The notes below the pieces were generated by a model, which was given only the letters and a program-made list of their open reading frames with translations, did not search any database and had not been told where the DNA came from. 51,439 bases of DNA from the NCBI GenBank assembly GCA_963579235.1, contig CAUZFM010000003.1:1-51439 (forward strand), read 5' to 3'. The stretch comes from an uncultured Candidatus Binatia bacterium. GTDB lineage: Bacteria > Desulfobacterota > Binatia > UBA1149. Positions 1-51,439 of this stretch are shown piece after piece (position 1 is the first letter of the stretch; every line of letters begins with the position of its first letter). Both the position numbers and the translations under genes were made by a program.

Positions 1-3000
1 CCCAGTAATCGCCGGGATTCATGCCCGGTGGTGGTGCTACAGTTCCAATGGAGATGTTTCTCGACGGCATATCGGAGGGATGGTTCATGCCACCAGCTAT
101 GGGGTCACTGAATAAATCACTCAACACTGGGATTCCTCCGTTCGGGGTGTGTCCGCTGATCCAGTTGGCCTGGGAGCCGGCCACCCTACGCTCCATTGCC
201 AAGTGATACGGTCCTATCCCCCCGGTTCTGTGACCCGTCAGGTGAACCACATCGGTTACCCGCGTATCACCGGTATTTCCGGGTGACTGGCCGCCACCAC
301 CTACACTCGTAGCAACCTCGTCGGCTGCTGCCAAGGATCTGCTGCCAGCTTGTGCGCTATGCGGCGCTTGGCCCCAGGCAAGGCCGCCCATGGCAAGGAA
401 AACTCCGCCCACGTCGCCCTGGGCACCGGCCCGGGCGGTGGTGGCCAGGTTGAGTGTTTTTGACAGGGCAGCGGCCGCCGTGGCGTTGCCCAGAGTCGCC
501 ACTTTGAACACCGGTTGCAGCAGCATGCCCTGCACGCCGGTGGCCGCCAGCCCCGAGCTGATGAAGCTGGCCATGCCCGCGCGCATGCCCGCTCCCAGGT
601 CGCCGCTCTTGACGGTGGCCTGCAAGGCGCTGACGATACCGCTGGTGGCCGCCCAGTTGAGCACGGCGGGCAGGGCAGGAAAGAAAAAGCCACCGTCGGG
701 GTCGGTGCCATTAAGGGGGTCCCAGGCCCCGTAGGCCCGCGGGTTGGCAAACTGGCCCTCGGGGTCAGGCGACAGGAACTGGCGGGTGGCCGGGTCGTAC
801 CAACGCCGCCCGAAGTCGACCAGCCCATGGCTGATCTCGGAGCGCTGGCCGGTAAAGCCCCAGCGGCTGCTGGAGTGGGTGGTCTCCAAGGCGACCAGGC
901 TACCGTCGGCCTCGCGCTGGTATACGGCCAGCGTCTGCCCCCAGGCGTCGTGGCGCAGGTAGCGCAGTGGCTGGCCGTCCTGGTCGCTTATGAGCCGCGT
1001 AGAGCCCAGGTGATCGACGTGGTAGTAGACCGTTTGCCCGGCCGGCGGCCATGCTGCTTGTTGGCCGTTGGCTGCAGGCGTGTACCTTTCCAGCGACAGG
1101 CCGTCGGGTGCGGCTACGCGATCGGACGCCACCAGTCGGCCCGCGAGGTGGAAGTAACGCAGCAGCTGGCCGCCCTCTATTTCGAACAACACCGCGCCGC
1201 TGTGAGTCGCGTATACCTGCGACCAACTGCCGTACTGCGCGTCGTAGCGACCCACCCGTGCGCCTCCCTGGTCAAGCGCGTAGCGGATCTCGTGGCCAGA
1301 CTCCGAAACACTCGAAACGAGGTTGCCCTCCATGTCCCAGGCCAGCGTTGAGTCGCCCTTGCTGCTTCGCCGGCCGTTGGCGTCCCAGCCCAGGGCGAGC
1401 CCGCCGGCATTGACGAGGCGGTGGGGGCGCAGCGGGTCGTAGAGCCAGGCCTGACCGTTGGACGCGGTCATGTTACCCAGCGAATCATAGGCAAACTGCT
1501 CGGTGCGGCTCGAGCCAGACCCCTGTTGGTAGGTGAGTTCCCGCAACCGCCCGAGTTCGTCGTAGCCGCCAAGGCCCGCTACTGGGCCGGCTGTACCCAC
1601 GCGCAGGCTCTCGTCGAGCTGCTGACCGGCCCAAAGCTGGTCGAGCAGTTCGAGAATACGGCCCTGTTGGTCGCGCGACCCAACCCCGACCGCCCGCAGG
1701 TCGCCGGGCTCAACGCCGCAGTTGGCCAGGCCCTGTTCGTGGGCCGCGGTGGGGCTGCTGCGCCAGCACCTGGGGTAGGCGTTTTGAGAAGGTGGCAGGT
1801 ACTCCAGGTGGTCGTTCAGCCCGTTGCCATACTCTATTCTTGTCGTGTTGCCCCAGGCGTCGTGCTCGACGGCCGACACCAGGGGCTTGTCGCCCAGCGA
1901 CAGGCCCAACACGCGCCCGAGCACCGAGTAGCTGGTCTCAAGTTTTTCGACCAGCATCTGTCCAGCCGAGTTTGCCGACGGGTAGCCCACCGACAGCACG
2001 CGGCCCGACTTGTCGTACTCGTAGGTCACCATGTAGCGCGACCGCGCTCGGCCGGTTCGAAGCCGTATGTCTTCTGAGGCCACCAGCCCCAGTTCGTTGT
2101 AAGCCAGGCGGCGATCCACCTTTGATTCGCCGCGCTTGGACTTGACCCTTTCCAGTTGGCCTTCACCCACGCGCCCGGCCCCGACGTAGCGGTAACCCTG
2201 GCGAAGCTTTTCGGTGCCGCTGCGGCCCTTGCGTTTCCGCACCCGGCCGGCGTTGTCATAGCGGGTCACGACCACTCCGCGCCTGGGCGACAGCGTCGCT
2301 CCTTCGTGCACGGGGTCGACGAAAGAAAGCACGCGCCCGGCTTCGTCGCGCTGGTACAGCCAGGTGCCGGTGTCGAGGTCATCGCGGCGAAGGAGCTTGC
2401 CCGAGCCGTCGTACCAGTTGCGTTCGTAGAGTATCGGCTCGGCGGGTTGGCTTTCGAGTCGCCACAACCAGCGCTCAGTTACGCGCCCGAGCGCGTCGTA
2501 TGCGACCTCGCTGCGCGACAGCAGCTGGCTGTCGGGGCACTGGTCGCCTGCTTCGAGCAATGGCAGAACCGCGCAGGATTCGCTGCGCGTCACACGTCCG
2601 AGTGCGTCGAGGTATTCCAGGCTGACCTGGCCCGCCAGCGAACCGGCAGCCATGTTGGCGTCGACCCTGGCGCGCACTCCAGCCACCGAACCCACGAAAA
2701 GTGTTGTCGAACCGTCGGGCAGGGTGGAGCTGAGCAGGCTCCCGGAGTGCAGCTCGTAGCTCCAGCTACGATGGGTTTCGGGGTCGGACGTGGCAAAGGT
2801 CTCGTCGAGCGTGAGCAGGCCGGCGTGGCTCGTGGGGCCCGTGTTCACCGGGTCTTCAAAGGGTAGCGCTTCGGCCGTTACCCGGCCGCTGCTGTCGTAG
2901 GACTTGAGGCCGCTCAGCAGGCTGTTGACGGCAATGCCACCAAGCCGCGCTGTCTCGGTGCGGGTCGCGACCTCGCGGCCCAGACCGTCATAAAAAATAA

Positions 3001-6000
3001 CTGAATCGGGCTTTCCCCAGCCGCTTAGCTTTACGTGCCCGCGGGTCGAAGTGCAGGGGCCACCGGCCGGTTGGCACTGGGCCAGGGGTTGCTGGTAGCT
3101 GGTGGTGTTCGTCGGCGCCTCGGCGGTCAAAAAAGCGGGCGTCCAGTTTCTCGCCGAGCGGCCCAGCCCGTCGTACTCGTTGCGCACCCTCCGGCCGTCG
3201 CCCGAGGTCGATTGCAGCAGCAGCCCGGCGGCTGCGTCGTAGCTCAGGTAGGAGCGGTTTCCGCCGGCTGTTTTCTCGACGGTCGGGTAGAGTTGCCACG
3301 GCCCCCCGTAGGCGATCGTTCGCAGGCCGCCGGTAGGCAAAACTTCCCTGCTCAGGAGGCCATCCGAGTTGTAGAAGAACGAGTTGGCCGACCAGCGGGA
3401 GCAGTCGCCCTGTTGGTCAAAAGCGAGACAGCGCGATTCAGACGCGAGTTCGGCCTGGGGCCCGTACTGCCAGCTACTGTCGCTGAGCGGTGTGCCGGAC
3501 TCCTGGTTTTCAAACAGGCGCAGCCGCGACGGGCGGCTCACAACCCGTGCGCCCTCGAGCGTATCAGGGTCGAGCACCGGAACTCCTGCCGGTAGAAATT
3601 CGCCCACGCTTATGACCGAGGCGATAGACGGCGAATGTTTTTCGCGGCGCGTTTCGTTGCCGTGCTGGTCGTACTGCCACAGCGTGGTCAGTACCAACGA
3701 GTTGAGCGGGCACGATGTGGAGCCGCAGGCCGAGTCAGCGCGGTAGGGCGTGGTGACCTGGGAGACGGGGGCCAGTGGTGCCGCGCCCGCCAGCAGCAGG
3801 GTGGGATCGGGCCACTGGGTTGCGGTCTCGTCGAGCAGGTAGTTCCAAGGGTCGCAGGCCGGTCCCGGGGGGGGACTGGCGGCCGCCGCGCAGGCGGGGT
3901 TTCCCAGGCGCAGGCTGCGGTAAACCTTGCCCTTGCGCGCCGTGTCCTGGTGGAAGTACGTAAAGCGGGCCAGTCCGGATGGCTGTAGGGCCACGGTACT
4001 GGCAAAACCCTGGAATTCGCGCCCGGCGGAGTCCCAGCTGGCACCGCGATAGGCCCAGCTGCTGGTGACGGGAGTGTTGTTGACGTCTATGACGTCAAAC
4101 AGCGTGCGGCGGCTGAGCGTCCACAAGGGAAACGGCAGGCACTTGCCCGAAAGCCGCTTTCCCTGGGCGTCGTACTGGCAGGCTTCGTCATCCTGCATAG
4201 AGACCGGGCTGTACTCGAGCTGGGTAACTCCGCCAACGCCGTTCTCCATGACCACCATTGCTCCCGGGCGGGTGCGCAGGTGGTCGGGGGTTGCTGACCA
4301 GCCGGCCCTGGGCGAAGCCGGGTTGAGGTGAACCTGCCAGCGGTTGCTGCCGTCGGGTTGGCGGTGCAGTTCGACCAGGTCCACCAGGCCGTCACCGTCA
4401 AAGTCGAGCAGATCGTGGTTCAACTGCGGCGAGGGAGCGGGAACCGCGGGGGGCGTGGAAACAAGACGCAGGCGACCGCTATCGCTCCACCAGGCAAGCG
4501 GCTGTGGGTCGGAGAACCCGGATCCATTGTTCACGAACAGGTAGTTGTTCAGGCAGCAGATCGGCGGGGAGACTACGTTGAAGGGGTCGGCCTGGCAGGC
4601 CGCCTCGCCGTTGATGCAAAGCAGTACGTCGAGATGTGCTTGCCCGCTGCCGGTTATGGGCGCGACCAGGTCGGGCAGGCCATCGCCGGTTATGTCGACC
4701 AGCTCCTGCGAGGCAGTGGAGCTGCTGTGCACCGAGTTCGACAGCGACTGGTCGTGGCTGATGTAGTTGGCCAGCAGCGGCTCATTTCCCCCTGGGCCGC
4801 CGTTGCCGCCGGGCCCCCAGCTGCGAGCCTGGCTTTCGAAGCCGCTGCCGTTGTTGAAGTAGACCAGCCAGTGCTGTTCGGACATCTCCTGCGGTGAGTA
4901 GTTTCCCGTCGCGTTGGGCCAGGTGCTGGGTGCCGCATCAACGAAATCGGGTAGGCCGTCGCCGTTTATGTCTATAAGTCCGCTGACCAGGTAGCCCTGG
5001 TCGCCCGGGCTGTGGCGTTGCATGATCCAGGCCCGCGGCGCGGCAAACTGCGATGGCACGGCTGAAAAACCCGCGCCGGTGTTCCAGTGCACGGTCCACC
5101 AGGGGCTGGCCGTGCTCCACGGCCAGCTGGCCACCCAGTCGGGCAGGCCGTCGCTGTTGAGGTCCACGATTTCAACGTGCACGCGGTCTCCGTTGGAGTC
5201 GGCCTGGCGGATGTCGAAGCTGGGCGCGGGCCAGGCCTGCGGCGCAAGGCTGAATCCGTTGCCGGTGTTGCGGTGCAGGCACCAGGCCGTCGGCAGCCCC
5301 GGTCCGCTGCAGAGGTTGGCCTCGTCGGCCTCCACGTAGTCGGGCAGGCCGTCACCGTCGAGGTCAAAAATGTTGTGCTGTATGTTCGAGGCCTGGTCTA
5401 TGTCCCTGATGTTGTTGAGAACGGGTGACGGCCAGTCGACCGCGAGGTCAAACCCTCGGCCGTTCCCGCGACGCAGGGTGACCTCGTCGCCGCCGGTTTC
5501 GAGCTGGTCCACGAGCCCGTCGCCGGTCATGTCGAGCAGCTCGAGTTTGGGTTCTCCTCGCGGGTCGCGGATGCGGTCGGGCCCGTCAAAACTGATGGCG
5601 TAATTGGCTCGCTGCTCGAGGCTGCCCAGCGGCCAGCCGGTCTGCAGGGTGGGAGCGTAGGCGAACACCGCCGGTGGCATGGTGACGTCGTCGGCCGGGC
5701 TCGCACCGGTGCCCTCAATCCAGCCAAAGCCTGTCAGGCCCACCGACTGCAGCAGGGCCGCACCGGTAACGGCGTCCACGGCGTGGGTGAGCTCGTAGCG
5801 ACGAACCTGTCGCTCTTCTACCCAGGTGCTGATGCTGCCGAGCAGCACGCTGGCTTCGCGACGAAAACCGGCCGAGTAGTCAGCTCTCGGCTGGTCGGGG
5901 TACAGGCGAGGCGAGTAGTCGAAGCGGAGCTCTATGAAGTTGGCTATCTGCTGGTTGCCGCCGTAGCGCACAGCGAGAGGCAACAACTCACCTTGGCCGA

Positions 6001-6697
6001 AGAACTGCCAGTCGTAGTCGATGCTGTTGCCGAACAGGTCCTCGGTTCTCAGGATGACCCAGGCGAAGGTGCCGTCGGCCTGCAACGGGTCGGGACCTAT
6101 TCGGCCGGCACCGCTGTTGTTACCAGCACCGCCCGTAGCGCCGAACCAGTGGACCAGCCCGGTCGGATCAAAGACTTTCCAGAGATTGGCTTGCTGGTCG
6201 AAACCCGCGCGCAGGGCCGACTCTCCGTGGGCCGGCCGGTACAGCCGGCCCTGCCCGGGCACGAGCCGGATCGAGGATCCCCCCATCTCGAGTACGAAAC
6301 TGTCTTGGGTGTCGTAACGCGGGACGCCGTGCGTGGTGGAGCGGTGCAGCCTGGCAGCCGTCATACTCCAGCCGCGACCCCAGGCACCGCCCGGCGACGA
6401 GGACGACGCGCTGTTGTAGCCTAACCCGAGGCTGGGGGTGAGACTGCCGCGGCCCGGGGGGAGTTCGATGGGCAGGCCCACGGTGGCCGAGCCCGTGAAC
6501 AGGTCGGCCGAAGGGTCGGCGGCCATGGAGGCAAAGGGCGCCGAGCCATCGCCGGTCTGTGAGCCCGAGGCCCCGCCGGGTGTCGGGTAGGACTGCTGGG
6601 CGTTGCTGCTGCCCGGTGTGCCGGCGCTGGCGAGCAGCACTGCCAACAGGGCGTTCAAGAACAGCCGTCGCGACTTGCCCTTGGCCCGCGGCTTCAA
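1..6697 (-). CDS. Secreted SpvB/FG-GAP/YD-repeat RHS polymorphic toxin (TcB-TcC fusion-like); 3' end runs off the window
   Basis: Manual minus-strand translation from TTG at 6697 gives MKPRAKGKSRRLFLNALLAVLLASAG (signal-like), then ADLFTGSATVGLPIELPPGRGSLTPSLGLGYNS (SpvB N-terminus). Several DxxGDGLxD FG-GAP motifs lie at ~4370-5530, followed by YD repeats and the RHS core YYHVDHLGSTRL...GFTGQ...RWYDPATRQFLSPDP...DPLNGTDPDG (DPDG at 692-703). The same frame is open at position 2, and the ORF track reports no stop-terminated ORF in this frame. Confidence 0.92.
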   Translation of the reverse strand, partial: MKPRAKGKSRRLFLNALLAVLLASAGTPGSSNAQQSYPTPGGASGSQTGDGSAPFASMAADPSADLFTGSATVGLPIELPPGRGSLTPSLGLGYNSASSSSPGGAWGRGWSMTAARLHRSTTHGVPRYDTQDSFVLEMGGSSIRLVPGQGRLYRPAHGESALRAGFDQQANLWKVFDPTGLVHWFGATGGAGNNSGAGRIGPDPLQADGTFAWVILRTEDLFGNSIDYDWQFFGQGELLPLAVRYGGNQQIANFIELRFDYSPRLYPDQPRADYSAGFRREASVLLGSISTWVEERQVRRYELTHAVDAVTGAALLQSVGLTGFGWIEGTGASPADDVTMPPAVFAYAPTLQTGWPLGSLEQRANYAISFDGPDRIRDPRGEPKLELLDMTGDGLVDQLETGGDEVTLRRGNGRGFDLAVDWPSPVLNNIRDIDQASNIQHNIFDLDGDGLPDYVEADEANLCSGPGLPTAWCLHRNTGNGFSLAPQAWPAPSFDIRQADSNGDRVHVEIVDLNSDGLPDWVASWPWSTASPWWTVHWNTGAGFSAVPSQFAAPRAWIMQRHSPGDQGYLVSGLIDINGDGLPDFVDAAPSTWPNATGNYSPQEMSEQHWLVYFNNGSGFESQARSWGPGGNGGPGGNEPLLANYISHDQSLSNSVHSSSTASQELVDITGDGLPDLVAPITGSGQAHLDVLLCINGEAACQADPFNVVSPPICCLNNYLFVNNGSGFSDPQPLAWWSDSGRLRLVSTPPAVPAPSPQLNHDLLDFDGDGLVDLVELHRQPDGSNRWQVHLNPASPRAGWSATPDHLRTRPGAMVVMENGVGGVTQLEYSPVSMQDDEACQYDAQGKRLSGKCLPFPLWTLSRRTLFDVIDVNNTPVTSSWAYRGASWDSAGREFQGFASTVALQPSGLARFTYFHQDTARKGKVYRSLRLGNPACAAAASPPPGPACDPWNYLLDETATQWPDPTLLLAGAAPLAPVSQVTTPYRADSACGSTSCPLNSLVLTTLWQYDQHGNETRREKHSPSIASVISVGEFLPAGVPVLDPDTLEGARVVSRPSRLRLFENQESGTPLSDSSWQYGPQAELASESRCLAFDQQGDCSRWSANSFFYNSDGLLSREVLPTGGLRTIAYGGPWQLYPTVEKTAGGNRSYLSYDAAAGLLLQSTSGDGRRVRNEYDGLGRSARNWTPAFLTAEAPTNTTSYQQPLAQCQPAGGPCTSTRGHVKLSGWGKPDSVIFYDGLGREVATRTETARLGGIAVNSLLSGLKSYDSSGRVTAEALPFEDPVNTGPTSHAGLLTLDETFATSDPETHRSWSYELHSGSLLSSTLPDGSTTLFVGSVAGVRARVDANMAAGSLAGQVSLEYLDALGRVTRSESCAVLPLLEAGDQCPDSQLLSRSEVAYDALGRVTERWLWRLESQPAEPILYERNWYDGSGKLLRRDDLDTGTWLYQRDEAGRVLSFVDPVHEGATLSPRRGVVVTRYDNAGRVRKRKGRSGTEKLRQGYRYVGAGRVGEGQLERVKSKRGESKVDRRLAYNELGLVASEDIRLRTGRARSRYMVTYEYDKSGRVLSVGYPSANSAGQMLVEKLETSYSVLGRVLGLSLGDKPLVSAVEHDAWGNTTRIEYGNGLNDHLEYLPPSQNAYPRCWRSSPTAAHEQGLANCGVEPGDLRAVGVGSRDQQGRILELLDQLWAGQQLDESLRVGTAGPVAGLGGYDELGRLRELTYQQGSGSSRTEQFAYDSLGNMTASNGQAWLYDPLRPHRLVNAGGLALGWDANGRRSSKGDSTLAWDMEGNLVSSVSESGHEIRYALDQGGARVGRYDAQYGSWSQVYATHSGAVLFEIEGGQLLRYFHLAGRLVASDRVAAPDGLSLERYTPAANGQQAAWPPAGQTVYYHVDHLGSTRLISDQDGQPLRYLRHDAWGQTLAVYQREADGSLVALETTHSSSRWGFTGQRSEISHGLVDFGRRWYDPATRQFLSPDPEGQFANPRAYGAWDPLNGTDPDGGFFFPALPAVLNWAATSGIVSALQATVKSGDLGAGMRAGMASFISSGLAATGVQGMLLQPVFKVATLGNATAAAALSKTLNLATTARAGAQGDVGGVFLAMGGLAWGQAPHSAQAGSRSLAAADEVATSVGGGGQSPGNTGDTRVTDVVHLTGHRTGGIGPYHLAMERRVAGSQANWISGHTPNGGIPVLSDLFSDPIAGGMNHPSDMPSRNISIGTVAPPPGMNPGDYW

Positions 6698-7044
6698 TTG
6701 TTTTCTCTTTTGCTGGTCGGCCGGGGAGCGGTATCAAAGTAAACCGATAGGTCCCGGCTGCTGGAGTGCAGGCGCTCGGCGACCCGCCGGTCATGCTCAT
6801 CCTCAACGCGCTTGAGCAGAAAACGCAGGCGCGCGAGGTCCTGGGCGTTTTCGTCGAAGGCCAGGCGGGCCTCGCCTCCGCCAGGCGAAGCCGGCTGCAT
6901 GGCCAGTGGGCCGGTCACGAGCCGCTGGTGGCCGTAAGATGGCGTGGGCAGGGCAAGGCCTGCGACCAGAAGCCCAACGGCCAACAGGTCGGAACTTAGA
7001 GTAGCGGCTCGGGGGAAGCCTGCGTGCTGATTGATTGCTTTCAT
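6694..7044 (-). CDS. Small hypothetical exported/membrane protein (116 aa) coupled to the RHS gene
   Basis: ATG at 7044 is preceded by GGGAGAG. The protein has a hydrophobic stretch (LLAVGLLVAGLAL) followed by a charged helical region. Its TGA overlaps the RHS TTG start (TTGA overlap). Confidence 0.6.
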   Translation of the reverse strand: MKAINQHAGFPRAATLSSDLLAVGLLVAGLALPTPSYGHQRLVTGPLAMQPASPGGGEARLAFDENAQDLARLRFLLKRVEDEHDRRVAERLHSSSRDLSVYFDTAPRPTSKRENN

Positions 7045-7111
7045 TTTTCTCTCCCTGGGCACCGGCTTCGTTCCCCCGCAGGCCCGTGCCGTCGCCTCCC
7101 CATACTTGTAC

Positions 7112-7131
7112 AAAAGCAAGGGTCTGCTTTT
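7112..7131. promoter_or_regulatory. Inverted repeat AAAAGCA-N6-TGCTTTT in the divergent RHS/GT9 intergenic region
   Basis: Perfect 7-bp arms in an AT-rich patch, overlapping a minus-strand TTGAAA -35-like hexamer. Confidence 0.35.
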
Positions 7132-7198
7132 CAACGACATCGCTTTAATAAGAGGCCCCGGGCTGGGCCGGTATGTAGTTCGTGCTATACAGCGGCGC

Positions 7199-8269
7199 GT
7201 GGACCGTTCAGCACTCAGCGATCCTGGAGCCCGAATACTGGTGATCCGCCTTGGCGCGGTGGGTGACTGTCTGCGCGTGTGCCCGGCAATAAAACGGCTG
7301 CGCGAAGCCCGTCCTGCAGCCACGGTGGCCTGGGCGGTAGAGGATCGCGTACTGTCCGTTCTCGAGGGTCACCCGGCTATCGACCGCTTTCACGTGTTAC
7401 GTCGCTCCGAGCTCAACGCTGGTGTCGGTCGCGCCTGGGCCGAAATAAAACGCTTCAGGCGCGAGCTCAGGGCCGGTCGCTACGAAGTCGTCATCGACTT
7501 TCACGGCAGGCTCAAGAGCGGGCTGGTTGCCTGGATGAGTGGCGTGCCCTTGCGCGTTGGCTACTCACGCAAAGACGGTAGCGAGTGCAATTACCTGTTC
7601 ATGAACCAGCGGGTAAGCCTGTGCGACAGTTGGGAGAACCGTGTCCTGCGTTTTCTCGAGCTGCTGTCTCCGCTGGGCATCAACACGGCCGTTGAGCGCG
7701 AGCTTCTGGGCCTGCATTTGGACCCCGCCGCTCTCCTGCGCGCCTCGGCGATGTACAGCCAGGCCGGCTGCCCCGAACTGGCCCTGTACCCGGGCTGCAG
7801 CAGCGGTCGCGCGGGCGAGCGCTGGCCGCTTGAGCGTTGGCGGCAGTACCTGCAGCGGCTCGACGCCGCCGGCATACGGTCGATGTTGCTGTGGGGGCCC
7901 GACGAAGTGGAGCTGGTAGAGCAGCTGCGTGGCGCCCTCGGATCGAGCAGCTGCGTGGCGCCCTCAACCACGCTGCCCGAGCTGGTGGCCCTGACGGGCC
8001 AGTTCAGGGCCTACGTGGGTAGCGATACGGCGGCCTTGCACATGGCCTGGCTGCAGGGTGTGCCAGCGGCGGTATTTACGGGTCCCAAACCTTCGGCGAC
8101 GGCCTCGCCGCTGGCGCTGGTTGACCACAGGATACTCAGGAGCGAGGAGCACTACGTGGAGGGCCTGGCGCCAAGTCGCCAATCCCCTGGAGTTACAAGG
8201 GAAGTGACAGTCGAGCAGGTAGTCGCTGCCACCCGTTCTTTGCTGGCAGCTTCATCGGCCAGCGTCTGA
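7199..8269 (+). CDS. Glycosyltransferase family 9 (LPS heptosyltransferase-like)
   Basis: ILVIRLGAVGD, YEVVIDFHGRLKS, RWP and YVGSDTAALHMA motifs. Start placed at GTG 7199 rather than the ORF-track start at 7031. Confidence 0.88.
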   Translation: MDRSALSDPGARILVIRLGAVGDCLRVCPAIKRLREARPAATVAWAVEDRVLSVLEGHPAIDRFHVLRRSELNAGVGRAWAEIKRFRRELRAGRYEVVIDFHGRLKSGLVAWMSGVPLRVGYSRKDGSECNYLFMNQRVSLCDSWENRVLRFLELLSPLGINTAVERELLGLHLDPAALLRASAMYSQAGCPELALYPGCSSGRAGERWPLERWRQYLQRLDAAGIRSMLLWGPDEVELVEQLRGALGSSSCVAPSTTLPELVALTGQFRAYVGSDTAALHMAWLQGVPAAVFTGPKPSATASPLALVDHRILRSEEHYVEGLAPSRQSPGVTREVTVEQVVAATRSLLAASSASV

Positions 8270-8275
8270 GCCGCC

Positions 8276-8986
8276 TCAGCCCCAGGCGTTGCTCTCATAC
8301 CAGCGCATATAACCAAGCACCCGGCTGACGTGCTGCCGGGTTTCGCGATAGGGCGGCGTGGTGTTGCCGTAGCGGCGCACGGCGCCCGGGCCGGCGTTCC
8401 ATGCCGCTGCCAGGAGGTCGTAACGCTGTTCGAAGCGGTTTATGTGCATGGTGTTGATGTAGCTGGCCAACAGCAGGTTTATGGCGGGGTCAAACAGATC
8501 CGATTCGTTGAATTCGCGCAGTTGGGCTTTGTCCACGTACAGGTAATCGCGTCCATCGGCCGCAAGTCGGCGCGCGGCGGCCCTCGCCGTGGCCGGCATG
8601 AGCTGGGTAAGCCCGCGGGCTCCCACCGGCGACACGGCGTCGGCCCGGCCACCAGACTCGGTAAGAACCAGGGCCCTGAGATAATTGCTGGAAATGCGAC
8701 GGTCAGAATCGCCCCAGGCCAGCGAAGAGTAGTAGCGCAGCAGGTGCTCGTAGCGGTCGAGCCTTGCGACTTGATGCCGGCCGGGTGCCAGGCCTGCCCG
8801 TGGGGCGGGGGAGACGTCGGCTTGTCGTTTGGCCATAACCCGGGCCACCGAGGGAAGGCGTCGCTGGCCTTTAATTTCGAGCTCACCGCGGGCATCGGGA
8901 AGGCCGGTAGCCCAGGGCGACTCGGCCAGCAGCAGGCAGGCCGCCAGCAGCAGGGTGGCCGATCGCCGTTTGGGAAGGTGAACCAT
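8276..8986 (-). CDS. Lytic transglycosylase (SLT domain) with signal peptide
   Basis: ESGG...AVSPVGARGLTQLMPATA, AAWNAGPGAV and PPYRETRQHV motifs. Start uncertain (8986 or 9013). Confidence 0.9.
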   Translation of the reverse strand: MVHLPKRRSATLLLAACLLLAESPWATGLPDARGELEIKGQRRLPSVARVMAKRQADVSPAPRAGLAPGRHQVARLDRYEHLLRYYSSLAWGDSDRRISSNYLRALVLTESGGRADAVSPVGARGLTQLMPATARAAARRLAADGRDYLYVDKAQLREFNESDLFDPAINLLLASYINTMHINRFEQRYDLLAAAWNAGPGAVRRYGNTTPPYRETRQHVSRVLGYMRWYESNAWG

Positions 8987-9170
8987 GGCCCAACCAAGCA
9001 AACGCTGTGCCATCCGTAGCGTCTCCGCCAGGGCAATGTTTTCGCGGGTAAAATTCCTGTCCGGCTCGTGTGGCCGCCAACCGGGGTACACAGCTGTCCA
9101 CTAAGGTGCATCTATTTCTTACCGCTATTTAACAGGAAGGCGCCTCCCCCTTCCTGTGGGGATGTGCTAG

Positions 9171-9761
9171 ATGGCCGGTATGTCGTTGGATATTGACGTA
9201 GTCGCCGTGCACGACCGTGCCCTGGGCCAGTGGTACGGGCCCGCCGGTGCCCCGGGTGAGCTTGTCCCGGGCGAGGAACTGCTTTCGCTGGTGCTGGCCC
9301 AGCACAGCTGCAACTTCGGACTGTGGAACCTCGAGGACGAGGCCCGCCGTCGCGACGTTGACGATTCGGTGATCGCCGAAGTAAAACGGCAGATTGATGG
9401 CTGGAATCAGCGCCGAAACGATGGCGTGGAGCTGATAGACGAATTTCTCCTGGCCGAGCTGGCCGACTCCCTGGAGGCCTCGGCACCCCTGCACTCCGAG
9501 ACCGCCGGCATGATGATAGACCGCCTGTCGATACTGTCGTTGAAGATCCACCACATGGGCCTTAACGCGGCCCGCGATGACGACCCGGAGCTTGCCCGCG
9601 AGTGTGCCGGCAAGTTGGAAGTGCTCGTAATACAGCGCGCCGATCTCGCCGACTGCCTGCAGAAGTTGCTCAGTGATTGTCGGCTGGGGCGCCGCAGGTT
9701 TCAGCTCTACCGCCAGTACAAGGCATACAACGACGAGCGCTTGAACCCCGCACTGCGCTGA
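9171..9761 (+). CDS. DUF4254 domain-containing protein
   Basis: NFGLWNLEDEARR, KRQIDGWNQRRNDGVELID, HSETAGMMIDRLSILSLKIHHM and YRQYKAYND motifs typical of this family. Confidence 0.8.
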   Translation: MAGMSLDIDVVAVHDRALGQWYGPAGAPGELVPGEELLSLVLAQHSCNFGLWNLEDEARRRDVDDSVIAEVKRQIDGWNQRRNDGVELIDEFLLAELADSLEASAPLHSETAGMMIDRLSILSLKIHHMGLNAARDDDPELARECAGKLEVLVIQRADLADCLQKLLSDCRLGRRRFQLYRQYKAYNDERLNPALR

Positions 9762-9763
9762 AC

Positions 9764-10240
9764 TCAGCCCGCTTGCAGGCTGTCTTCGGCGCTGGCCAGT
9801 TGACGAGAGATTTCACGAGCGTGCAGCTGCGCGTTTATGCGGTTCATTAGCTCGTGGTGGGTAAACGGCTTGCAGAGAAACTCGCTCACGCCCAGTTTCA
9901 TACCGGCCGAGCGCGTGGCCACGTCGTCGCAGCCGGTCAGCAGGATGATGGGGATGCTCGCTGTACGCTGCTTGCCGCGCAGGTGGCGACAGGCTTCGAG
10001 TCCGGTCATTCGTGGCATCATCACATCCATTACCACCACCTCGACGTCGTCGCGCGAGTCGAGAACCTCGAGTGCCTCCATGCCGTCGGCCGCAGTAATC
10101 ATGTAGAATCCACGCCGCGACAGAAGTTTTACGACCGCTTCCATGGCCGATGCGTCGTCGTCGACGACCAGGATAACCGGGTAATCTTCGGGGTTCGGGG
10201 CGGGCTGCTTCACGTCAGCGGGGTAAGTTTCCTCTTTCAT
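9764..10240 (-). CDS. Stand-alone response regulator receiver protein
   Basis: ILVVDDD, DVMMPRMTG, IILLTG and KPF motifs; only a short helical tail, no output domain. Confidence 0.9.
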   Translation of the reverse strand: MKEETYPADVKQPAPNPEDYPVILVVDDDASAMEAVVKLLSRRGFYMITAADGMEALEVLDSRDDVEVVVMDVMMPRMTGLEACRHLRGKQRTASIPIILLTGCDDVATRSAGMKLGVSEFLCKPFTHHELMNRINAQLHAREISRQLASAEDSLQAG

Positions 10241-10248
10241 CGTCTTCC

Positions 10249-11241
10249 TCAGTAAGCGTAGCTGGTTGGAGCTTCGTAGTTTTCTTCGCGGTTGCGTCGG
10301 AGCTTGGCCACCAGGGTGGTCCGCTTGAGTCCGAGCAAGCGAGCAGCGGCCTGCTTGTTGCCGTTGGTGCGCCGCAGGGCCTCGTCGATGAGCCTGTTCT
10401 CAAACTCGTTGACGGCCGCGTTAAGATCGAGCCCGTCGTCGTTGAGCTGCGTTCGCGGAATCTTTTTCTGCGGCAGGAAGGCCGAGATGTTGCCGGGCAG
10501 GTCGGCGGGCTTCACCATGGGCGAATCGGCTAGTACCGAAAGGCGTTCGATGGTGTTTTCGAGCTCGCGCACGTTACCCGGCCAGTCGTATTCCCACAGC
10601 AGCACCATGGCTTCTTCGGAAATAGTCAGCGGGTAAGGCCGCGCCTCGTTGTGGATGCGCAGGAAATGCTCAATGAGTATGGGTATGTCCGAGCGACGCT
10701 CGCGCAGGGGAGCGATGGTCACCGGTATGACCTGCAGGCGGTAGTAAAGGTCCTCGCGGAAGCGGCCTTCCTCGACCTCGCGGGTCAGGTTCTTGTTGGT
10801 GGCCGCGACTACCCTGACGTCGACCTTGAAGGGCATGTCGGCGCCGACCGGCCGAATCTCGCGATCCTGCAGCACTCGCAGCAGCTTGACCTGCAACAGC
10901 GGGTCCATCTCGCCGATTTCGTCCAGGAAAATCGTGCCCCCATGGGCCATTTGAAACATGCCCGGCCTTTGCCCTACGGCACCGGTAAACGAGCCCTTCT
11001 GGTGCCCGAACATCTCCGACTCGAGCAATCCGCCGGGGATCGTGCCGCAGTTGATGGCCACGAATGGCTTGTCGGCGCGCGGGCTGAGGGCGTGCAGGCG
11101 CGCAGCAACCAGCTCCTTGCCGGTGCCGCTTTCGCCGCTTATGAGCACCGTGGCGTCGGTGCGACCCACCTTGCCCAGCAGGTGATGCAGCTGCTGCATG
11201 AGCGGATGCGTACCTATGATTTCGTTCTTGTCTTCGTTCAT
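10249..11241 (-). CDS. Sigma-54-dependent transcriptional activator (AAA+ plus Fis-type HTH, no N-terminal regulatory domain)
   Basis: GESGTGKE Walker A, GSFTGA loop, FLDEIGE Walker B, WPGNVREL and C-terminal HTH ([16 protein letters not shown]). The AAA domain begins about 8 residues after the Met. Confidence 0.92.
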
Positions 11242-11299
11242 GTGGTATTCCCGGTTGTTTCGGTGTTCGCGTTCTCCCGAACGTCAGAATCATCGCTAC

Positions 11300-11315
11300 T
11301 GTTACGAAAGTAACA
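11300..11315. promoter_or_regulatory. Palindrome TGTTAC-gaaa-GTAACA between the sigma-54 activator and rph
   Basis: Perfect 6-bp inverted repeat in a divergent promoter region. Confidence 0.35.
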
Positions 11316-11449
11316 CCCCCATTCGCGTGGCCGCTACCTCAATGTCGCCAAACTTGTGACGGTGTTTGCATACAGACCGCCTATCGTTCGGCAACAGGCC
11401 CCCAGCGGCGATTTGCTCCGCGCCCCAGCCCGTGAAAAAAAGCGGTGAG

Positions 11450-12208
11450 ATGGCAATTAAAAGAGCAGACGGAAGAATCAACGACGAGCTCAGGCCCGTG
11501 AGGATAACCCCGGGCTACCTGGTGTCGCCCGCGGGCTCGGTGCTCATCGAGATGGGCAACACACGCGTCATATGCACGGCGTCGGTAGAAGAAGGCGTGC
11601 CGCGTTTTCTCGAGGGCAAGGGGCGCGGTTGGGTGACGGCCGAGTACGGCATGCTTCCGGCCTCCACCAATACGCGCATGGACCGCGAGGCGGCCCGCGG
11701 CAAGGTCGGCGGTCGCACCATGGAGATACAGCGCCTGATAGGCCGCAGCATAAGGGCGGTGGTCAACATGGAGGCCCTGGGCGAGCGCACCGTGAAGCTC
11801 GATTGTGACGTAATCCAGGCCGACGGAGGCACGCGCACGGCTTCGATAACCGGCGCCTGGGTAGCGTTTTCGCTGGCCTGCCGTGGCCTTTGCGCACAGG
11901 GTCTCGTGGATGGTGATCCGGTGGCGGCCGGAGTGGCGGCCATCAGCGTGGGCGTGGTCGACGGCGAGTGCCGGCTCGACCTGCCTTACGAGGAAGACTC
12001 GCGCGCCGACGTGGACATGAACGTGGTGATGACCTCGTCCGGTGATTTCGTGGAGCTGCAGGGCACGGCCGAGGGCGCGACTTTCGGTCGCGACGACCTC
12101 GACGAGCTCACGGCGCTGGCGTGGAAGGGCGTGCAGGAACTGCTTGTGCTGCAGCGCGAGGCGGTTGAAAGGGGCGCCAGCCTGGCCGCGGGCAAGAACG
12201 ATGGCTGA
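11450..12208 (+). CDS. rph: Ribonuclease PH
   Basis: [50 protein letters not shown] and [15 protein letters not shown] motifs. Confidence 0.97.
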
Positions 12209-12815
12209 TCGGCTGCGTGTTGTCCTGGCCACGGGCAACAAGGGCAAGCTGGCCGACTTCAAGGCACTGCTCAAAGGCAGCGGCATCGAGCTGGTACTGC
12301 CCGAAGCGCTGGGCCTCGAGGTCGACGTGGAAGAAACCGGCACAACCTTTCTCGACAACGCTTTGCTCAAGTCCCGCGCCCTGTGCGAAGCGTCGGGCCT
12401 GCCCACACTGGCCGACGACTCTGGACTGGCCGTAGACGCGCTCGACGGCGCACCGGGTGTCTACTCTGCGAGGTACGCCGGGCCCGAGTGCGACGACGAT
12501 GCCAACAACGCTTGCCTGCTGGCCAACATGGAAGGGGTGGACGACCGATCGGCGGCCTTTGTCTGCGTGCTGGCGCTGTCGTGGCCCGACGGTCGCGAGC
12601 TGACGGCCGACGGCCGTTGCCGGGGTACGATCACCGACAGCCCGCGCGGATCAAACGGCTTTGGCTACGACGTGGTATTTTTTCGCGACGACCTCGGCTG
12701 TACTTTTGCCGAGGCGAGCCCGCAGCAGAAAAACGAGCGCAGCCACCGTGCTGTCGCGGTCGCCGAGCTGCTGGCGTTGCTCGAAGCGGCCCAGCCCGAC
12801 GCCCCTGCCTTGTAA
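12201..12815 (+). CDS. rdgB: dITP/XTP pyrophosphatase (Ham1 family)
   Basis: [29 protein letters not shown] and SHR motifs; follows rph as usual. Confidence 0.95.
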
Positions 12816-12848
12816 TCAGTCCGGGGGTGTTGAACAATCCGCCTTTCA

Positions 12849-12925
12849 CGGGGTGTGGCGCAGCCTGGTAGCGCACCTGCTTTGGGAGCAGGGGGTCGGA
12901 GGTTCAAATCCTCTCACCCCGACCA
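12849..12925 (+). tRNA. tRNA-Pro(TGG)
   Basis: Cloverleaf CGGGGTG...CACCCCG-ACCA, anticodon loop TTTGGGA, T-loop GGTTCAAATCC. Confidence 0.96.
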
Positions 12926-12972
12926 CTTAACGGCCGGGCCGATTAGAACCCGGTCTATTTGCAGCGCGGTGG

Positions 12973-13049
12973 GCGCCAGTAGCTCATACGGATAGAGCAT
13001 CGGCCTTCTAAGCCGAGGGTAGCAGGTTCGAGTCCTGCCTGGCGCACCA
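12973..13049 (+). tRNA. tRNA-Arg(TCT)
   Basis: GCGCCAG...CTGGCGC-ACCA, anticodon loop CTTCTAA, GGTTCGAGTCC. Confidence 0.96.
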
Positions 13050-13069
13050 GCCCGGGAGCAGTACCGGGG

Positions 13070-13696
13070 TCAGGGTAGCGGCGCGACGGTGACCGTCACC
13101 ACGGGGTCAGGCGCTATGTCTGTGCCCGAATCGTTGACGGCTTCGATGACAGAGGCGCTGAAATCCGCCGAGGTGACAGCCGCCGTCGAACTCAGCCTGC
13201 AGGACGCCAGGGCCGTCGGGGTCGTAAAACCGCTGACGTCTATCCAGGCCAGTGTGACCTTGCCCGGCAGGTTGCGGTTTGCGAGCATCGTGGCGCCCCC
13301 TATCTCAAGGGCCTTGCTGCAGTCGGCCGTCGTACCACTGATTACGTCGAAGGAACCGGTAGGGCCGGTAAAGTTCAACTCGACTGTCATTCCGCCCACC
13401 AGTCCTACGTTATCTACCGACAGGCTCACGTCGTAGCTGGGGGTCGCAAGCGTCGTGCTGGTGCTCGAGGTACTCGACGTGCTGCTCGAAGAGGTCGAGG
13501 AAACACTGGTCGTGGAAACGCTGGTCGTGGTGGAGCTAAGCACCGTGGTGGTTGTAGTGGTGGTTGTCGCTGGGGTTGCCGTGGTGGTGGTCGTTGCGGA
13601 CGGATCAAAAACCGAGCTCGGCGGCGGGCAGGCCGACGCTGACAGCAGGGTCAGTATGGCAAACAGAGCGCTGGGCAGCTTAAAAATGCGAGTCAT
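13070..13696 (-). CDS. Putative lipoprotein with Thr/Ser-rich linker and C-terminal beta-sandwich (cohesin-like) domain
   Basis: Signal peptide ending LSASAC (lipobox-like), a ~55-aa T/S tract, then a beta-strand-rich domain with two Cys. Confidence 0.7.
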   Translation of the reverse strand: MTRIFKLPSALFAILTLLSASACPPPSSVFDPSATTTTTATPATTTTTTTTVLSSTTTSVSTTSVSSTSSSSTSSTSSTSTTLATPSYDVSLSVDNVGLVGGMTVELNFTGPTGSFDVISGTTADCSKALEIGGATMLANRNLPGKVTLAWIDVSGFTTPTALASCRLSSTAAVTSADFSASVIEAVNDSGTDIAPDPVVTVTVAPLP

Positions 13697-13793
13697 GCCG
13701 AACAGTATACCAATTTAACGAGGCTCGTGCCGCCTACTAACCGCGTGCCCGAGCTCAGGCAGGGTGGGGGCCAGTCCCGCAGGGGCGGACTGG

Positions 13794-14954
13794 TCAGTCC
13801 AGCAGTGCTGCCAGGTTATCTCGATGCCGCCCCGCGTCACCGTACAACACCTGGTTGTGACACTGGCGCTTGAAATAGAGGTGCAGGTCGCACTCCCAGG
13901 TGAACCCGATGCCCCCGTGCAGTTGCACAGATCGTCCCGAGCAGAACCCCGCCATGTCCGATGCGGCGGCCTTGGCCATGCGCGCGAGTCGTTCGGCCTG
14001 GGCCGGTTCGCAGTCCACCGCGCAGGCGGCGGCGTACACCAGCGAGCGTGCGCGATCTATGTCGAGCATCATGTTGACGGTGGGGTGTTTCACCGCCTGG
14101 AAGAACCCCAGCGGGTGGTCGAACTGCACGCGCGTGCGCGCGTAGTCGGCGGTGGTCTGCATTTGCCACTCAGCGGCGCCGCACATATCGGCCGCCACTA
14201 TAACCAGCACTGCGGGCAGTGCCGCCATCAAGGCCGCGCTGCCCTGCCCGGGCGTGGCCACCACGCAGTCGGCGTCGAGTTCTACACCGTCAAACTTGAG
14301 TCTCGCCTGGTCGCGGGTGAGGTCCACTATGCGATCGGGCGCAATGATCAGTCCCGGAGCGTCGGCGGCCACGCGGTACAAGCCCACGCCGGCCTCGGCT
14401 CTCGCCGCGACGAGAAACGATCCAGCCTTGCGCGCGTCCTGCACGAAGGTTGCTTCGCCGCTCAGCACCGGCGCGTCGTTGCTGCCCGACGCTTGCACTT
14501 CGTCGCAGTCGACCTGCCAGTCTCCGTCGGCGCGCACGCCCGCGAGTGACACCGCGGCGCCGGCCGCGATCTCACCCAGCAGTGCAGCAGCTCCCGGGCT
14601 ATCGGCTTCGCGGGCTACGCAGCTCGCGATCAGCGTAGCCACCAGCGGCGAGGGCAGGGCCACGCGGCCGGCTTCTTCGGCAACCGCGGCTACGGCTACC
14701 ATCTTCATGCCGGCGCCACCGTTGCTCTCGGGCACCGCCAGCGAGCTCACGCCCAGCTCGACCAGGCCCTGCCAGGTCTGCTCGTTCCACGGGGCCGGGT
14801 TCTCGCCGCTGCCGTATGCTTTTTCGGGGTCACTGGCTACCAGCCCACGCAGGCTTTCTATGCCCGCGTTGTCGGCCAGGTAGCGCGCCACCGAGTCTCG
14901 TACCATCTGTTCTTCTTCGCCGAAGCCGAAGTCCCTGGGTTGGGTAGTTGCCAT
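13794..14954 (-). CDS. Acyl-CoA dehydrogenase (beta-type partner subunit)
   Basis: YARTRVQFDHPLGFFQAVKH and VQLHGGIGFTWECDLHLYFKR motifs; lacks the canonical SEPxAGSD motif. Confidence 0.9.
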   Translation of the reverse strand: MATTQPRDFGFGEEEQMVRDSVARYLADNAGIESLRGLVASDPEKAYGSGENPAPWNEQTWQGLVELGVSSLAVPESNGGAGMKMVAVAAVAEEAGRVALPSPLVATLIASCVAREADSPGAAALLGEIAAGAAVSLAGVRADGDWQVDCDEVQASGSNDAPVLSGEATFVQDARKAGSFLVAARAEAGVGLYRVAADAPGLIIAPDRIVDLTRDQARLKFDGVELDADCVVATPGQGSAALMAALPAVLVIVAADMCGAAEWQMQTTADYARTRVQFDHPLGFFQAVKHPTVNMMLDIDRARSLVYAAACAVDCEPAQAERLARMAKAAASDMAGFCSGRSVQLHGGIGFTWECDLHLYFKRQCHNQVLYGDAGRHRDNLAALLD

Positions 14955-14975
14955 CGTGTGTCTCTCGCTCTCTTG

Positions 14976-16184
14976 TTACTTGGATTTGGCCATGCCAAGC
15001 ACGCGCTCGCCCAGTATGTTGCGTTGCACTTCGCTGGTGCCGGCCGCGATCGTCATGCCGTAGGAGTTCATGTAGGCGCGCACCCACTCGGCTTCGTCGG
15101 GCGCGTTGGGGTCGTCGAGGTATAGCGTCGAAGCCGCGCCCTCGATCTCCATTGCTAGCGCCGACATGTCCTGCAGCAGTTCGGTTATCGTCACCTTGCC
15201 CGCGAGCGGTATGCGCATGGGGTGGTCACACAACGACTCGACGCGACTTCGCCTCACGGTCTGGCGCAAGCCTTCCACCCTGGTGGCGATTGCCATCACG
15301 CGGTCACGGATAACGGGGTCGTCCCAGGCACAGCCGCTGCCGCGCGGGCAACTCCTGGCCAGCGCCAGCAAGGAGTCAAAGCGTTCTTCAATCGACAGGC
15401 CACCGCCGCTTCCCGCTCCCTCGGCGGCCCCACGTTCGTGGGTCAGGGTGGTCATGGCTACCGTCCAACCCTTGCCTACCTCGTCGAGCCTCAGGTTGTC
15501 GGGCACGACGACGTCTTCGAACAAGACCTCGTTGAAACCGGTCTCGCCGGTGATTTTGATCAGGGGCCGCACGGTCACGCCCTCGGTATCGGCGACCGGG
15601 GTGACGAAATAGCTCAGCCCGTTGTACTTATGGTCGTTGCTGGTGCGCAGCAGGATGATCATCCAGCTGGCAAAGTGGGCGAGGCTGGTCCACACCTTGT
15701 GGCCGTTCAGTATCCAGTTGTCGCCGTCGCGCACGGCCGAGGCCTGCACGCTGGCGAGGTCGCTGCCGGCACCCGGTTCGGAAAAGCCCTGGCACCAGAT
15801 TTCTTCGCAAGAGAGCAGCTTGGGCAGGAAGCGGCACTTCTGCTCCTCGGTGCCGTGGTGGAGTATGGTCGGGGCCGCCATGCCCAGCCCGATGACGTTG
15901 AGCAGGTAGGGCACGCGCGCTCGCGACATTTCCTGGTTGGCCACTGCCTGGCATTTCTCGTGGCCGCCGCCGCCGTACTGTTTGGGGTAGTCGGTGCCCA
16001 CCAGGCCGGTCTCCCAGCATTTGTATTGCCAGTCGGCCAGGTACACGCGCTGTTCCTCGGTCATTACCTCGATGGCGCCCTGGGGTAGCCTGAACGAGGG
16101 CGGGGCGGGGCGGTTTTCGTCCAACCACGCCCGGCTATATTTACGAAACTCTGCCTGTTCAGGACTGTCCTTACGTTCTGCCAC
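14976..16184 (-). CDS. Acyl-CoA dehydrogenase (alpha-type subunit)
   Basis: WCQGFSEPGAGSDLA, LNGHKVWTS, FNEVLFEDV, TLTHER and TIAAGTSEVQRNI motifs; GAGGAG Shine-Dalgarno before the GTG start. Confidence 0.93.
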   Translation of the reverse strand: MAERKDSPEQAEFRKYSRAWLDENRPAPPSFRLPQGAIEVMTEEQRVYLADWQYKCWETGLVGTDYPKQYGGGGHEKCQAVANQEMSRARVPYLLNVIGLGMAAPTILHHGTEEQKCRFLPKLLSCEEIWCQGFSEPGAGSDLASVQASAVRDGDNWILNGHKVWTSLAHFASWMIILLRTSNDHKYNGLSYFVTPVADTEGVTVRPLIKITGETGFNEVLFEDVVVPDNLRLDEVGKGWTVAMTTLTHERGAAEGAGSGGGLSIEERFDSLLALARSCPRGSGCAWDDPVIRDRVMAIATRVEGLRQTVRRSRVESLCDHPMRIPLAGKVTITELLQDMSALAMEIEGAASTLYLDDPNAPDEAEWVRAYMNSYGMTIAAGTSEVQRNILGERVLGMAKSK

Positions 16185-16384
16185 GGTGTTGCTCCTCGTT
16201 GTTGCAGGGTGCTTGGACGGCGTCTATTTAGTGACGCTGGTAGCCCACGCTGCGGGGGACTTATTTCTCACAGGCGCCGCGCTGCGGCAACAGTAACGGC
16301 AATACGGCCGGGGTCTCGTCTTCCCGTTTTACAGGAGAGAGCGTTCTGGTTAGCTTTTGACGGGCCCCGTCCGATGGGGCAGGT

Positions 16385-17224
16385 ATGAGCCCGATGAGTA
16401 ACGCGAACGCCCAGCCGCTGCCGCTTACTTTGCTTGTGCTCACCCACAACGAGCAGCACAATATTGCCCGCTGTCTCGACAGCGTGCCCTTCGCCGACGA
16501 AAAACTGGTGGTCGATTCGGGGAGCAGTGATGCGACCTGTGATGTCGCTGTCGAACATGGCGCGCGCGTGGTGCAGCAGGAGTGGCTGGGCTTCGGGGCG
16601 CAGCGCAATTTTGCGAGCGGCCGCGCTGCACATGACTGGATCCTCGTACTGGACGCCGACGAAGCGCTCACACCGGAACTGGCGCTGGAGCTGCAGCAGC
16701 GCTTACCCGGAATGATGTCTTCGGCCTGTGCCGGAGGCATTCTGCGGAGAACGGCCTGGTACATGGGCGCGCCCATGCGATGGTACCGCCCCATGGTGGG
16801 CGAGAAGATCGGCCGCCTGTATCATCGCGACCGCGCGCGCTGGAGCGACGCCCTGGTGCACGAGTCCTTGAGCTTTGAGGGGGCGGTCGAGTGTTTCAGG
16901 CAACCGTTCCTGCACTTTCACAGTCCGTCGCTGGTGCACAAGCAGCTGAAGGTGCTGCGCTATTCGGAGCTCTGGGCTTTGCAGGCAGCCGAGCGCGGGC
17001 GCTCTGCCTCACCGTGGTTTACTCCCCTGGTTTTCGTTGCCACCTTTCTGAAAAACTACTTGCTGCGCCTGGCCCTGCTCGACGGGCGCCGGGGTCTCGC
17101 GGTGTCCTATATCGCTGCCGCCTACGCGGTGTACAAGCGCCTGAGGCTGTACGAAATGGCGCGCAACCCGGACTCCCGGCAAACCGCGGCCGATGAGCTG
17201 GCTCGGCACAAGGTGCGCTTGTGA
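16385..17224 (+). CDS. Glycosyltransferase family 2 (LPS core beta-1,4-glucosyltransferase-like)
   Basis: LTHNEQHNI, VVDSGSSDAT, GFGAQRNFA, WILVLDADE and VHE motifs. Confidence 0.9.
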   Translation: MSPMSNANAQPLPLTLLVLTHNEQHNIARCLDSVPFADEKLVVDSGSSDATCDVAVEHGARVVQQEWLGFGAQRNFASGRAAHDWILVLDADEALTPELALELQQRLPGMMSSACAGGILRRTAWYMGAPMRWYRPMVGEKIGRLYHRDRARWSDALVHESLSFEGAVECFRQPFLHFHSPSLVHKQLKVLRYSELWALQAAERGRSASPWFTPLVFVATFLKNYLLRLALLDGRRGLAVSYIAAAYAVYKRLRLYEMARNPDSRQTAADELARHKVRL

Positions 17225-18231
17225 AGCGCTACCTGCTTTATGCGTCCGAGCGTTACGCCGCGGGAATAATGCGTCCCTTGCAAGTAGCCATACGAAAACG
17301 CGGAGACGAAGCCGCGTGGTTTTTTGACGGCCCTGGCGCTGACGAACTCGCGTCCGACGACCTGGTGTTGCGCAGCATTGGCGAGGTGAACAGCTTTGCG
17401 CCGCTTGCAGTCTTCGCGCCGGGCAACCACGTACCAGGGTTTTTCCCGGGCGTTAAGGTAGCCGTTTTTCATGGCTTCGACGCCGGCAAACCAAAGCATG
17501 TTTACGTCCGGGGTTTTTATGACCTCTACTGCACCACCGGGCCGGGAGACACGGCCGAGTTTAAACGCCTGGCGGCGTCGCTCGGGCACTTCAGCGTCAA
17601 AGAAACCGGCTGGCCCAAGCTCGACCCTTACGCCGGCTTCTCAAGCTCGCGTGTCGGCGACAAACCGGTCGTGCTCTACCACTCGACCTTTTCGCCGTCG
17701 TGGAGCGCGGCGGGCGTACTGTTCGAGCAGGTGAGCCGCATGTCGGCCACGGGGCGCTGGCGCTGGATCGTCTGCCTGCATCCCAAGACCAACAGCGACA
17801 CCGTAGCGCGTTATCGTTCGCTGGTGGGTGAGAACCTCGAGTTCAGCGAGGACGACAACATACTAGACGTGTTTCCTCGTGCCGACGTCATGGTTTCAGA
17901 CACGTCGTCGGCCCTGTCGGAGTTCCTGCTGTGGCAGAAGCCGGTGGTCACATTCAAGAACCGCCGGCCGGGGCCCGAACTTATAGACATCGACGACCCC
18001 GCCGTGCTGGAATCGGCCATAGAGGGGGCGCTGCAACGGCCCGCCGGCTTGATGGCGGCGATAAGGGAATACACCGATGCGATACACCCGGCTCGCGACG
18101 GGCGGGCGAGTGAACGCGTGCTTGCCGCGGTTGATGAGTTCATTGCCGATGGCAGTGACAAGCTGCGAAAAAAACCACTCAACCTCTGGCGCAACTGGAA
18201 GGTTCGTCGGCGGCTGGCCAGGCTGGGCTGA
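17221..18231 (+). CDS. CDP-glycerol glycerophosphotransferase family protein
   Basis: VFHG, TGWPKLD, VLYHSTF, LHPK, ADVMVSDTSS..EF...KPVV and DGRASERV motifs. Confidence 0.8.
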   Translation: MKRYLLYASERYAAGIMRPLQVAIRKRGDEAAWFFDGPGADELASDDLVLRSIGEVNSFAPLAVFAPGNHVPGFFPGVKVAVFHGFDAGKPKHVYVRGFYDLYCTTGPGDTAEFKRLAASLGHFSVKETGWPKLDPYAGFSSSRVGDKPVVLYHSTFSPSWSAAGVLFEQVSRMSATGRWRWIVCLHPKTNSDTVARYRSLVGENLEFSEDDNILDVFPRADVMVSDTSSALSEFLLWQKPVVTFKNRRPGPELIDIDDPAVLESAIEGALQRPAGLMAAIREYTDAIHPARDGRASERVLAAVDEFIADGSDKLRKKPLNLWRNWKVRRRLARLG

Positions 18232-19400
18232 TGACCGGCTCGGACCTGCCGATGAGGGTGCTCATAGTAACCGGCGCCAGCGATCGTTTTCACAGCGACC
18301 TGCCGCAGACCATGGCCCTGGTAGGTCTCAAGCACGCCGGCGTAGAAATAGAAGTAATGTGTCCCGACACCGCGCCGACGCGGCAGCTGATGGTGGACGC
18401 AGGAATCAGGGTAAGCCACCTGGCCATCGGCAACCGTTTTGATTTCGCCGCGCGCCGGGCGCTGCGTGAACGGCTGGCCACTGGTGGCTACGACATAGTG
18501 CACGCGTTCAACGCCCACGCACTGCAGAACGTGTTGCCGGCGGCCAGGGGTAGCGGCACCAGGGTGCTTGTTTATCGTGGCACTGTTGGCAACGTGTCGG
18601 TATTTGACCCGATGGCCTGGGCTACCTACCTGCACCCGCGCCTCGATCGTATAGCCTGCGTGGCCGACGCGGCCCGCGAGTTTTTTGACACGCAACTTCA
18701 CCTGCCCTGGTGGCGTTTTCCCGTCGGTAAGGCCGTCACCATAGCCAAGGGCCATGACCTTGACTGGTACCAGGAGCCCCCGGTTGCGCGCGCTGACCTG
18801 GGGGTACCCGATGATGCTTTCCTGGTTGCCTGCCTGGTCAACGAGCGGCCGCGCAAGGGCTTGTCGTATCTCGTCGATGCCCTGCCCGCCATGCGCTGTG
18901 AAGGCCGCCCGGTGCACCTGCTGCTGATAGGGCGTGTGCACGTAAAAAAGACCCTGGCTCGAATAGCGGCGAACAGCGCACGCGAGAGGATCCACCTGGT
19001 CGGTTTTCGCAGCGACGCGGCCCAGGTGCAGGCCGCCAGCGACGTGTGCGTGTTGCCCACGCTCAAGCGCGAGGGCCTGCCGCGCGCGGTGATAGAGGGT
19101 ATGGCCTACGGGGTGACGCCGGTTGTGACCAACGCGGGCGGCAGCAAGGAGCTCATCGTGGACGGCGAGTCGGGGCTGGTCATCGAGCCGGGGTCAGCGG
19201 TCGCCATAAGCGATGCGGTGAACTATCTCGCGGCCGACCCTGGGCGCAACCGGGCGATGGGGCAGGCCGCCAGGCAACGAATACCGAGTCATTTCAGCGT
19301 GGAGGCGACGGTTGAGAAAACGCTGGCTCTCTACCGCGAGTTGATCGCCGACGGCCGGATGGGAGGTGGACCCGCTGCGGGGGCAGGTCCGGTGGGGTGA
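18231..19400 (+). CDS. Glycosyltransferase family 4
   Basis: RKG and EGLPRAVIEGMAYGVTPVVTNAGGSKELI (GT-B retaining motif). Confidence 0.9.
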   Translation: MTGSDLPMRVLIVTGASDRFHSDLPQTMALVGLKHAGVEIEVMCPDTAPTRQLMVDAGIRVSHLAIGNRFDFAARRALRERLATGGYDIVHAFNAHALQNVLPAARGSGTRVLVYRGTVGNVSVFDPMAWATYLHPRLDRIACVADAAREFFDTQLHLPWWRFPVGKAVTIAKGHDLDWYQEPPVARADLGVPDDAFLVACLVNERPRKGLSYLVDALPAMRCEGRPVHLLLIGRVHVKKTLARIAANSARERIHLVGFRSDAAQVQAASDVCVLPTLKREGLPRAVIEGMAYGVTPVVTNAGGSKELIVDGESGLVIEPGSAVAISDAVNYLAADPGRNRAMGQAARQRIPSHFSVEATVEKTLALYRELIADGRMGGGPAAGAGPVG

Positions 19401-19469
19401 GCGACGGGATTTGAACCCGCGACCACCGGAACCACAATCCGGGGCTCTACCAACTGAGCTACGCTCACC
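19393..19469 (-). tRNA. tRNA-His(GTG)
   Basis: Reverse complement G-1 GTGAGCG...CGCTCAC-CCCA, anticodon loop TTGTGGT, GGTTCAAATCC. Confidence 0.95.
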
Positions 19470-19529
19470 GTACGCACCGCAGGACACGCGAAGTTAGCCA
19501 GAACACGCGGTGCTGTAAAGACGCTGAGG

Positions 19530-20123
19530 TCAGTCGATGCCGTGGTCTTTTTCCCAACGGGTGATCGCGTCTTCGTGACGCAGCGTGAGCCCTACCTGGT
19601 CCCAGCCATTGATAAGCCGGTCGCGCAGGAAGTCGTCGAGCTCAAAGGGAATTTCTTCGCCCGAGGGGGTAAGTAAGAGCCGCCGCTCCAGGTCTACCTT
19701 GAGCGCGTAGCCCTCGTTGGCCCGCAATTCCCCGAACAGCCTGTCGACGGTGTCTGCCGCCAGCACGACGGGCAGCATCCCGTTGTTGAAACAGTTGTTG
19801 TAGAAGATGTCGGCGAACGAAGGTGCCAGGATGCATCGTATACCGTAGTCCTTCAGCGCCCAGGGCGCGTGTTCGCGAGACGAGCCGCAGCCGAAGTTGT
19901 CGCGCGCGATCATGATCGAGGCTCCCTGGTAGCGATCGTGGTTCATCTCAAAATCATGGTTCAGCGAACCGTCGTCGTTGAACCTCCAGTCGAAGAACAG
20001 GAACTCGCCGTAGCCGGTCCGCTCCACGCGCTTGAGAAACTGCTTGGGGATGATCTGGTCGGTGTCGGCGTGCTGGGCGTCCAATGGCGCCAGTAGTCCG
20101 CTGAAGGTTTCAAACTTTTCCAT
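19530..20123 (-). CDS. leuD: 3-isopropylmalate dehydratase small subunit
   Basis: DTDQIIPKQFLKR, NFGCGSSREHAPWAL and SFADIFYNN motifs. Confidence 0.97.
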   Translation of the reverse strand: MEKFETFSGLLAPLDAQHADTDQIIPKQFLKRVERTGYGEFLFFDWRFNDDGSLNHDFEMNHDRYQGASIMIARDNFGCGSSREHAPWALKDYGIRCILAPSFADIFYNNCFNNGMLPVVLAADTVDRLFGELRANEGYALKVDLERRLLLTPSGEEIPFELDDFLRDRLINGWDQVGLTLRHEDAITRWEKDHGID

Positions 20124-20149
20124 TGCTGCCTGTTGTCCTGCCCGCGGGT

Positions 20150-21556
20150 CTACTTGTAATCCCAGTCACGCACGTCGGTAAAAGACCCCGTGACCGCCGC
20201 CGCGGCTGCCATCGCGGGGCTCACAAGGTGGGTGCGCCCACCCTTACCCTGGCGGCCTTCAAAGTTGCGGTTCGAGGTTGACGCGCAGCGGTCGCCCGGG
20301 CTCAGAACATCGTCGTTCATGGCCAGGCACATCGAGCAGCCCGACTCCCTCCACTCGAAACCAGCCTCGGTAAATACCTTGTCGAGCCCCTCGGCCTCGG
20401 CCTGGGCTTTGACCTGTTGCGAGCCCGGTACCACCAGCGCCTGTTCTACCTGGGCGGCCACCGTGTGACCGGAGGCCACGCGCGCGGCCTCCCTCAGGTC
20501 TTCTATGCGGCCGTTGGTGCACGAGCCTATGAACACCCGGTTGACCGTGATGTCGGTCATTGCCTGTCCCTCGCGCAGGTCCATGTACTGCAGCGCACGC
20601 GACGCCGTATCGCGCTCTGCGGCGTTGGCCAGGTCGGCCAGCGTAGGGGCCTGTCCCAGCACGCTGGTAACCATCCCCGGCGAGGTGCCCCAGGTGACCT
20701 GTGGCTCTACATCGGCGGCGTTAAGCTCGAGGGTTTCGTCGTAGTTGCAGCCTTCGTCCGACGCCCAGGCCAGCCAGCCTTCAGCCATGCTGTCGAAGTC
20801 GCGGCCCTCCAGGTATTCGCGGCCCTCGAGGTACGCCACCGTCTTGTCGTCGGGCGACACCAGGCCCGCGCGCGCGCCGGCCTCGATGGACATGTTGCAT
20901 ACCGTCATGCGGCCTTCCATGGAGAGGTCGCGTATGGCGCGGCCGGTGTACTCGATCACGAAGCCTGTACCGCCGGCGGTGCCCAGGCGGCCGATGATGG
21001 CCAGCACGAGATCCTTGGCCGTGACGCCGGCTGCGAGTTGGCCGTCGACCTTGACCTGCAGCGTACGGGCCGTGCGATTCAGCAGCGTTTGTGTGGCCAG
21101 CACGTGCTCGACCTCGCTCGTGCCTATGCCGAAGGCCAGGGCGCCGAAGGCCCCGTGCGTGGACGTGTGGCTGTCTCCGCAGACAACCGTCATGCCCGGC
21201 TCGGTCAGGCCGAGCTCGGGGCCGATGATGTGCACGATACCACTGCGCGGGTCGTGCATGTCAAAACACGTGATCGCAAACTCCCTGCAGTTGGCCGCCA
21301 GCGTTTCTACCTGGCGGGCCGACAGCGGGTCGGCGATGGGCTGGTCGCGCGAGGTCGTCGGTATGTTGTGGTCCATGGTGGCAAAGGTCAGCCCCGGCCG
21401 TCGCACGTTTCTTCCGGCCAAGCGCAGCCCCTCGAAGGCTTGCGGCGAGGTCACCTCGTGAACGTAGTGACGGTCGATGTAGAGCACGGGGTCCTGCCCG
21501 GGTTCCTGGTGGACGAGGTGCTCGGCGCAGATTTTTTCGTAGATGTTGAGCGACAT
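20150..21556 (-). CDS. leuC: 3-isopropylmalate dehydratase large subunit
   Basis: [43 protein letters not shown] and [12 protein letters not shown] motifs. Confidence 0.98.
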
Positions 21557-21661
21557 TGCGGGGATTATTGTATGCCGCCGGGCGGCAATTTCAACGAGCC
21601 CGGCTGCTTGCGTGTTCGTCGCGTGCGCGCAAGCGTGGCTGTTTTACAGCGGTGCAACAGG

Positions 21662-23167
21662 TTGGCGGATAACGAAAAACAAGTGGATGTGGGCGAGGGC
21701 GACGCTGCGGGCGACCTGGACGTAGACCAGCAAGCCGGGTTCGTTGCTGACGCCGAGGCTTCACCGTCTTTGCCCTCGGCAGCCCTGGCAGCCCTGGCGG
21801 TGGGCGTGTCGCGTGCGCGCGGTGCCTTCGGCCCGCAGACCGGAACCAGCGCCGAACTGTGGGAGCTGGCCTGGCCTGTGATGCTGTCGCAGGTCATGGT
21901 CACGGTGCTCGGCCTTGCCGACATCGCCATGGTCGGGCGGCTGGGAGCGAACGAGCTGGCTGCCGCGGGTTACGCGACCCAGCTGCTGTTCCTTGGCCAG
22001 TCGGCTCTTTTTGCCGTGGGCTTTTCCTGCGTGGCCATCGTGGCCCGCGCCATCGGGGCGGGCCGGCGCGACAGGGCTCGCCACGCCCACGCTGCGTCGC
22101 TCATAGTTGCCGTGGCCACCGCCGCGGCCATCACCGCAGCTGTGCTGGTGAACCCGCGCTGGTTGCTGGGACTGCTCAACGCCGACGAGCAGGTAATAGA
22201 CCTGGCCATTCCCTACCTGCGCATGATCATGGCTTCGACTCTCATGCTGGCGGTCTCGCTCACCATGGAGAGCGCAATGCGCGCCGACCGCGACACCATG
22301 ACACCGTTGCTCATCGCGTTGCTGGTGACGGTGGTCAAGGTGCTGCTCAACCTCGGATTGATCTTCGGCATGTTCGGCCTGCCGCGCATGGAGCTGGCGG
22401 GAGCCGGCGTTGCTACGCTGGTGGCCCAGGCCTTGGGCGTGCTGCTGTTTGTCGGCGTCGCCCGGCGCGCGAGCGGAGGGTCGCCCATGGCCCTGACGAT
22501 TGCGGACTTCCGCGAATGTCGCGGCACGCTGCGCGAAGTCGCGCGCATAGCTGCACCCGGTATCGGCGAGAGGGTGCAACTGAACCTGGCCCTGCTGGTC
22601 TACTTCTCCGTACTCGGTCATTACGGCACCGTGGCCGTGGCTGCCTACACCGTGGGCGTGCGCGTGCTGGCGTTCTCATGGATACCGGGCACCGGCCTGG
22701 CCGCGGCCGTGGCCACGCTGGTGGGGCAGTCGCTCGGGGCCGGTGATGTTGAACAGGCCGAGCGGGCCGGCTGGCGGGCGGCGCGCTTGTCGCTGATGGT
22801 TGCGGTGGTGGTCGGCGCCGTGGGCGCGTTGGCCAGGCAACCGCTGGCCGAGGCCTTTACCGATGACCCTGCAACGCTCGAAGTGCTGGTGCCCTTCATG
22901 CTTTGCGTGGCCCTTGCCCAGCCCTTGCTGCAGCTGCACTTCACACTGGGCGGCGTGCACAGGGGAGCGGGCGATACGATGACGCCCATGCTCGCCGCGG
23001 CGGCGGGTAACTGGTTGGTCAGGGTGCCGCTGGCGATCCTGTTTTCGTGGGGGCTGGGGCTGGGGATCGTGTGGGTGTGGGCCGCCCTGGTGTTTGACCA
23101 CGCTTTGCGTGCCGTGTGGTTGGTGCTGACCTTCAAGTCAGGTTCGTGGAAGACGGCGCGGGCTTGA
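21662..23167 (+). CDS. MATE family efflux transporter
   Basis: LAWPVMLSQ...DIAMVGRLG, RADRDTMTP, TLVGQSLGAG and RGAGDTMTP motifs with about 12 hydrophobic segments. Start approximate (TTG 21662); the 916-aa ORF-track version includes an antisense shadow of leuC. Confidence 0.88.
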   Translation: MADNEKQVDVGEGDAAGDLDVDQQAGFVADAEASPSLPSAALAALAVGVSRARGAFGPQTGTSAELWELAWPVMLSQVMVTVLGLADIAMVGRLGANELAAAGYATQLLFLGQSALFAVGFSCVAIVARAIGAGRRDRARHAHAASLIVAVATAAAITAAVLVNPRWLLGLLNADEQVIDLAIPYLRMIMASTLMLAVSLTMESAMRADRDTMTPLLIALLVTVVKVLLNLGLIFGMFGLPRMELAGAGVATLVAQALGVLLFVGVARRASGGSPMALTIADFRECRGTLREVARIAAPGIGERVQLNLALLVYFSVLGHYGTVAVAAYTVGVRVLAFSWIPGTGLAAAVATLVGQSLGAGDVEQAERAGWRAARLSLMVAVVVGAVGALARQPLAEAFTDDPATLEVLVPFMLCVALAQPLLQLHFTLGGVHRGAGDTMTPMLAAAAGNWLVRVPLAILFSWGLGLGIVWVWAALVFDHALRAVWLVLTFKSGSWKTARA

Positions 23168-23204
23168 GGCTTGCCGCAATGACGCTCGCTGCTTTGGCGG
23201 CCGG

Positions 23205-24035
23205 CTACTTTCTGGCGACCACGTAGGCCACCCAGGCAGGTTCGGCGGGTGCGTTGGGACGGCGACGATATACACCGTTGCCCTCGCCGGTGTCCGAATC
23301 TTCGTCTTCCCAGTAAACCGAGCTCGATGAAAAACCGGCCTCTGCCAGCAGTTCGCTCAGCTCGGGAAGTGTCCACAGCCGCCAGCTGTAAGAAAAAGCG
23401 TTCTGCAGTCGGCTGCCGTCGCTAAAACGAAAGTGGATGCGAAACTCACAGTCGTGGCTTATGGGGTCAAAGCGTTTCTGCTCCCAGAGGTAGGTAAAGC
23501 CTTTCTCGCGGCGCACATCTTCGTGGTCTTCTTCCATGACCTCGCTGCCGCCCATCATGTCGAGCACCATCACGCCTTCTTTCTTGAGATTGGCGCGCGC
23601 GCGCTTGAGGTAAGTCAACAGTTCGGGCCTGGTCTTGAAGCACCAGAAAGAGAAGTTCTGCGCGGCCAGCACGTCGGCCCTGGGGCCGCGGCAGGACAAC
23701 ACGTCTCCCTCGCGCAGGTCAACGCGCGCAGACTGCTCGGGTTTGAGCTTGTCTATTATGTGCTCATGACCCCAGGCAAGCGGCTCGGGGTCGAGGTCGA
23801 CACCCAGCGCCCGGTTGTCGCGGTGACGACTCACCCATTCGGCACACACGGCGGCCGTGCCGCAGAAATCTTCGCGCAGGTCGCGCGGCGCGCCGTTACC
23901 GGGGTAGGCGTTGCGGTAGGCACGGATAAAAAAATCGACGTCGCTCTCGGGCGATTGCACCGTATCGAGGTAGAGCTGGTAGCGGTCGGACCGCGAGGCT
24001 ATTGTTGGCCGGTTGGGGCGACGGGTCTTTCTCAT
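23205..24035 (-). CDS. Class I SAM-dependent methyltransferase
   Basis: LREDFCGTA (motif I variant), GVDLDPEPL, EGDV and GVMVLD motifs. Confidence 0.82.
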   Translation of the reverse strand: MRKTRRPNRPTIASRSDRYQLYLDTVQSPESDVDFFIRAYRNAYPGNGAPRDLREDFCGTAAVCAEWVSRHRDNRALGVDLDPEPLAWGHEHIIDKLKPEQSARVDLREGDVLSCRGPRADVLAAQNFSFWCFKTRPELLTYLKRARANLKKEGVMVLDMMGGSEVMEEDHEDVRREKGFTYLWEQKRFDPISHDCEFRIHFRFSDGSRLQNAFSYSWRLWTLPELSELLAEAGFSSSSVYWEDEDSDTGEGNGVYRRRPNAPAEPAWVAYVVARK

Positions 24036-24168
24036 GGCGGCAGAACATATGCGCGAACGATTTAGATGTACAGGTGGTCAGGGCGTGCTGGCCCTGGCAG
24101 TGACCGGCGCCCTTCTGGTGTTGGCGCCGGGCCTTGCCTTGCCCGCCGCTGCCGATAAGCTGACGACC

Positions 24169-24603
24169 ATGAGTGCAAACAGGGTCACGTCAATCGAGGC
24201 AGCGGAAATGTTGGAGCAGGGCTACGAGTATCTCGACGTCAGGTCGCGACCCGAGTTTGACCAGGGGCACCCCAGCGGGGCCTGGAATGTGCCCTTGCTC
24301 AACGTAGGGCCGGGAGGCCGCATGCAGGCCAACGCCGATTTCATGGCGGTGGTGAAGGCCAACTTTGCCCCCGACGCCAAACTGCTGGTCGGCTGCAAGA
24401 GTGGTGGCCGGTCGGCCAGGGCGGTGCAGATGCTGGCCGAGGTCGGCTACAGTGAGCTCGTCGACGTCAGGGGCGGTTTCAGTGGTGAGCCCGACCCGGC
24501 CGGGGGGGTGGCGGTAGCGGGTTGGAAAGACTCGGGGCTGCCGGTGTCTGAGCAGCCCCAGGCGGGCCACAGCTACCCTGAATTGCAGGAAAAAGGGGAC
24601 TGA
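24169..24603 (+). CDS. Rhodanese-like domain protein (sulfurtransferase)
   Basis: YLDVRSRPEFDQGHPSGAWNVP and active-site loop CKSGGRS; start at MSANRV. Confidence 0.88.
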   Translation: MSANRVTSIEAAEMLEQGYEYLDVRSRPEFDQGHPSGAWNVPLLNVGPGGRMQANADFMAVVKANFAPDAKLLVGCKSGGRSARAVQMLAEVGYSELVDVRGGFSGEPDPAGGVAVAGWKDSGLPVSEQPQAGHSYPELQEKGD

Positions 24604-24636
24604 AACCCTGCTATGGCGCGTCGCGTCGGTTGAATC

Positions 24637-24671
24637 TTGACTTGTCAGTATAGTTTAGTCACACTGCCCGT
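24637..24671 (+). promoter_or_regulatory. Sigma-70-type promoter of the Rrf2-suf operon, with a possible overlapping Rrf2 operator
   Basis: TTGACT-N17-CACACT-N6-ATG, plus GACT/AGTC half-sites resembling IscR-type boxes. Confidence 0.55.
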
Positions 24672-25217
24672 ATGCATATCTTCTCGCAGGAAGAATACGG
24701 GCTGCGTTGCCTTGCCCAGGTCGCTCGCGCCAGCGAGCGCGAGGGGCCGCTGCGCATACAGGACATAGCCGAGGCCGAGGGTCTCAGTCACGACTACGTG
24801 GCCAAGCTCATGCGTGAGCTCAGGCGCGGTGGATTGGTGACGAGCACGCGCGGACCGTCCGGCGGTTACCGCTTGGCGCGCGACGCCAGTGACATCAGCG
24901 TCTGGCAGGCGCTGGGGGTTCTCGGGGGGGCGTTTTTTACAGACGAGTTCTGCGATTCGCATCGCGGCCAGTTGCGAGACTGCACGCACAGCGAGGACTG
25001 CTCCATACGCGCGCTGTGGGGATGGCTCAGTAACCTGCTCGACACCGTCCTGCAGGACATCTCGGTGGCCGACCTCGTGAACAAGGAGTGCCGCGTGGTC
25101 GAGTTGCTCGATGAGCTCAAGCGCGAAGTGCAACTGCCGCCCAGTCCCTTCGTGGCATTGCCGGCTGGCGCCGGCCCGGAAGCCGATGGCAACCCTTCAG
25201 TGAGGAGCAAGGCGTGA
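24672..25217 (+). CDS. Rrf2-family (IscR-like) Fe-S transcriptional regulator
   Basis: YGLRCL...IAEAEGLS...[14 protein letters not shown] winged HTH and three Cys (FCDSH...DCTHSEDC); leads the suf operon. Confidence 0.9.
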
Positions 25218-26671
25218 GCCGCGAGACGAATACAGTTGACCAGGCGGTTGCCGATCACGCCGAATACGAGCACGGCTTTGTCACCGACATTGAATCGGAC
25301 ACCGCGCCGCCAGGCCTGAATACCGACGTCATACGCCTGATCTCGGGCAAGAAGAACGAGCCCGAGTGGCTGCTCGACATGCGACTGAAGGCTTTCGAGA
25401 GATTCGAGCGCCTGGCCAAGCACGGTGAGCCGGGCTGGGCCAAGGTCAACTACAAGCCGATCGACCTGCAGTCGATCAGCTACTACTCGGCCCCGAAAGT
25501 GAAGGAAAAACTCGAGAGCCTCGACGAGGTCGACCCCGAGCTGCTGAGCACCTTTGACAAGCTGGGTATCCCGCTTCACGAGCAGAAAATGCTCGCGGGC
25601 GTGGCCGTTGACGCCGTGTTTGATTCGGTATCGGTGGCCACCACTTTCAAAGCGGAGCTGGCCAGCCACGGAGTGATCTTCTGCTCCTTCAGCGAGGCGG
25701 TACTGAATCACCCGGAGCTCGTGCGCAAGTACCTCGGCAGCGTGGTGCCGGCCTCGGACAACTACTACGCGGCGCTCAACTCGGCCGTGTTTACCGACGG
25801 CTCGTTCTGCTACATCCCGCCGGGCGTTCGCTGCCCGATGGAACTGTCGACGTACTTTCGCATCAACGAGGCCAACACCGGCCAGTTTGAACGCACGCTG
25901 ATCGTGGCCGACAAGGGCTCCTATGTGAGCTACCTCGAGGGCTGCACTGCGCCCATGCGCGACGAGAACCAGCTGCACGCGGCGGTCGTCGAGCTGGTGG
26001 CTCTCGACGACGCCGAGATCAAGTACTCGACGGTGCAGAACTGGTACCCCGGTGACAAGGACGGCAAGGGCGGCATCTACAACTTCGTTACCAAGCGCGG
26101 CCTGGCCATGGACCGGGCACACATATCGTGGACGCAGGTGGAAACCGGCTCGGCCATCACCTGGAAGTACCCCAGCGTGATCCTGCAGGGTGACGACTCG
26201 GTGGGCGAGTTCTACTCGGTGGCGCTCACCAATAATTACCAGCAGGCCGACACCGGCACCAAGATGATACACAACGGCCGCAACACGAAGAGCACCATCA
26301 TCTCCAAGGGTATCTCGGTGGGCAAGGCCCACAACACGTACCGCGGACTGGTGCAGGTGGGACCCAACGCCGAGAACGCGCACAATTACAGCCAGTGCGA
26401 CTCGCTGCTGCTGGGCGACGAGTGCGGCGCGCATACTTTTCCGTATATCGACGTACGCACGCCCGACAGCCGGGTGGAGCACGAAGCGTCGACCTCGCGC
26501 ATAGGCGAAGAACAGCTCTTCTACCTCGCCCAGCGGGGTATAAGCGAGGAAGACGCGGTGTCAATTATAGTCAATGGATTTTGCAAGAGGGTGTTTCGCG
26601 AACTGCCCATGGAGTTCGCGGTAGAGGCCCAGAAGCTCATGGAAGTGAGCCTCGAAGGAGCGGTTGGATGA
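25214..26671 (+). CDS. sufB: Fe-S cluster assembly protein SufB
   Basis: [36 protein letters not shown] and [10 protein letters not shown] motifs. Confidence 0.98.
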
Positions 26672-27435
26672 GTTTGCTCAGCGTCAAGGATCTTCACGTA
26701 TCGGTGGCGGGCAACCGTATTCTTAACGGCCTCGACCTGGAGCTCGAAGCCGGGCAGGTGCACGCCCTCATGGGCCCCAACGGTTCGGGCAAGAGCACGC
26801 TTGCCCTGCTGCTGGCCGGGCATCCGGCCTACAAGGTCGAAAAGGGCAGTGCCAGTTACCAGGGGCGCGACCTGCTCGACATGGCCGCCGACGAGCGCGC
26901 ACGCGAAGGTGTGTTTCTTTCATTTCAGTATCCGGTGGAGATTCCCGGCGTCTCGACCGGCTACTTCCTCAAGGCTGCGGTAAACGCCGCCCGTCGTCAT
27001 CGCGGCCAAGACGAACTCGACGCCATGGATTTTCTCGAGATAGCCCGCGAGCAGCTCAAGCTGGTGGGCATGGACGAGGCCTTTCTGCATCGCTCCTTGA
27101 ACGAGGGGTTTTCAGGCGGCGAAAAGAAACGCTGCGAGATATTCCAGATGGCGATGCTCGAGCCCAGGCTCGCGATACTCGACGAGACCGACTCTGGTCT
27201 GGACGTTGACGCGCTGAAGGCAGTGGGCTCGGGAGTAAACGCCCTGCGCACCCCGGAACGCGGCATGCTGGTCATAACTCACTACCAGCGCCTGCTCGAC
27301 TACATAGTGCCCGACCGCACGCACGTGCTCATGGGCGGGCGCATAGTGCGCAGCGGCGACGCCGAGCTGGCCCGCGAGGTCGAGCAGCGTGGCTACGGCT
27401 GGCTCGAAGAGGAGGCGGCGGCCTCGGCTGCCTGA
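26668..27435 (+). CDS. sufC: Fe-S cluster assembly ATPase SufC
   Basis: [40 protein letters not shown] and ITHYQRLL motifs. Confidence 0.97.
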
Positions 27436-27440
27436 ACTCG

Positions 27441-28865
27441 ATGGCCGGTGAACACGCAGTAAGGCATTTCATGCAGTTGTGGCGCGATGGCCGCGGCGGC
27501 AGTGAGCCTGCGTGGCTCGAAAAGCTGCAGCGCACGTCGATGGTTGACCTGCGCGTGGACGGCTTTCCCGGCGTGCACGACGAAGACTGGAAGTATACCG
27601 CGTCGGTGGCCACGCGCGCACTCGACGAACACGACTGGCAGCCGGCGAGGATGCTCGTAGCTGGCGAGGCCACGGGCAAGGCAGCTGCAGAAGCGGCAGC
27701 CGAGTTGGCAGCCGGCTTCGCACGGGCCGCCCACGAGCGCGGCGCAGACCTGGCATTTTTTGTCGACGGCCGCTTGTCGGCCGAGCTTTCAAACTCGAGC
27801 GTCGTCGGCGGCGCTGGCGGGGGCGCCCGGGTAATTGGCCTTGCCGCAGCCCTGGCCGATAGCCCGGCAAACGGCGAACACGCGGCGCTGCTTGAACGCC
27901 ACCTGGGCTGGGCGGCCGATCACCAAAGCGCTATCACCCAGCTCAACACCGGCTTGTTTGGTGACGGTGCGCTGGTGCTCGTGCCCGATGGCTGCGCCTG
28001 CGAGCGAGCAGTTGAGCTGGTGTTCTTTTCGACCGGCAACGAGGTCGTCGCGCACCCCCGCGTGCTGGTGGTGGCCGGTGCCGGGAGTTCGCTCGATCTC
28101 ACCGAGCGCTACGTGGGCGTAGAGCCGGAGAGCGAGAACGTGGGCCGGAGCAGGGCCGTGACCAACCCGGTGACCGAATTGTTGCTCGAGCGCGACGCGC
28201 GCGTGACTCACCTGCGCTTGCAGGACGAATCGAAAGAAGTCGTGCATCTCGGGCGCATAGAAGCCCGTGTGCAGCAAGGCGCCGAGTACAACTCGCAAGT
28301 GCTGGTCGCCGGCGGACGCCTGGTGCGCAGCGAAGTCAGGGTGAGGCTGGAGGGCCGTGGCGCGCGTACCGTGCTCCGTGGCCTGTCGTTGGTCAGCGGA
28401 CGGCGGCTCGCCGATTTTCACACGCTTGTTGAGCACGTCGAGCCGGGGGGAAGCTCCGATCAACTTTATCGCTCGGTGCTCGACGGCTACGGCCGCGGTG
28501 TGTTCACCGGCCGGGTGGTGGTCCACGAGGGAGCGTCGCAGAGCAAGGCCGCGCAGCGCAACGACTCCTTGCTGCTCTCGGACGGGGCCCACGCGAGTTC
28601 ACGGCCACAACTCGAAATCTACAACGACGACGTATCGTGCACGCACGGCGCGACCACGGGGCAACTCGATGAGCGGAGTCTGTTTTACCTTCAGCAACGT
28701 GGCTTGTCGGTCGACGAAGCCTCGTCGTTGCTTGCCCGCGCCTTTGCCACCGAGGCCCTGCAGGGAGTCTTGAAGGGCGAGCTGCTCGATGAGCTCGAGA
28801 AGCTGGTGGCTGGCAGGCTGGCGACCGGGAGCCTGGATGTCGAGAGTAACGAGGTGCAGTCGTGA
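27441..28865 (+). CDS. sufD: Fe-S cluster assembly protein SufD
   Basis: EDWKYT, PQLEIYNDDVSCTHGAT and FYLQQRG motifs; position in the operon. Confidence 0.93.
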   Translation: MAGEHAVRHFMQLWRDGRGGSEPAWLEKLQRTSMVDLRVDGFPGVHDEDWKYTASVATRALDEHDWQPARMLVAGEATGKAAAEAAAELAAGFARAAHERGADLAFFVDGRLSAELSNSSVVGGAGGGARVIGLAAALADSPANGEHAALLERHLGWAADHQSAITQLNTGLFGDGALVLVPDGCACERAVELVFFSTGNEVVAHPRVLVVAGAGSSLDLTERYVGVEPESENVGRSRAVTNPVTELLLERDARVTHLRLQDESKEVVHLGRIEARVQQGAEYNSQVLVAGGRLVRSEVRVRLEGRGARTVLRGLSLVSGRRLADFHTLVEHVEPGGSSDQLYRSVLDGYGRGVFTGRVVVHEGASQSKAAQRNDSLLLSDGAHASSRPQLEIYNDDVSCTHGATTGQLDERSLFYLQQRGLSVDEASSLLARAFATEALQGVLKGELLDELEKLVAGRLATGSLDVESNEVQS

Positions 28866-30142
28866 GCATGGCAGGACAGAAGACGGAGGAAGCCGAAGTG
28901 GCGGTGTCGCGCCTGGACAGCCAGTCGCTGGCAGATCTGCGCGCTGACTTTCCCGTGCTTGACCAGCAGGTCAACGGCCACCCGCTGGCCTACCTGGACA
29001 ACGCCGCCACCACCCACAAACCCCGCCAGGTCATCGAGGCTGTTGCCAACTACTACGAGCGCGACAACTCCAACGTACACCGTGGCGTACACGAGCTCAG
29101 CCAGCGGGCAACCGTGGCGTTCGAGGCCGCGCGCGAAAAGGTCCGTGCTTTTATAAACGCGGCCAACAAGAACGAGATAGTTTTTACCCGTGGCACCACC
29201 GAGGCCATAAACCTGGTGGCCAACGCCTGGGGCGGAGCCAACCTGGGCGAGGGTGACGAGATACTGATCACCGAGCTTGAGCATCACAGCAACATCGTGC
29301 CCTGGCAGATGCTGGCGCAGCGCAGTGGCGCGGTCGTAAAAGTGGCGCCCATCAACGACGCCGGCGAACTTGAGCTGGAGGCCTTGGCCGACTTGCTGTC
29401 GCCGCGCACGCGCATGGTGGCTCTCAACTACGTTTCAAACACCCTGGGTAGCATAAACCCGGTGGCCGAAGTCGTGCGCCTGGCCCACGACGCGGGCGCT
29501 CTGGTACTGGTGGATGCCGCCCAGGCCACGCCGCACCTGGCGGTGGACGTGCAGGAACTCGACTGCGACTTTCTCGCCTTCTCGGGGCACAAGGTTTACG
29601 GCCCCACTGGTATCGGTGCCCTGTTCGGGCGCGCCGAGTTACTCGAAGCCATGCCGCCGTGGCAGGGCGGCGGCGACATGATCGAACAGGTGAGTTTTTC
29701 GGGCAGCACCTACGCCCATCCGCCGGCACGATTCGAAGCCGGCACGCCCAACGTGGCAGGAGTGGTCGGCCTGGGTGCGGCCATCGACTACCTCGAGTCC
29801 GCGGGTATCGAGAGGGTGGCCACGCACGAACACGAGCTGCTCGACTACGCCGAAGGCCGGCTGCGCGAAATACCAGGGTTGAGTATCGTTGGCACGGCGG
29901 CCGAGAAAACCGGCGCCCACAGCTTCGTGGTCGAAGGAGTGCACCCGCACGACATAGGTACGGTGCTCGACAGTTACGGCGTAGCAATACGCGCCGGCCA
30001 TCACTGCACCCAGCCCCTGATGGAACGCCTGGGCCTGGTCGCGACCGCGCGTGCCTCGTTTGCGCTGTACAGCAATCGCGACGACGTGGACCGGCTCATC
30101 GACGCACTGTTGAAGCTGACGGAGTTGTTCGGCGATGGATGA
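28862..30142 (+). CDS. sufS: Cysteine desulfurase SufS
   Basis: YLDNAATTHKP, NVHRG, EHHSNIVPWQ, FSGHKVYGPTGIG and RAGHHCTQP motifs. Confidence 0.97.
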   Translation: MSMAGQKTEEAEVAVSRLDSQSLADLRADFPVLDQQVNGHPLAYLDNAATTHKPRQVIEAVANYYERDNSNVHRGVHELSQRATVAFEAAREKVRAFINAANKNEIVFTRGTTEAINLVANAWGGANLGEGDEILITELEHHSNIVPWQMLAQRSGAVVKVAPINDAGELELEALADLLSPRTRMVALNYVSNTLGSINPVAEVVRLAHDAGALVLVDAAQATPHLAVDVQELDCDFLAFSGHKVYGPTGIGALFGRAELLEAMPPWQGGGDMIEQVSFSGSTYAHPPARFEAGTPNVAGVVGLGAAIDYLESAGIERVATHEHELLDYAEGRLREIPGLSIVGTAAEKTGAHSFVVEGVHPHDIGTVLDSYGVAIRAGHHCTQPLMERLGLVATARASFALYSNRDDVDRLIDALLKLTELFGDG

Positions 30143-30584
30143 CCTGAGGCAACTCTACCAGGAAACGATACTCGACCACGGTCGCCGTCCGCGTAACTTT
30201 GGCGCCATGGACGATGCCACGCACCAGGCCGACGGCTACAACCCGCTGTGCGGCGACAAGGTGCACTTGTATCTCAAGGTAAACGACGGTGTTGTTGAAG
30301 AGTTGAAGTTCGAAGGCCAGGGCTGCGCCATATCTACCTCGTCGGCTTCGCTGATGACCGAGGCGCTGAAGGGTCGCAGCGTGCAGGAAGCGCGGGACTT
30401 GTTTGCGCGGGTGCACGCGATGCTCACGGGCAAGCAACTTGATGATATGGCCGGTAAGCTGGGTAAGCTGGCCGTCTTCGAAGGGGTGAAGCAGTACCCG
30501 CTGAGAGTAAAGTGTGCCACGCTGGCCTGGCACACGCTTGAGAACGCGCTGGCCGGCGGCTGCGGTGTGGCCAAGACAGAGTAG
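30135..30584 (+). CDS. sufU: SufU (NifU-like) sulfur-transfer protein
   Basis: LYQETILDH, NPLCGD, GCAIS and RVKCATL motifs; no LPPVK motif. Confidence 0.92.
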   Translation: MDDLRQLYQETILDHGRRPRNFGAMDDATHQADGYNPLCGDKVHLYLKVNDGVVEELKFEGQGCAISTSSASLMTEALKGRSVQEARDLFARVHAMLTGKQLDDMAGKLGKLAVFEGVKQYPLRVKCATLAWHTLENALAGGCGVAKTE

Positions 30585-30607
30585 TAATTGCCGGGAGCCC
30601 TGTTCGG

Positions 30608-31243
30608 GTGCCGGCACGGGATAAAAAAATGGCAGAACGATTGAAAGACGAAGAACTGGCTAAGGCTGTAGTGTCGGTCGACGACGCGGCAGTGGATGGC
30701 GGCGCTGATAAGGGCGCTGCCGATACGCGCCTGGCCGATAGCAGCGGTTATCCCGGCAAGCCTCCGGTAACGCCCGAAGAGACGGCCGGTGGTGGCTACT
30801 CAGGCCGCGGGGGATTCGAATCTCCCTTTGACCGCGAACCCGACGTGGGCGATCTCCACGGTGGCGGCGACCCCTACAATGGTGTTGACCCCGAGTCGCT
30901 CGCGCCTCAGCCAGGCGAGCTGGCAGGCCCCGAGCTCACCGGCCCGGCGGTCGAGGAGGTCATAACGGCGCTGCGCACGGTCTACGATCCCGAGATCCCG
31001 GTAAACCTCTACGACCTCGGACTGATATACGACATACGCGAAGGGCCCGAGGGTGAGGGCGTGCGCATCTGCATGACACTCACGACTCCCGGCTGCCCGG
31101 TTGCCGGCAGCATGCCCGGCATGGTTGAGACCGCCGTCTCTGCCGTTGACGGCCTCGACGACGTGCGCGTCTTCCTGGTCTGGGATCCACCGTGGTCGAT
31201 GGATATGATGTCGGCTGCCGCGCGAATACAGCTCGGCATGTAA
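30608..31243 (+). CDS. sufT: SufT/DUF59 Fe-S assembly protein with long N-terminal extension
   Basis: LRTVYDPEIPVNLYDLGLIY, MTLTTPGCPVA and VWDPPWS motifs. Start 30608 or ATG 30629. Confidence 0.85.
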   Translation: MPARDKKMAERLKDEELAKAVVSVDDAAVDGGADKGAADTRLADSSGYPGKPPVTPEETAGGGYSGRGGFESPFDREPDVGDLHGGGDPYNGVDPESLAPQPGELAGPELTGPAVEEVITALRTVYDPEIPVNLYDLGLIYDIREGPEGEGVRICMTLTTPGCPVAGSMPGMVETAVSAVDGLDDVRVFLVWDPPWSMDMMSAAARIQLGM

Positions 31244-31302
31244 TTCTGAGGCTTCTTGCCTCTTCTGCCGGTTCCCATTAGACAGCAAAGTTCATCGAGT
31301 AC

Positions 31303-31378
<76 letters not shown>

Positions 31379-31391
31379 CTAAACCGCCCGA

Positions 31392-31468
31392 AATCAACCA
31401 GTTAGATCAGCGACCATCAAGTGCTCAGCGATCGCGCTGTGCCGTTGGTACCAATTTGGTACCAACGG
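31392..31468. mobile_element. att-site-like remnant downstream of tRNA-Lys (IHF consensus plus arm-type repeats)
   Basis: AATCAACCAGTTA (31392-31404) matches WATCAANNNNTTR. CCGTTGGTACCAA-T-TTGGTACCAACGG (31442-31468) is a perfect palindrome built from two tandem TTGGTACCAA units. Confidence 0.55.
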
Positions 31469-31611
31469 GCCGTCGGGCGCACGCCGCCCAAAATTCTGAA
31501 ACACCTTTTGTAGTCCTATAAGCAAATCACCGTTACCTCGCTGAAAGGGTTCCCGTTACGGCAAAGAGCGCTGGCCTAAGGCAAGGCAGTACCTGCGCAT
31601 TGGTCGTGCTA

Positions 31612-31630
31612 CCGGACTGGCTCGGTCCGG
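31612..31630 (-). terminator. Hairpin directly after the stop codon of the relic SDR 3' copy
   Basis: CCGGAC-N7-GTCCGG abutting the TAG at 31631-31633; no clear U-tract. Confidence 0.3.
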
Positions 31631-31721
31631 CTAGAATTCGTCGGGGCGCAGGATGGCGTCGTGGCCACTGTCAACGAACAGCACCGAGCCGCAGACGAAC
31701 TGCACCTGCTCGCTAGGCAGG
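31631..31721 (-). pseudogene. Orphan duplicate of the last 29 codons plus stop of the SDR gene (direct repeat copy A)
   Basis: 91 bp with 8 mismatches to 36050-36140. Encodes LPSEQVQFVCGSVLFVDSGHDAILRPDEF* versus LLSEQAQFVCGSVLFVDGGHDAMLRPDEF*. Confidence 0.9.
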
Positions 31722-31901
31722 CGGAGGAAGGGCGTTTGTGTTTGTACACCCCCGGGTGGGTGGGAGCCGTTTTCCCACACTGCGGCCGGTGATTGCAGCT
31801 CCTCTTCCGATCGGCCAAGCGGGTCGGGCCGGCGCGACGATGCAGGCGATGGAAGAAAAAACGCGCTTCCAGTAGCCCACGGGGCGTGACACCGTGGGCG
31901 G

Positions 31902-34900
31902 GTGAACAGGCCCTGTACTCTCTGCGTGGGACTACTGCTGGTCGCGGGCGTTGCCGGCGCGCAACCCCTGGACAAATCTTCGCAGGCCTGCGTCAACGCT
32001 ATGAACAAGGGCGCGGCCAAGGTTTCGGCGGTCCAGGCAAAAGAGAACTCCGGTTGTATTAAGCAGGCCGCGCGCCAGGAACCTGCCGGGACAGGCGCCG
32101 AGGCCTGTCTGGTGGCCGACCAGCGGGGCAAGATCGCGCGTGCACAGGCCAAGAACCTAGCGGGCGAGACCCGCAGCTGCGACGTCACACCCAGCTTTGC
32201 CTACAGTTCTGCGGAGGGAGTCAACGAGGCCGCCGCGCGTGAAACGATCGCGCTGATGCACGACGTGTACGGCCAGGACCTGGACGCGGCCGTGGTCGGC
32301 AAAGACGCGGACCGCAACGGGGCCACCTGCCAGTTGAGCGCCGCCAAGGGATCGGCCAAATTGCTGGCGGCTGTTTCTCGCGAGTTCGTTGATAACAAGA
32401 AGAACGGTCTGCGCGATGAGAGTTTTGCCGACGCGGCCTCGCTGCAGCAGGTCTGCTTCGACGCGATCAACAATGACCAACGCGGCAAGATCGCCCGCGC
32501 CGAGCAGAAGCTTGCCTCGCTGCTTGAAAAAAAATGCGTCGCCCGTGGGGTCGACCTGGCGGCGGTCCTGGCTGGACAGTGCGCCGGCGAAGCATCCAGC
32601 GGCTCTTCGGCGGCGGCTGACTGCGTCGAGGCGAGGGTACGCTGTCGAGCTTGCCGCCTGTTCAACGACGCCGATACTCTTGAGCAGGACTGCGACCTGT
32701 TCGACAACGGCGCGGCTGACAACAGCTGTCCCGTCTGTGGCAACGGCGTGGTGGAGGCCGGCGAAGAATGCGACGACGGTGTCGAGACTGCCACCTGCTA
32801 CGCTGACTGTACGGCGACCGCCTGTGCCGACGGCACTTGCGGCCTTGGCGAGGATTGCGGCAACTGCGCGGCCGACTGTGGTTCGTGTTGCGGTAACGGC
32901 AGCTGCGACAGCGGCCTGGGCGAAGACTACGTCAGTTGCCCGTCCGAGTGCGAGGCCCCGGGCAACTGCGACGTTGCTACCCCCTGGCAGGACATAGCAC
33001 CCAGCCTGCTGGGCATAACCGACCTGTTGCCGTCGCTGCCCGACACGCCGCTGTCTGTTGCCTGGCCCGACCCGCTTCCGACTTTTCTCTCCGACACGCT
33101 GGCGCCCACCGATCCTCCCCTGGGTTGGGTACCCGATGATTCCACCTGCGACGTGTCGGTGAGCTGGGACGCCGATCGCGTCGAGGCAGGACCCATCAAG
33201 GACTACGCCGGCGATCCCCACTGCCGTGTCACTCTCACCGACCACCCCACCAACGGCAACGCTCTTTTCTTCGCTAATCGCTGGCCCGGTGGCAGTATAC
33301 ACATACCAATTTCGGGCGATCCGACCTGGGCACAGTTTCGCTTTCCGCTACCGCCCGCGCACCGGGCGGTGCGTCTCAACTACAGGATCGCCTGGGCGCG
33401 CCTGTTCGGCAGCCAGCCCGACCCCTGCCACGCCGACGATACCGACGAGCTGGGCAACTGCATTCCCAAGTACAAGGAGGCCGCCGAGGACTGGAGCGAA
33501 AATGTTCCACCCGGGCTGTTCCTGTTGTGGGGCAAGGCGGGCAACTGCCAGGGCTACCTGGTTACCGGTCCGCACGACCCGGCGGCCGACATTTCTTACT
33601 CGGGAGCAGAAACCTACAGCGTGGAAGTACCAGAGTCCCTGCAGACGGTAGACGAACTGGTGGTGGCGGCGTTCATATACCGCCAGTACCCCGGCGGGTG
33701 TGACGGGGCCAACTGCCTGTCGGGACGCTTCGTGTACAACAGCATGGCAATACAGGACCTAACGCTGGACACCGAGGAAATCTTTAATCCTCCCTCGCTA
33801 CCGGCCCTCGACCACCCGAGGTTGTTCGGGGCGAACGAGCAGTGGCTGGCCGGCCAGGAAGTCTTCAACAACCTGCCCTGTTACTACGCGCCCAATTACG
33901 AGGAAGGCGCGGGCTGGGGCTCGGTAACAAACATCCGTAACATGTGGGACGTCTATACCTGGGGCGGCAAGGTCTGCAACGGCGAGGACCCCGTGCTCAT
34001 CGAAGACCATCCCGACGCGGCTCCTTACCTGGACGGTACGGCTGCGGGCAACTGGAACGAGGACCGAGCTATCCGAGTGCTGCATCTGCTGCGCCGCGTG
34101 CGCGCCTGCCACGAGCAGGGTGGCGGTGGCTGCCAGTTTTCGCTGGCCGATATCGACGCGCTGGTGGCACAGTTCATAGCCGTGGAGATCGCCCGTTTCG
34201 GTGACTGGACCTGGGAGAACCAGAGCCTGGTGTTCGACCTGGGGACGCTCCCGCCCATGCGCTACTGGTCGATGTTTGCCGATACCCTCTGGGATGACCT
34301 GTCGCAGGCCGACCACGACACCATAGCCATCGAGATGGGCAGCCGCATAGATGTCTTCCTCCAGCACGCCGAAAACCACCACTGGGCGCTGTACAACGGC
34401 AACAACTGGACGCCGGTGTTGTCGCTGGCCGCCATGTACTGGGCGATTACCTACTACCACGAGGACCCCCGTGCGCCGCAGGTGGCGCTGACCGCGCTCG
34501 GGGTGTTGTGGCTGCACCGCGATTTCTACCTGGCCGACGGCGCTTACAAAGAAGGGCTGATGATGTACACGCACGTGTCCTTCGACAACCTGCGGCAGAT
34601 CAATATGCTGTCGCGCGCGACCTTCGGCGAGCCCATCGACAGCGTACGCTGGGACCGCATGCCCGCAGTGAGTCAGTGGGCGCTGGAGTTCCTGGCACCC
34701 GACGGGCTGACGGTGGACTACGGCGACTCCTGGGCCAAGCGCGGTTGGTCGACCTTCATGCCCCTGTACATGGCCATGGCATCGGAGCTGATCGGGCAGG
34801 GGCCGGCGACCGTCGATCCCTGTACGGCGCGGGCTTACTTCAACAATCGCTGGTTCGACTGGGGCCTGCGCAATCCCTTTACTATTGATGCTTCGCTTGC

Positions 34901-35987
34901 GCGTGACTGGGTGGCGCTGGTCGAACAGTGCTCCGCGGCTGCGCTGGCCGGTACCCACGTGACCGTGCTGGAGGAAGGCGGCTGGGGCAACATCCGCGTG
35001 GGCCTGCCCGGCTCTACGGTCACGGCCACGCTGGGCGATGTTGAACAACGCTACGAGCAGGCCGACCAGACCTTCCTGTCCGTGAGCGCTATCCCCAACA
35101 CCTTCCCTCACACCGAGCTCGACTTCGGCAGCCTGGTATGGGTGGCTTACGGCACGCGACTTCTGGCCGACCTCGGTTACGGCTCGATTGATATCGGCTA
35201 CGGCATTCCACCCGACTATGCTCCTGACAACAACCCCACCGGGCACAATACACTGGTGGTACCCGAGGCCCTGTGGGACGGCGACCCGTCGACCAACACC
35301 AGCCAGGTGGAAGACACGCCGGGCAGCATAGAGAGCCTCAACGTTTCGGGCGTCGAGCTACTGCACCTCGACGGTGACGCGGTTTATGGGCGTGACGATC
35401 TGGACGATGGATGGCTCGATACCTTTGACCGCTGGCTGCTGCCGCTCGATGGTGGGCACTTCGTAGTCATCGATGGTTTCCGGGTTAGAGCCGACCGGCC
35501 TGACAGCAGCGTGCAGGAGTACTGGCACACCTACGACATACTCACGCCGCCGGCCGCGGCAGACTGCCACTACACCAGCCAGCACGTCGAGATTACCTTA
35601 CCCGACCCTGGCCGCCTGCATCTGCTGCCGGTCTGCAGTTCGCTCGACCGCTATGGCGCGGCCGAGAGCGCCGGCGAAATTGTCGGGGCCGCGCTCGCCG
35701 CCGGCGGTTTCGTCGTGGACGCCCCCTTCGAGTTTCTCAACCGCCTGGGCGTTACCGAGCGCAGGGGCCGCGCGCGCTGGGTTCCCGACCAGGCGCTACG
35801 CTCCGACCTGCGGGTATTTCTGCTGCTGGCTGCGCCGTCCGAAGTCGCGCTGCCGTCCGCCACGATCACCCAGGATCCCTGCGCGGCTGACAGTTGCTTC
35901 CAGGTCAGTATCGGGGCCGACACCTGGGAGCTGTCCTTCTCGGGGCAGGACGGGGTCTACGACCTGCTCAGTGTCGTCCAGCAGTGA
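31902..35987 (+). CDS. Large secreted protein: Cys-containing helical N-domain, Cys-rich repeats and heparinase II/III-like polysaccharide lyase domain
   Basis: Signal peptide; CGNGVVEAGEECDDG (myxobacterial-type Cys-rich repeat); C-terminal NNWTPV, DGAYKEG..Y, DYGDS, HTELDFGS..W...RLLADLGY and GHNTLVV motifs as in heparinase II/III-family lyases. Confidence 0.75.
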   Translation: MNRPCTLCVGLLLVAGVAGAQPLDKSSQACVNAMNKGAAKVSAVQAKENSGCIKQAARQEPAGTGAEACLVADQRGKIARAQAKNLAGETRSCDVTPSFAYSSAEGVNEAAARETIALMHDVYGQDLDAAVVGKDADRNGATCQLSAAKGSAKLLAAVSREFVDNKKNGLRDESFADAASLQQVCFDAINNDQRGKIARAEQKLASLLEKKCVARGVDLAAVLAGQCAGEASSGSSAAADCVEARVRCRACRLFNDADTLEQDCDLFDNGAADNSCPVCGNGVVEAGEECDDGVETATCYADCTATACADGTCGLGEDCGNCAADCGSCCGNGSCDSGLGEDYVSCPSECEAPGNCDVATPWQDIAPSLLGITDLLPSLPDTPLSVAWPDPLPTFLSDTLAPTDPPLGWVPDDSTCDVSVSWDADRVEAGPIKDYAGDPHCRVTLTDHPTNGNALFFANRWPGGSIHIPISGDPTWAQFRFPLPPAHRAVRLNYRIAWARLFGSQPDPCHADDTDELGNCIPKYKEAAEDWSENVPPGLFLLWGKAGNCQGYLVTGPHDPAADISYSGAETYSVEVPESLQTVDELVVAAFIYRQYPGGCDGANCLSGRFVYNSMAIQDLTLDTEEIFNPPSLPALDHPRLFGANEQWLAGQEVFNNLPCYYAPNYEEGAGWGSVTNIRNMWDVYTWGGKVCNGEDPVLIEDHPDAAPYLDGTAAGNWNEDRAIRVLHLLRRVRACHEQGGGGCQFSLADIDALVAQFIAVEIARFGDWTWENQSLVFDLGTLPPMRYWSMFADTLWDDLSQADHDTIAIEMGSRIDVFLQHAENHHWALYNGNNWTPVLSLAAMYWAITYYHEDPRAPQVALTALGVLWLHRDFYLADGAYKEGLMMYTHVSFDNLRQINMLSRATFGEPIDSVRWDRMPAVSQWALEFLAPDGLTVDYGDSWAKRGWSTFMPLYMAMASELIGQGPATVDPCTARAYFNNRWFDWGLRNPFTIDASLARDWVALVEQCSAAALAGTHVTVLEEGGWGNIRVGLPGSTVTATLGDVEQRYEQADQTFLSVSAIPNTFPHTELDFGSLVWVAYGTRLLADLGYGSIDIGYGIPPDYAPDNNPTGHNTLVVPEALWDGDPSTNTSQVEDTPGSIESLNVSGVELLHLDGDAVYGRDDLDDGWLDTFDRWLLPLDGGHFVVIDGFRVRADRPDSSVQEYWHTYDILTPPAAADCHYTSQHVEITLPDPGRLHLLPVCSSLDRYGAAESAGEIVGAALAAGGFVVDAPFEFLNRLGVTERRGRARWVPDQALRSDLRVFLLLAAPSEVALPSATITQDPCAADSCFQVSIGADTWELSFSGQDGVYDLLSVVQQ

Positions 35988-36049
35988 CCACCCGCTAACT
36001 TCAGTCTGCCTGCCCTGAAGTTTGTCTATCCTGAAGACGCAGCCGCGCC

Positions 36050-36140
36050 CTAGAATTCGTCGGGACGCAGCATGGCGTCGTGACCGCCGTCAACGAACAG
36101 CACCGAGCCGCAGACGAACTGCGCCTGCTCGCTCAGCAGG
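36050..36140 (-). repeat. Direct repeat copy B (3' end of the intact SDR gene)
   Basis: Matches 31631-31721 at 83 of 91 nt by manual alignment. Confidence 0.9.
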
Positions 36141-36814
36141 AAGGCCACCGCGCCGGCAATGTCAGCGGGCAGGCCCAGGCGGCCCACGGGCACCGACTCA
36201 CCAAAATCCTTCATGATCGGACCCAGGGTTTCGTCGGCGTACGCGCTGTCGGTAAGCGGCGTGCTGGTGATACCCGGTGCCACGGCATTGATCCGCATAC
36301 CGTCGGCCGCCCAGGCCGCGGCCCCGCGACGCATCCAGCGCGTTACCGCCTTCTTTGAGCCGGCGTAAGCGGTGTGACCGTCGCCGATGCGGTCAGCGAT
36401 GGCGCAGGCCCGTTCTTCGTCGAGTTCGAGCAGGGCGGCCACGTATTCGTCGTCGCTGTCCATGGGTGCCGAGTTCGATGAGATCATGACAACCGATCCG
36501 CGCTTCCTGGCAACGAGGTCCCGCGCGCCGTCTACAAGCCTCTGGCTACCGAAAAAATTGACCCGCGTTATGAGCGACGCGGGGCGCACCACGGGGCCCA
36601 GCCCGGCACAGGCCACCAGGCCGTCAAGCCCGTCGAGGGCACGGCCCTCCAGTTCGACAACGGCCTGTGTGCATCCGTCGGCCGTGGAAAGGTCGGCCTC
36701 GATGTCGGCGTCGCGTATGTCGATGACGATGACTTCGTCACCGCGTTCTCTAAGCGTCGCCACGATGGCGGCACCTATGCCCGAAGCGCCGCCGCTTACC
36801 GCGTACACGCCCAC
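36050..36814 (-). CDS. SDR oxidoreductase (3-alpha-hydroxysteroid dehydrogenase-like)
   Basis: SGGASGIG, ADLST, LVACAGLGP, VNFFG, YAGSK and GSVLFVDGG motifs. Confidence 0.88.
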   Translation of the reverse strand: MGVYAVSGGASGIGAAIVATLRERGDEVIVIDIRDADIEADLSTADGCTQAVVELEGRALDGLDGLVACAGLGPVVRPASLITRVNFFGSQRLVDGARDLVARKRGSVVMISSNSAPMDSDDEYVAALLELDEERACAIADRIGDGHTAYAGSKKAVTRWMRRGAAAWAADGMRINAVAPGITSTPLTDSAYADETLGPIMKDFGESVPVGRLGLPADIAGAVAFLLSEQAQFVCGSVLFVDGGHDAMLRPDEF

Positions 36815-36819
36815 GCTGT

Positions 36820-37671
36820 TCAGCCGACCTCTTTTGCCAGCGAAGCGTAGTGGTCGAGCAAGGGCAGCACCTGCTCGGCGGTGGCCGAAGGGGCGATGAA
36901 CACCGCGCGTGCGAATCCTGCGTCGCGCAGGCGGGCGAGTTGGTCGGCGTCATCGGGCGCGGCGTATACCGATACCTCCATCGAGTCGGGGTCGCGGCCC
37001 GCTTCCCCTGCCATGCTGCGGAAGGTGGCCATGTCGCCCACGAGATCGGTGTCGGCGCGCCCGGCAATGGGTATCCAGCCGTCACCGTAGCGCAGGGCCC
37101 GCCTTATGCCGTAAGGCGCTTCTCCGCCCACGTGTATCGGCGGGTGGGGCGATTGCACTGGCTTGGGCGAGGAGAACACCTCGTCAAAGTCGACGAACTC
37201 GCCGTGGTAGGCTGCTTTTTCTTCGGCCCACATGGTTTTCATGGCTTCAATGCGCTCGCGCATTACCTTCCACCTGCGCTCGAAAGGAAAATCGTAGTGG
37301 TTGGCGAGTTCCTCACGGTTCCAGCCACCGCCCACGCCCAGCATGAAACGGCCGTTGCTCACGCGGTCGAGCGTGGCCACCTCCTTGGCCAGTATCAAGG
37401 GGTCGTGCTGGGCCACAAGCGTTACGCCGGTTCCGACCTTGAGGGTTGTTGTCGCCGCCGCGGCCGCGGCCAACGCCACCAGTGGCGCGTACACGTCGTA
37501 GTACATCTGCGGTAGGTCGCCACCGCCGAACCACGGCGTTTCTCTCGAGCAGGGAATGTGCGTGTGCTCGGCGACCCACAGCGATTCGAAACCGCGCTCC
37601 TCGAGCGCCACGGCAAGCTCGGCCGGTTGAATGGAGTAGGCGGTGGGGAATATGCAGAGTCCGTATTTCAT
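36820..37671 (-). CDS. LLM-class F420-dependent oxidoreductase
   Basis: GFESLWVAEH, LAKEVATLDRVSNGRFMLGVGGGWN, PKPVQSPHPPIHVGG and YGDGWIP motifs. Confidence 0.88.
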   Translation of the reverse strand: MKYGLCIFPTAYSIQPAELAVALEERGFESLWVAEHTHIPCSRETPWFGGGDLPQMYYDVYAPLVALAAAAAATTTLKVGTGVTLVAQHDPLILAKEVATLDRVSNGRFMLGVGGGWNREELANHYDFPFERRWKVMRERIEAMKTMWAEEKAAYHGEFVDFDEVFSSPKPVQSPHPPIHVGGEAPYGIRRALRYGDGWIPIAGRADTDLVGDMATFRSMAGEAGRDPDSMEVSVYAAPDDADQLARLRDAGFARAVFIAPSATAEQVLPLLDHYASLAKEVG

Positions 37672-37720
37672 GGAGTGTTCTCCGGGTTCAAGTTTCGTGG
37701 GCAGGTTTCGTTAGTGTGGA

Positions 37721-39181
37721 TCACAATGCCGGGACGTCCTTTCCCTCGCCGAAAATAACGCGATCGGGCCTGGCCACGACGACCTCGTGCTCGAGCAACA
37801 ACGCCAGCATGGCGCCGCTGGGCTCGGGGATCGTCACGAATATCGCGCCGAGTTTTTCCCAGCGAGACCGGGCGTCATCGTCCAGGGCATCTCTCGGATT
37901 CTTCCCGGATATAACGGCCCAGTGCAAGCCGACAAGTTCATCGAGCGTGCCGTGCCTGCCTTCGACCATGGCCGGGGCCTGCGGCACCAAGCGGCCTATC
38001 CAGTTGCTGTCGCGCCCGGCCAGCAGTCCAGACGAGAGATCAGGCAACTGCGCGTCGCCCCCATAGGCGTAGGCCTGCAACTCGGGCAGCGGTTCGGGCC
38101 CACCGCGGGTCATCTCGGCAAAGGCGTCAATCAGCTGGCCGGTTTTCACCGAGTGCTCGATGGCCTTGAGCGTGAGCGGGCGTCGCTCGGCAGTGTAGGT
38201 GTCCAGCAGGCCGTCGCCCGCCAGCCCGCGTTCGACGTGGGCTATCTTCCAGGCGAGGTTGTCGACGTCGCGCAATCCGCTGCACAGGCCCTGGCCCATG
38301 AATGGCGGTGCCTGGTGGGCAGCGTCGCCGGCCAAAAACACGCGGTCGTTGCGGAAAGTCTCGGCTATGGTCGAGTGAAAGGAGTAGACCGCGGCGCGAA
38401 CCAGTTCGGCGTCCTGCCGCGGCATCCACTTTTCTACCAGTTCCCACACCCGCTCGGGGCACTCCATCTCGTCGGCGGTTTCGCCGTCGCGCAGCTGGAA
38501 CTCCCAGCGACGCATGTTCAATGGCAGCGGCATCATGGTGGTGGGTCTTTCGGGGTCGCAGACCTGTCGTACGCAGGGCGGCAGTTGATCTTCGCCGGTC
38601 ACCGTGACGTCAACCACCAACCATTCGCGGTCGTAGCCGAGGCTCTGCCAGTCTATGCCGCAGGCCTTGCGAGTGGGGCTCGCGGCGCCGTCGCACGCGA
38701 TCAGCCACTTGGCCTGTACCGTTTGGAAACTGCCACTGGCCAGGTCGTGAACACGCAGCGATACGTGGTCGTGGTGTTGTTCGAATTCGACGACTTCGTG
38801 CGACAGGTGGAGATTCACGTCCGGCAAGTCAGCTATGTGCGCGCGGAGGGAGCGTTCCATGCCCGGCTGGTGAAACATGCGGATGACGGGGTAGCCGTTG
38901 GGGGTAATCAATCCGTCCGGGTAATCCAGGCCTATCAGGCGTTTACCGGCCGCGTCTACGAACTCCGCTCCCACGGGTTCGTACATGACCGGCAGCGCGT
39001 TTTCGAGCAGACCGCTGTTGGCCAGGATCCGCTGTACGTCGTCCCACATACCAACAGCGCGTGGCAGGTCGTAGACATCGGGCGCGCTGTCGAACGCAAC
39101 AGCGGACAGGCCGTGCAATCCGCACAGGTTGGCAGCAAGCGCTCCCGTGGGGCCAGCGCCGACGATGGCAACGTCGTACAA
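37721..39181 (-). CDS. FAD-dependent aromatic hydroxylase (MhpA/PheA-like)
   Basis: DVAIVGAGPTG, LIACDGAAS and LAGDAAHQAPPFMGQGLCSGLRD motifs; TTG start at 39181 with GGAG Shine-Dalgarno. Confidence 0.88.
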   Translation of the reverse strand: MYDVAIVGAGPTGALAANLCGLHGLSAVAFDSAPDVYDLPRAVGMWDDVQRILANSGLLENALPVMYEPVGAEFVDAAGKRLIGLDYPDGLITPNGYPVIRMFHQPGMERSLRAHIADLPDVNLHLSHEVVEFEQHHDHVSLRVHDLASGSFQTVQAKWLIACDGAASPTRKACGIDWQSLGYDREWLVVDVTVTGEDQLPPCVRQVCDPERPTTMMPLPLNMRRWEFQLRDGETADEMECPERVWELVEKWMPRQDAELVRAAVYSFHSTIAETFRNDRVFLAGDAAHQAPPFMGQGLCSGLRDVDNLAWKIAHVERGLAGDGLLDTYTAERRPLTLKAIEHSVKTGQLIDAFAEMTRGGPEPLPELQAYAYGGDAQLPDLSSGLLAGRDSNWIGRLVPQAPAMVEGRHGTLDELVGLHWAVISGKNPRDALDDDARSRWEKLGAIFVTIPEPSGAMLALLLEHEVVVARPDRVIFGEGKDVPAL

Positions 39182-39183
39182 GC

Positions 39184-40026
39184 CTACTCCCCACGCGCCA
39201 CGCAGCGGTTGGTCATCGTGCCGATGCTCTCGATCGTGGTGGTGACCTCGTCGCCCGGCTGCAGGAAGGTGCCCGCCATCACGCCCACGCCCGACGGTGT
39301 GCCGGTAAAGATGAGGTCGCCGGGTTCCAGCGTGCAGATGGCCGAGATGTAAGCGACCAGCGCCGGGACGTCGAAGATGAGATCGTTGGTGCGCGCGTCC
39401 TGTTTCTGTTCGCCGTTGACCGAGCATGCCAGCGCCAGGTCGTTGGGGTCGTTGAGCTGGTCGACCGAGACGATGCTGGGCCCTATGGGGCCGAAGGTGT
39501 CGTAGGACTTACCGAGGTCGAAGTGGGGTGGGCGGGAAGCGAACTGGGTGGTACGCTCCGATATGTCCTGCCCGCAGGTCACCCCGGCGATGTTGTCCCA
39601 GGCATCTTCGGCCGCGATGTCGCGCGCGCGCGTGCCCATGACCACCACCAGTTCGGCTTCCCAGTCGGTGGTCGGCCCGAAGACGATAACGTCGTCGCAA
39701 GGGCCCACGATGCAGCTGCTGAGCTTGTTGAACACCAGCGGGTTTTCGGGAAGATCCATCTTCGATTCCTCGGCGTGGGCCCTGTAGTTCAGACCTATAC
39801 CGAGCACTTTCTGCGGTCTCGGCACAGGCGGGCCCAGGGTTGCCGGGTCAAGCTGCGCGTCGGGCGAACCGTTGAGCGAGGCGGCCACGTCGTGCAACTC
39901 GCGGTAGCGGGCTACGGCCTGCATGGGGTCCGAGGAGAACCCGTCAGCGTGTCGTTCGAGGTCGTAAACCCCGTTGTCGCTAACCAGTACCGCCCGATTA
40001 TTGATGTTTGCCAACCTGAACGCCAT
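39184..40026 (-). CDS. Fumarylacetoacetate hydrolase family protein
   Basis: IGLNYRAH, DWEAELVVV, QDISER, GKSYDTFGPIGP and PGDLIFTGTPSGVG motifs. Confidence 0.92.
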   Translation of the reverse strand: MAFRLANINNRAVLVSDNGVYDLERHADGFSSDPMQAVARYRELHDVAASLNGSPDAQLDPATLGPPVPRPQKVLGIGLNYRAHAEESKMDLPENPLVFNKLSSCIVGPCDDVIVFGPTTDWEAELVVVMGTRARDIAAEDAWDNIAGVTCGQDISERTTQFASRPPHFDLGKSYDTFGPIGPSIVSVDQLNDPNDLALACSVNGEQKQDARTNDLIFDVPALVAYISAICTLEPGDLIFTGTPSGVGVMAGTFLQPGDEVTTTIESIGTMTNRCVARGE

Positions 40027-40115
40027 GTAGAGTTCCTCCCGGAGAGGCCTTTTCTAGCATAAGCCGCGCTCTTAATGCAGGCTTGGTGGGTAGAAATGCC
40101 GGGGGAACGCAAAAT

Positions 40116-40661
40116 ATGAAGTTGAGATGGTCTCACGCTGTTATGTACGTAAGGGACGCGGAAGAAATGGTTGATTTTTATCGTGACATGCTCGGCTTCG
40201 AGGTCAGTGACCACGGGCCTGTCATGGTGGGCGAGCAGGACCTCGGCGTCGAAGTAACTTTTCTCAGCCAGGTTGCGACCGACCATCACCAGTTGGCCTT
40301 CGTGCCGGTGAGGGGCGACGGGGCTTCTAACACTTACGACCACATGGCCTTCCGCGTGGATTCGCTGGCCGAGGTCAAGGAGCTGGCCGCGCGCCTGCAG
40401 GACGACGGTCGTGCCACGGAAATTAACGCGATGAATCATGGCAACGCCTGGTCGGTGTACTTCAAGGACCCCGATGGTAACGGGGTCGAGGTGTTCTGCG
40501 ATTCGCCTTTTCACGTGCAGCAACCGCAGGCGCGCCCCTGGGACTTTGCGATGAGCGAGGACGAACTTCGCGCCGCTACCGAGGAGCAGTTCGGCGGCGA
40601 ACCCGAGTTCAAGCCCGTCGGGGAGTTCTACGCCGAGCGCCGCCGACGCTTCGGCGACTGA
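40116..40661 (+). CDS. VOC (glyoxalase/extradiol dioxygenase) family protein
   Basis: SHAVMYVRD..FYRDMLG, HHQLA, DHMAF and NHG.AWSVYFKDPDGNGVE motifs. Confidence 0.88.
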   Translation: MKLRWSHAVMYVRDAEEMVDFYRDMLGFEVSDHGPVMVGEQDLGVEVTFLSQVATDHHQLAFVPVRGDGASNTYDHMAFRVDSLAEVKELAARLQDDGRATEINAMNHGNAWSVYFKDPDGNGVEVFCDSPFHVQQPQARPWDFAMSEDELRAATEEQFGGEPEFKPVGEFYAERRRRFGD

Positions 40662-40662
40662 A

Positions 40663-42540
40663 TCAGTTTTTGGCTTTGGCCTTGAACAAGTCCGCCGTGT
40701 TCTTGCGTATGTGGGTGCCCGTGAATGAGCTCGTCCAGCAGGTGCCCGTGTCGTTCACGAGTTGCACCACCACGCTGTCGTCGGCCGCGAAGTAGGCGGC
40801 GACCGAGTCAGGGCCGGGAATCGGCAATCCCGAGCCGCGGCCCTTGAGCTGGGCCTTGCCGCGTCCCGCGCTACCCGCGGCCACTTTGACCTGCTGCACG
40901 CCGTCCTGGGCGCCGCCCTTGTCCTTGTAGCTGCACTTACTTCCCTTGCACTTCCAGGCAGAGGCCGAGGGCGGTACGAGGAGTTCGATGACGAGCTGCG
41001 TAGACTGGGAGACACTGTCGTACACGCACAGCATGTAGTCGGTGTCGCCCGCCGGGGTGCCCAGGTCGGCCACGGTGAGCGCTGTGCCCTTGGCCAGCTT
41101 CCATTTTAACTTGTCTTTGGACGCCAGCGCGTGATCACGAAGATGGAAGCTTGTCACCGCTCCAGTGCTGCAAGAAGGCAGCGGCGCTGCCGCGCAGGAG
41201 GGGGCCGGGGGGGGCAGGGTAGTGGTCGTAGTCGTAGTCGTTGTCGTGGTCGTGGTCGACAGCGTGGTAGTCGACGCGCAGTTGAGCGGTCCGGGGGTGC
41301 ACGTCCCTGACTGGCAACTGTCTCCGCAGGTCAGAAAATCATCGTCATCGCAGGCGCTGCCATTGACCAGTGACGGGTCGGAACACAGGCCGGTTATCGT
41401 GTCGCACACGCCGGCCGCGTGGCACTGGTCGCTGGCCAGGCAGCTCACGGCCTGGTCCACGCACAGCCCGTCGGTGGGGTTGCAGGCGCTCGCCGTACAC
41501 AGGTCGGGTGCGTTGCAGGTCGTCGTGCTCGCTGCTGTGCACAGTCCACCCTGGCAGGTCTCGCCCGTGGTGCAGGCGTTGAGGTCGTCGCAGGCCGTTC
41601 CGTTGGGGTCAGCGCAGGGCAGCAGCGAGTCGGTGGGGATGGCGGCGGCCGCGTTCGCCGTGGTCGCGTTGCTTGCCCCCAGCACCGGGTTGCCGGTGAT
41701 GCTCGAAACAAGGTCTACCGTGGCTGCCGAACGAGTGGCCGAACGAGTAGTGGCCACGCTCATGCCCCAGGACAGCCCCTGCTTGCAGCTCGCGTAGGCG
41801 TCGCCGGGTATCGGCGGGGTGAAATTGAAATTGCTGAAGATCGAAGCGTCGGAGCCGCAGCTGTCCACCAGGGCGATGTCGACTTCGCCGCCCACCGTGG
41901 AGTTGACCACCAACTGCAACACTGAACTCGAAGTACCATCCCCTATCACCGTGACCTCTACGGGTCCGTCGAAGTCGCCACCCTCGTGATTCCTCGACGA
42001 CATGACGGCGCGAAACTGGTTGGCGCCAGCGTACAGCGTCGCCAAGCTGGCCTGGTAGAATGAATTCCAGCTCATCGCCAGGTGCAGGGTGACCGTGACC
42101 GGTGTTCCCACGGTCAGCGTGGATGACTGCACCGCAATTGTGTCCCAGTACTGCACGTAGGCACCGCCGTTGTAGCTGTCGTTGTCGCAGGACCACAGGT
42201 TCTCGTTCTCCGTGCAGGTGTTAACGCCTATGCCGTAGTGGGAGATGCCCATGGCTGCGGCCGGTAGTACAGCCGACGCCGTAGAACCGCCGGTTATGGC
42301 CTGGACCGCGAAGGGGGCGCTCGACACCGTGCCGTTGCCCGCTGGCAGGAAGTTCAAAAACAGGTCCGACTCCTGGACGATAGTGTTGCCGTCGATCACA
42401 CGGAATGCCGCGCTGCCGACCAGGCGCAATTCGGCCCGGGCGGGCGTGGCGGGGCCCGCGATGGCGGTCAGCAGTAACGAGACGATCAGCACTGACAAGC
42501 TGCTGAGCTTACGAGGAGTGGTTGGTATAGAATCCGGCAT
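40663..42540 (-). CDS. Secreted/surface protein with Cys-rich repeats, Thr linker and Lys-rich C-terminal domain
   Basis: Signal peptide ending ARA; CDDLNACTTGETCQGGLC-type repeats; poly-T linker; C-terminal KLKWK...Y.LCVYD...WK...YKDK...VQLVN...CW domain. Confidence 0.78.
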   Translation of the reverse strand: MPDSIPTTPRKLSSLSVLIVSLLLTAIAGPATPARAELRLVGSAAFRVIDGNTIVQESDLFLNFLPAGNGTVSSAPFAVQAITGGSTASAVLPAAAMGISHYGIGVNTCTENENLWSCDNDSYNGGAYVQYWDTIAVQSSTLTVGTPVTVTLHLAMSWNSFYQASLATLYAGANQFRAVMSSRNHEGGDFDGPVEVTVIGDGTSSSVLQLVVNSTVGGEVDIALVDSCGSDASIFSNFNFTPPIPGDAYASCKQGLSWGMSVATTRSATRSAATVDLVSSITGNPVLGASNATTANAAAAIPTDSLLPCADPNGTACDDLNACTTGETCQGGLCTAASTTTCNAPDLCTASACNPTDGLCVDQAVSCLASDQCHAAGVCDTITGLCSDPSLVNGSACDDDDFLTCGDSCQSGTCTPGPLNCASTTTLSTTTTTTTTTTTTTLPPPAPSCAAAPLPSCSTGAVTSFHLRDHALASKDKLKWKLAKGTALTVADLGTPAGDTDYMLCVYDSVSQSTQLVIELLVPPSASAWKCKGSKCSYKDKGGAQDGVQQVKVAAGSAGRGKAQLKGRGSGLPIPGPDSVAAYFAADDSVVVQLVNDTGTCWTSSFTGTHIRKNTADLFKAKAKN

Positions 42541-42671
42541 CGGCGGTTCCCCCTGACTCGTGAGACTATTGGATGCACTGCCCAGCCGTCAAGGCTCGCT
42601 GTCCGGTTGCCCCCTGATTGGGGGTGTCAGGCGTTCACTCAACCGTGGCGCTAGGGTAGTATCGCTGCCTT

Positions 42672-43781
42672 ATGAGTGATGCCGACACCGAGGGACTTGA
42701 TTTCAAAGTGCGACGCGACGACTGGTCGCGCTGCGAATTCGTGCCCAACGAGGTGAGCCTTGAGCCGCCGGCGGGTGGCGTGCTTTTTCGCGTGGATCGC
42801 TTCGCGTTGACCGCCAACAACATCACCTACGCGGTGGCCGGTGACATGCTCGATTACTGGGGCTTCTTTCCGGCCGATGAGGGCTGGGGGCGTATACCGG
42901 TGATGGGTTTTGCCGACGTGCTCGCGTCGAGTCATCCGGCCGTCGCGGTGGGCGAGCGCGTGTTCGGCTTCTTTCCCATGTCGCGGCATCTTCTCATCGA
43001 GGCAGAGCGCAAAGGTGAGTCGGTGATAATCGATGCCTCGCCACATCGTTCGGGCCACGCGTTGTTCTACCGGCAGTACACTCCCGTGGCCTCGGACCCC
43101 TTGTACCAGGCTGTTGGCGGGGCCGCGCGAGAAGACGCGTTGATGATTTTCAGGGGCTTGTTCATGACGTCGTTTCTCGCCGACGACTACCTGGCCGAAA
43201 GCGACTTTGGCGGCGCCCGTGAGGTGGTCGTCATCAGTGCTTCGAGCAAAACCGCCATCGCTCTTGCCTGGGTGCTGTCGCGCCGAAGCGGGCTGGCGGT
43301 CACTGGCCTCACCTCGCCGGGCAACAGGGAGTTCGTTGAAGGCCTGGGTTGTTACGACAAGGTGGTGACCTACGACGCGTTGGACGAAATAGACGACGGC
43401 TGTCCGCTTGGCTTTGTCGATATGTCTGGCAACGCTGCTGTCCTGCGCAGCTTGCACGAGCGTTGCGGCGACAAGGTGAAGTTCTCGTTGCTGATCGGCG
43501 TGACCCACTGGCAACAGTCTGGCGATACCACGGACCTGTCGGGTGCAGCGCCGGAGTTTTTCTTTGCCCCGACCCAGGCCGAAAAACGAGTTGGCGACTG
43601 GGGTGCCGCCGGCTTCCAGGAGAGAGTGGGGGGCGCGCTCGTGCAGTTTCTCGAGTGGACAGACGACTGGCTGCAGCTACGGCGCGACAGCGGGCCGGAG
43701 GCTATGGAGCGGGTATATCTCGATACTCTCAAGGGCGGCCTTGACCCCAGCGTGGGCAGGCTGCTCTCGCCCTGGGACTGA
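42672..43781 (+). CDS. DUF2855 family protein
   Basis: FALTANNITYA, YWGFFP, IPVMGFA, LFMTSFL, SASSKTA, GVTHW and FFFAP motifs. Confidence 0.82.
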   Translation: MSDADTEGLDFKVRRDDWSRCEFVPNEVSLEPPAGGVLFRVDRFALTANNITYAVAGDMLDYWGFFPADEGWGRIPVMGFADVLASSHPAVAVGERVFGFFPMSRHLLIEAERKGESVIIDASPHRSGHALFYRQYTPVASDPLYQAVGGAAREDALMIFRGLFMTSFLADDYLAESDFGGAREVVVISASSKTAIALAWVLSRRSGLAVTGLTSPGNREFVEGLGCYDKVVTYDALDEIDDGCPLGFVDMSGNAAVLRSLHERCGDKVKFSLLIGVTHWQQSGDTTDLSGAAPEFFFAPTQAEKRVGDWGAAGFQERVGGALVQFLEWTDDWLQLRRDSGPEAMERVYLDTLKGGLDPSVGRLLSPWD

Positions 43782-43789
43782 AGCCGCGG

Positions 43790-45238
43790 TTAGGAAGCGT
43801 TGATCTCTGAGATTCGCGGTGTCTTAAGATCGCGCCGGAAGCGGTCGGGCGTGTAGGGCCACAACGCCGGTATGCCGCGTTTGTCGAGGTACCAGCTGTT
43901 GCACCCCGTGCTCCACACCGAGCTGGCCAGCGCCTTTATGCGTTCCTCTTCGAGCTGGTCACAGACCTCGGGTTTCGGGGAGATTTTCTGCAGCTTTCCG
44001 CTCTGCAGCAACCGGAGGCACTTTATTATGTAGTCGCACTGCGTCTCGGTAACAGACATAAGCGAGAAGTTACCCACGGGTCCGTTGGGACCCTGCAGCA
44101 TGAAAAAGTTGGGGAAGCCGGCCAACGCTACGGTGCGGTAAGCCGTTACCGCCTCGCTCCACGCCTTGGCGAGGGTGACTTCGTTTTCGCCCACCAGGTT
44201 CATCGGGCGCATGAAGGCGTGGGGGTCGAAACCGGTGGCCAGTACCAGTACGTCGAGCTCGTGCAGGTCGCCGTCGGCAGTGCGTACGCCGCCGGGCTCT
44301 ACGCGCTCGATGTTTTCAGTTACGACCGAGCAGTTCGGCGATTGTACCGCTTCGTAAAAGCCTTCGGACATGATCAGGCGCTTGCACATCGGCTCGTAGT
44401 CGGGCGTGAGCTTTGCCCTGAGCTCGGGATCGCGCACGTTTTTCAGGTTGCGCCGGCAGGCCGCCGCTACCTGCGTGCGCTGCCAACCCGGTCTAATCAC
44501 TGCTCGCCCGCCGATCTGCTCGAAAAAAAGCCGCAGGGCGTGGTACACCAGGAACTGCAGGCCCGGCACATATCGAAGGACTTTCTTGAAACTGGCCGAG
44601 TAGACCTTGTCCCCCGACGGGGCGACCCACTGTGCGGTTCGCTGGAACATGGTCATCGTGTCGACGCGGGAGACCATCTCCGTGACCATCTGTATCGATG
44701 TCGATCCGTTGCCTACTACGCCTATTCGCTTACCGTCCAGCTGGACGTCGTGATCCCAGCGCGCCGAGTGAAAGCATGCTCCGTTGAAGGTGTCGATGCC
44801 TTCAATGTCGGGATAGCGCGGGTGGTGCAGCACCCCGGTGGCCGATACCACCACGTCGGCCCGCGTGCTTGACCCGTCCGAGAGATCCAGTTCCCAGCCG
44901 TCGCCGCGCCATCGGCACTCGGTGACCTCGGTGTTGAACCGAATAGAGCGTCTCACGTTGTACTTGTCGGCGACCGTCTCGAGGTACTGCCGAATTTCTT
45001 CACCAGAAGAAAATCGGTTGGTCCAGTCCGACTTCAACTCGAAGCTGTAGCTGTAGTAGTGTGACGGTACGTCGCAGGACAACCCCGGGTACGTGTTTTC
45101 ACGCCATGTACCGCCGACCGAGTCTGCCTTTTCGTAGATGTGGAAGTCGTCGAACCCGGCCTGCTGGAGTTTGATAGCCATGCACAGTCCGGACATACCC
45201 GAGCCTATGATGGCAACCGAGGGGTTCTGATTTTTCAT
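43790..45238 (-). CDS. Flavin-containing (Baeyer-Villiger-type) monooxygenase
   Basis: IIGSGMSG, GGTWRENTYPGLSCD, FNGACFHSARW fingerprint, VGNGST and ATGF motifs. Confidence 0.92.
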   Translation of the reverse strand: MKNQNPSVAIIGSGMSGLCMAIKLQQAGFDDFHIYEKADSVGGTWRENTYPGLSCDVPSHYYSYSFELKSDWTNRFSSGEEIRQYLETVADKYNVRRSIRFNTEVTECRWRGDGWELDLSDGSSTRADVVVSATGVLHHPRYPDIEGIDTFNGACFHSARWDHDVQLDGKRIGVVGNGSTSIQMVTEMVSRVDTMTMFQRTAQWVAPSGDKVYSASFKKVLRYVPGLQFLVYHALRLFFEQIGGRAVIRPGWQRTQVAAACRRNLKNVRDPELRAKLTPDYEPMCKRLIMSEGFYEAVQSPNCSVVTENIERVEPGGVRTADGDLHELDVLVLATGFDPHAFMRPMNLVGENEVTLAKAWSEAVTAYRTVALAGFPNFFMLQGPNGPVGNFSLMSVTETQCDYIIKCLRLLQSGKLQKISPKPEVCDQLEEERIKALASSVWSTGCNSWYLDKRGIPALWPYTPDRFRRDLKTPRISEINAS

Positions 45239-45396
45239 GCTGCTGATTATCTTTCTGCCGGTGGGCCGTCGGCGGTAATGGCAAACTAGCCGCCCGGCCA
45301 AGCCCTGCCAAGAGGGGAAAGGCGTTGGAAACCCCCGTTGCGGACGCGTCCCCCTTTTGCGATGGGGGAGGGGAAAGAATAATTGTCGACAGCAGC

Positions 45397-46182
45397 ATGA
45401 AGGCAAGGCGCATAAGTTCGCGAGTAGTCGAGGTAACGCCGCTGGGCAAGGGCCTGGCGCGCGTGGATCTCGAAGGACCGGATCTTGCCCGCGGCGCAGG
45501 CTGCGGTTGTTTTGCCATGGTCGAGGTACCCGGCAACGGCGGTTGCGTGCTTCCGCGGCCCTATTCTCTCTTCCTTACCGTTACCGAGGATCGGGTAGCC
45601 CTGCTGGTCAAGGACATGGGACGAGGGTCAGCCACCCTGCTGGCGGCGAGGCCGGGCGACGAACTCGCCGTGCTGTCGCCCCTCGGCAACGAGTTTCCCG
45701 AGCCCGTTGGGAGCTGCTGGGCGGTTGCCGGCGGAGTAGGCGCTGCGCCATTCGGCTACCTGGCCGCACGCAAAGGGGTAGAGGTAATTTTTGGCGCCCA
45801 GGACGCGGGGCAAAGCGGTTTTGCGGGCGCCCTCGAGGATGTGGGCGCCACCGTGGAGCTTGCCACCCTGGATGGCTCGGCCGGCTTCAAGGGCACCGTG
45901 GTCGACTGCCTGCTCGCACGCCTTGAAAACGACCGGCCGGACGTGATTTTTTCTTGCGGTCCCACCGGCATGATGCAGGCGGTGGCCGCCGTGGCGCGCG
46001 AACACGGGATAGCCTGCCACGTGAGCCTCGAGGCGCGCATGGGTTGCGGCTGGGGTGTTTGTCGCGGCTGCGTACACCGCGACGCGAGCGGGGGCTGGCG
46101 CTGCATCTGCGAAGACGGCCCCGTGTACGACGCCGACGATATTTTTGCCGCCGTGGAAACAGCGAAGGGAGCAGGCGCCTGA
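45397..46182 (+). CDS. pyrK: Dihydroorotate dehydrogenase electron transfer subunit
   Basis: RPYS, AGGVGAAP, CGPTGMM and MGCGWGVCRGC...C..GPV ([2Fe-2S]) motifs; overlaps pyrD. Confidence 0.88.
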   Translation: MKARRISSRVVEVTPLGKGLARVDLEGPDLARGAGCGCFAMVEVPGNGGCVLPRPYSLFLTVTEDRVALLVKDMGRGSATLLAARPGDELAVLSPLGNEFPEPVGSCWAVAGGVGAAPFGYLAARKGVEVIFGAQDAGQSGFAGALEDVGATVELATLDGSAGFKGTVVDCLLARLENDRPDVIFSCGPTGMMQAVAAVAREHGIACHVSLEARMGCGWGVCRGCVHRDASGGWRCICEDGPVYDADDIFAAVETAKGAGA

Positions 46183-47090
46183 TGTCGGCGGCCACCGACC
46201 TGTCGGTAGATGTAGGCGGCCTCAGTTGGCCCACGCCGGTTGGCCTGGCCTCGGGTTGCTGTGGTTATGGCCGCGAGCTCGAAGACCGCGTGGACGGAGT
46301 CGACCTCGGAAAAGTCGGCGCGATCTTCACCAAGGGGCTTTCGCTGGAGCCGCGCGAGGGCAACGCTCCCGAGTGGGCGTCCAACCCGCCGGGTCGGATC
46401 ACCGAGCTGCCCGGCGCGATGATAAACGCCATCGGCCTGGCCAACCCGGGAGTCGACGCGTTCATAAGTGACAAGTTACCGTGGCTCGCCGAGTGGCGCG
46501 AGCGTTTCGGCGGCCGGGTGATCGCCAATATATTCGGCGAAACCGTAGAGGAGTACGCCGAGCTTGCACGTCGTCTCGACAGTGCCGACGGTGTCGATGG
46601 CGTAGAGCTCAACCTGTCCTGTCCCAACGTGGAGAAGGGTGGCTTGGAGTTCGGCCAGGATGCCGAGGCCTGCGCGGGGGTGACGGCGGCCGTGCGCGAA
46701 GTCACGGGTAAGTTCGTGGCCGTAAAACTCTCGCCGGCCTGCGACGTTGGTGCTCTTTCGGCCGCGGCCGAGCGGGCAGGCGCGCAGGCGCTCTCGATCA
46801 GTAATACGCTGCCGGTTTCCCAGGCGGCGTTGGCATTTGACCCGGTCCCCGAGCTGCCGTCCATGGGCGGCATAAGCGGTCCTGTGTTGAGGCCACTGGC
46901 GCTGGAGGCCACGAGGAGTGCACGCGCCGCCAGCAGTCTTGCCATCATAGGCATAGGCGGCATCGCCACGGCTGATCACGTGCGCGAGTTTTTTGCTGCG
47001 GGCGCCTGCGCCGTGCAGGTGGGTACCGCTTTGTTCGGCGACCCCGATGCCTGCGCCCGCATATGTCGCGGTATCCAGGGGACCGCTTAG
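46182..47090 (+). CDS. pyrD: Dihydroorotate dehydrogenase, family 1B catalytic subunit
   Basis: LASG, MINAIGLANPG, ELNLSCPNV, VKLSP, GGISG, IIGIGGI and AVQVGTA motifs. Confidence 0.93.
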   Translation: MSAATDLSVDVGGLSWPTPVGLASGCCGYGRELEDRVDGVDLGKVGAIFTKGLSLEPREGNAPEWASNPPGRITELPGAMINAIGLANPGVDAFISDKLPWLAEWRERFGGRVIANIFGETVEEYAELARRLDSADGVDGVELNLSCPNVEKGGLEFGQDAEACAGVTAAVREVTGKFVAVKLSPACDVGALSAAAERAGAQALSISNTLPVSQAALAFDPVPELPSMGGISGPVLRPLALEATRSARAASSLAIIGIGGIATADHVREFFAAGACAVQVGTALFGDPDACARICRGIQGTA

Positions 47091-47111
47091 AGAGAGCTGC
47101 GCCTCGAGCGT

Positions 47112-47171
47112 AACGGGGCCCATTGCAACGGAGCCCAGCCTGACGGGTTCCATGTCAACGGGTCCTTAGTG
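47112..47171 (+). repeat. Four degenerate 15-bp tandem units (rACGG-based) between pyrD and gloA
   Basis: aacggggcccattgc / aacggagcccagcct / gacgggttccatgtc / aacgggtccttagtg. Confidence 0.5.
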
Positions 47172-47205
47172 CAAAGGCTCTGCGGTCGAGATAGTAATAG
47201 CCCAG

Positions 47206-47625
47206 ATGAAGTACCTCCACAGCATGATTCGCGTCGTTGATCTCAAAGCGACGATGGATTTTTTCTGCAACAAGCTCGGCCTCACCGAGCTGGGGCGTTT
47301 TGATAACGACGCGGGCAGGTTCACGCTGGTGTTTCTCGCGGTCCCGGGAAACGAGGAAGCCCAGGTCGAGCTGACCTGGAACTGGGATGCCGAGCAACTC
47401 GACGGCGGCCGCAACTTTGGCCACCTGGCCTACGAGGTTGATAACATCTACGAGCTTTGCGAGCGTTTGCGCGAGGGCGGTGTCACCATCAACCGCCCGC
47501 CTCGAGATGGGCACATGGCCTTCGTGCGCTCGCCCGATGGCATCTCTATTGAACTGCTTCAGAAAGGGGCATCGTTGCCCGTCGCCGAACCGTGGGCCTC
47601 GATGCCCAACAGCGGCGAGTGGTAG
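47206..47625 (+). CDS. gloA: Lactoylglutathione lyase (glyoxalase I)
   Basis: YLHSMIRV, GRFTLVFL, ELTWNWD, NFGHLAYEV, INRPPRDG.MAF and SPDGISIEL motifs. Confidence 0.88.
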   Translation: MKYLHSMIRVVDLKATMDFFCNKLGLTELGRFDNDAGRFTLVFLAVPGNEEAQVELTWNWDAEQLDGGRNFGHLAYEVDNIYELCERLREGGVTINRPPRDGHMAFVRSPDGISIELLQKGASLPVAEPWASMPNSGEW

Positions 47626-47640
47626 GGAGCTCGTTCAAGG

Positions 47641-48540
47641 TTGCAGAAGGTGACCGGGGCAATGATGGGCACTGACAGTAGGAGTTGTTCGGGACGGACG
47701 TGGCCACGAGTTCTCGTGGGTATCGTTGTTGTGCTGGGACTTTTTGCCTGGCAGGTGCTGCCGCAAATCTTGCATGCTGCCGGTCTGCACCCGGTTTGCG
47801 AAGAGTATGCGGGGGATCTTACTGGCCGGCGGGCGCTGGTGGTCGCGACAAATCACGACACCCTGGGCGACACGGGTCGACCCACGGGGGTGGCGGCCTC
47901 GGAGCTGACGGCCGCCTACTACGAGTTTCTCGACGCGGGCATGGAAGTCGACGTGGCCAGCCCGCTCGGGGGCCGTATACCGGTGGACCCCCAAACCCTG
48001 CTCTGGCTGATCAGATCGGAGTACGACGAGCGCTATCTGGATGACCCGGTGTTGACGGGCATGGTGGAGGAGTCCTTGTCGGTGGCCGACCTGGACGTGT
48101 CGCACTACGACATCGTCTACCTGGCCGGCGGCTGGGGGGCGGCGTGGGACCTGGGTAAATCCGGCGAACTGGGCGACGCGGTGACGGAGGCCTGGCAGGC
48201 GGGCGCGGTCGTGGGTGGCGTGTGTCACGGCCCGCTCGGCTTGTTGCTGGCCCGCGACGAGCAGGGGCAGGCGCTGGTTCGCGGGCGCAGGCTCACTGCC
48301 GTGACCGACAAGCAGCTGCGCGAACTGGGCATAGAGATGACCCCGCAGCACCCGGAGAGTGAGCTGCGAGGAGCGGGCGCACTGTTCGAGGCAAACACGG
48401 CCCTGCGTGACATACTGGCCACGCGCGTGGTGGTCGACGGCCGCCTGGTGACCGGACAGAACCAGAACTCGGGCTGTGCCACCGCGCAGGCCATGATGAA
48501 AGTCACTGTCGAGAGCGGGCGAAGGAAAGCCGGTGCCTGA
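47641..48540 (+). CDS. DJ-1/PfpI (type 1 glutamine amidotransferase-like) protein with N-terminal membrane anchor
   Basis: TG...SELTAAY, YDIVYLAGGWG, GVCHGP and LVTGQN motifs. Start uncertain (47641 or 47662). Confidence 0.85.
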   Translation: MQKVTGAMMGTDSRSCSGRTWPRVLVGIVVVLGLFAWQVLPQILHAAGLHPVCEEYAGDLTGRRALVVATNHDTLGDTGRPTGVAASELTAAYYEFLDAGMEVDVASPLGGRIPVDPQTLLWLIRSEYDERYLDDPVLTGMVEESLSVADLDVSHYDIVYLAGGWGAAWDLGKSGELGDAVTEAWQAGAVVGGVCHGPLGLLLARDEQGQALVRGRRLTAVTDKQLRELGIEMTPQHPESELRGAGALFEANTALRDILATRVVVDGRLVTGQNQNSGCATAQAMMKVTVESGRRKAGA

Positions 48541-49339
48541 GGAAGAGTTGCTCGGTCCCCAGCCTTTGCCCGCAGCGGGTCCACTCGACTGGCTGATGAC
48601 GGCGCCTTTCGTCGCCGCTTTCTGGGCCGTGCTGATTTTCTTTGATCTTCCGCAGCGTATCGCCCGCCTGTTCGGCCCGCGTCCGCACGAAATAGTAGTC
48701 GGTTGCCTGCTGCACGGCCTGGTGGGAGCCTTGCGCGTGATCGGCACCAGCATCGAGGTTGAGCGCTCGCCCCTGGTCAAACCCGCTACGGCTTACCTGC
48801 TGGTGGCCAACCATCAGAGCCTGCTCGACATACCCGTGGTCGGCTCCCTGTTGTTCAGCAACTACCCCAAGTACGTGTCCAAGTTCGAGCTGGCCAGGTG
48901 GATACCCAGTATCTCGTATAATCTCAGGCGTGGCGGCAACGCGCTCATCAACCGGGGCAATCGCCAACAGGCGCAACGCGCGATTTCAGAGGCCGTGTCT
49001 ACGGCTGCCGAGCGCGGCGTGTCGATGTTGATCTACCCCGAGGGCACCCGCAGTCGCCACGGTGAGCTTCGGGCGTTCAAGCTGGCAGGCACCCAGTCGA
49101 TGATGGACGCGGCGCCTGAACTCGAGATCGTCCCGGTCGCGATTGAGAACTCCTGGCGACTGCTCGCCAACAACCTCCTGCCCGCGGCCTGGGGCACCAG
49201 GATAAAGGTGAAGATCGGCGATCCCATTGCCCGTAACGTAGGGCAGGACGCGGGCGAGGTACTCGATCGTTGCCGAATTTTTATCTCCGAAGCGTTGCTC
49301 GAATGGCGAAGCGAAGAACCGCGCGCATCGGCCGACTGA
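48533..49339 (+). CDS. plsC: 1-acyl-sn-glycerol-3-phosphate acyltransferase (PlsC family)
   Basis: ANHQSLLD and YPEGTRS motifs. Confidence 0.85.
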   Translation: MPEEELLGPQPLPAAGPLDWLMTAPFVAAFWAVLIFFDLPQRIARLFGPRPHEIVVGCLLHGLVGALRVIGTSIEVERSPLVKPATAYLLVANHQSLLDIPVVGSLLFSNYPKYVSKFELARWIPSISYNLRRGGNALINRGNRQQAQRAISEAVSTAAERGVSMLIYPEGTRSRHGELRAFKLAGTQSMMDAAPELEIVPVAIENSWRLLANNLLPAAWGTRIKVKIGDPIARNVGQDAGEVLDRCRIFISEALLEWRSEEPRASAD

Positions 49340-49360
49340 GCCGCAGTCCGGCGGTAGGCA

Positions 49361-50047
49361 CTACTCACCCAGCTGCATCGCGGCAACCGACCCGTTGGAA
49401 AGCTCGACCTCAAAGCGCGAGCCGGGTGTTGCCGCCACGGGTGCTGTCATCGAACCGCAGATTATAATGTCGCCGGCTTCAAGCCGCTCTCCGAAACCGT
49501 CGAGCAGTCGGGCAAGGTAGACGAGCAGCTTCGGCACATCCCCGGTAGTCTCGAGGCAGTCAAGGTCTGACATGGTTTCACCGCCGATCTTTATCGTGGC
49601 GCGCAGGCCATGCAGGTCGCAGCGGGGTGGGGGCGTCAGCAATTCGCCGGTCGTAAAAGCTCGGTGGAATACGCCTTCGGCCAGGATGTCTTCAAACTCG
49701 TCAAAGGGGCGGTCAAAGTCGACAAGTTCTATGGCCGCAGCAACCGAGCCCACCGCTGCGGCCGCCTGTTCGACATCGGCCGTGGCGGGCAGGCCGTGGG
49801 CCAGTAGCACGGCCAGCTCGGGCTCGAGCAAGGCCCTGGTAGCGCCCGCAAGTGAGCAGTCAGCTGGGCTTTCGTGCAGGGTGTTCCCCGCAAGTCCCGC
49901 CACCAGCGAGCCATCGAGTCCGAGTTGTTCCTGGATCGCGGGCGAGTTGAAAGCCACCTTGTAGCCCAGCCGCCGCGCGCCCTCGTGGATGCGATCAGTA
50001 TGACTCTTGAAGTGACGCTCGAGGCCTTTGTTTACGGAATCATTCAC
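49361..50047 (-). CDS. 2-keto-4-pentenoate hydratase-like (FAH fold) protein
   Basis: LGYKVA, EPELAV, AAIELVD and LEAGDIIICGS motifs. Confidence 0.75.
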   Translation of the reverse strand: MNDSVNKGLERHFKSHTDRIHEGARRLGYKVAFNSPAIQEQLGLDGSLVAGLAGNTLHESPADCSLAGATRALLEPELAVLLAHGLPATADVEQAAAAVGSVAAAIELVDFDRPFDEFEDILAEGVFHRAFTTGELLTPPPRCDLHGLRATIKIGGETMSDLDCLETTGDVPKLLVYLARLLDGFGERLEAGDIIICGSMTAPVAATPGSRFEVELSNGSVAAMQLGE

Positions 50048-50128
50048 TGCGGGTCTCGTTCATCGCCGATTTGAGCGCTGGCAGATAATGACACTGCCAG
50101 TCACCTGCGCCAAACTTCTTTTATTGCA

Positions 50129-51205
50129 ATGGCGACGCGAGTAGAAGAGCTGGATTGCTTTCCCCGCATGGGCTGGGTGGAAGGCCCAACGCCTGTGGTC
50201 GAGCTCGACGGGCTGGCTGCAGAGCTGGGACTCGGGTGGCTGGGTATAAAGCGCGATGACGCTATCGGCAAGTTTGGCGGCAGCAGCAAGGTGCGCAAGC
50301 TCGATTACCTGCTGGCCTCGCCTCGCTTCAACAGGGCACCGGCCTGGGTGTCGGTGGGCGCCATCGGTTCGGGGCATCTCGCTTGTCTTGCCCAGGCAGC
50401 CACTGAGTTGGACAAGCGATTGCGCGTTCACGTGTTTAACGAACCGCTGAGCGATGGCGTGGTGGACAACCTGGCGGCCATCGCTGGTGGTTCAGCTGAA
50501 ATGCAGCACCACCGTTCGCGCATTACAATGGTGCTTCGCAACCCGGCGTTGTTTCTTGGCCGGGGTGCCGCGGACTGCCCGGTGATACCGGCCGGCGGAA
50601 CCCAGCGAGTGGGCACGCTGGGGACGGTGCGTGCGGGGTTGGAGCTGGCCGAACAGGTTCGGGCCGGGCTGCTGCCCGAACCCACTCGAGTCGTCCTGCC
50701 CTGGGGTACGGGTGGAACGGTTGTCGGCTTGTCGGTGGGGCTTGCGCTGGGTGGGCTGCCCACCCGGGTCGATGCGGTGGCGGTGGTCGAAAGAATTCTT
50801 TCGACCAGGAGTATGCTCGCAAGCCAGCAGCGAGGGGTGATCGCGTTACTCGAATCGGCCGGGGTGGAAGGCGCTCGTGGTCTGCAACCGGCGGCGGTCA
50901 CCATGTTGCGCGGCCAACTCGGCCGCGGCTACGGCCATCCCACTGCCGCGGCACTTGGGGCCGTCAAACGCGCGCAGGTTGCTGGCTTGAAGCTGGAACC
51001 CGTTTACTCGGGCAAGGCCCTGGCGCTTCTGCTCGACCAGCCGCCTCGAGGAGCAGAGCAGTCTACCGGCGCGAAGCGGCCGGACAACGAGGCCGTCTTG
51101 TTCTGGAACACCAACCGTGGCCCTTTGCCCGCGCCCGGTAACGATTGGCGCAAGCGCTTGCCCGACAGCCTCGATGGCTGGCTGCCGGCCGGGCAGGCCG
51201 TCTGA
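50129..51205 (+). CDS. PLP-dependent D-cysteine desulfhydrase/ACC deaminase family protein
   Basis: GPTPV, IKRDD...GGSSKVRKL, GAIGSGH, IPAGG, GTGGT, GRGYG and LEPVYSGKAL motifs. Confidence 0.85.
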   Translation: MATRVEELDCFPRMGWVEGPTPVVELDGLAAELGLGWLGIKRDDAIGKFGGSSKVRKLDYLLASPRFNRAPAWVSVGAIGSGHLACLAQAATELDKRLRVHVFNEPLSDGVVDNLAAIAGGSAEMQHHRSRITMVLRNPALFLGRGAADCPVIPAGGTQRVGTLGTVRAGLELAEQVRAGLLPEPTRVVLPWGTGGTVVGLSVGLALGGLPTRVDAVAVVERILSTRSMLASQQRGVIALLESAGVEGARGLQPAAVTMLRGQLGRGYGHPTAAALGAVKRAQVAGLKLEPVYSGKALALLLDQPPRGAEQSTGAKRPDNEAVLFWNTNRGPLPAPGNDWRKRLPDSLDGWLPAGQAV

Positions 51206-51369
51206 AGAGCCGGGTCCGGCTGTCAGTAAGCCGAGCGGGGAACGTCGGCGAATCGGGGTGCTCCGCTGCAAACCCGCCCACACGGTAGCGACCTTCGAGC
51301 GCTAACTTACGTTAGCAGCACAGCCCCGGTTATAGCCCGTGTTTACTGGGTTTCCGGGCCGTTACCGTT

Positions 51370-51385
51370 TGGCACAGCAGTTGCT
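51370..51385 (+). promoter_or_regulatory. Sigma-54 (-24/-12) promoter for a gene starting beyond the window
   Basis: TGGCAC-AGCAG-TTGCT matches the consensus. A palindrome GCTAAC-N4-GTTAGC lies at 51301-51316 and a GGAGG Shine-Dalgarno at the window end. Confidence 0.75.
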
Positions 51386-51439
51386 TTGACAGGGGCATGC
51401 CGGCGCGGGCTCAACCCGCGGCGCAAACGGAGGATACGA

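Follow-up and report, generated by a model that had tools for sequence, protein, structure and literature searches.

A probable single-chain SpvB/FG-GAP/RHS cocoon toxin gene with a predicted Sec signal peptide in a marine Candidatus Binatia genome

The window analyzed here is the whole of contig C3 (CAUZFM010000003.1; 51,439 nucleotides) from a metagenome-assembled genome of an uncultured Candidatus Binatia bacterium (GCA_963579235.1; 161 contigs, 92.6% complete, 7.4% missing). On its minus strand, an open-ended ORF listing and translation recover an uninterrupted frame of 2232 codons, which begins with TTG and encounters no stop up to the window end. As the window is the entire contig, the gene runs off the contig. 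Its true length of 2300 residues is given by an identical protein from other assemblies (P0002). Another contig of the same genome, C10, opens with the last 21 codons of the gene and its stop (G000:C10:3-68), and the assembly gap therefore amounts to only about 47 codons (about 141 bp). The link to C10 came via P0002; no k-mer overlap of 21-127 bases was detected between the beginning of C3 and the remaining contigs. A preliminary description of this DNA had proposed a gene without a stop in the window whose 3' side lies outside it. The former point is borne out, as neither the ORF list, nor the translation, nor P0002 contains an in-frame stop or frameshift within positions 1-6697. The latter holds in part, in that the frame does run off the window, but its 3' side is recoverable from C10. 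The earlier observation is thereby confirmed as real and correctly read.

The genes on the 5' side are of housekeeping type (a GT9 heptosyltransferase, SLT, DUF4254, a sigma-54 activator, RNase PH, Ham1 and others), with no secretion genes among these neighbors, and both flanks of the gene consist of housekeeping genes in conserved synteny. Clustering of 897 neighboring ORFs from 22 loci yielded no accessory family present in more than four loci, the shared families being synteny genes of the Binatia group. The organism is planktonic and marine: at least half of the sampled words of the gene are present in each of 20 DNA runs, from 17 studies, of seawater or marine origin, and there are no RNA runs among the sequencing runs listed with these words. 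The small ORF that precedes the toxin gene (Table 1) has an identical 4-nt overlap in loci L056, L057, L059 and L085, shows dN/dS values of 0.31-0.43 with in-frame indels, and has no match in Pfam, NCBIfam or PADLOC. Upstream ORFs in L015 and L008 occupy the same position and have a signal-like N-terminus, with no sequence similarity to the window's ORF discernible by eye. The two copies of the direct repeat are identical at 35 of 36 positions (blastn, E 1e-13), and the 26-mer core occurs at just these two places genome-wide; the pair is also seen in L056 (39/40) and is absent from L057.

Table 1. Features of the locus in window coordinates
Feature	Residues	Position	Strand	Evidence
Single-chain SpvB/FG-GAP/RHS cocoon toxin gene	1-2232 of 2300 (first 97%)	2..6697	-	Open frame, P0002, C10
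Predicted Sec signal peptide	1-33	6599..6697	-	n/h/c regions; cleavage ASA/G at 25 or SNA/Q at 33
SpvB/TcaC N-terminal domain	68-145	6263..6496	-	Pfam PF03534, E 2.3e-16
FG-GAP/integrin-like beta-propeller	~385-780, boundaries approximate	4358..5545	-	PF13517, DxDGDGxxD repeats
TcdB_toxin_midN	756-908	3974..4432	-	PF12256, E 3.2e-17; same place in genome search
RHS/YD-repeat shell	909-1917	947..3973	-	RHS_repeat, DUF6443, YD_repeat_2x
Rhs-associated core with predicted aspartyl autoprotease (R1965, D1978, D1999)		689..946	-	TIGR03696, E 6e-13
Pre-toxin stretch, GDLGxG motif	2004-2140	278..688	-	Gly/Ala-rich, few charges, hydrophobic
Toxin tip, first 92 of 156 residues	tip = P0002 2145-2300	2..277	-	Predicted permuted NlpC/P60 (LRAT-like) fold
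Upstream ORF, 116 codons, signal-peptide-like/membrane-anchor-like N-terminus		6695..7044	-	TGA stop overlaps TTG start of RHS gene (TTGA)
36-40-bp direct repeat, one copy		6832..6867	-	Second copy downstream of immunity gene, G000:C10:630-665

Most of the encoded protein can be assigned to the parts of a Tc-like shell. Residues 69-139, within the SpvB domain, match YenB in a PDB sequence search (4igl/5kis/9c4k, E about 2.5e-10). FG-GAP_3 (PF13517) matches at residues 445-522 (E 2.8e-11, two stretches), and the D/G columns of the propeller at 389-397, 445-453, 512-520, 576-584, 668-676 and 765-773 are invariant in 25 homologues. Further along the chain, Pfam recovers RHS_repeat (E 4.5e-12) and DUF6443 (residues 1231-1303). 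TcdB_toxin_midC (PF12255) gives no match at E<=0.01 and is also missing for P0002, while being present in the canonical group. The Rhs_assc_core model (NCBIfam TIGR03696) spans residues 1918-2002 and terminates in DPLNGTDPDG. In the same 25 homologues R1965, D1968, D1978, D1999 and G2002 are invariant. The core region aligns with those of TcdB2-TccC3 and of mosquito SGS1/SGS4, the latter being its best PDB sequence matches (E 3e-7 to 5e-7); with the SGS1 cut site between residues 2733 and 2734 as described in the SGS1 account of PMC9935623, D1999 pairs with SGS1 Asp2729 and the cut site with 2003 and 2004. From this alignment an autoproteolytic cut after G2003 (DPDGG/FFFP) is predicted. The SpvB, FG-GAP and YD-repeat regions and the RHS core had all been named in the preliminary description and are recovered by the Pfam and NCBIfam searches; its reading of the protein as a Tc-toxin B+C pair in one chain fits both the domain matches and the conserved R/D/D autoprotease residues.

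The N-terminus, MKPRAKGKSRR-LFLNALLAVLLASAG-TPGSSNA/QQ, displays the n, h and c regions of a signal peptide. By heuristic sequence criteria, which underlie all signal-peptide calls made here, it resembles a Sec (SPase I) signal, with six K/R in the first 11 residues, a hydrophobic h-region (best 10-residue Kyte-Doolittle mean 2.61) and small-x-small sites at ASA and SNA. The signal-peptide-like character noted earlier is common to the close family: a small-x-small site behind a hydrophobic stretch is present in 28 of the 31 close relatives that have the TGD block, and of 120 homologues 72 score positive in a crude signal-peptide test. Canonical relatives begin with 'ISLPKGGGA..GIGE.F', without a signal peptide, and these N-termini form one separate clade. 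Export by Tat rather than Sec, with the cocoon folding in the cytoplasm and being translocated in its folded state, appears quite improbable. It could be argued from the S-R-R-L-F-L motif in the signal peptide, which is close to the twin-arginine consensus, from the TatC encoded in the genome and from a weak match of the N-terminus to the PsbQ transit-peptide region (E 0.037). However, the motif is found in the window protein and P0003, whereas the RR is missing from a 69%-identical orthologue (P0004), and no Tat-signal model of Pfam or NCBIfam matches the N-terminus at E<=10. Moreover, a strongly hydrophobic h-region favors Sec over Tat, and a folded particle of about 250 kDa is far beyond any Tat cargo known to us.

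The cargo that follows the core comprises about 297 residues, a hydrophobic Gly/Ala-rich stretch and then a 156-residue tip; it has no family match in Pfam, NCBIfam or PADLOC, and the ESM Atlas returned only unnamed clusters (best score 0.83). The pre-toxin stretch has 36% A+G, 7% charged residues and a mean hydropathy of +0.73 as against -0.43 for the shell. Its hydrophobicity is only moderate, with a best 19-residue Kyte-Doolittle mean of 1.40, under the usual membrane-helix threshold of 1.6. The stretch is conserved across orthologues with different tips: P0003-type and P0004-type loci share 95-97% identity in it, and the window is about 65% identical to them. A hydrophobic cargo start was seen in 36 of 51 signal-peptide relatives versus none of 14 canonical ones, counts that, like those relating signal peptides to TcA below, do not represent independent events because the sequences are related and form clades. 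Hydrophobic cargo within an Rhs shell has precedents in the descriptions of SGS1 (PMC9935623) and Tse5 (PMC10684867).

Four residues of the tip are invariant (H2165, D2209, N2260 and S2261, the last three past the window end). Its family comprises 206 HMMER matches at E<=1e-3, always C-terminal. Among 28 carriers scanned, seven have SpvB/FG-GAP/TcdB_midN/RHS, five plain RHS, one PAAR and three weak FG-GAP matches only, with no match in the other 12. An AlphaFold model of the tip (pLDDT 91.3) found nothing at E<=1e-3 with Foldseek (best E 0.29), and Pfam models gave no match. Seven of the eight top VIA structural matches are permuted papain-like proteins (99-125 residues, 5-13% sequence identity), with Z of 4.7-7.6, all below 8, a range that may reflect a common arrangement only. 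They include Aichivirus 2A (Z 7.6), CLN5 (6.7), the T6SS effector TseH (6.3), PLAAT4 (5.9), DUF862 (5.6), 3kw0 (5.0) and YiiX (4.7). In the model, the invariant His (H21 of the tip) lies on an early strand, and another invariant position, at the start of the main helix, is occupied by Ser (N116-S117, YNSNS) and not Cys, such that the His...Cys catalytic pair of the NC motif is not found. The modeled tip looks like a permuted NlpC/P60-like fold in which Ser takes the nucleophile position, an unusual replacement in this family.

Three different tips occur on shells that are 69-70% identical. A protein with a shell at least 90% identical to that of P0003 (P0139, locus L056) nevertheless has a window-like tip, and a same-genus genome (G044) carries tip B. 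Each tip is followed by an exported small protein of its own, lipoproteins in the case of tips A (the window's) and B and a membrane-anchored protein in that of tip C. The window's lipoprotein gene lies directly 3' of the RHS gene, on C10; its lipobox residues G21-C22 are invariant in all five type-A sequences. GC3 is lower for the tip (0.61) and the predicted immunity gene (0.66) than for the shell (0.81), and L057 contains an orphan core-end fragment. The immunity candidates have no match in Pfam, NCBIfam or PADLOC, and the structural model of the window's candidate is poor (all-beta, pLDDT 56.7). We predict that this downstream lipoprotein is the immunity factor; its presence on the 3' side makes other bacteria the most likely target. 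The idea that tips B and C share tip A's H...C/S fold is unsupported: when the tip-A profile was compared with P0003 and P0004 by hhalign, probabilities stayed below 1%; tip B has only a sub-threshold Lnb_N match (E 0.0074).

The preliminary description had also reported no TcA, VgrG or PAAR gene on the 5' side, from which it suggested that Sec export may be combined with delivery along some other route; the lack of these genes extends to the rest of the assembly. In the window's own genome we did not find TcA_TcB_BD (PF18276), VRP1 (PF03538), VgrG (Phage_GPD, PF05954), PAAR (PF05488) or TssC (VipB, PF05943), and hence no cognate TcA or T6SS locus, although in a 161-contig assembly with 7.4% missing this absence is not proof. 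Positive controls worked for the last three families; in the control of the TcA search, TcA adjoined three of three fused genes without a signal peptide and was seen in neither of two genomes with signal-peptide-type genes. Across 151 sampled genomes of the class, TcdB_toxin_midN is present in 34 and TcA_TcB_BD in three. Only one genome (G007) has both, adjacent to each other, and its fused protein has no signal peptide and a hydrophilic cargo start; no TcA domain was detected in the other 33, nor in 18 further genomes of the same order. The window's genome encodes two T2SS-type secretins together with pseudopilins.

Taken together, we consider it probable that the gene encodes a single-chain cocoon with predicted Sec export and a likely self-cut, enclosed cargo, acting as an antibacterial polymorphic toxin independently of TcA and T6SS, with the lipoprotein as its predicted immunity protein. 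In such a scheme the unfolded chain would pass through SecYEG by means of its signal peptide and fold, once in the periplasm, to a closed shell like that of TcB+TcC, where D1978 and D1999 would cut after G2003, leaving the cargo inside. This cargo would consist of the hydrophobic Gly/Ala-rich segment and a permuted NlpC/P60-like Ser/His hydrolase. Exit from the producer might use the T2SS-type secretins and pseudopilins, or alternatively vesicles or lysis; a cocoon of TcB-TcC size exceeds the width of a secretin channel. Once the particle is on a target cell, its hydrophobic segment may insert into a membrane and thereby bring the tip into contact with the envelope (peptidoglycan or phospholipid), with kin being protected by the periplasmic lipoprotein. 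A further and distinctly more tentative proposal is that signal-peptide single-chain cocoons are self-sufficient delivery devices, in which the stored Gly/Ala-rich helices form a translocator replacing TcA. They would then be a bacterial counterpart of SGS1 and the older stock of the TcA-dependent Tc BC clade.

The alternatives differ from this reading chiefly in the route or target that they assign to the protein. SpvB, TcdB_toxin_midN, propeller, RHS and core are all parts of TcB+TcC, natural tcB-tcC fusions adjoining TcA are described in PMC7861908, and the incompleteness of the assembly leaves room for a TcA gene in the unassembled 7% of the genome, as would be expected if the protein were the BC component of a conventional Tc (ABC) toxin. 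That is nonetheless very improbable, because canonical Tc components have no export signals according to the account of their release by T10SS lysis in PMC10847048, while a signal is found here and in the close family, with canonical N-termini in their separate clade. TcA, furthermore, adjoins the signal-peptide-less fused genes of the three control genomes and G007, whereas the flanks here are syntenic housekeeping genes; the lack of a detected TcA domain in 33 of the 34 class genomes with such genes and in 18 others of the order and the undetected PF12255 of the canonical group point the same way. Delivery as a type VI secretion Rhs effector can be given hardly any credence. Many Rhs toxins are T6SS cargo, and a small PAAR protein, P0225, bears the same tip family; yet the T6SS components went unfound in the genome with controls positive, and the N-terminal part consists of a signal peptide and SpvB/propeller regions rather than PAAR or prePAAR.

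That the toxin is aimed at eukaryotic grazers or hosts, with the lipoprotein merely protecting the producer's periplasm in transit, is unlikely. Tc toxins, SGS1 and teneurins, the nearest relatives of the shell with solved structures, do act on eukaryotic cells, the planktonic marine setting is one in which cell contact is rare, and LRAT/PLAAT-like folds act on phospholipids, which are present in any membrane. Against it stand the tip swapping with matched immunity genes and the orphan fragment, which are marks of interbacterial polymorphic toxins, the occurrence of the tip on a PAAR protein, and the structural match to TseH, an antibacterial T6SS effector. A teneurin-like surface or adhesion protein in place of a toxin, as might be suggested by the common YD shell and weak PDB matches (9pt5 and 9ifo, E 0.02-0.04), is scarcely believable: variable tips with matched downstream genes and a C-terminal tip family carried by RHS and PAAR proteins are unlike an adhesin, and teneurins lack the last catalytic Asp in the description given in PMC9935623, whereas here D1999 is family-invariant. 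The antibacterial single-chain cocoon remains the preferred reading.

In contrast to the well-studied Tc toxins and T6SS Rhs effectors, signal-peptide SpvB-RHS cocoons have received little study, though they are common: fused genes occur in 34 of the 151 sampled class genomes, 33 of them without a TcA domain found, and our literature searches found no experimental study of the signal-peptide form. Such proteins raise the questions of how a particle of about 250 kDa exits a diderm cell and how its cargo enters a target without a syringe. As a test case the locus is compact: a single gene is accompanied by a coupled small ORF and a matched lipoprotein, and close relatives supply natural variants of the tip. 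A further addition is a toxin-tip family that has no name, apparently, from the model, a Ser variant of the LRAT/NlpC-P60 fold.

The architecture itself is not new. Zhang, de Souza, Anantharaman, Iyer and Aravind catalogued it in 2012 (PMC3482391), where Table 1 defines 'TcdB/TcaC-type' polymorphic toxins by the same constituents as the window gene, namely a signal peptide, SpvB, an integrin-like beta-propeller, RHS, a variable C-terminal toxin and an immunity gene. In Table 2 of that article many toxin domains have 'TcdB/TcaC' entered as their export pathway, indicating a wide spread across toxins. Judged by sequence, the window gene belongs here, given its domain order, its variable tip with a linked downstream gene, the orphan fragment and the GC3 break. 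The class as presented in those tables is a comparative-genomics category without a tested mechanism, with Binatia outside its phyletic list, and the tip family described here seems to go unnamed in the article's text, its Additional Files apart.

The Tc BC sub-complex (YenB/YenC2, 4igl; TcdB2-TccC3, 4o9x/6h6e) likewise has an SpvB-like N-terminus, TcdB_toxin_midN, a propeller, an RHS shell, an Rhs core bearing the Arg/Asp/Asp residues and about 300 residues of cargo, and the window protein likely works like a BC cocoon. Tc BC, however, consists of two chains without a signal peptide, unlike the one chain with a signal peptide seen here, and the window protein further differs in having no TcA partner found, no detected TcdB_toxin_midC, a hydrophobic cargo start and a predicted immunity gene. 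Mosquito SGS1/SGS4 (8fjp, 9on3) share the single-chain Tc-like shell with an aspartyl-protease core, and the SGS1 cargo is described in PMC9935623 as predicted membrane helices packed within the shell, followed by a terminal toxin-type domain. As portrayed there, SGS1 differs in being eukaryotic, in its length of 3,364 residues, in its additional lectin and CBM domains, and in having neither a classical signal peptide nor an immunity partner. The Rhs shell of Tse5, a T6SS effector of Pseudomonas aeruginosa, also chaperones a membrane-inserting C-terminal fragment, requires self-cleavage and has immunity encoded next door; in the same account (PMC10684867) its delivery is by VgrG/T6SS, of which no genes were found here, and it has no SpvB/propeller half and no signal peptide. 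At the level of the tip, the model resembles the permuted NlpC/P60 (H-box/NC, LRAT-like) proteins, among them PLAAT4, picornavirus 2A(H/NC), CLN5, YiiX, DUF862 and TseH, which have Cys at the helix start where the window tip has Ser (YNSNS). Finally, WapA-type Rhs toxins of Gram-positive bacteria combine a Sec signal and a downstream immunity gene in interbacterial competition; they differ in coming from monoderm producers, which have no outer membrane to cross, and in the absence of an SpvB/TcdB/propeller half.

The RHS gene at the left end of the window, which the preliminary description had proposed as a stop-less gene overlooked in ORF calling, is confirmed as an open frame. An ORF search allowing open ends gave 2..6697 (minus strand) as the longest frame of the region, with 2,232 codons and a TTG start, and its translation contains no stop codon before the first base of the window. 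As the window is an entire contig of a 2.58-Mb, 161-contig genome (92.6% complete, 1% contaminated), the gene has been truncated by the assembly and not by biology. The GC3 of the frame (0.80) resembles that of real genes in this 64%-GC genome. A protein search recovered a full-length version of 2,300 residues, P0002, from other assemblies (contigs of at most 74.8 kb), which is 100% identical across all 2,232 residues of the window. The 3' end of the P0002 frame, 21 codons and the stop codon, stands at the start of contig C10 of the same genome, which leaves about 47 codons in an assembly gap. The elements listed in the preliminary description were each recovered in their places by translation, Pfam and NCBIfam, and the finding is both real and correctly interpreted. 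Out of 7,994 scored candidates, the same search yielded 161 matches at E<=1e-3, including two orthologues at 69-70% identity (P0003 and P0004), approximately 30 proteins at 30-35%, and a tail with the same Pfam string.

Features of the RHS protein (residue numbers) and of its neighboring small genes (nucleotide positions in the window or on contig C10)
Feature	Position	Strand	Source or remark
SpvB	residues 68-145		Pfam
FG-GAP_3	residues 445-522		Pfam
TcdB_toxin_midN	residues 756-908		Pfam
DUF6443 and RHS repeats	within the protein of 2..6697	-	Pfam
Rhs_assc_core	residues 1918-2002		NCBIfam; last residues DPLNGTDPDG
Small upstream ORF	6695..7044	-	116 codons; signal-like N-terminus; TGA overlaps the RHS TTG start (TTGA)
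Gene downstream of tip A	82..612 on C10		176-codon ORF; lipoprotein signal LLTG|C

The signal-peptide-like N-terminus noted earlier was borne out by heuristics, which recognize n-, h- and c-type features and small-x-small sites that are common to close relatives. Six K/R residues occur within the first 11 positions, the hydrophobic core reaches a 10-residue Kyte-Doolittle mean of 2.61, and two small-x-small sites are present (ASA at 23-25 and SNA at 31-33). A crude test requiring K/R ahead of a hydrophobic 10-mer that scores above 2.0 recognizes 72 of the 120 homologues listed. A conserved "TGD" block is found in 31 of the 46 closest homologues, and in 28 of these 31 a hydrophobic stretch is followed by a small-x-small site, which mostly lies 9-23 residues ahead of the block. 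More distant homologues begin with 'ISLPKGGGA..GIGEKF', with nothing ahead of that string. The N-terminal SRRLFL motif resembles a Tat motif; nevertheless, Sec appears to be the better reading of the predicted signal peptide, because the orthologue P0004 has no RR and Tat-signal models gave no match to this N-terminus.

The absence of TcA, VgrG and PAAR genes, previously noted on the 5' side of the gene, extends to the genome as a whole: profile searches of this 92.6% complete assembly found no TcA_TcB_BD, VRP1, Phage_GPD, PAAR or VipB. As a control, the same TcA search was run on five genomes reached through loci. All three genomes whose fused genes have no signal peptide (Derxia gummosa, a Gaiellaceae MAG and an actinomycete MAG) yielded a TcA domain, and by coordinates the match is immediately upstream of that gene in Derxia and in the actinomycete; no TcA domain was found in the two genomes with signal-peptide-type fused genes. 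Across 151 sampled genomes of the class, TcdB_toxin_midN is present in 34, usually within a frame of roughly 2,000-2,700 codons, and TcA_TcB_BD in three, with both together only in G007. Within the window's own order the fused gene occurs in 14 of 19 genomes and TcA in 0 of 19. The fused protein of G007 (2,488 residues) begins MSDKSGTSSQVISLPKGGGAIKGIGETF, has no signal peptide, and is hydrophilic past its core; a TcA-like gene of 2,144 residues adjoins it. In a quick tree (109 sequences, first 1,100 residues, FastTree, midpoint root, topology only) all 27 canonical N-termini, i.e. those of Tc-type proteins without a signal peptide and including G007, form one clade, and the remaining deep branches are occupied by sequences with a signal peptide. 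The G007 locus (contig C85, 3168-17335, minus strand) itself joins a natural BC fusion to a TcA-like gene in the order BC then A, in one Binatia-class genome; environmental pairs of a Tc-type BC fusion and a TcA-like gene also occur in Derxia gummosa and two actinobacterial MAGs (TcA-domain loci L065-L067).

With regard to export beyond the inner membrane, the genome encodes TatC, two GspD-type secretins, one of them beside a GspC gene, and two GspG pseudopilins, and its Tad pilus locus holds one of two further secretins. A Sec-then-T2SS path is formally available, since GspD-type secretin, GspC and GspG genes are present; as a secretin channel is narrower than a cocoon of BC size, this would be only one possible way across the outer membrane.

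The Rhs core at the end of the shell is a predicted aspartyl autoprotease. Residues 1891-2010 align by HMMER to the SGS1 and SGS4 cores (E 3e-7 to 5e-7) and to TcdB2-TccC3, and an alignment of 25 family members shows no variation at R1965, D1968, D1978, D1999 or G2002. D1999 aligns with Asp2729 of SGS1, whose cut site is 2733|2734 according to PMC9935623. This site pairs with G2003|F2004 of the RHS protein, and the predicted cargo would therefore comprise about 297 residues in two parts. The first part, from residue 2004 to about 2110-2140, is 36% Gly/Ala and 7% charged, with a mean hydropathy of +0.73 versus -0.43 in the shell, and its best 19-residue window reaches only 1.40. It is kept between orthologues with differing tips, and its G-D-L-G-x-A-L-x-A-G motif recurs across the family. 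A hydrophobic cargo start, defined as a 17-residue mean of at least 1.25 in a cargo of 150-400 residues with the core end found by pattern, is seen in 36 of 51 signal-peptide sequences versus 0 of 14 canonical ones (Mann-Whitney p = 5e-7, the sequences being kin and not independent). These counts derive from 120 homologues, after setting aside 18 unclassified sequences, 31 with no core match and six for cargo length.

The second part, the last 156 residues of the protein, is the toxin tip, here termed tip A, and has no Pfam match. An exhaustive HMMER search gave 206 matches at E<=1e-3 (113 at E<=1e-10); among the best 150 of the 206, the matching segment sits at the C-terminus or close to it, in proteins ranging from 44 to 2,604 residues. 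Of 28 carriers scanned, seven have the SpvB/FG-GAP/TcdB_midN/RHS architecture, five are plain RHS proteins, one of 266 residues has PAAR, three show weak FG-GAP matches only, and 12 are without a match. The carriers with no Pfam match or weak FG-GAP only, of about 500-600 residues (P0230, P0247, P0268 and nine others, of about 410-640 residues), constitute a shorter, unclassified delivery architecture.

An AlphaFold model of tip A built from 51 sequences has a pLDDT of 91.3 and a pTM of 0.87. Foldseek gave no match to it at E<=1e-3, the best being CLN5 (E 0.29). The top eight of an exhaustive structural aligner include Aichivirus 2A (Z 7.6), CLN5 (6.7), the Vibrio T6SS effector TseH (6.3), PLAAT4 (5.9), DUF862 (5.6), a Bacillus cysteine peptidase (5.0) and YiiX (4.7), all of which we take to belong to the permuted NlpC/P60 / LRAT-like group. 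The invariant columns of tip A are H21, D65, N116 and S117, and S117 starts a long helix (117-128) at what is presumably the position where this fold carries its Cys. On account of these structural matches, together with the invariant H21 and the S117 at the helix start, we predict with moderate confidence that tip A is a Ser/His variant of the permuted NlpC/P60 / LRAT-like hydrolase/acyltransferase fold.

Three orthologous shells bear three unrelated tips. The L056 protein clusters with P0003 at 90% identity or more, yet its tip is window-like, its final ~340 residues being 52% identical to P0002; tip B is carried by a same-genus genome (G044). Within a few bases of the end of each tip, a small exported protein particular to that tip is encoded: for tip A a lipoprotein of 176/177 residues whose lipobox G21-C22 is invariant in 5 of 5 sequences, for tip B a different lipoprotein of 140 residues, and for tip C a protein of 143 residues carrying a membrane helix at its N-terminus. 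The tip-C locus, L057, contains an orphan copy, 60-odd residues long, of the end of the core and the beginning of the pre-toxin stretch. GC3 is 0.81 in the shell but only 0.61 in the tip and 0.48 in its last codons, with 0.66 in the immunity gene. Taken together, the tip swaps, the matched exported proteins, the orphan copy and the GC3 drop are typical of a polymorphic toxin in which recombination swaps the cassette of tip and immunity gene. As the candidate immunity proteins are exported, they point to an envelope-facing target. The structure model of the tip A lipoprotein is poor (pLDDT 56.7). Beyond the lipoprotein ORF, C10 carries a carotenoid-oxygenase-like gene on the other strand and a thiol peroxidase gene. 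The L057 locus has been rearranged. Past its tip-C immunity gene, at 8636-8972, it holds two remnants, namely the final ~34 codons of the carotenoid-oxygenase gene and the truncated orphan RHS fragment. In two distant relatives a larger protein of 448-558 residues is encoded after the RHS toxin (L086 13815-15161 and L008 15724-17400, both plus strand); that of L086 has a signal-peptide-like start and resembles its L008 counterpart, and these may be another immunity type.

Upstream, the 116-codon ORF is predicted from its stop-start overlap to be translationally coupled to the RHS gene, and the same 4-nt overlap recurs in L056, L057, L059 and L085. Its dN/dS of 0.31-0.43 and in-frame indels suggest mild purifying selection; no family match was found for it, and no other accessory gene is recurrent across 22 loci. 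A positional counterpart exists in L008, where the RHS protein is only 33% identical and the locus is syntenic. Gene order there matches the window (GT9, DUF4254, the RNase PH/Ham1 side and the enoyl-CoA hydratase side), and hence the L008 genome, recorded as 'uncultured Myxococcales', may be nearer Binatia than titled. A direct repeat of 36-40 bp lies inside the small ORF (window 6832-6867, minus strand) and, shortly past the immunity gene, at 630-665 of C10 (locus L060; 35/36 identical), and in L056 at ~3191-3230 and 10782-10820 (39/40 identical). It flanks the RHS-immunity unit in both tip-A loci, is absent from the tip-C locus, and may be a recombination scar or a tandem-copy remnant. Elsewhere in the window, two long ORFs with coding-like GC3, 31902-35987 (plus strand; 1,361 codons) and 40663-42540 (minus strand; 625 codons), have no Pfam match at E<=1e-5. 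Cluster mates of the neighboring housekeeping proteins and of P0003 are named as Candidatus Binatota / UBP10 or 'Deltaproteobacteria' MAGs. Twenty DNA runs from seawater or marine samples, spread over 17 studies, contain half or more of the words sampled from the gene, and 8 of the 20 may be the source of the DNA itself.

The window gene has every feature of the signal-peptide SpvB/propeller/RHS class as set out by Zhang et al. It is not a member of a Tc ABC complex, because searches detected no TcA partner in the 92.6% complete genome and no TcdB_midC region, and because the signal-peptide-like N-terminus does not fit a cytoplasmic origin. Even so, its product very likely works like a BC cocoon. 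Natural tcB-tcC fusions are mentioned only in passing by Song et al. 2021, in whose text the term 'signal peptide' does not occur (PMC7861908). Canonical Tc proteins, according to PMC10847048, have no export signals and exit by T10SS lysis, whereas the window protein has a predicted signal peptide. Rhs shells can store membrane-inserting helices, as reported for SGS1 (PMC9935623) and Tse5 (PMC10684867), and in terms of mechanism these two proteins offer the best parallel to the cargo's hydrophobic half. Literature searches retrieved no experiments on SpvB-RHS cocoons with a signal peptide from diderm bacteria; the gene belongs to a widespread kind that is already known. What goes beyond the published work found is the linkage of signal peptide, TcA absence and hydrophobic cargo start, an unnamed, putatively Ser-type tip family with a candidate lipoprotein immunity, and an apparently coupled small upstream gene.
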